A stretch of 33,000 bases of DNA from Octopus sinensis (GCF_006345805.1 NW_021835476.1:1571-34570); one strand, 5' to 3'; shown: positions 1 to 33,000, counted from the first letter of the stretch. The notes: generated by a model from the letters alone, not told the origin. Made by a program: numbers and translations.

Positions 1-393
1 CTCTCGGCATTGCAGAGACATTGGTAGAGAAAGCATCGAGTTGTTCCCTCAAGTTCAAATCGACATTAGCAGATGATGTTTTTTTGAGAGAATATGTCAT
101 TTCCACGGGGAGTTTGAGAGGAATTGGTTCGCCAGTTGACACGACTTGGATTAGTTTCATAAGACACGAAAACTGTATTTTATCAATGCTGCCAGATTTG
201 AAGACATCGACCAATTCCCTACCAATATTCGCATTCCTAACCATATTTTGGCCAAGTCTGTGTCAGGCAGCTTTGAACGTGCCAAATATGGAGCCAACGT
301 TGCTCCCGAAATAAACCCATTTGTAGAACTAAGTCTCGAAAAATCAAAATCCCATTTCTTAATTTCTTCCTGAGAACAAGACCAGATTGACAT
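1..393 (-). CDS. EH-domain protein, intersectin/Dap160-like, 5' part (continues beyond the window start)
   Basis: ATG at 393. One 23-nt GT-AG intron (241-219) gives MSIWSCSQEEIKKWDFDFSRLSSTNGFISGATLAPYLARSKLPDTDLAKIW|ELVDVFKSGSIDKIQFSCLMKLIQVVSTGEPIPLKLPVEM. This matches the first EH domain of intersectin (W..T.EE...GFITG...S.LP...LA.IW.L.D...G..D..EFS..MKLI). Confidence 0.75.
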
Positions 394-545
394 AAATTCG
401 CAATTTTAAAGCCTTTATTTAACACAAATATTAAACTAAAAATAAACCAACAAATAATATAGTCAAATAAATTTATCCTAAACTACAGAAAGCATACTTA
501 GTAAACAATAGCAAACCACAGAATAACTCACTAGTAACAATAACA

Positions 546-2232
546 TCACTGCCCCTCTTCCATAACCCTCTTGGATGGAAAATGAGGGACTGACTTCTTT
601 CTTTTAGTAGTACTCTGGGGTATTGAAGAGTCCCCTTCTTGTCGATATGTCGAGAAATCCCTCAAAACTAAACAAACCGACCAAACCTGTTAGGCTGCCT
701 TTTCCCCATTTGAGCCTGCCCTCTGCCTGTCCCACTAATCCTACGAGTCTACAACTACTTAATCAACTCCCTACAGAACTCTCCTCCAATATCCTCAGGC
801 GAGTCTCCAGCATTGCTCGATGTTCCACCCCCAACGAGGACTCCGCGTCCTCCTCACACAAGGCATCCACTCGGGAGGCAAGGGAGACCTTCGCTGCCAA
901 CATCCTCGATGCCTTTCCTTTCAATTTGGCCGAGGTTTGCCCGACGAGTTGTGACGAATAAATCAGTCCATACTTGGGCGTATTCCGATTGCCCTTCAAT
1001 GCTAAGAAAAGTGTTTTTTCTGCTCCAAAAATCTGAATTGTCGAGGAAGGCTGCTTGGCTAACTTCAAGAGGGATCCCGCATGGGAGATAAGACGGGCTC
1101 CCACCTGCTCCCCCACCAGAACTGTCACGTTGGGGGCCACAGCCATCATCCGATTGCTCAAATAATCAGTCAGATGAGTCCTGTACTCAATCAATTGAAT
1201 TATCTATAAATGTTAACAAAATCAGTCAACTGTGAATATAATCAATTCAAATTAATAAAGTATGAGATTTACCTGATTACATAACTCTTTTATACTAGTA
1301 AGGTCATCTGGTGAGCACTCCATGCCGATTGTTGTGTTGACTGAGGCCTTGAGATGTGCCTCGTCTTCCTCACTGAGCCAACGAGACAAATCTGCCTCTC
1401 CCAACCCACTTCGATCACCTTCAAATAAATCAAAAATACTAACCAAAGTTATAAATAAGCTGGGCATACAATAATGGATCAGGAACAAGCTTAACTAACT
1501 CTGGAAAGTGCCATCCATACCACTCTCTAGCCCGCATAACCAAATTATTGAGTTCCCTGTCCAGTTCATCCAACAAACCTACAACAAAATAAATTTAAAT
1601 AATTATTTATTTAAAAAATAAATTAATTATTAAATAATTAATTAAACTAATTAATTACCAATAGCATGAATAATCATAATGTCAATTTTGTCGGCCGAGA
1701 ATTTCAATTTGTACCGACAAAGCCCGTGAGTAAGGCCAAGAGAAGTGGCCGAAAGTTCATTGGAATGGACATCCAGCAGACTGGGGAGTTGTGCCCTTAT
1801 ACAACGAAACAATTCCACCACAGGGGCCCCCCAGACACAGTCCACAGCCACTTTATTCTGAGGATAAATTGACCAATCAGAGACCTTTATTAATGTCCCT
1901 AAACGTTGGTCGGCCACTGCGAGCTTCTCGTTGGATTGGGAGACTAATTTTAAGAGACGTTTCAGTTTTTTGTTCATTCGGCCTTCAATAAGGGAGGATG
2001 TGGCTGCAACAGACTCGGAAAGGTCCTTGAATTTGACAAAATACTTCATTTCCATGCTTTGGTGTTATGTGGTGATAAATGTACAATTTACTGGCTGTTT
2101 CTGGAGTGCTAAAATATTTGTACAGATCATCCACTTTTTGGAGTTTTTTTTCTTTTAATATCTTTATGTTATTTTTGTGTTAAATACCTTAAATATTGCA
2201 TACCCAGCGGATGTTTCAAAGAGTACCAACAT
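546..2232 (-). CDS. NOP58: Nucleolar protein 58 (box C/D snoRNP core), 9 exons
   Basis: Spliced product starts MLVLFETSAGYAIFK. It contains [45 protein letters not shown], the NOP domain (AVAPNVTVLVGEQVGARLISHAGSL...TPKYGLIY) and RISGTG. Introns are at 2187-2162, 2084-2057, 1884-1858, 1658-1579, 1443-1419, 1272-1204, 774-749 and 686-661, all GT-AG and frame-restoring. Confidence 0.95.
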
Positions 2233-2512
2233 GGACAATATTACAACTAATGTGTGTTTTAAACTTTATTTTAAATTTATTACTTTTATTTCAAACTGTT
2301 ATTATTTATAATAATAAAACATTATAAATGTTAATATTAGTAGAACTCATTTGACTATCTTTCAAGTGAGTTACTGAGTACATTTACTTGGACACCAAAT
2401 TTCACTGATTTATAAAAGAATCTTAAAAATAAATAATTAGAATTATTAATTAATTTAATAAATAGAAACTAATTAATTTTAATATAATAAATATTTAAGT
2501 GTATTCAAGTGG
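2233..2512. promoter_or_regulatory. AT-rich divergent spacer between the NOP58 and calcineurin B start codons (probable bidirectional promoter)
   Basis: 280 bp, very AT-rich, between head-to-head ATGs at 2232 (-) and 2513 (+). Promoter function is inferred from position only. Confidence 0.5.
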
Positions 2513-3157
2513 ATGGTATTCTTTTGTTGTAGAACAAATAGGGATCAACATTATCCTCAATATCCTCTACATCTCAATGTACAGCCACATCCCCCACCCT
2601 ATAGTCGACCGTGATGAAATACTCCGAATAGGCCGAAGATTCCGTAAAATAGACGTGGATGGCTCAGGCACTCTCTGCCTGGAAGAACTATTCAACCTCC
2701 CCGGCCTGGAATCCAATCCCCTCGTCCGCAGAGTCCTCGAAGTATTCGACACAGACAAAAACGGAGTGATCGATTTCAACGGTATAAACCCATCGATTAC
2801 CCACTAAGAGTTCATAAACGGCATTTCTCTATTCTGTGTAAAGGACACGGACATTGAGGCCAAATTGGCATGTGAGTAAGCATACTAATTCAGTCGCCTT
2901 TAAGATATATGACACGGACAATGAGGGGTACCTCACTCGGGAGGGAATGTTCAGAGTCCTCAAGACCATGGTGGGGGATAACTTGAAGGATGACCAACTC
3001 AGACAGGTCATTGACCGTACTATTGTGTTTGCTGACACTGATTGTGATGGAAAGTTGTCCTTTGAGGAGTTTTGTAATGTAATGGTCTTCCTTTCATTCA
3101 CAGGCTGTTCGACATATTGGCATTGACCAACAGATGGTCATCAATGCTGATATTTAA
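2513..3157 (+). CDS. PPP3R1: Calcineurin B regulatory subunit (4 EF-hands), 6 exons
   Basis: An ATG-only first coding exon and introns 2516-2541, 2579-2604, 2782-2808, 2872-2893 and 3079-3103 give [37 protein letters not shown]...[31 protein letters not shown]...FAFKIYDTD...[57 protein letters not shown]. This is collinear with calcineurin B, including the MGxxxS myristoylation motif. Confidence 0.9.
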
Positions 3158-3249
3158 CACTAATATACTTTAATTATTTATTAAATTATATTTAATTTAT
3201 TTTTGATTAATTTTTATTTAAATTTTGTTTTTGTGGATCAATTAGTTAG

Positions 3250-3760
3250 CCTTGTGGTAAGATGGTTCCAAGGTAGCGAATGATTTTAGCAAGATCCGGC
3301 CGAGTAGTGGCTACATATATTAGAATAGACGGACTAGGGTGAGGGAGTCGTTGGAATACTCTGGGGGGACTTTAATAGCTCAATGGCCTAGGGATAATTC
3401 GAATAGAACACACAACTCATTATCTGAACTTAACCTTTGGAATAGGCCATTTAGAATATTTAAAATTATTTTTTATGATAAAGATAGTCTGTATTACATA
3501 TTTAGGTAAAAGGAATATCATAATTAACTATATAATTACCTGCATATAAAACTAGATTATTATAAATACAATTTTATTGTAGCGTCCATCCTGGTGTGTT
3601 ATATTCTGGGTTTTTGTCTCACAATTACTTTTGTGGATTCAACATTGGCCCTACATTATTGTAGAGCTTCCTGGGTGTAGAGTTTTCTACTCCCCGTATA
3701 CTCTACTACATTAACTATAAAAAAAGTTATTGCATGACAATTCTATCAAATTTTCCATAT
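3250..3760 (-). CDS. Possible small multi-exon gene, structure unresolved
   Basis: GC-richer patches are separated by candidate GT-AG micro-introns on the minus strand (e.g. 24-nt GTCCGTCTATTCTAATATATGTAG and 23-nt GTAATTGTGAGACAAAAACCCAG). I found no unique frame-consistent model and recognised no homology. Confidence 0.25.
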
Positions 3761-4287
3761 TGTTATCATACCTATGCTAATGTAGTTTTAGACAGTTTAT
3801 TAATTCATAGGTTAAATTAACGTGAATAAAAATCAAAATTTAGTTTTTAGAAAATTTAGAAAAAGTCTCTCAGTCATTCCCGAGTATGTTGTTCAGGGAT
3901 TAGTCAAAAGTTATTGTAAAAAGACAAATTTTGTTATTTACAGAAAGACAGACAACAAACAGTGTGCCCAAATTGAGAGAACAAAAGATTAGATAAACCT
4001 TTGAACTAAAATAATGAGTAGTGATAAATATTAAAAGAATGAATAACATAAAAGTGATAGGTCGTGAAATATATAGCCTGCAATTGAAAATACTTATTTC
4101 AGAAAATTAGCAAAAAAGGCAGAATGTCCTAAAAATTGGTACTTTAAAAAAAACAGTTTTTCATTCAGTGATAAGGCGTATATACCCACAATATTTTAAC
4201 AAACACGCTTATTGATTAAATTTGGATTAACCACAAATAGGCGTATAAATGGTCAAATAAATCCACGTAGTTCGTTAAATAACAAAA

Positions 4288-4976
4288 ATGGTTCATTAAA
4301 GCAACTTATCATGTTTAGTTCAACTACGACTTTCTGGACCAAGAAATAGACCTGGGAATAACACCAGACACATTAGGACTGAGTACAATGCCCTCCCAGA
4401 ATAAGCAAACAGACATGTTTTCAATCAACGAAGAAACCGGTAAGTGAAAGTACTCATTAACAGGGGAAATTATGCCCACCAAAAACTACGAGGAGTCCTA
4501 CGTTGATATCCTCTAACACTCTTAGTTCACTCACATCCCTGTCCCCGACATCCGCGATAGGAGTTGGGGGAACCTCACCTACAATCCCCTTCCATACGAC
4601 CCCTCCACCAGGACGGACTATTGGCAGGGGTACTGGCCTATGGAGTCGGTCTTCAATGAGGTCCCTCAGTTGACGGATGACATAATAAACTACGACAAGA
4701 CCGAATATAAGGAGTTTATTAGGAATAACTCGTTTACTGAACAACAGGTGAAGCAAATGAATGAAGTCAGACGGAGAGGTCGAAATAGAGTATTCCACGT
4801 GCTTTATAGTCTAGATGGCTGCCAGGACATGCAGGGACCGGAAGAACTGTATTATTGAAACCTACAACAAAGAAATTGAGGTTCTTAAGACGAGAAAGCA
4901 CAGACTTGAACAAGAAAGTATGATTTTAGCCAAGAAGGTTCATGATCTGGTTCATCTCCATAAATCAAGGATTTGA
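4288..4976 (+). CDS. NFE2L2: Compact CNC-bZIP transcription factor (Nrf2/CncC-like), ~195 aa, 5 exons
   Basis: Introns 4291-4318, 4440-4463, 4502-4525 and 4790-4814 give M|FNYDFLDQEIDLG...FSINEETGEI...DDIINYDKTEYKEFIRNNSFTEQQVKQMNEVRRRGRNR|MAARTCRDRKNCIIETYNKEIEVLKTRKHRLEQES...*. The product has a DLG motif, an ETGE motif, the CNC domain, a basic region matching RRRGKNKVAAQNCRKRK and a zipper. The symbol denotes the family, not strict orthology. Confidence 0.88.
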
Positions 4977-5089
4977 TAAATTACGTTTATATGTTTTATT
5001 TCTAACACATTTCCATTTAATTATAATCTTAAATAATATATTAATAAATATTTTGTTTACAGATTTAGTCTGTTGTGGTCATTTAAGGA

Positions 5090-6546
5090 ATGATCGAAGA
5101 ATCAGTTTTAGATTACGAAGAAATAGACAGTGACCCCCCAATCGAACAAATCGGCCTATCTACAATAATAGAAGAGACCGAAGCCGACTTTGAGACTGAA
5201 CTACCCCCCATAAAAGTACCCCAAATAAATGACCCCCAAGGAGTACCCCTTCAACCCAGAAGTAGGCGAATATGCAGATATTGCCCGCCACGGAATAATC
5301 GAAGTGGCCGGTTAATGTCCGTGAATCACAACCAGGGGATGATCTCTGCGGAAATAAAGTGATCACATTCTCGGCCTGTCGTCTACCCCCAGGAGAGGAC
5401 CAAAGAGTGCTCAAGTAAGGCAGAACGTATAATATAGCTACCTAATGTTCACTCTGGACAAGTATGTGGAGAATGATTACGTAATCGTGTACTTCCACCA
5501 CGGACTGACACATACTCCCTCCATTCGGTTCCTCTATCAGGCATATCGACAATTGGACAGAAGGTGGGTCATTTTTTGTGACTTGGAGGTATAAAAAGAA
5601 CGTAAAGGCACTGTATATAGTCCATCCTACCACGGTCGTTAATTTTATCATCTCCGCCTTCCAACGGATAGTCAGGTTGGTCCCTGCCGACAGCCTTCAG
5701 TTCAAAATTCGCCCAGAAACTGCACAGGATTAGAAGTATAGGGGAAATGAACTCGATTGTACGAATAGACCAGCTAAAGATTCCCCATCAAGTCAAGCTG
5801 TACTGATTAGTCTCATTTTCTAGTCATGACATCAAATTGGGACACACCCCTCAGGTTGTGGAGTCCTCCCCCACTGCCCAGTTCGGGGTGTCCCTCGAAT
5901 AGTAAGTTGTGGATGTCAGTCTTAAGTGTACTGTCACAACACGTGTGTTCTGTCCCACCCATCGTGGAGCAGTGCATTGAGTATATAACTATGTTTGGTT
6001 GGTCTTGTTTGGGTAGTTGGGAGGGCTAGACTACGTGGGGATATTCCGGTTGTCGACCAGTCAAATGCTCCTTCATGATGTCCGGCAGAATATCAATCAA
6101 GGCATTTCTGTTGATTTTGGGGTTATTGGGGATGTGGTTCTCGTTTCTGTTCTTCTTAAACGCTTTTTTGGGGAGTTGACGCCTCCTCTGTTTGCAGATT
6201 CACTCCATCCACTCATTGTTGACTTCCAAGGTCTCATTGGTCTTCTAATCTTCAGCACATTCTGACAAGATCACGTGTGCTTGGAATATTCTGACCCAAC
6301 TGCCAGCAATAAACAGAAATTTGCTTTTTGTTTTGTTAGATTTGTTGGACATGGTGAGTGGTGGAGTGACCTGTTTAGGTACAACGAAGAAGTCAAGTCA
6401 ATTTGATGACTTCATCCAATTTGGGGATTGTTTTTGGGTGTAATCTGTGCAGGGCAGTCGATGGACTGTCCTCATTATTCTACATTAATCATTTCGTTAC
6501 ATTCCTCATCGATAACTACCACGACTTGAAAGCCATGGAGTACTAA
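5090..6546 (+). CDS. ARHGAP1: BCH/CRAL-TRIO + RhoGAP protein (ARHGAP1/8, p50RhoGAP-like), 11 exons
   Basis: Ten 23-26 nt GT-AG introns (5216-5240, 5311-5335, 5415-5437, 5564-5588, 5676-5700, 5800-5823, 5902-5926, 5998-6023, 6231-6255, 6354-6378). Motifs in order: YADIARHGIIEVAGDD, FSACRLPP, YKKNVKALYIVHPT, QFGVSL, GIFR (arginine finger), LLKRFFGEL, NLMTSSNLGIVFG. Confidence 0.92.
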
Positions 6547-6625
6547 TTAATAATTTATTCTAATTATTGTACTGCAGGAGGGTCCCCATTAGTCGTGGTG
6601 ATAGGACCTGGCTTGTCTCTACTTA

Positions 6626-6832
6626 TTAGGCGAGAGATACTTTTCTCTTATTAACTGGGGGGAATAATCTCAGTTTATTATTTTGAGTAAAGTCGGATAT
6701 AGAAATGATAGTTTGTAGTAGATAAGAAATAGACCACAGATTGTTGTGTATAATGGAATCAGCCACTTTCCGATAGTCAATGAAGCAGGTATATGCACTC
6801 TTCTGTGATTTATCGGCCTTCTCCATAATCAA
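6626..6832 (-). mobile_element. Degenerate LINE (RTE-like) reverse-transcriptase fragment
   Basis: EKADKSQKSAYTCFIDYRKVADSIIHNNLW resembles the RT motif EK......LY.CFIDY.KAFDSV.H..LW. Confidence 0.55.
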
Positions 6833-6929
6833 TCGGACATTAGCTATATAGTTGAACTTTGGTACTAGAGGAGTTTACTAAGAATCCTTTGGTTGTCCAA
6901 AATAACAAACATGGATATATTTATACGGG

Positions 6930-7230
6930 TCAATTTGGGCATTTTGTTTGAACGAAAAATCGTAAAACACGTTCTTTGGATATGTCATCTGCTTTATTGG
7001 ATAGAATCATTCTGCTGAGTAATATTTACAGGAAGATTTTCGCATAGTATTTAAAGACGACCCTCGAAGACCTGAGGAAGAGACTTCACAGCCGACCGAG
7101 GAATTGAAGACTATCAACAGTAGAATACGCAACGAAATTTCAAATGACCGGGAGGGGCAGAGAAATTGGCTTGTGAGATATTTAAAGATCGGACATGACT
7201 TAATTGGACAACTTAAGCTACCCTAACATC
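6930..7230 (+). mobile_element. Degenerate RTE-type LINE 3' fragment
   Basis: aaacacgttctttggatatgtc resembles the RTE copy at 32.3-32.5 kb (FFGHVAR). The downstream frame DREGQRNWLVRYLKIGHDL resembles the RTE C-terminal DR..WR.LV motif. Confidence 0.45.
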
Positions 7231-7388
7231 GAGAAGAGAAAGTCGTGAAAAATACTGAGATAATATGTAAAACTAGCATCTTTCAGGGGAATATAAAACA
7301 TTATTAAATAAAAGTTTTTCTTATAATAAAATTCAATTATAATAAAATTGATTTAAGAATAAAATCGAATAAACATTAAAAGTAGGTC

Positions 7389-8320
7389 ATGAAACTATTG
7401 AGCGCATGTCTTGGAAGTGCTACTGCATTATTATTAGTAATTAGTCGACCCACAGAGCAGTTTAATGCACAACATCAATCTAAAAGTAATCTTTTTTCCT
7501 CAACATTATAAAACTAGCCGACCACAAATTCTACGGATTACCAGCCAATCATACAATCCAACGTACATATTCCTATCATACAGTTAACTACGACACAACA
7601 AAAAAAATATCTGATTGGTCTCAATATTTAATAACAAAAAATAGCTCACAAGGTTTGTCTAATGTTATAATTCTCAAAGGCGAAGCAGATAGAAGAAACT
7701 GCAGGTTTCAAAATGACGAAAATATTTCAAAATATTTTTCGACCCCTGCTGACTACAAAAGAAGTGGATATTCAAGAGGACATCTCAGTCCATCGGGGTC
7801 ATTTAAATTCGATCAGGTCAATGACTTGTTCTATTTTAGACTGGAATGTGCGACACTTTTTATTTGACGAATATTGTCCCTCAGAATATAAGACAAAATT
7901 CTGGCATTTGGAATAATTTGGAACAATATCTGAGAAAGGAATTAATTAAAAAATTTGACAATATTTGGGTGGTAACTGGCCCGGCATTTCTACCCTTTGA
8001 TTCCGATTCAAAGGAAATTCGAATAAAAGTATTTTGAATTGTTCATTCACGAGGTCATCGGAAATAATAAAGTTTGGGTTCCAACCCACACATATAAGGT
8101 TGTTTTGTGTCAGTCTCAGACTGATACTTATTTGGGGGCCTTTCTGATTTTAAATGATTCTAGTGGATATCCAGAAGATTATAAGGACAACATGGTCAAA
8201 CAGTTAAGTATAAATTAGGTCAGCATTGATGAATTGGAACAAGATCTTGGATTTGATTTTTTTCCGGAACTGGATAGAACAGATGTCAAAGATTTACGTG
8301 ATTATCTGAAAATGGTTTAA
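7389..8320 (+). CDS. EXOG: EXOG-type mitochondrial nuclease (EndoG family, SRGH active site), ~266 aa, 6 exons
   Basis: Introns 7486-7517, 7653-7679, 7817-7839, 8029-8053 and 8195-8218. The product has an N-terminal hydrophobic segment, then YGLP, GEADRRNCRF, SGYSRGHL, TFYLTNIVPQ, NSGIWNNLE, WVVTGP, VPTHTYKV, LGAF and FFPELDR. SRGH rather than DRGH, and these flanking motifs, match EXOG. Confidence 0.85.
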
Positions 8321-8427
8321 ATTAGTTTAACGATTTTTTCTGGGTTTTTTCTTGGTTATGTATTGATTTTCATTTCAGATTGTTTCATTTTGTTAGGAAT
8401 TTAATTTATTTATGTTAATTATTTGGA

Positions 8428-9243
8428 ATTTAATTTATTTAGGCAATCTTCGAAGGCCTGCTTCCTGTCTCCAATCAACACCGTGTCGCTTGCCTCCGTG
8501 CAGGTCACTGTGAAAGCAGCGGTGTCTGGTTAAAGGCTCTCCCTCTCCCTTCCATCGGGAACCTGTTGGACAAGGAATGCCTAAGAATTGCAATCTCCCT
8601 CCGTGTCGGGCTGAAAATCTGCCAGACGCACAAATGCCGTTGTGGGGGAACTGTTGACGAGTACGGTTTGCATCCCCTCGCTTTCCGGCGGAGTGCCGGT
8701 CGTGCCCCCCGTCACAGTGAACTCAACTCAGTCATACAGAGAGCCCTCGCTTCAGCAGGCATCCCGTCAATCCTTGAACCTGTTGGATTGGATAGAGGGG
8801 ATGGCAAACGCCCTGACGGCATGTCCACCTTCCCCTACGAGCAGGGGAAATCCTTATTTGGGATTCTACCTGCTCGGACACGTTCTCGCTGGGAAATCTC
8901 GCTCTGTCCGCCGCCAATCCTGGGCACGCTTTCAGGCAGGCCGAGGAGCGAAAGATTCTCAAGTACGGCCACCTCTCCAACTCGCTGCTCTTTACTCCAA
9001 TTGCTGTGGAGTCCTCCGGGATCTTCGGTCCCAAGACACTCCGCTTCCTTCGCTCGCTCGGTCGACGGATTTCAAGGACTAGTCACGATCCAAGAGAGTT
9101 TTCTTGGCTCCTGGAACGTCTGTCGATTGCTGTGATCCGAGGGAACAGCTTCGCGATTCGCGAGGCTGGTCGGGTGTCTCGTGAGGCCTTTAATTAACTT
9201 AGCTATCTTTAATTTCTTTCTTGCTTTAAAAAAAAAAAAAAAA
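8428..9243 (+). mobile_element. 5'-truncated CRE-like non-LTR retrotransposon (Zn-knuckle + restriction-like endonuclease end), copy 1
   Basis: Encodes CRCG...HPLA, EPVGLDRGDGKRPDG and (after a frameshift at ~8853) WDSTCSDT...AEERKILKY...RLSIAVIRGN. It has a short 3'UTR, an A16 tail (9228-9243) and an 11-bp TSD aattatttgga (8417-8427 / 9242-9252). Confidence 0.9.
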
Positions 9244-9883
9244 TTATTTGGATGATCTAATTTTAATTATGTTTAGAGACTCTATTTAAAATAAAAGAAA
9301 AACGACATCAAAAAAACGCTAAAATTAAAAATACGAAAAAAAACAAAAGCTCATCAAATTGTTCCTTAACGTTTAGTTATCGAATGTTTTACCTGCCAAT
9401 TCTTGAACAGTAGAAAATATGGTATCCTATCTAATTCTTGCTTTAACTTAACTTTTACTTTTATCTTGGCTATATTACAATGAGTTAGGGTTGTGCCAGG
9501 GTTCTTCCAAACTGGCTTTGTGCTCGTTGCATGAATGTGAAAGGAGTTTTTAGAACCACTATTTCACCCATTCTTTATTTACCAATACTTACTTCGAGAA
9601 AATTCAATTAGAGCCCTAATGAGATTTTGCCATCTTTCCAAATACCAGGATATGCCCCAATTATAATTTCGAAGCATGTTAGATTTTATAGCCGCCGATA
9701 GCTTCTCAACTTTTATCAAAAAATACGAACTAACTGCAACAAAGACTGGTAAAAACTCCGCATGATTGACATCAATTTGCTTAATTCACCATTTCAAATT
9801 AAACTTAGCAGTTATGTGTCTTTAACAGATAGTCAAAAATTAAAATTTAGTTAGTATGTCTTAAATTAGTGAAATTATTTTAA

Positions 9884-10888
9884 TTAAAGGAGAATCAGTA
9901 TGCACAGAAGTGCACCAGCCATAAAATGAAGACTCCTATCTACTATTATATATTACGCCCTCATTCCAAAAAGGGAAGGGGTAGAGTAAGCAATATACCT
10001 TTTCCGATTACGTCAACATCGACCTCTGGGTCATTATTTGTATTATTTCCAGCATCAGAATTAGTTTCTGGGCCTCCATTCGTATTGATCGTATTTTCTT
10101 CATCTTCAGAATTAGTTTCTGGGCCTCCACTCGTATTGATTGTATTTTTTTCATCTTCAGAATTAGTTTCTGGGCCTCCAATCGTATTGATCGTATTTTC
10201 TTCATCTTCAAAATTAGTTTCTCGGTGTTCACTTGTATTTTCTTCATTTAGTTTCAATGCCTCCAAAATAGTTTCATATCTTAATTCTCTGAATCTTTGA
10301 TTCAATTCTCTACTTGGGATAATATTTCTATAATTACAAATAAGTACATTACAATATATTTTCCGAATTTAAAATACTGTTAGTGTCATCACTATCTTCA
10401 AAATTCATTATTTTGAGTAATTTGTATATGATAATTCCAGGTTTATATGGCTTATATTAAAACACTGAATATACTTGACATAGGGTATCGTTAAACATTT
10501 CATCGTCTATAAATGTGTTATATTTACCTTAACCATTCGTTGAACTAGTAAGGAATACATTTAATCTTCCAACTCTATTAATAACATCATATCCTTCATC
10601 ACTAGCTGAACTACAGTTTGACTGACACAGAGTTCAAACTCAACAATCTCAATTGAAATATCTTCTCCTTGTTTGACAAACGAAATATTCACCAATTGAG
10701 ACAGTGACTACAGCAATTAAATAATCATTTAACATTTTTGACAACATCCAACATGAACATCTGAATTAAAATAAAAATAGATTACTTTATTCTCATCATA
10801 TTTCACCTTTAGTTCACCGAGACCTATTTGATGTCAATAAAATAATACTTGATGTGTATTGTAGCACCAACAGCACAGTCAGAATCAT
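9884..10888 (-). CDS. Orphan secreted/surface protein with signal peptide, acidic 17-aa repeats and a hydrophobic C-terminus
   Basis: Seven canonical introns (25, 25, 26, 23, 27, 24, 25 nt) join into one frame: MILTVLLVLQYTSSLGELKVKYDENKMFMLDVV...NISF...SNCS...FNDTLCQPYKPG...[EDEENTINTxGGPETNS]x3...DPEVDVDVIGK. The last exon is ambiguous (stop at 9884-9886 or 9895-9897). Confidence 0.7.
10057..10223 (-). repeat. Coding minisatellite, 51-bp unit, 3 full copies plus a partial copy
   Basis: The unit agaattagtttctgggcctccattcgtattgatcgtattttcttcatcttc starts at 10057, 10108 and 10159, with a few substitutions between copies. Confidence 0.95.
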
Positions 10889-11150
10889 TATTATTCATCG
10901 TTGAGTTTCATTTTATATCTGTGTAATTAGGCTAATTATTTGCACATTTTTATGTAGTTTTTAAAATTGAGTTATTTCATATTTAATCTCTCTAATCTGA
11001 CTAACTCTAGCAGAGGTGCAGTTGAAAACGAACTGATAATAAAATTCCATCATTCAATAATTATTAATTTAGGATTTTTGGCCATTCATGAACACCTGGA
11101 CTTCAGTGCCAAAACTAGCACGGAACCTGTAAAAAGAACGGCCATTGAAA

Positions 11151-11530
11151 ATGTCCAGCCTCGTTCTGTTGATGACAATTAAAGTCTCCCTTATCTGGAA
11201 ACGAACTCAAAATTAGACGCAGTGAAAGCAATTATCTTCTCTATGAATGTTGAAGATAGAAGACAGTGGGCAGTATCAGTTTGCGAAGCTATCCATTCGA
11301 GGTTAGGGCGTGTCCCTAGAGGTAGTTGGAATGTAATACTAGAGAATTTTAATTTTAAATTTGAAGATAAAATCTTTTTGTCCGAATATAGAAAGTTGGA
11401 AAATAAAAGGCAACTATCTTTTGCTGATGTGGATGAGTCCAAAAAAATGGCTGATTTCTCGGGAAGTGGGTGTGATACAGGACTGTTCGCTTGCTGCAAG
11501 CTAACTAAAAATTTATATATAAGTGCATGA
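11151..11530 (+). CDS. Hypothetical protein (possible micro-intron gene)
   Basis: There is a 102-codon ORF at 11222-11530. Candidate 22-, 25- and 24-nt GT-AG introns link it to an ATG at 11151. No homology recognised. Confidence 0.3.
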
Positions 11531-11579
11531 AAATTAGTTGATAGCTAAATTTTCAAAGATTAAATTCAAGGAAACAAAT

Positions 11580-12480
11580 TCTTGCTTCCCATATACATCC
11601 GAATGAAATGTAGCACTTATTCACCCAATTCTGAAGTCCGGGAAGCCTAAGGACAATCTTGACTTATATAGACCCATCTCTCTATTATGCGTCCTATCTA
11701 GAATCCCTGAGAAACTAATACTAAAACTAATCCAATCATCTCTCCACTTGTTACATTCCAACATGGTTTTAAGAAAGGACCATTTAAATCTTCATATCTG
11801 AAAAAAACTCTAATTTTATCTACGAAAGCTTCAAAACCAAGCCTATCTAAAAAAAATTCTTTGCTCAGTAGAAATACAAAAGGCGTTCGATTCAGTCACT
11901 AAAAAGAATCTTTATTGAGCGACATTCCAATCCCTACTCACCAGGACGACATCTTACTCTTCTATGCTGATGATATCATATAAGATCAACGGACCAAAAT
12001 CCACTCAAAGCAATCCAAAGACTTCAGAGAAACATCCACAACATGTTTTTCTGCAATGTACAAACCAACTGAATCTAAGCTCCGAAAAATGCATAAACAC
12101 TCTATTCACGACAACAAAAAATTATCCAACTCCGAAATCAATGTTATTTTAAAAGGAACAAGAATTTAGCAGATAAATACTAGGTGTGATCTTTGAAACT
12201 AATTCTCATTCTCTAAGAATATTGACAATCATATAATTAAACTATCGAGAAGATCAAACTTTTTAAATTCCTTTCTTGGTTCATGCACGGGGATACAACA
12301 ATCCTGATTTAAGACTATATACAAGCAAATATGTCAAGCCCTCCATTGCTTATGCTTGTGGTGGCTGGAAATCATTTCTGGCCCCCTCCAAAATCTGCAA
12401 AAGATCTCGAACCTACAGCTGAAGTCTATCTCCAGTTTTACTAAACGGATTATAAAGCCAAAAGCTTTTGAAAAGCTTGT
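11580..12480 (+). mobile_element. Degenerate LINE RT remnant (Jockey/I-like)
   Basis: Fragmented frames read PILKSGKPKD...YRPISLLCVLSRIPEKLI, FQHGFKKG, KAFDSV, FYADDI and IYKQ...SIAYACGGW, with many stops and frameshifts. Confidence 0.65.
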
Positions 12481-12661
12481 AAGGACGACGGGTTCTAGAG
12501 ACAGCCCTGACCTTTGGATCCTTGTCCAATTCGAAGATGCGTCAAATCCCTGGCTGAACACATAGAGAGGATGCGTAGAGTGATTGGGAATGTCGGGATC
12601 ACCTAAATAATTTGTTTGCCTGCTTAGACGGCGTTTGTTTTCCTGCTAAATAAAATAAATA

Positions 12662-14025
12662 CAGTACGACCCCGCCCCAATAGAAAAGTGCCCCAAATAT
12701 AGAGGTTGCCCCTAAGATAGAGGGTATATATAATTTTTACATTTTAAAAGCAAATATCTGTATTTTTTAATAATAAAATATGTTTTTTCGTATTAAAATA
12801 TGTTTTTTCGAATAAGGAAGTTTCAAGATCATTAATTATTCTCATTGAATCTTTTAAGTCGGACCCTTCAATTTCATCATTTCCATTATACAAAGTATCA
12901 TTATCCTCAATTCCGTTTATTTCAAGATCCATTAAAGCTAAAACATGCTTATCAATTAATTCAGATTTTTTTTTGAATTAATTTCAGGAAAACATGTTCT
13001 CTGTTCGTTTATTTTCATCCAACAATTGACAATTGTTATTGTTGTTACTCGACTCCATGCTTCTCCCACATATGCGATTATTTGCCTCATATTAATTTTC
13101 AATAAAGTCGAATAGTATTTTTTAAGATCATCAGGTATTTTTAGGAAATTTAAAAAATGATAAGTTTGAATATTCTTGTAATTTGTGGCACGGTGCATTA
13201 TCCATAAGAATCAAAATTTTTCTGTTTTTTTGAGCCATTTCGAAGTTTATCTTCTGTAACCATTTATCGAAAATATCAATCGTCATCCAAGCATTTTTGA
13301 TGCAGTGTACAAAACCTAAAAATAATCTAATACAACATACTCCATAATCTTCAGTTTTTATATTTTTTAAGCATCTTGGGGATTTGAATTTCCCGATAAC
13401 AAGGAGCTTTAATTTCTCACCTTCAAGGCTGCAGCATAAAAGAACCGAAACTCGTTCTTTACTTTTTGTTTTACAGAAACAGTCATCATTCGAAGATACA
13501 AATGATTTATATGAATTCTTTTTGACAAAAAGGGATGTTTCGTCACAGTTGAAAATATCTTTTTTCTCGAATTTATCAAATAAATTGTCGTAATCATTAA
13601 AAAAATCTTCGATCTTATCTTTGTCGCACGAGTTCTTTTCTCCGGAAATTACTTTAAACAGTAATTCGTGACGTTTTTTAAAACGATCCAACCATCCATT
13701 CGATGCTTTAAAATTATCGAAGTTAAGGTTCGATGCAATTTTTTTTGCAACAGTTTTCAAGAGAAATCCTGAAACTGAAATCCCATCTTCTCTCAAATTT
13801 TTAAAAACTTCAAAGACTAATCGATCAATTCAATAATAAATTTTAATATTATCGATTGAAAAAGTGCCCTAATAAGCGGGGTTCCGTATTTCGAATTTAA
13901 GCTTCTTATTGGTCAAAAAATATACAAAAACTGAGAAATCATTCAAAATAATTTTTATTAAAAAAATCGCCCCAAAAACAGAGGGTGCCCCAAGGCCGGG
14001 GTTTTATTGGGGTGGGGTCGTACTG
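12662..14025 (-). mobile_element. pogo/Tigger DNA transposon, internally deleted (1364 bp)
   Basis: TIRs are CAGTACGACCCC(G/A)CCCCAATA, with TA TSDs at 12660-61 and 14026-27. ORF 13131-13796 carries the CENP-B HTH (FKASNGWLDRFKKRH) and DDE motifs (IFNCDET, LILMDNAPCH). Confidence 0.93.
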
Positions 14026-14091
14026 TAGCTAAATAAAAATGGAGAATTTAAAAATATTTCTTAAAGTGGCCAAAATATTTCTTCAAATATT

Positions 14092-14158
14092 TATTTTTTT
14101 TTTTTTTTTTTTTTATAAATATTTAATTAAAATGGGGAATAAGTCTCAATTCCAACTC
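14092..14158 (-). mobile_element. Tiny 5'-truncated retroposon insertion (44 nt + A21) with a 13-bp TSD
   Basis: A T21 run at 14094-14114 lies between direct repeats ttcttcaaatatt at 14079-14091 and 14159-14171. The source family is not identified. Confidence 0.7.
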
Positions 14159-14642
14159 TTCTTCAAATATTAAAAATCAAACTGCTTCCAGGCACCGTTG
14201 TCAATTTTAATTCTCTGATAATGTATCTTATGTATCTATAGATGAGTATTGGACAAAAATTGATTAATAATCGCCAGACTCAGCGACGCCTCGCTGCGTA
14301 TTGTTAGCAGTTTCCGCGGTGCACGGCGACAGAGATTCACTGAAAGAGTTAGTTCACTCTTGGAAAAACCAAAAGTGATTCTGTTTGTGTCTACGGTCTC
14401 GGCTTTTGACAGGGCAATAAGCCAAGCAGAGAAAAGAAGCTCTTTGGCAACGGTTGGAATGGTGCCGATCGCAAGAAGAGCACAAGCGCCCCTTCTTGCG
14501 GGAATTGGATAATTTACATGAGACACAAGTTTTCATGCGAGAGAATGATAAAATGGAGTGAAATAAAAGAAGGAACGATTAACAATTAACAAAATAACAA
14601 CAATGAGTCAATACATATTTTAATATGAATACATATATTAAT

Positions 14643-15085
14643 ATGAATTCTAGTGATGAGTGCTCTAGTGGTATAATATCTGTATCTGATAACATCGATG
14701 AATCCGAATATTCTGTTTATAATACATAATAATGTACAATTAGGCCGATGTAGTGTCACTCTCCGACTCTGCTGAATCTGAACTCATAGTAGAAGAAATC
14801 TCTGCATATGACGAAACTGAAGCTTCTGATTCTTTTCCTTATGTGAAATCAACAAATGAATTTATCGAAAAAAACGATAAATCTATTTCCGACCTTTTTG
14901 ATGAGGGAGAATTTTGCTCCTTTTCTGAAACACTGGTTGAAAATTCCAACTCTCAATCTCCCCAACCAAATTTTCAGAGTGATCGGAATACATTTTTGAC
15001 AAAATGTGTGATTTCGGGACTGATTGTCACCGGATTAGCTGCCATTTCTTTTTTTGGTGGACTCATCTTCAAAAAACGAAAGTAA
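14643..15085 (+). CDS. Acidic Ser-rich tail-anchored membrane protein (orphan), 2 exons
   Basis: ATG at 14643 and a 29-nt intron (14715-14743) join to ORF 14753-15085. The protein ends in a single TM segment (CVISGLIVTGLAAISFFGGLIF) followed by KKRK*. Confidence 0.65.
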
Positions 15086-15343
15086 TCATTCACTTTATTC
15101 ATTTTCTTGTTAATTTTATTGATATGCAGCACTTTTACAAATCTGCGGTTCTTTATTTTAGAGCGGAAGATACTAAGCTCAATAAAATATAATTCTTTTT
15201 TATTGCATGACCTTAGTGTCTTTGTTATTGTAAGAAACGGTTCATTGTATTTTCTTATCGATTTTGTGGTTTGTACTTTCCCGATGTTAGGAAATTAATG
15301 TTATCAATATTTAACTGATCAATTCAAAAAATGTAACGAATTT

Positions 15344-15722
15344 TTACGGAGGAAGTGTTGCACTGTACTTATTCCATGAAATGGAGACTTCAATTTTATC
15401 AACAAGATCATTATAGATTTTTTCTAAAGACTCACAGTTATAAAATAAATAGCTATTCACAATTAATTTTAAACAGGAAATACTTACAAGAAACTTAAAA
15501 TAATACAAGAATGCATTTTTCAAAAAAATGTCGTATCTAGCAAATATGATTTCTCCCACATGACAATTATTTTTTAGCCTCAGCAACTCCGCACAATATG
15601 AAGATGCTCTAAACCTGGTATCTGGAGGATCGGACTGTATTCACAATATTCAAAAAAACATGTGAAATCGAGGTGGAATTCCTGATCTCAAGAAGAGACA
15701 TGTGATTAATTGGGGACCGCAT
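15344..15722 (-). CDS. Hypothetical protein
   Basis: ATG at 15722 (MRSPINHMSLLEIRNSTSISH) joins ORF 15344-15586 through a 25-nt GT-AG intron. No homology recognised. Confidence 0.35.
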
Positions 15723-16376
15723 TTCTATATTTACGAATAAGTAGGCTACATTTTATTTTTTAGATTTAAAATGTTGTAATGGTAATAACTATCCTCAATT
15801 AAATGTACCATTTTTTTGTCAGGCACTGTAGTTAAAGTAAAATTTAATCCTTAATTCCTTTTTATTTGTTTGTTTTAAATTTGCTTTGTATTTTTTATTG
15901 AAATAATGAGCGAAATGTCATTTTTTGTTTAAGGATTACATAAAGTTCTTTTTCTATTCCAGCTCTTCTTGCAATATCTTTATTATCAAGTGGCTATATG
16001 ATTTTGTCTCTTCGTTGCTACTTTTAGACTCTTTCTACAGTGTAAACAAATTTATTTTGATTTGTTTGGATTGATTTGTTTTTAACAATTACCTGTTTTT
16101 TCGACACATCTTAAACATGAATAAAATTGTTGGTTGTTTGTGTTAGATTAGTCATTTATTTCTTCTGAATTAGTTTTATTAAAAATAAGACTTCTGAACA
16201 AAGCAAAACTGAGACATTTTCAGACACAATATTGAGACGTACAATCATGTCAATGTATGAAAAATTTGTCCTTTTATATGTTTGTTGTTTAGTGATCTTC
16301 TTTATTCGACGGTTGATAAGTAAATTTCACGAATTTGTTGTTGTATTATTAAATAATACTGAATAGTTTACAAATT

Positions 16377-16932
16377 TTTTTTTTTTTTTAAACGTATTTA
16401 ACTAACAATTAACACCGAAAATAGTTAAGTTCCAGCGGCGAGGACGCAGTGTGCGTTGCCCCGAACAATGGCCAGGCCGATGCGCTGGCGGAACCAGAGG
16501 CTCTCTCTCGAGTCCTTGAGCCTTCTCCCGATGGACTGCCCGACCTCTTTGAGGAACGAGTCAGTCTCCTTTCCTGCAACTCCAGCGGTCTCCAGAGCGA
16601 TTGCCGTAACGCGGTAGCGGTCCGCGAGCGAAGAATATTTATGTATTTTTATCTTTTCGGCGTGGTTTGCAGCCGAACAAGGGTTTGCCGCAGAAGAATG
16701 GATCCTCGATTTCGAAAAGGTATCCACAACGGTGACATCCCATACAAGGGCCTTCCCCGACGAGTACGGGAATATTGTCATCCCGTCAGGCCTTTTGCCA
16801 TCTCCCCGATCGAGTCCGACCGGTTCGAGGAGGCACGAATGGCCCGCCATTTCGAGACCGGCCTTTACGATTTCATTGAGGGCCTTGTGTCTGTGTTCCC
16901 TGCCTGCGCTCCTCTTGCAGGAAAGTGGGTGC
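16377..16932 (-). mobile_element. 5'-truncated CRE-like retrotransposon, RLE end, open frame
   Basis: Reads CKRSAGREHRHKALNEIV...EPVGLDRGDGKRPDGMTIFPYSSGKALVWDVTVVDT...AEKIKIHKY...RQRIGLAIVRGNAHCVLAAGT*. It has an A15 tail and a 12-bp TSD agtttacaaatt (16365-16376 / 16933-16944). Confidence 0.93.
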
Positions 16933-17818
16933 AGTTTACAAATTGACTTTAGTTTAATGACTTTAGTTTAATATGTTTTTTTTTGTTTAATAAACATTTT
17001 ATATAAGTTCATCTTAAAAGTTTAGTTTCCAGTCTTGTCTTGATATTAAGTCAGCAAGACGCGCTGGAATCACTTTCTCGAAGATCTACAGAGCCAGAGA
17101 AAAATCAAATCGGACTAGTCACCAAATACCAAAAGGGTTACTTGAGAAAATTGGGTGTAGATATCTCTCTACTCCTAATAAAATGAAATAATCTGAACCA
17201 GCTTCCGAACACCTTTAGATTTTTGACAGATTCCAACTTTTCTTTGGAAATTTTAATTTGCTCCTGGACCAGTAGCTTATAAATTAGTTCTCAATTCTGT
17301 CAAAAGCTTTACTTAGTATCAGTCATAATTAAGGAATTTCTTAAAAGTTTAAATTGTGCTCAATTAATATTTTTATAATTTATATATTTTTGTGTAGTAT
17401 TTGGTGAATTTATGATTCCGGTTGGTCATCAAAACGCGAGGCTCTGGGATTTGAATTTCGGTTGGGGAAATTTTTGGTACTTTTAATACCTTATTTGTGT
17501 ACGTTTTTAGTTAAATATTTAAAATAACCCTAAAATATGATTCTGTCTAACATGGAACTTATTTGTTTTAGAATTTAATAAACTATTATAAAAATTAGCT
17601 ATTATCTTTAAAAAGTTGGAAGAAAAACCAAATTGAGAGTGGAATCAATGAGACGATTTACATTAATTATTTTTCGATTTTCTGTAAAATAAAAATAAAA
17701 ACAGTGATTTACAGTTTTAAAAAACATAAATGACATATAAAAACATAATTGCCTGCCAATATGACAATTAATTAAAAATTTAGTTTAAATACTGGAAAAA
17801 TGGAAAATAATAAATAAA

Positions 17819-18404
17819 ATGTTCTATTTTCTAATTCTATCAATTTTTGTGCAAAGTGCTCCAACATCAAACAGTAATTCATTTTATTTCAGTTTAGAAT
17901 GTTTTAATGGAAAATGTTATATTTTTGTGACGGATAGACTAAGTCGACAAGATGCACAAAAAGTTTGTAAAGAAAAAAAAGGCTCACTCGCAAATATAGA
18001 CAGCAAAATCACAAATAATTATATTCATGGTAAATACAAAAACAATTTATTTCAGAAAATTTTATAAAAAACGCAAAATCAAAGTTTTGGATTGGAGTAA
18101 ATGACATCCAGAAAGAAAACGAGTTTTTGGATTCTTATGGAAATAAACAAGTAATTCAAATTTTTTAATTCAGACCTTTTTTAATTGGCATACAGGTGAA
18201 CCTAATAATTTTTACGATGAAAACTGTGTTGAGATATGGATTCCTAGTGGAGTCTGGAATGATCAGAGTTGTAATGATAAATTACCATTTTTGTGTGAAA
18301 TTTTGGGTTTTTATTTTAAACTAACTATAATAGACATTTCAAGCAACCCAGAAATTGAAATAAGTAACCAAGTTGGAAAAAGAAAAAACGTATGCGATAA
18401 TTAA
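17819..18404 (+). CDS. Secreted single-domain C-type lectin (EPN/WND)
   Basis: A signal peptide is followed by CYIFV..RLSRQDAQKVC...GSLANI, then (26-nt intron) FWIGVND, then (23-nt intron) WHTGEPNN..DENCVEI....WNDQSC...PFLCE. Two further in-frame micro-introns (24 and 27 nt) are possible. Confidence 0.9.
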
Positions 18405-18559
18405 AATATAACTAAACAAATACTAACTTTCTTGATTTGGTAAATACTAATTTTTCTCACAAATTTTTTTTCTCCTGTGTCAATATTAAAAACAATTATA
18501 TTCTTTGACGTTGTGTAGTGAATGTCTGTTCTCTCAAACATGAAAACAAATTCTGTTGG

Positions 18560-19000
18560 CTTTTTACTAAATTGATAAAAATTGATACCTAACCAGGAGT
18601 ATGACTTTTGCCTTCACGGGTCTATGAACCTCCTGGAATCTCAATAGATCACTCAAAAAAAAATTATCAAAAATTGGTTTGAGATATATAAAATATAGAT
18701 TAACTCTAATTGTCAACTTGTTTTTTCTACTCATTCTTATGCAATAAACATTAAAATTGTCAGAGGAAAATACCAGAGATTTGCTTCTATTTAAAAAATT
18801 ATTTAACAAACCAACCATGATCTGAAAATACTTGCGGAGAAAGAAGATACAATGATTAAAATGTTGAAAGAGATTGATAAATATTTTGATTTTGTTAGTC
18901 TCGGGGTAAATCCTGAAAAATCGGAACCAATTTACAATGCATAAACGCCGTGGAATGTTTTGATTGATACGGAGCTATTGATATATCGAGTTTTTAAAGA
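18560..19000 (+). mobile_element. Highly degenerate non-LTR RT remnant
   Basis: DLKILAEKEDTMIKMLKEIDKYFDFVSLGVNPEKS resembles RT domains 5-7 (DDL.LLA....LQ.ML..L......GL..NP.KS). Stops and frameshifts occur throughout. Confidence 0.4.
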
Positions 19001-19062
19001 AATTAATTTAATGAAAGACGAAATTTTATGCTAACATAATATATAACTACAACTTTATCTTT

Positions 19063-19161
19063 TTTTCCTGTGTCCATTGTTCGCGGCAACGCACACTGCG
19101 TCCTTGCCGCTGGGACTTAACACTTTTCTTCTATCTCTTTGTTTTGAAAAAAAGAAAAAAA
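19063..19161 (+). mobile_element. ~100-bp 3' stub of a CRE-like retrotransposon
   Basis: Encodes SIVRGNAHCVLAAGT* (4 mismatches in 50 nt against the 16.4-kb copy). It has an A-rich tail and a 12-bp TSD aactttatcttt (19051-19062 / 19162-19173). Confidence 0.85.
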
Positions 19162-19504
19162 AACTTTATCTTTGAAGCATGAATTGAATTTAACTCAAAT
19201 ATTAAATATATCAGAAAAGGAAAAGAGAAGTTTCTTTTTTAATTAAATGAAACGAAAGAAATTGTTAAGGACAATAAGAAGAACTGATGGCGATCCTGTT
19301 TCCCCTCACTATTGCTAAATTTTATTCTCTTTAACAGCTATGAGAATGTTGATTTTGTTGAATCTTCCTAATGCCTTACAAAAGAAAATAACAGCCAAGA
19401 TCTAAAGCCGTGTATTGTTTGCTTCAAGATAGAAATTTATTTTTTTACTCCTGAATGTGGATCATTTGACCACACGATGTAACAAAATGTTAAAAAGTAA
19501 TTAT

Positions 19505-20968
19505 TAGGGCGAACATTTTTTAACTTTAAAAATTGAAAAAAATTAACTTTAAAAAGTTAACTTTATTAACCTATAAACCAAAATTTTTAACCTTAAAATT
19601 AAAAAAATTAACTTTATTTTTTCTCAACTTGAACTTTTAAAGTTCTTAGTTTAAACTTTTAAACGAGACAATAGAAGACAAAACTTATTTTAAGAACTAT
19701 TTATTGAAAATTGATATTACGTAATTTTCCAGATTTGGAGTACTAAAGTACCTTAAAAAACTCCTGAATTGCGAAAAACAATTTTTTAAAACTTTCCCGG
19801 CTAAATCGTAAATGAATTAAAACAATACCGGCCATCATATACCTTGCAGCATCAGAAATAAGAAGCATAAAATTATCCCTTTAGGCCATAAAATTTCGGA
19901 TCGAATCATCAACAATTTGGGCTATATTATTTTTTGTAGATGCAGAATCAATTTGCTTGAATGAAACCAAATAAGTAATTTTAGGGAGTTTGATTGATCC
20001 CACCAAAACCGCGACATATCGTTGGTTTTGGATTTGAGTCTCATCGATTATCAAAAAATTTTTTTGTTGTCTAAAAAATAAAATTTGATGGAATTGTTGA
20101 ATTTGATCCTGAAAGAATCCATATATTCATTAGCAATATATTTAGCACAATTTCTAGCTTGTGATTGTGAGGGAAGTAAAATCTGGTTGCATTTGAATAA
20201 ATCGGTAAACAAAGGCATCGATAATTTAGTTAGTGGAATGTCATATTTCAAAATGGCCTTAGTCACTTTCAAATTCCAGGTATCAATTTCTGATTCATCT
20301 AATTTTCGTTGGCGATATGTTGTCAAACTATCTATTATACCATCGAAAAATTCTTACCAACGGAAATTTTATGTTTCTTGGACAACCTGTAGAGGTAACA
20401 AAATGCCTTTTTGAGCACTTCAGTGTCGTTAACATAGTTACAAAATAACTCATGGTTTTTATTTAATTTGAAATTCTTTAGAATTCGTTAGAAGAGATTT
20501 AGACGTGCGTGACATACAAAAGTTTAAACTACATGCTGCTAAATATTTATTATTATAACACATTCCGTAGGAACATAAACAAGTTATAAATCCCACACGT
20601 GTCACAGCGAAACAATCTTCTGGACCATCCTCGTCCATGCCCCTCTGTTGCGGGCGAGATCCCGCAAAGATTCTAGGTCGTCCCAGTTTTGAAACTTTTA
20701 CCATGAAGTCTGAGATCCCTTTCCAGAACTGCCGGAAGAGTGGATCTAGGTCTCCACGATATTTGTCTCCATGTTCGGAGAAATAATCGTCCAGCTAAAT
20801 AAATCCTAAATATTTCTAATAATTTGTTGAAATAATGAAAAAAAAGTTACAAACAATTACCTTACAATTTATTTTTTTGATTTTTTAACTTTATTATTTT
20901 TAAATATAGAGATATAATGTTTAAAATAGTAAAAACTTAAAATTTAACTTATTAACTTGGCACCCCTA
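19505..20968 (-). mobile_element. hAT-family DNA transposon (deleted, 1464 bp including a nested insert)
   Basis: A perfect 8-bp TSD gtaattat lies at 19497-19504 and 20969-20976. Both ends read TAGGG and carry TTAACTT subterminal repeats. Transposase remnants are IDETQ...RYVAVLVG and LLISDAARYM, plus ORF 20051-20326. Confidence 0.8.
20594..20798 (-). mobile_element. RTE/RTE-X-like LINE 3' fragment nested inside the hAT element
   Basis: Frameshifted RG(R)PRSTLPAVLERDL...LESLRDLARNRGAWTRMVQKI*, flanked by the 8-bp direct repeat ataaatcc (20586-20593 / 20799-20806). Confidence 0.65.
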
Positions 20969-21527
20969 GTAATTATATAAAGACAAACAAAGTCAAAGAT
21001 GGATACATTTGTATTTATGCACATTTGTGGCTTCAAAAAGATCAAAGGTCTCAATACACACTCAGTTCAATCAATTGTTGAGACACAGAGAATGAAATCA
21101 AAGTGGAAAATAATGAAGCGCAAACAAAACAACCAGACATTTTGTAGCTAGTATCAATGTTTTGTAGAATAGTCCTTTTTCCTCTAACTGTCATCCCTCT
21201 ATTTCAACTAACGCATAGTTTGTTTTCAACTAACGCAATAAGGTGATAGACTGAAATTTTAACTAAGTTTGTTTAATAACGATTTCTATATTCTAAATTT
21301 GTATGGATGCTTTTTGACAACACCCAAACTAGAATTGGTAACATTGTTGTTAGTCGTGATATCATCCATAAGCAGCAGGGTAGTTGTCATGCGTTTTTGA
21401 GATTTTTCAATGTGAATTTAGGAACGTTTCGTTAACATTCGGCTGACCATAAAATTTGAAAAAAAAACATTCAAAAATTCCGCTTTGTCGAGATTTTTAT
21501 TGGATGTAAATCAATAAATGATATTTA

Positions 21528-22358
21528 TTAAATATTCAAATTTGGCTGGATCAAAATTTGTGCCGATTTCAACCCTTTTCCAATCAAAGTTAGATCTTGA
21601 TGCACGAAGGTTGCTAGAGTGATTCGTGGTTTCCTCGGAGATTGTTCCGGATGGGAGACGTAGTGGTGTTCCATTGCGAGATTTGCGGGAGTTTTCTTGT
21701 CCATTCTTAGGATGTGACCGAATAAGCCCATCTCTTACTTCTTATTTCTTCGTCCAACGAGTGTACATTGTACTTGGAGTAGAGAAGTTTGTTTGATATG
21801 CGTTTTGGCTAAAAGATTCTTAGGATGTGTGTTTCAGCTGCATTCTGTGGAAGGAATTCAGATTTTCCATTTCGTGCACTGTGAAAGAGGAGGATTGTAC
21901 AATAAGACTGGTTTTACGAACATATTGTATAGTTTGATTTTTAGAGACGCGAAATTTTTTGCCTCTCAACCATATGTTGTTTAATCTTTTAAGCGCGAAA
22001 GTTGCTAGTGATTTTCTTCGTATCATGTCTTGTGTATCTCCTAAGAGAGTGCCAAGTTTCTTGTATGCCTCCATTTTTCCTCGTGTCGTTTGTCACATCG
22101 CCTCACTATAGTGTATTCTGGTTTTCTCAGTGTGATTTTTAGAATGATTTTTCAAAAGTGTTGGCCAATTTGTCTATAGTACCTTCTAATTGGTGTCTGT
22201 TGCCGTGAAATCTATGTCATCTGCAAAGATGACTTCTTTAATATGTCTGGGGATATTATTCCTGGCATTCGTAGGGGTCGCTCCAGATATACGATGAATA
22301 AGACGGTGCCCTTGTTTGTTACAAATACTCTGAATTTCTGATTTTCGAGCTGGATAAA
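21528..22358 (-). mobile_element. RTE/RTE-X-like LINE, 3' half (RT 4-7 and C-terminus)
   Basis: Contains VLFIVYLE, FADDIDF, YKKLGTLLGDT...IRRKSLA, LFGHILRMDKKTPANLAM and RKPRITL. Confidence 0.85.
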
Positions 22359-22360
22359 TA

Positions 22361-24146
22361 CAGTAGACTATTCATTTAACGAAAATGAAAATTGAGCATT
22401 CGTTAAATGAATTTAACGAAAAAAATTGTTTAATTAAAAATGTGTCATGTAATCGGTATTTTAGGTTCCTTCTTTTATTTTTGCCAATATATTTCTCAAA
22501 TTTGTAATTAGGTGAAATGTTCACCAGATTATTGCAAAAAATATTTTCAATATTTTCCAAATATTTAAGTGCATCTGCATAACCAATGGGATTGTCATTT
22601 GTGCTATCTATTTCTTCATGCCTTTTTTTCTTCCTCACATTGTATTGTATCAAGATACGCGTTTTCTTCCTTTCGCAGACGACAGTGCACAGACAGGAAA
22701 CTCAATCATAATTTCACTTTATTATCTTTAATTGTAAGGTGATTTAATTTAATACCTTTTTCGTCAGTGGATTCTTCAAGTATTTTTTCATCTATCTTCG
22801 CCCAATTATTTAATGCCTTGTTAAAGCAATTTTTGATAGTGTCCACTGTGACTTCGTTCCAAGCCTCAATAATTAAGGTAGAGCATTCACTAATTTGAAT
22901 TTGGTAAGTTCATCTGTATATGACAATGTTCCTATATTTGTTCCCATACTCTCAATTTCTAGTCATTTTCCTTTTTATACAACGATTTAAATGAATGCAC
23001 AATCCCTTGATCAATTGGTTGAATCTCAGATGTTGTCTTTGGAGGAAGAAAATACAATTCGATATTACTGAATTCGACATCAAAATAGTGAACTGGCGCA
23101 TTATCTAAAAGAAGCAAATCTTTCTATTTTCCACACTCATTTTGGAATTTAACCGTTCAACCCAGTTTTTAAAAATTAAACTGGTCATCCAAGATTTATT
23201 GCTATTTCCATATTGAATCCCAAGATTATTCATATTAATATTTTAAACCATGAGGATTTTTGAATTTTCCGATTACCAACGGATGCTCTTTATCTCCTTC
23301 CATATTTGTGCATAATAACAGTGTTATTCGTTTTTAGAAAATTTTCCTGAAGCCCTTGATTCGGAGTCAAGAACTAATGTTTTTTTGGAGTACATTTGAA
23401 AAAAGGGCAGTTTCATCGCAGTTGTAAAATTTTTCGATCCATATTTTTTTAACATGGCTGCAAAGCGTTCATATGAATCTAAGCAAAACGGGATCCACTA
23501 TTGTTCTTCTCCAGAATCGTGAGTGTTTTTATTTTATACTCTTCCTTAAAGGGTGAAATCCATGGGTGAGATGCTTTGAAATTTTCAATATAAAATCGTT
23601 GAGCAATTTTGAGTGCCATTTCGCGTACCATTTTATTAGTTATGGTGTGATTACAGAAACGTTTGTTCTGAATCCATGCATATAGTGGTTCATATATCTT
23701 ATCAGTACAACTTTTAATGTAATATTCTTTTTTGTTTGTGACGCCTTGATCCATACAATTGCATTTTCTTCAACGTTGAATTGATCACTCCAATAGGCAT
23801 ATTAAACCGCTGAGCCAAATTTTCTTGAGTAACATCAGGATTATTTTTCTTGAATCAATAACTTCCAGTTTTTGTTGAATTTGATAAGTTTTTCTTTTTT
23901 TCTTCATATTGTTCAACCTTGCACACATGGTTTACTACAAAGAAATAGCGAGGAAAAATTATTTTAATTTTATCAAAAATTTTAAGTTTCGTTATTTAAA
24001 TATTCGTTAAATATATTTAAATATTCACTAATCAAAGAAAAAAATTTTATTTTTGAATTTATCTAAGGAAAAACGTAAAAAAATATTTTGACTTTCGTAA
24101 AATGAATATTTTCGTTAAATTTTTTTTGTAAATGGATAGTCTACTG
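22361..24146 (-). mobile_element. Second pogo/Tigger transposon (1786 bp, decayed), inserted into the LINE
   Basis: TIRs are CAGTAGACTAT(T/C)CATTTA, with TA TSDs at 22359-60 and 24147-48. The HTH CENP-B region (LYAWIQNKR...FKASHPW) is in ORF 23479-23754. Confidence 0.9.
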
Positions 24147-24148
24147 TA

Positions 24149-24870
24149 GTTGAGTGGAGGAGAGTAGATAACAATTATTCTGATGCAATCTTTTTTGAGT
24201 AATGGCGTTAATATTTGTATCATCTTAATTCTACTGATTGAGTCGAATGCTTTAGATAAGTCGATTCCCATTATGTGATACTCCTCTTTATATTTTTGGC
24301 ACGAAGCACACATCCATTTGTGGCTCCAAACAGCATCGGAAGTGATCTTCCAGGGACAAACCCACTTTGGCTGGGTCCGATAAATTCACGTAATGGGCCT
24401 TTAATTTTCTCCAAAGCATTAGTGATAAATTTTTACGAATGAGTTGAGTAGTATGATTGGTCTTAAGCTGTTTAGCTTTCCTTTTTCCTTCCCGCTTTAT
24501 GTAAGGGAATTTATTTTCCGATTCCGATGTTAATTCTGGAGTGTTCTTTAAAAGTTTTGTAAGTAATCAGTTTTTGGAGCTCTTCAGGAGCATATTTCAT
24601 GAGCTCTGCATTAACATTATCTGGACCTGGAGCTTTTGAGTTGTTTAGTCTGGTCACAGATTTTTTAACTTCCGTTAAAGTAATTTCTTTAGATAGCCTT
24701 CTGGGCCCTCCATCGAAAGGGTAAAGGGTTTCTTCGTTTTCAAAATTGAAATATTTTTCAAAGTGGTCGGCTATAGTGTCTGTGCGTTCCTGGTTCTTGT
24801 AAATAGTTCTTCCGAGTTTATCATGAACTGCTGGGTTTTCCGATTTCATGAACTGCTAAAAATCTTTGAT
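24149..24870 (-). mobile_element. RTE/RTE-X-like LINE, 5' half (linker and RT 0-3)
   Basis: Contains EITLTEVKKSVTRLNNSKAPGPDNVNAELMKY and GIDLSKAFDSISR. The RT motif order resumes on the other side of the pogo insertion. Confidence 0.85.
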
Positions 24871-25481
24871 CAGTCTTTTTAATCCAAAACTCCGCGATTA
24901 TAAGACAAAAATAAGTTTTCTAAGAACTAAGGATACAGCGATACAAATAAAAAACGGAACACTCATTTTCTCGATTTTTTCCTATTGAATGATTGATTTA
25001 TTTTAACAAAAATAGAATTTTTAGAAGACAAACATAACTTTAGCCTTTAAAAAAATAAAAACAACTTAAATTTCGGACCGTAATTAAATCCAGTTTTGTC
25101 CAAACAAAATAAAATAGAGAACAAAAGAGTTTTTTAAACCATTTTTTATTTCGCTGTATATTCCCCAACAGTTCCTAGTAGTATAGACTAGCACTCGCTG
25201 GATGATTGTGCAGATTATTATTAGCACTATCATAGGAACATAATTTAAAGAAAATTTTGACGATTGACAGTCTCAATGTTCTTTTCTTGAAGTGAATTTG
25301 AAAACAGCTTATCATTGGTTTGAAAATAAAGACAAAAAAGACATCCAAGAGGAGGTAAAAGACATTCAAAAAAATCAAATAAATATAAATGAATTAATCA
25401 GTTCCTCAGATCACTTTGAAAGATTGTGCCGAGAAAATAGGAAATAATTATTCAATGTCTGTGTCTGTTACAACAGTAAGT

Positions 25482-25550
25482 ACCATCGAAGACGAATTCA
25501 AGAGGACTCTGAAGCACGCCTCCCGTGGAATACTGTCCATGGCCAACAGT
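25482..25550 (+). pseudogene. Isolated cyclophilin (PPIL2/PPIL3-like) coding fragment
   Basis: TIEDEFKRTLKHASRGILSMANS matches the cyclophilin FEDEF...L.H..RG.LSMANSG motif. I found no flanking cyclophilin exons. Confidence 0.5.
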
Positions 25551-25782
25551 GAGTCTAGAGTCAAAAAAGACCTAGAGTCACTCTCCCTGTTGTTCTAAAC
25601 AAGGATCTTAATAAAATTAGAAAAAACTCAAATGTGCAAAAGACCTAGAAGAACAACAAGCAGACGCGAATACAGATACCGATGGAGAAGTTTGGTGAAT
25701 AAAATCTCGAAACGTGTGGCACAAGCGGTACCTTAATTAATTTACATTCTTTGGTTCTGTGAACGTCCTTTCAATAATAATA

Positions 25783-26686
25783 ATGGCTGAGTCGTATCAA
25801 ATCAAATCTGAATTTACGTTTCCAATAGAGATTGGAGCGATTTTTGCTAGGACCATTATCAGAGCTATTTCGTTGGAATTAATCTCTCCGTAGGAGATCA
25901 TTGGAAATGTACTACGATTAATAAAAATACAATTCTTTCGTAGGAATATAGTTCATACATATTAGTCATCATTTCTTTATTAATTCCTTTATTCCCAAGG
26001 TCTTGTGACCAATCTACAATGTTTTGTTTACTTAATTTATATCTTTTCATTGCATATCGGCCTTCCACAGTTCGAGCCTATCACCTTTAAGCAATCAAGT
26101 TCAAACCGCACTGAATGCATAATCCACAATTTCTCTGATCTTGTTTTTTACGTCAACAAATACCAGAAGAAAGATGTACGTTATAATCAATCCATGTAAG
26201 ATATACTGTCAAACGTTATTTTACAAACGGAAGTTTCAAGTCCGATGTAAAGCGCCATTGCTTTTTCATTGGTCTATTCGAGTGAGAAAATTCTTTAACC
26301 GTGTCGGTAAATCAGTTAATTCACATTTTATAAGTCACTTTTCAAGTTTCTATAAACTTTTTATACCTGAAATTAGTTCTTCTGAGCATTTCTTTCTGCC
26401 CCAATTTCCTACATTTAATTCTTTGACTGTTCAGATTTGTTTAAAGTTGTTTCATATGAAAAAAGATAGTTCTGTCCTCTCTTACTTGTTCACAAAAAAT
26501 ATCTTGTCGGAACCACCACTGTGTGTCAGACGCCTACTCATTCTTAATATAACTCCCAACATTGCCTCAAAAAAAGCTGTCGAGAGTATGTTGATGATTT
26601 TGACGAATTCTAAGATTATATGTAACAAGTCTATGCATCTTTGTAATATAAAGAAAATTGGTCAAAATATAAATAAATATAAATGA
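25783..26686 (+). CDS. Hypothetical multi-exon protein, convergent with SFMBT
   Basis: A 25-nt intron (GTACGTTATAATCAATCCATGTAAG) joins ORF 26005-26199 to the 181-codon ORF 26141-26686. Further candidate 22- and 26-nt introns lie upstream. Both ends are uncertain and no homology was recognised. Confidence 0.4.
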
Positions 26687-26691
26687 TCGTC

Positions 26692-29216
26692 TTAATGGTA
26701 CGAATTTCTCAGTTCGTTGATGATCTTCAGGAGGGCGTCAGAAATGTGTCTTTGAGACACAGGGAATCCTTCAACGTTCGCTTGTTCAATAAGAGAAACG
26801 ACTGTCCGTCAAAATGCATGGATCTCAGCACGGAAGCCACATTTCGGCATTTCGTAGACTCGATGTACGTTATCAAATCCTCACAGGACCAGTCCCGTGG
26901 GTCTTTTAGTAGGGAATTTTTATTTTCCTCAGAAAGTGGCAGAGTTTGAATACATTCAAGTTTTCTTTTAGATTTGGAGCAGATCTCAGGAATTGAGAAA
27001 TCTTTTTTACGTTGTTTGGATTTTGGAATTTTTGGGTTGCCTTGTTAATTTAATTTATTTAAATATACATAGTAAACAAGGTTTTCCTGATAAATTGACG
27101 AGGGAAATTAAATTCGGACAAGCTTTTAATTTTAGACACAATTTGAGTAGAAAGTGACTCAGTTGTTCCGCAGAATCACAGACCTCAAACTTGAGAAAAC
27201 TGTCGAATTTACTGTTTATTAAGTACATAAATTCAAAAATACTTTTTTACGGATATCTGTATTGAACTGGTTAAATCTCCGAAAACACTTAAAATTTCTT
27301 TCAGACGTTTAAAATTTGATGTACATCCAAGAATATACTCATATAGTGACCTAAGGACCAAAGAAATTGGCCCAGGTCCAATTATTTTGGGAATTCGAAG
27401 TATTTCTGACACATACAAGTACTTTCCGGAGTAGCACTGAGCATTAATGAAGATCTCAGGACTCCAAAGGTCCTCAATTCTCCTAATTTCCACGTGGTCG
27501 TCCAACATATTTGATAAAAGAGCTTTCAACAGTATACTTTTATCTTGTTCACATAGTTGTGGCAATTTTGGCTGACTGAGTGGATAATCGTTTGATTCAG
27601 CCCACCCAAAGGGGAGGACTTGAGGACTGTAAACTGAATAGATCAAAGGCGATTCCTCGTTTATTTTGACAAAAATTAAATGTCCAGCAACTTTGAGGAT
27701 TGTGGCTGGGCAGACACTTTGATTATTCGTAGGATTAATCACTTGAAGCTTCATCCCGGGTTCGAATCCAGGCTTTTTCTTAAACTGAAAGAAATAGTTT
27801 TTTATTAATATTTACTGTTCTTATGAACGATTTTGGAGCTTTTTCAAGTCCCTTTCCAATCCCTCTGTGTTTACTCCACCGAAAAAGTTTTCTGGTCCCT
27901 TTAACATGAGACCATCAAGCACAACCATCAGACAACGTAAGAGGCAGTTTGTGTCTCACAGAAAACTCAACAGGAAGGATTCCATCAGAAAGAGAATAAA
28001 AAGATTCAATTTTTGTACCAGATTCGATTGAATCAATTTTAATGCACGTGTTGTCGATTATTTCGCTAATTTTTGCTGGAAATAGAATCTGTCTGGTCTT
28101 CAAATCCAAAGCCTCGACTGCCATTCCAACTTTCAGTTTATGAACGGTTACTTCAAAGGGAATCTAAACCAAGTTAGAGGTCCTCGGCTACCTCAAATAG
28201 AAATGCTGGCACAGAAAGCACTTCTGTATTCCGAAATAAAAAAAACACAAATAAAAACCCTAAAGTTATCTCAAACAGTTTGACTCCTTCAAAAATAAGT
28301 ATTCAGTCAACATACCTTCAATTTTGGGGAGTCCATATTCAATATTATTCTGTGCACCATACCCAACAGGGCAAAGTCTATGTGAAGTGCAAAAAATCCA
28401 AAATTCAGAGAAATTTATATCCGGACATATCCATTTTAACAATAAATATCCTCCAACATTTTTTATGATCTTTGCAAACCAAACCATAGACAAGTGCCTT
28501 CTCCTATGCTTTACTTCCATGTACTTTCCCACAAGACCCTGAGAGCTCCATGTGAATATATTTTTCTAAGAATAATGCGAGAGAAATACTTTTATAAGGA
28601 ATTCATCTTTAAAGGAATAACAATTCGTCAAAGTCTGTGCAATCTCTTCTTGCATGTTTTTGTCATCCATGAACGGAGGATATCGATAAAGTAGGCCGTT
28701 TTCTCCTCCGTGGTAAAGTTGTTTGATTTTCGGTGAGTCAATTTTGATGGAAAAAGTTTTTTTGTCCCCTAAAAACTGAACTTTGATCAACGGATATTTT
28801 ATTTCGAGAACTTTGATGAACCAAACAGCGTTAGCTTCGACTTGATACTCATAAATTTGGTCCCCGTTTCTCAGAGGGCATTCCACAGCATAAGCAATAT
28901 GAGGAAATGCATTTGGGGAATACTCGAGAGAGTTAAATTCTTTTTTATTTTCTAAATCTTTGAAGGAAGTATCAGGCGGCAACTTCAAAGGTTTCATTTC
29001 TATAAGCACGTGATCAATTTGACTTTGTTCGAGCTTTGTCACATAGGAGGAAATATCATGAAGAACAGTTTTGTCTTTAAGAAATTGTTTTATGATCTTT
29101 GCCAATGAAAAATTGTGGAAGGTTTTGTCAGATTCGTTGACAAGATCAGGAATACTGAATTTCGAATTTTTTGTTGTTGTATGATTTTCATTGGCAGTTA
29201 CAGGAGATTCGTCCAT
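26692..29216 (-). CDS. SFMBT: SFMBT Polycomb-group protein (MBT repeats + SLED + SAM)
   Basis: Eight 24-31 nt introns link MBT repeats (VWFAKIIKNVGGYLLL...FW...RLCPVGY; LKVGMAVEALD; FEPGMKLQVINP...CPATI...PFGWAESNDYPL), SLED (IFINAQCYSGKYL...IPKIIGPGPISLVLR; LCLKLKACPNL) and SAM (PRDWSCEDLITYI...FDGQSFLLL). There is a frame problem near 26752 (see findings). Confidence 0.88.
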
Positions 29217-29341
29217 AGAATCAGGTTTATCTCGACTGATAAAATTAGAATAAAAAAAGAATGAGAATATACATTAATTATTGTTTAATCCGTTAATACA
29301 ATATCATTTCTGACTTACTCGACCTAATTACTGTTCATTTA

Positions 29342-29620
29342 CCAGCACCAAAGCGTAGCAATTATATATTAATACAACATATCGTCATATATAGCAAATA
29401 TAATCTCTCACTCAAACACAATGCATTCGCGTAGACTAACTAACATAAACTCATAACGCATAGTGTACATACAAACAATGATAAAAAACCTACCAAACAA
29501 CGTATGTATCTTTGCAATATAATGTATGTATTCATATATCAACGAGAAAGTAGCGTATTTCGCCGTTAAATCAATATTTCACGATTATATACGCTTGAGC
29601 GCTGTGGCTTTGGATGCTGG
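29342..29620. mobile_element. Candidate 279-bp MITE with TA TSDs
   Basis: Inverted ends CCAGCA(-/T)CCAAAGC, with TA at 29340-41 and 29621-22, and a non-coding interior. Confidence 0.45.
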
Positions 29621-30870
29621 TATGTGGAGCTGCTAGTTTTTGGTATTTATGTGACTATTTTGTGATTTAAATTATCTGCGACAAGTTTAGATAACCAAAA
29701 ATTTCGCTGCACCGTACGAATTGTCAAAATTGTGTTGGGATCGAAACTATTTATGCAGGAATTATAAATAGATTCCATCACTTTAGAAACAAACGTTTTC
29801 ATGTAGTTTTAATTACATGAAATTAAGGAAATTGATTGATTCGTGGTTCATTTGTATATTAAATCATTTAATCAAAGCGCAAAGTAACCTATTCCATAAT
29901 ATTAAGATCGATATAAAAATTAAAATTTATCTAATTATCGATCAAAAGATAATTTTATGAAAACAATATGTTTTTTTTGACAACTTTTACATTTACAAAT
30001 TTTTTTTATTTACAATAGTAATTAGATAGGTTGAAATAATATTTGACCTAAATGATATTCTTTAAGCATTATCTCGAATAGAATTTATTTTTTAATCTAT
30101 TGATTTTTATGACAAGTTATAGGTAGCAAGCAACCTATTATTCAAATTGTCTTTGTCAGATATAAATTCATTAAAATTGGTTAGTCAATTTAAAGATTTT
30201 AATTATTAATTTAGTTAACTGACAATTGTTTTGTTCATTTAATCAATTTACTTAAAAAAAAAATTTAAGAATTATCTAGCAGAATACAATATTCAAATGA
30301 TATGAATTTTACAAAAAAACAGTCAAAAAACAATATTTTTTCCAATATCAAATGCAATATACACATTTTAATTGTTTGTTTATCGCATTTATAAAAATCA
30401 AATGAAATAGGTAATGGTTTTCTTCAAATTAGTATTTTTTTATTTATTCCAAATATTTCTTCTGAAGTATAAAATAATTATTCCATTTTATTGAGTAATA
30501 AAAAATTATAATAGCATTTCTAAGCATCTATATTCTTTTTAAAACAATCTTTGTCTCTTATGCCCAACTATCATAGTCGGGACATAGAGGTCCTTGTCCA
30601 CTCGTATTCCTGATTCAGAAGAATCCTTCGGTTGACACTTAATCACTGCTTACTCTCTTCGGGAACCGATATTCCATGTCTTGTCTCCACCTGCATACTC
30701 TCCAATGTTTTTCTTAAAAAAAGTATAAAAAATATTCATATAATTGCAAGTTATTGATTAATATATTTAAAGTCACACACGTAAAATACGAGACAGTCAT
30801 AATTTCACTGAGTTATCAAATTATATTCAAACAATATAATTTCGCAATTATTGATTACATCATTATGATT

Positions 30871-31089
30871 TTGTTGTCAAAAAAACTTAGTAGATTATTG
30901 TAAATTACTAAGTAAAGTCAACAAACTAATAAATTCTCCCAGCGAGACGGAGGGAACAGCTGTTGCCACGCATGACAGCCAGCAGGATCCTCTGAATGAG
31001 GAAAGTAAATTCCCTAGGGTCCTTGGACCGCGAAGAACAAAGATGTCCCAATGATTGATTAGAGATTAGATTGATTAGAGAGATTAGAT
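30871..31089 (-). mobile_element. 3' stub of a CRE-like retrotransposon with 5' filler DNA
   Basis: Encodes LGHLCSSRSKDPREFTFLIQRILLAVMRGNSCSLRLAGRIY*. The 11-bp TSD tcattatgatt is at 30860-30870 and 31090-31100, and the filler is at 31054-31089. Confidence 0.8.
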
Positions 31090-31246
31090 TCATTATGATT
31101 GATTAGAGACTATAGTTAATACTTGAACTCTTGTTTAAGACCGATACGATCTATATGAGATATAAGAGAATATTTTTTGATGAATATAATTGCGTTAAGA
31201 ATTATCATAAATTAATTAATGTCGCAAATTATGATCAATTCCTACA

Positions 31247-31519
31247 ATGCTATTGGAAAATAGACATTCTGTAGTAAGACTCGTAGATATGTCGGAATCC
31301 CTTCAACAAGAAGCTATCGAATGTGCCAGAAGAGCATTGAAGCAGAGTGATTCGGAGAGGGACATTGCTATGTTTATTAAAAATGAGTTTCATCTCCTGC
31401 ACAGTCCGATTTGGCAATGTGTGGTGGGGCAGGAATTTGGGAGTTATGTAACTTGTTGTAAAAATCATTTTATTTATTTTTATTACGGGCGACTTGCTTT
31501 TCTTTTATATAAAATATAA
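31247..31519 (+). CDS. Divergent dynein light chain LC8-family protein, intronless
   Basis: 90 aa, collinear with DYNLL1: DMSESLQQEAIECA...ERDIAMFIKNEF...PIWQCVVGQEFGSYVT...HFIYFY.G..AFLLYK. Confidence 0.9.
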   Translation: MLLENRHSVVRLVDMSESLQQEAIECARRALKQSDSERDIAMFIKNEFHLLHSPIWQCVVGQEFGSYVTCCKNHFIYFYYGRLAFLLYKI

Positions 31520-32265
31520 TAATTGTGTCAACTAAATTTAATTTGAATAATTCCCTAATTAAGGAAATCTTAACAGATATCGAATAGTAACAAATAACGG
31601 GATTTCTCTTCAGTTATTAATTGCTAGGAATGTTTGGAAACAAAGAATATAAATTGGTTAACCACCTTGAAATAATCAAAATTTATTTTTAACAAATATA
31701 ACAAAAACTAGTTTATATGACTATAAATCTGAGAATAATGATTTAAAGAATTCGTCAATAGAACAAATTTTGTATTCCTTAAATATAACATTGGATTCAA
31801 CATTACAGAATTATAGTCTGTATTGTAAAATTTATTTTTCAGGAATAACTTAATTTTTATTAGTTCATATCAAAAAGATTTCTTTTCGTGATAATAAATG
31901 TCTGCGGTCTGATTCCTTATAAGGCATTTTTAACACATGCAGTTAACAAAAAGGCTTCAAAAATCTAATAGAGTCGATTTGTAATTATTAGCAAGCTCTA
32001 CCTACAGTTTGGTTCAAAAAAATTTGTTTTAGTTGATTTAATTAAATGTGAATACATTACCATTTTGAATTGTGGTTTATCAAAAATATAATATGTATTG
32101 TTGTGTTTCTTAAAATTTTTATTGATGATGAATTGATTTTTGTCACTGCTATTAAAAAACACGGCTTACTATTGCGTGATGTTATGGGTATTATTTACAG
32201 AAAAATGCTGGTTATATCTTAAAAAAATTTACATCTGAATCAAAAAAACCATAGGGTTAGGTTAT

Positions 32266-32560
32266 CTAATTAAGGCTTATCCGACCCTTGGAAATCTCAT
32301 CAGCCACTTTTCTCGACTTATTCTGGTCATTCACAATTTCGAAAAGCTTTGATGAAGGCAATCCCGTGATGTCTTTTACCGTTGATAGCCATCGAGTCCT
32401 CGGTCGGCCAGAACTTCTCTTCCCACCAATATTGATCAGCATAATGGTTCTTTCCAATGAATCAGAGCGGGCGACATGTCCAAAGAACGCCAATCTGTGT
32501 TTTACAATTTTCCTTCAAGCGAAATGTGCGTATCAACCCATTTGAGTATATCGATATTTG
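32266..32560 (-). mobile_element. RTE LINE 3' fragment
   Basis: Reads RLAFFGHVARSDSLERTIML...KRSSGRPRTRWLSTVKDITG...ISKGR, followed by a short TAACC-like tail. Confidence 0.8.
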
Positions 32561-32564
32561 GTAT

Positions 32565-32750
32565 TTGGACGTCCAAATCCCAACTTGTTTAAAAATAGAC
32601 TACGCAAAAATCGGACGAAAATTGCTGACAACAGAGGATTTAAACGCTGTTCGAGTAAGGGCTAAAAACAAGGGAGCGTAGGAAAAGATGGCCAAAATGC
32701 ATGACCCATGCGAAACTCTTTGTGGGCTACGAGAAAGAGCGCTTAACTAA
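32565..32750 (+). mobile_element. RTE-X-like LINE 3' fragment, back-to-back with the previous one
   Basis: GRPNPNL and IGRKLLTTEDLNAVRVRAKNK resemble the C-termini of the 20.6-kb and 21.5-kb fragments. Confidence 0.45.
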
Positions 32751-33000
32751 CTAAATATTATTATTTATTAGTGGATTGACTATAGCCAGGTTTAGAGACT
32801 ATTCTTTTATGAAATCCCAGTTAACTTCAGATTAGGTTGTGTGGTTTATGTATAACGGGCGTCTCAAAACATGACTTAACAATTTATAGATTTAAGAACA
32901 AATTACGTAACAAAAAATTCCATTTAATAGAACCTGCCTACCTAATGAACATCACCAATCTACATCAAAACATAACAAAAATTTAAGAACGCACGGGCCA

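What the first reader, a model, noticed from the sequence alone, without database searches (positions are those of the whole stretch)
4288..4976. Minimal ~195-aa Nrf2/CncC that keeps both KEAP1 degrons
Seen after splicing four 24-28 nt introns: QEIDLG (DLG at residues 12-14), NEETGE (ETGE at 40-43, with the Gly codon split by an intron) and an intact CNC-bZIP. Established: human NRF2 is 605 aa, with DLG at 29-31, ETGE at 79-82 and seven lysines between them that KEAP1-CUL3 ubiquitinates. Here the spacer is 25 residues with a single Lys (K30). No DSGIS-type beta-TrCP degron or Neh3 VFLVPK-like tail is visible, and only a short aromatic/acidic patch (DYWQGYWPMESVF) could act as an activation domain. 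Inference: this is a naturally stripped-down hinge-and-latch oxidative-stress sensor. ORF-based annotation misses it because both degrons lie outside any long ORF.
Basis: partly seen in the sequence, partly recalled or inferred. Interest (0 to 1): 0.75.

Follow-up and report, generated by a model that had tools for sequence, protein, structure and literature searches.

The report
Miniature Nrf2-like stress regulator gene
A real five-exon gene with 24-28-base introns, almost certainly from a dicyemid parasite, encodes a 195-residue Nrf2/CncC-type transcription factor, about a third the size of any comparable relative found, that still carries the ETGE motif and a weaker DLG motif through which KEAP1 controls Nrf2 in other animals.

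Summary
Removing four GT-AG introns (28, 24, 24 and 25 nt) from 4288-4976 (+) gives a 195-aa product with QEIDLG at 9-14 and NEETGE at 38-43. The spacer is 25 residues with one Lys (K30). The C-terminus is an intact CNC-bZIP whose best solved relative is human NRF2.

The three internal introns are the only frame-restoring solutions. Two neighbouring genes, calcineurin B and Nop58, have homology-verified introns of 22-28 nt. Introns this short, plus motifs the literature reports only in bilaterians, point to a dicyemid such as Dicyema.

- **ETGE:** the match is strong, with no equal in the window's six-frame translation.
- **DLG:** the match is weak alone. The flanking helix-1/DIDLID part is not conserved, and it is translated only if a 3-nt ATG coding exon is spliced on.
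- **Size:** twelve reference CNC proteins with both motifs are at least 561 aa, with spacers of 47-146 aa and 2-13 Lys. This protein is an extreme outlier.

Not testable here: transcripts, KEAP1, small Maf or CUL3 in the genome, and binding.

Verdict: a genuine, extremely reduced Nrf/CncC orthologue. Its identity is well supported, but the two-site hinge-and-latch mechanism is only inferred.

The parts
4244..4249 (+). TATAAA, 39-44 nt upstream of the proposed ATG; a possible TATA box
   Evidence: This is weak evidence because the flank is about 27% GC, so TATAAA is common by chance. If it is functional, the ATG at 4249 overlaps it and ATG 4288 would be the first AUG of the mRNA.
4288..4290 (+). 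Coding part of exon 1: the ATG only (context aaaaATGg)
   Evidence: This is inferred. Every start option uses acceptor 4318. ATG 4288 with a 28-nt intron is the only option whose intron length matches the neighbouring genes.
4291..4318 (+). Intron 1, 28 nt, GT..AG, phase 0
   Evidence: It contains an in-frame TAA.
4319..4439 (+). Exon 2: residues 2-41 plus the first base of Gly42. Holds QEIDLG (4340-4357), K30 (4403-4405) and NEETG (4427-4439).
4440..4463 (+). Intron 2, 24 nt, GTAAGT..AG, phase 1, splitting Gly42 of ETGE
   Evidence: unique solution. Unspliced reading gives NEETGK followed by a stop. Spliced reading gives ETGEIMP, which matches the family pattern ETGE-x-x-P.
4464..4501 (+). 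Exon 3: rest of Gly42, Glu43, then IMPTKNYEESY
4502..4525 (+). Intron 3, 24 nt, GT..AG, phase 0
   Evidence: unique solution. It contains in-frame stops.
4526..4789 (+). Exon 4: residues 55-142. A region without detectable homology (55-98, including DYWQGYWPMESVF at 4616-4654) is followed by the CNC domain and the start of the basic region (from 4658).
4790..4814 (+). Intron 4, 25 nt, GT..AG, phase 0, inside the basic region (RRRGRNR|MAARTCRDRK)
   Evidence: unique solution. The alignment to NRF2 runs across the junction without a gap.
4815..4976 (+). Exon 5: residues 143-195 and the TGA stop. Rest of the basic region, then a leucine zipper with Y159, L166, L173, L180 and L187 at heptad spacing.
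   Evidence: The long helix 151-194 has pLDDT up to 92.
5043..5048 (+). AATAAA, 67 nt after the stop and before the next gene's ATG at 5090
   Evidence: Its function is inferred.

Best explanation
This is a genuine five-exon gene for an extremely reduced orthologue of the Nrf/CncC (NFE2L) transcription factors. The host is a bilaterian with introns shorter than 30 nt, most likely a dicyemid. The protein keeps only the two ends of a normal Nrf. At the N-terminus is a Neh2 core with a high-quality ETGE hairpin motif (NEETGE) and a minimal DLG motif (QEIDLG). At the C-terminus is a complete Neh1 CNC-bZIP for DNA binding and dimerisation, presumably with a small Maf. About 300-600 residues that separate these parts in other animals are reduced to 55 residues of predicted disorder. 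The NHB1 ER anchor, Neh3, Neh4/5 and the Neh6 DSGIS degron are absent. The most likely mechanism is inferred, not shown. KEAP1 would hold the protein through ETGE and direct its CUL3-dependent degradation, and oxidative or electrophilic modification of KEAP1 would release it to activate ARE-type genes. DLG would act at best as a weak second contact. With a 25-residue proline-containing spacer and one lysine, ubiquitination geometry must differ from the vertebrate lysine-rich helix.
For: Gene model:
- The same genome uses such introns. Calcineurin B has 27, 22 and 25 nt introns and aligns without a break to human CnB at E=5e-54. Nop58 has 26, 28 and 25 nt introns.
- The gene is boxed in by calcineurin B, which ends at 3158, and an ARHGAP1-like gene starting at 5090. 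The 1.1 kb upstream is 24-35% GC with no coding-like ORF.

Family:
- Pfam bZIP_Maf matches at 3.8e-10.
- Solved relatives rank NRF2, then BACH1, SKN-1 and NF-E2 p45.
- 260 hits in 1.84 billion representatives had E<=0.001; of the 150 listed, all but two spurious repeat proteins match only the CNC-bZIP, residues ~99-187.
- The basic region reads RRRGRNRMAARTCRDRK, and four Leu plus one Tyr sit at heptad spacing.

Neh2:
- The ETGE block scores 11.9 bits, and no position in the window's six-frame translation equals it.
- BLASTP against a 561-aa Nrf2-like protein gives three collinear matches: DLG at 9-15 vs 10-16, ETGE at 35-55 vs 58-78 (E=0.017), and bZIP (E=3e-13).
- AF2 draws a hairpin at 35-37/44-46 around ETGE, at low confidence.

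Literature:
- DLG/ETGE arose in the bilaterian ancestor, cnidarian Nrf proteins lack them, and myxosporeans lack Nrf (PMC11721785).
- Presence of DxETGE in Nrf correlates with presence of Keap1 in the same species (PMC6092318).
- Introns under 30 nt are reported among animals only in dicyemids and myxobolids (PMC13644364, PMC6543705).
Against: - There is no transcript, orthologue or KEAP1 evidence. The organism's proteins appear absent from the searchable databases.
- DLG is statistically weak alone (BLASTP E=2.0).
- Helix-1 of the extended DLG degron, reported to bind Keap1 more tightly than helix-2 (PMC8121781), is not conserved.
- The conserved Asp two residues before ETGE is Asn here.
- The spacer has one Lys against 2-13 in the references. 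A published survey says all Nrf2 proteins have at least two (PMC6155405).
- The spacer is 25 aa against 47-146 aa.
- The first coding exon of 3 nt is inferred.
- My codon-usage test does not discriminate, because the antisense ORF scores higher than the sense exon.
Confidence: 0.6

Rival explanations
1. One-site Nrf. The gene is real and KEAP1-regulated, but only ETGE works. QEIDLG is either a decayed remnant or is not translated at all, with initiation at Met25 (ATG 4388-4390) if intron 1 is not used. Control would then be by simple tethering rather than hinge-and-latch.
For: The DLG exon has no in-frame ATG before Met25. DLG scores only 7.4 bits, and three window positions score as high. The helix-1/DIDLID flank does not match, scoring -1.3 bits. 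The spacer is short, has two prolines, and has one Lys.
Against: QEIDLG sits 8 residues from the modelled N-terminus, the same place as in a 561-aa Nrf2-like protein, where Q is at residue 10. It is upstream of ETGE in the right order. An AG acceptor lies exactly at the start of the open frame, with an ATG|GT donor 28 nt upstream, which is the local intron length. Exon 2 is 42% GC against 27% in the flank.
Confidence: 0.2
2. KEAP1-independent factor. The lineage has lost KEAP1, as nematodes and acoels have. The motifs are vestigial or serve another partner, and the protein is a constitutive or otherwise regulated CNC-bZIP.
For: Dicyemid genomes are heavily reduced, with 5,012 predicted genes and only 5 bZIP_1 genes (PMC6736024). 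KEAP1 could not be looked for. The loss of lysines and the shortened spacer fit relaxed constraint on ubiquitination geometry.
Against: In surveyed animals, loss of Keap1 goes with loss of DLG/ETGE from Nrf (PMC11721785, PMC6092318). Here ETGE and its flanks (SINEETGEIMP) remain close to consensus in a protein that is otherwise only about 35% identical to relatives even in its bZIP. The DIDLID element used by WDR23 is absent.
Confidence: 0.12
3. Mis-modelled or dead gene: a pseudogene, or a fragment of a longer gene whose other exons were missed.
For: There is no expression evidence. Residues 44-98 have no detectable homology.
Against: All five exons stay open only in the proposed frame. Splice sites are exact and unique. 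The flanking genes leave no room beyond 3159-5086, and that space holds no coding-like sequence. The DNA-contact residues and the zipper are intact.
Confidence: 0.06
4. Chance resemblance in non-coding DNA.
For: None beyond the shortness of the motifs.
Against: The CNC-bZIP match has E around 1e-9 to 1e-10. The ETGE p is 5.5e-6 per position. The order DLG, ETGE, bZIP is collinear with real Nrf proteins.
Confidence: 0.01

Closest known systems
Vertebrate NRF2 (NFE2L2), especially the N-terminally short form that begins just before the DLG region
   Same: The order is N-terminal DLG, then ETGE, then C-terminal CNC-bZIP. There is no ER-anchoring NHB1 domain. The basic region keeps the N-x2-AA-x2-CR contacts and RRRG. 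Q of QxIDLG is 8-9 residues from the N-terminus.
   Different: The protein is 195 aa against about 560-605 aa. The spacer is 25 aa with two prolines and one Lys, against 47 aa of lysine-rich sequence (6 Lys in P0109). ETGE to basic region is 93 aa against about 390. There is no Neh3 VFLVPK, no Neh4/5 and no Neh6 DSGIS. Asp77 is replaced by Asn. Helix-1 of the extended DLG degron is not conserved.
Protostome Nrf/CncC (Drosophila CncC, octopus Nrf and the invertebrate representatives P0019, P0040, P0093, P0123, P0128)
   Same: This is the single Nrf-type gene expected in a protostome. The ETGE flank (S-I-N-x-ETGE) resembles the protostome pattern Y-T-I-D-x-ETGE more than the vertebrate Q-L-D-E-ETGE. 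Neh4/5 are absent, as reported for protostomes (PMC6155405).
   Different: Those proteins are 776-1157 aa, carry a long N-terminal extension before DLG, and have spacers of 48-72 aa with 2-10 Lys. The protostome spacer is said to be relatively long (PMC6155405). Here it is the shortest seen.
C. elegans SKN-1
   Same: It is a reduced CNC factor in a fast-evolving lineage. Its CNC domain aligns at E=2.3e-7.
   Different: Per the literature, SKN-1 lacks the zipper and DLG/ETGE and is controlled by WDR-23 through a DIDLID element (PMC6155405, PMC5428976). The window protein keeps the zipper and ETGE and lacks DIDLID.
Other ETGE-type KEAP1 clients (the DxETGE/ESGE consensus in MCM3, p62 and others)
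   Same: It shares the core E-T-G-E with acidic flanks (PMC6092318).
   Different: Here the motif sits in an Nrf orthologue with a CNC-bZIP, so it is not a convergent client.

Membership tests
CNC-bZIP transcription factors (Nrf/Cnc/NF-E2/Bach/SKN-1) | CNC domain immediately N-terminal to the basic region | tested here: met
   Residues 100-152 align to the CNC domains of NRF2, SKN-1 and NF-E2 p45, with E from 4.7e-9 to 3.3e-6. Pfam bZIP_Maf matches 105-184 at 40.6 bits against a cut-off of 22.
CNC-bZIP transcription factors (Nrf/Cnc/NF-E2/Bach/SKN-1) | Basic region with RRRG-K/R-N-K/R and the N-x2-AA-x2-CR DNA-contact signature | tested here: met
   The sequence is RRRGRNRMAARTCRDRK, and it aligns across the intron 4 junction without a gap.
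CNC-bZIP transcription factors (Nrf/Cnc/NF-E2/Bach/SKN-1) | Leucine zipper | tested here: met
   Y159, L166, L173, L180 and L187 sit at heptad spacing. AF2 predicts a helix at 151-194 with pLDDT up to 92.
Keap1-regulated Nrf (Nrf2/Nrf1/CncC type, Neh2 domain) | High-affinity DxETGE motif | tested here: met
   NEETGE lies at 38-43. The block scores 11.9 bits, unmatched in the window, with p=5.5e-6. BLASTP gives E=0.017 against an Nrf2-like protein. The Asp two residues before the motif is Asn.
Keap1-regulated Nrf (Nrf2/Nrf1/CncC type, Neh2 domain) | DLG motif within the extended DLGex degron (helix-1 at 19-25, helix-2 at 28-30, helix-3 at 34-37 in mouse Nrf2) | tested here: inconclusive
   QEIDLG (helix-2) is present in the expected place. 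The 10-mer scores 7.4 bits with p=5e-5. The 20-mer that includes helix-1 and helix-3 scores -1.3 bits. Translation of this motif depends on the inferred ATG exon.
Keap1-regulated Nrf (Nrf2/Nrf1/CncC type, Neh2 domain) | Several lysines between DLG and ETGE as ubiquitin acceptors (seven in mouse; at least two in all Nrf2 surveyed, PMC6155405) | tested here: not met
   There is one Lys (K30) in 25 residues. The 12 reference proteins have 2-13.
Keap1-regulated Nrf (Nrf2/Nrf1/CncC type, Neh2 domain) | Spacer long enough to bridge the two Kelch domains of a KEAP1 dimer | not testable with these tools
   The spacer is 25 aa against 47-146 aa in the references. The organism's KEAP1 is unknown, and no complex modelling was available.
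Keap1-regulated Nrf (Nrf2/Nrf1/CncC type, Neh2 domain) | KEAP1 orthologue (and CUL3, small Maf) in the same genome | not testable with these tools
   Only this 33-kb window is available, and none of its ORFs checked against Pfam showed a BTB or Kelch domain. Searches for the organism's proteins found nothing.
Nrf1/CncC subtype | N-terminal NHB1 ER-anchoring region before the Neh2-like domain | tested here: not met
   The protein starts 8 residues before QEIDLG, and no upstream coding sequence was found.
WDR23-regulated SKN-1/NRF2 degron | DIDLID element | tested here: not met
   There is no D-x-D-L-I/L string. The N-terminus reads MFNYDFLD where the references have (M/L)DLI(D/E)(V/I)LW.
Vertebrate NRF2 accessory domains | Neh3 VFLVPK, Neh6 DSGIS, Neh4/5 | tested here: not met
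   There is no DSG or VPK. Only 8 residues follow the last zipper leucine. Residues 44-98 have no Pfam match.

The most novel reading that the evidence does not exclude
This is the smallest natural KEAP1-controlled Nrf. In this reading both motifs of a 195-aa protein engage a KEAP1 dimer across a 25-residue, non-helical, single-lysine spacer. That would mean the lysine-rich helix and the conserved DLG-ETGE distance are not required for two-site recognition and degradation. Alternatively, dicyemid KEAP1 has a different dimer geometry. Either way it would give a natural minimal scaffold containing only Neh2 and Neh1.
Probability: 0.3. Interest if true: 0.6.

Novelty: new variant of a known kind. 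Interest (0 to 1): 0.5.

Why it matters
Nrf2-KEAP1 is a central and clinically important stress pathway. Its two-site model rests on a conserved distance between DLG and ETGE and on a lysine-rich helix between them. This natural protein keeps only a Neh2 core and the DNA-binding domain, halves the spacer and has one lysine. It would test which of those features are really needed, and it shows how far a parasite can shrink a master regulator.

It also shows that ORF-based scanning misses genes in genomes with introns under 30 nt. No paper in the searched library links Nrf2 or Keap1 with dicyemids.

The value is limited because the organism is not an experimental system and nothing functional has been shown.

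Tried and rejected
- **Database relatives or transcripts of the protein.** The word-indexed search of 5.8 billion proteins found nothing. The full HMMER scan found only distant CNC-bZIP matches, and its top two hits, P0001 and P0002, are repeat-protein artefacts. The metagenome scan found nothing.
- **Identifying the organism through exact or near matches of window proteins.** The 215-aa MBT-gene ORF and the LC8 protein are not on record. LC8 has no word-sharing candidate. The organism is therefore inferred from intron size plus the taxonomic range of the motifs, not matched directly.
- **HMMER profiles of the two short motifs against the six-frame translation.** These were underpowered. The DLG exon was the top hit but only at E=0.096. 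ETGE ranked second because the intron cuts it. I replaced this test with position-matrix scoring.
- **PDB search with the 40-aa exon 2 peptide.** It gave no hit at E<=10.
- **Codon-usage log-odds trained on neighbouring genes.** The proposed frame is best in every exon and the upstream windows score low. However, the antisense ORF 4457-4798 scores higher than sense exon 4, so I do not rely on this test.
- **Exhaustive enumeration of multi-intron models.** This timed out twice and was replaced by a junction-by-junction search.
- **Rfam.** No RNA family was found in the window.
- **Myxozoan origin.** Rejected, because cnidarian Nrf proteins lack DLG/ETGE and myxosporeans lack Nrf (PMC11721785).

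Full report
**What is in the sequence**

Region 4288-4976 on the + strand has no long ORF. The only ORF of 90 aa or more there is antisense (4457-4798) and has no Pfam match.

The three forward frames hold recognisable pieces: FNYDFLDQEIDLG...INEETG, then IMPTKNYEESY, then a CNC-like stretch ending RRRGRNR, then MAARTCRDRK and a zipper. The four short sequences separating these pieces each occur once and are GT...AG: 4291-4318 (28 nt), 4440-4463 (24), 4502-4525 (24) and 4790-4814 (25).

Removing them gives 588 nt in frame and a 195-aa protein. DLG lies at 12-14 and ETGE at 40-43. The spacer is 25 residues with a single Lys (K30). The Gly42 codon is split by intron 2.

**Is the splicing model credible?**

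For each of the three internal junctions, the proposed intron is the only single GT-AG intron of 18-200 nt that joins the flanking frames without a stop.

The neighbouring genes show that this genome really uses such introns:
- The calcineurin B gene at 2499-3158 (+) needs introns of 27, 22 and 25 nt. It then aligns without a break over 155 residues to human calcineurin B at E=5e-54.
- Nop58 on the minus strand (2232 down to about 760) needs introns of 26, 28 and 25 nt between conserved segments.

The 5' end is the weak point. The DLG exon opens exactly after the AG at 4317-4318 and has no in-frame ATG before Met25. DLG is therefore translated only if an upstream ATG is spliced on. Three options exist, and all use acceptor 4318:
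- ATG 4288 with the 28-nt intron.
- ATG 4249 with a 67-nt intron, which gives the same protein.
- ATG 4039 with a 265-nt intron.

The first option fits the local intron length and has a good context (aaaaATGg). A TATAAA at 4244-4249 would make it the first AUG, though that is weak evidence in AT-rich DNA.

The gene cannot be much larger. Calcineurin B ends at 3158, and an ARHGAP1-like gene (CRAL_TRIO_2 plus RhoGAP) starts at 5090. The 1.1 kb upstream is 24-35% GC with no coding-like ORF. An AATAAA follows the stop by 67 nt.

**What the protein is**

- Pfam bZIP_Maf matches residues 105-184 at E=3.8e-10.
- Among solved structures, the best match is the human NRF2 CNC-bZIP (7x5e, E=4.7e-9, residues 100-185). 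BACH1, SKN-1 and NF-E2 p45 follow.
- A full HMMER scan of 1.84 billion representative proteins gave 260 hits at E<=0.001. Of the 150 listed, apart from two repeat-protein artefacts, all align only to residues ~99-187 at about 30-40% identity.
- The DNA-contact signature (RRRGRNRMAARTCRDRK) is intact, as is a zipper with Y159, L166, L173, L180 and L187.
- A single-sequence AlphaFold model gives confident helices only for the CNC-bZIP, with pLDDT up to 92. It predicts disorder for residues 1-100, apart from a low-confidence hairpin at 35-37/44-46 around ETGE.

**Are the degrons more than chance?**

Twelve of the 150 listed hits carry both Q[DE]xDLG and [ED][TS]GE. I built position matrices from these twelve.

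- **ETGE.** The window's block (MFSINEETGEIMPTK) scores 11.9 bits. None of 27,754 six-frame positions in the window reaches that score, and the random p is 5.5e-6 per position. The residues after the splice junction (E-I-M-P) fit the family's ETGE-x-x-P pattern, which independently supports intron 2.
- **DLG.** The 10-mer scores 7.4 bits with p=5e-5, and three window positions score as high. The 20-mer that includes the helix-1/DIDLID and helix-3 flanks scores -1.3 bits.
- **Collinearity.** BLASTP against a 561-aa Nrf2-like protein gives three collinear matches: QEIDLGI against QDIDLGA at almost the same distance from the N-terminus (E=2.0), ETGE (E=0.017) and bZIP (E=3e-13).

ETGE is therefore solid. 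DLG is credible because of where it sits, but only its core survives.

**How unusual is it?**

| Feature | 12 reference proteins | Window protein |
|---|---|---|
| Length | 561-1157 aa | 195 aa |
| DLG-ETGE spacer | 47-146 aa | 25 aa |
| Lys in spacer | 2-13 | 1 |
| Pro in spacer | 0-11 | 2 |
| ETGE to basic region | 392-729 aa | 93 aa |
| Residues from the RRRG motif to the C-terminus | 103-197 aa | 59 aa |

None of the 63 hits shorter than 300 aa has either motif.

A published survey states that all Nrf2 proteins have at least two lysines between the motifs and that the distance is tightly conserved in vertebrates (PMC6155405). There is no DSG, VPK or DIDLID string.

**Organism**

The window holds metazoan genes:
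- An MBT plus SLED Polycomb-type gene.
- LC8 dynein light chain.
- A C-type lectin.
- An EndoG-like nuclease.
- Calcineurin B, Nop58 and a RhoGAP.
- Many transposon fragments.

Among animals, introns under 30 nt are reported only in dicyemids (median 27 nt) and myxobolid myxozoans (PMC13644364, PMC6543705). DLG/ETGE are reported to have arisen in the bilaterian ancestor, cnidarian Nrf proteins lack them, and myxosporeans lack Nrf altogether (PMC11721785). The window's GC content and repeat load also fit Dicyema japonicum (36.7% GC, 49% repeats; PMC6736024).

A dicyemid origin is therefore the best inference, but it was not confirmed by a direct match.

**Mechanism and limits**

By homology, the protein should bind ARE-type sites as a bZIP dimer. 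KEAP1 should recognise it through ETGE. In surveyed animals, retention of ETGE in Nrf tracks retention of Keap1 (PMC6092318, PMC11721785), which predicts that KEAP1 is present here.

Whether the vertebrate hinge-and-latch operates is open, for three reasons:
- Helix-1 of the extended DLG degron, reported to bind Keap1 more tightly than helix-2 (PMC8121781), is not conserved.
- The spacer is half the shortest reference spacer and is not helical.
- Only one lysine is available.

Transcripts, KEAP1, CUL3, small Maf and binding could not be tested with the data at hand.

**Verdict**

This is a real, extremely miniaturised Nrf/CncC orthologue and a new architectural variant of a well-known family. 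Its identity is well supported, and its regulatory mechanism is inferred. No paper in the searched library connects Nrf2 or Keap1 with dicyemids or myxozoans. Interest is moderate.

Noticed in passing
window 2499-3158 (+): Calcineurin B gene with three homology-verified introns of 27, 22 and 25 nt (2782-2808, 2872-2893, 3079-3103). It is about 60% identical to human CnB, at E=5e-54.
   Followed up: yes
window ~760-2232 (-): Nop58 gene (starts MLVLFETSAGYAIFK; Nop domain at E=2.4e-51) with GT-AG introns of 26, 28 and 25 nt. It is transcribed divergently from the calcineurin B gene.
   Followed up: partly
window 5090-~6450 (+): An ARHGAP1/Cdc42GAP-like gene (divergent CRAL_TRIO_2/BCH domain, then RhoGAP) starts 114 nt after the Nrf stop codon. 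It is also split by very short introns.
   Followed up: partly
window 7840-8215 (+): Two adjacent ORF pieces match consecutive parts (98-151 and 152-192) of the DNA/RNA non-specific endonuclease profile. This looks like an EndoG-like gene.
   Followed up: partly
window 8443-9194 (+) and 16425-16968 (-): Two islands of 55-58% GC stand in a window of about 34% GC. Their ORFs share the peptide LEPVGLDRGDGKRPDGM and have no Pfam match. They are probably fragments of one retroelement family in opposite orientation. They are not similar enough at the DNA level to be picked up as repeats.
   Followed up: partly
window 13134-13829 (-): A pogo/Tc5-type DDE transposase fragment (HTH_Tnp_Tc5 plus DDE_1). 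Several reverse-transcriptase-like ORF fragments lie elsewhere: 11607-11798 (+), 21514-22092 (-), 24062-24855 (-) and 32269-32514 (-).
   Followed up: partly
window 10033-10236: A tandem repeat with a 51-nt period and about 3-4 copies at 87-94% identity, lying inside an ORF with the repeated peptide ...SSSELVSGPP.VLIVF...
   Followed up: no
window 17789-18401 (+): A C-type lectin domain split over two ORF pieces (Lectin_C profile 3-34 and 63-106).
   Followed up: partly
window 27236-29273 (-): A Polycomb-type gene with MBT repeats and a SLED domain (Sfmbt/Scm-like).
   Followed up: partly
window 31247-31519 (+): A single-exon LC8 dynein light chain (Dynein_light, E=1.1e-29). It is unusually divergent for this very conserved protein, and the word-indexed search of 5.8 billion proteins returned no candidate at all.
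   Followed up: partly
window 4457-4798 (-): A 113-aa antisense ORF lies opposite exon 4 of the Nrf gene. It has no Pfam match, yet it scores higher than the sense exon on a simple codon-usage log-odds test. That is a caution against using such scores in this genome.
   Followed up: yes
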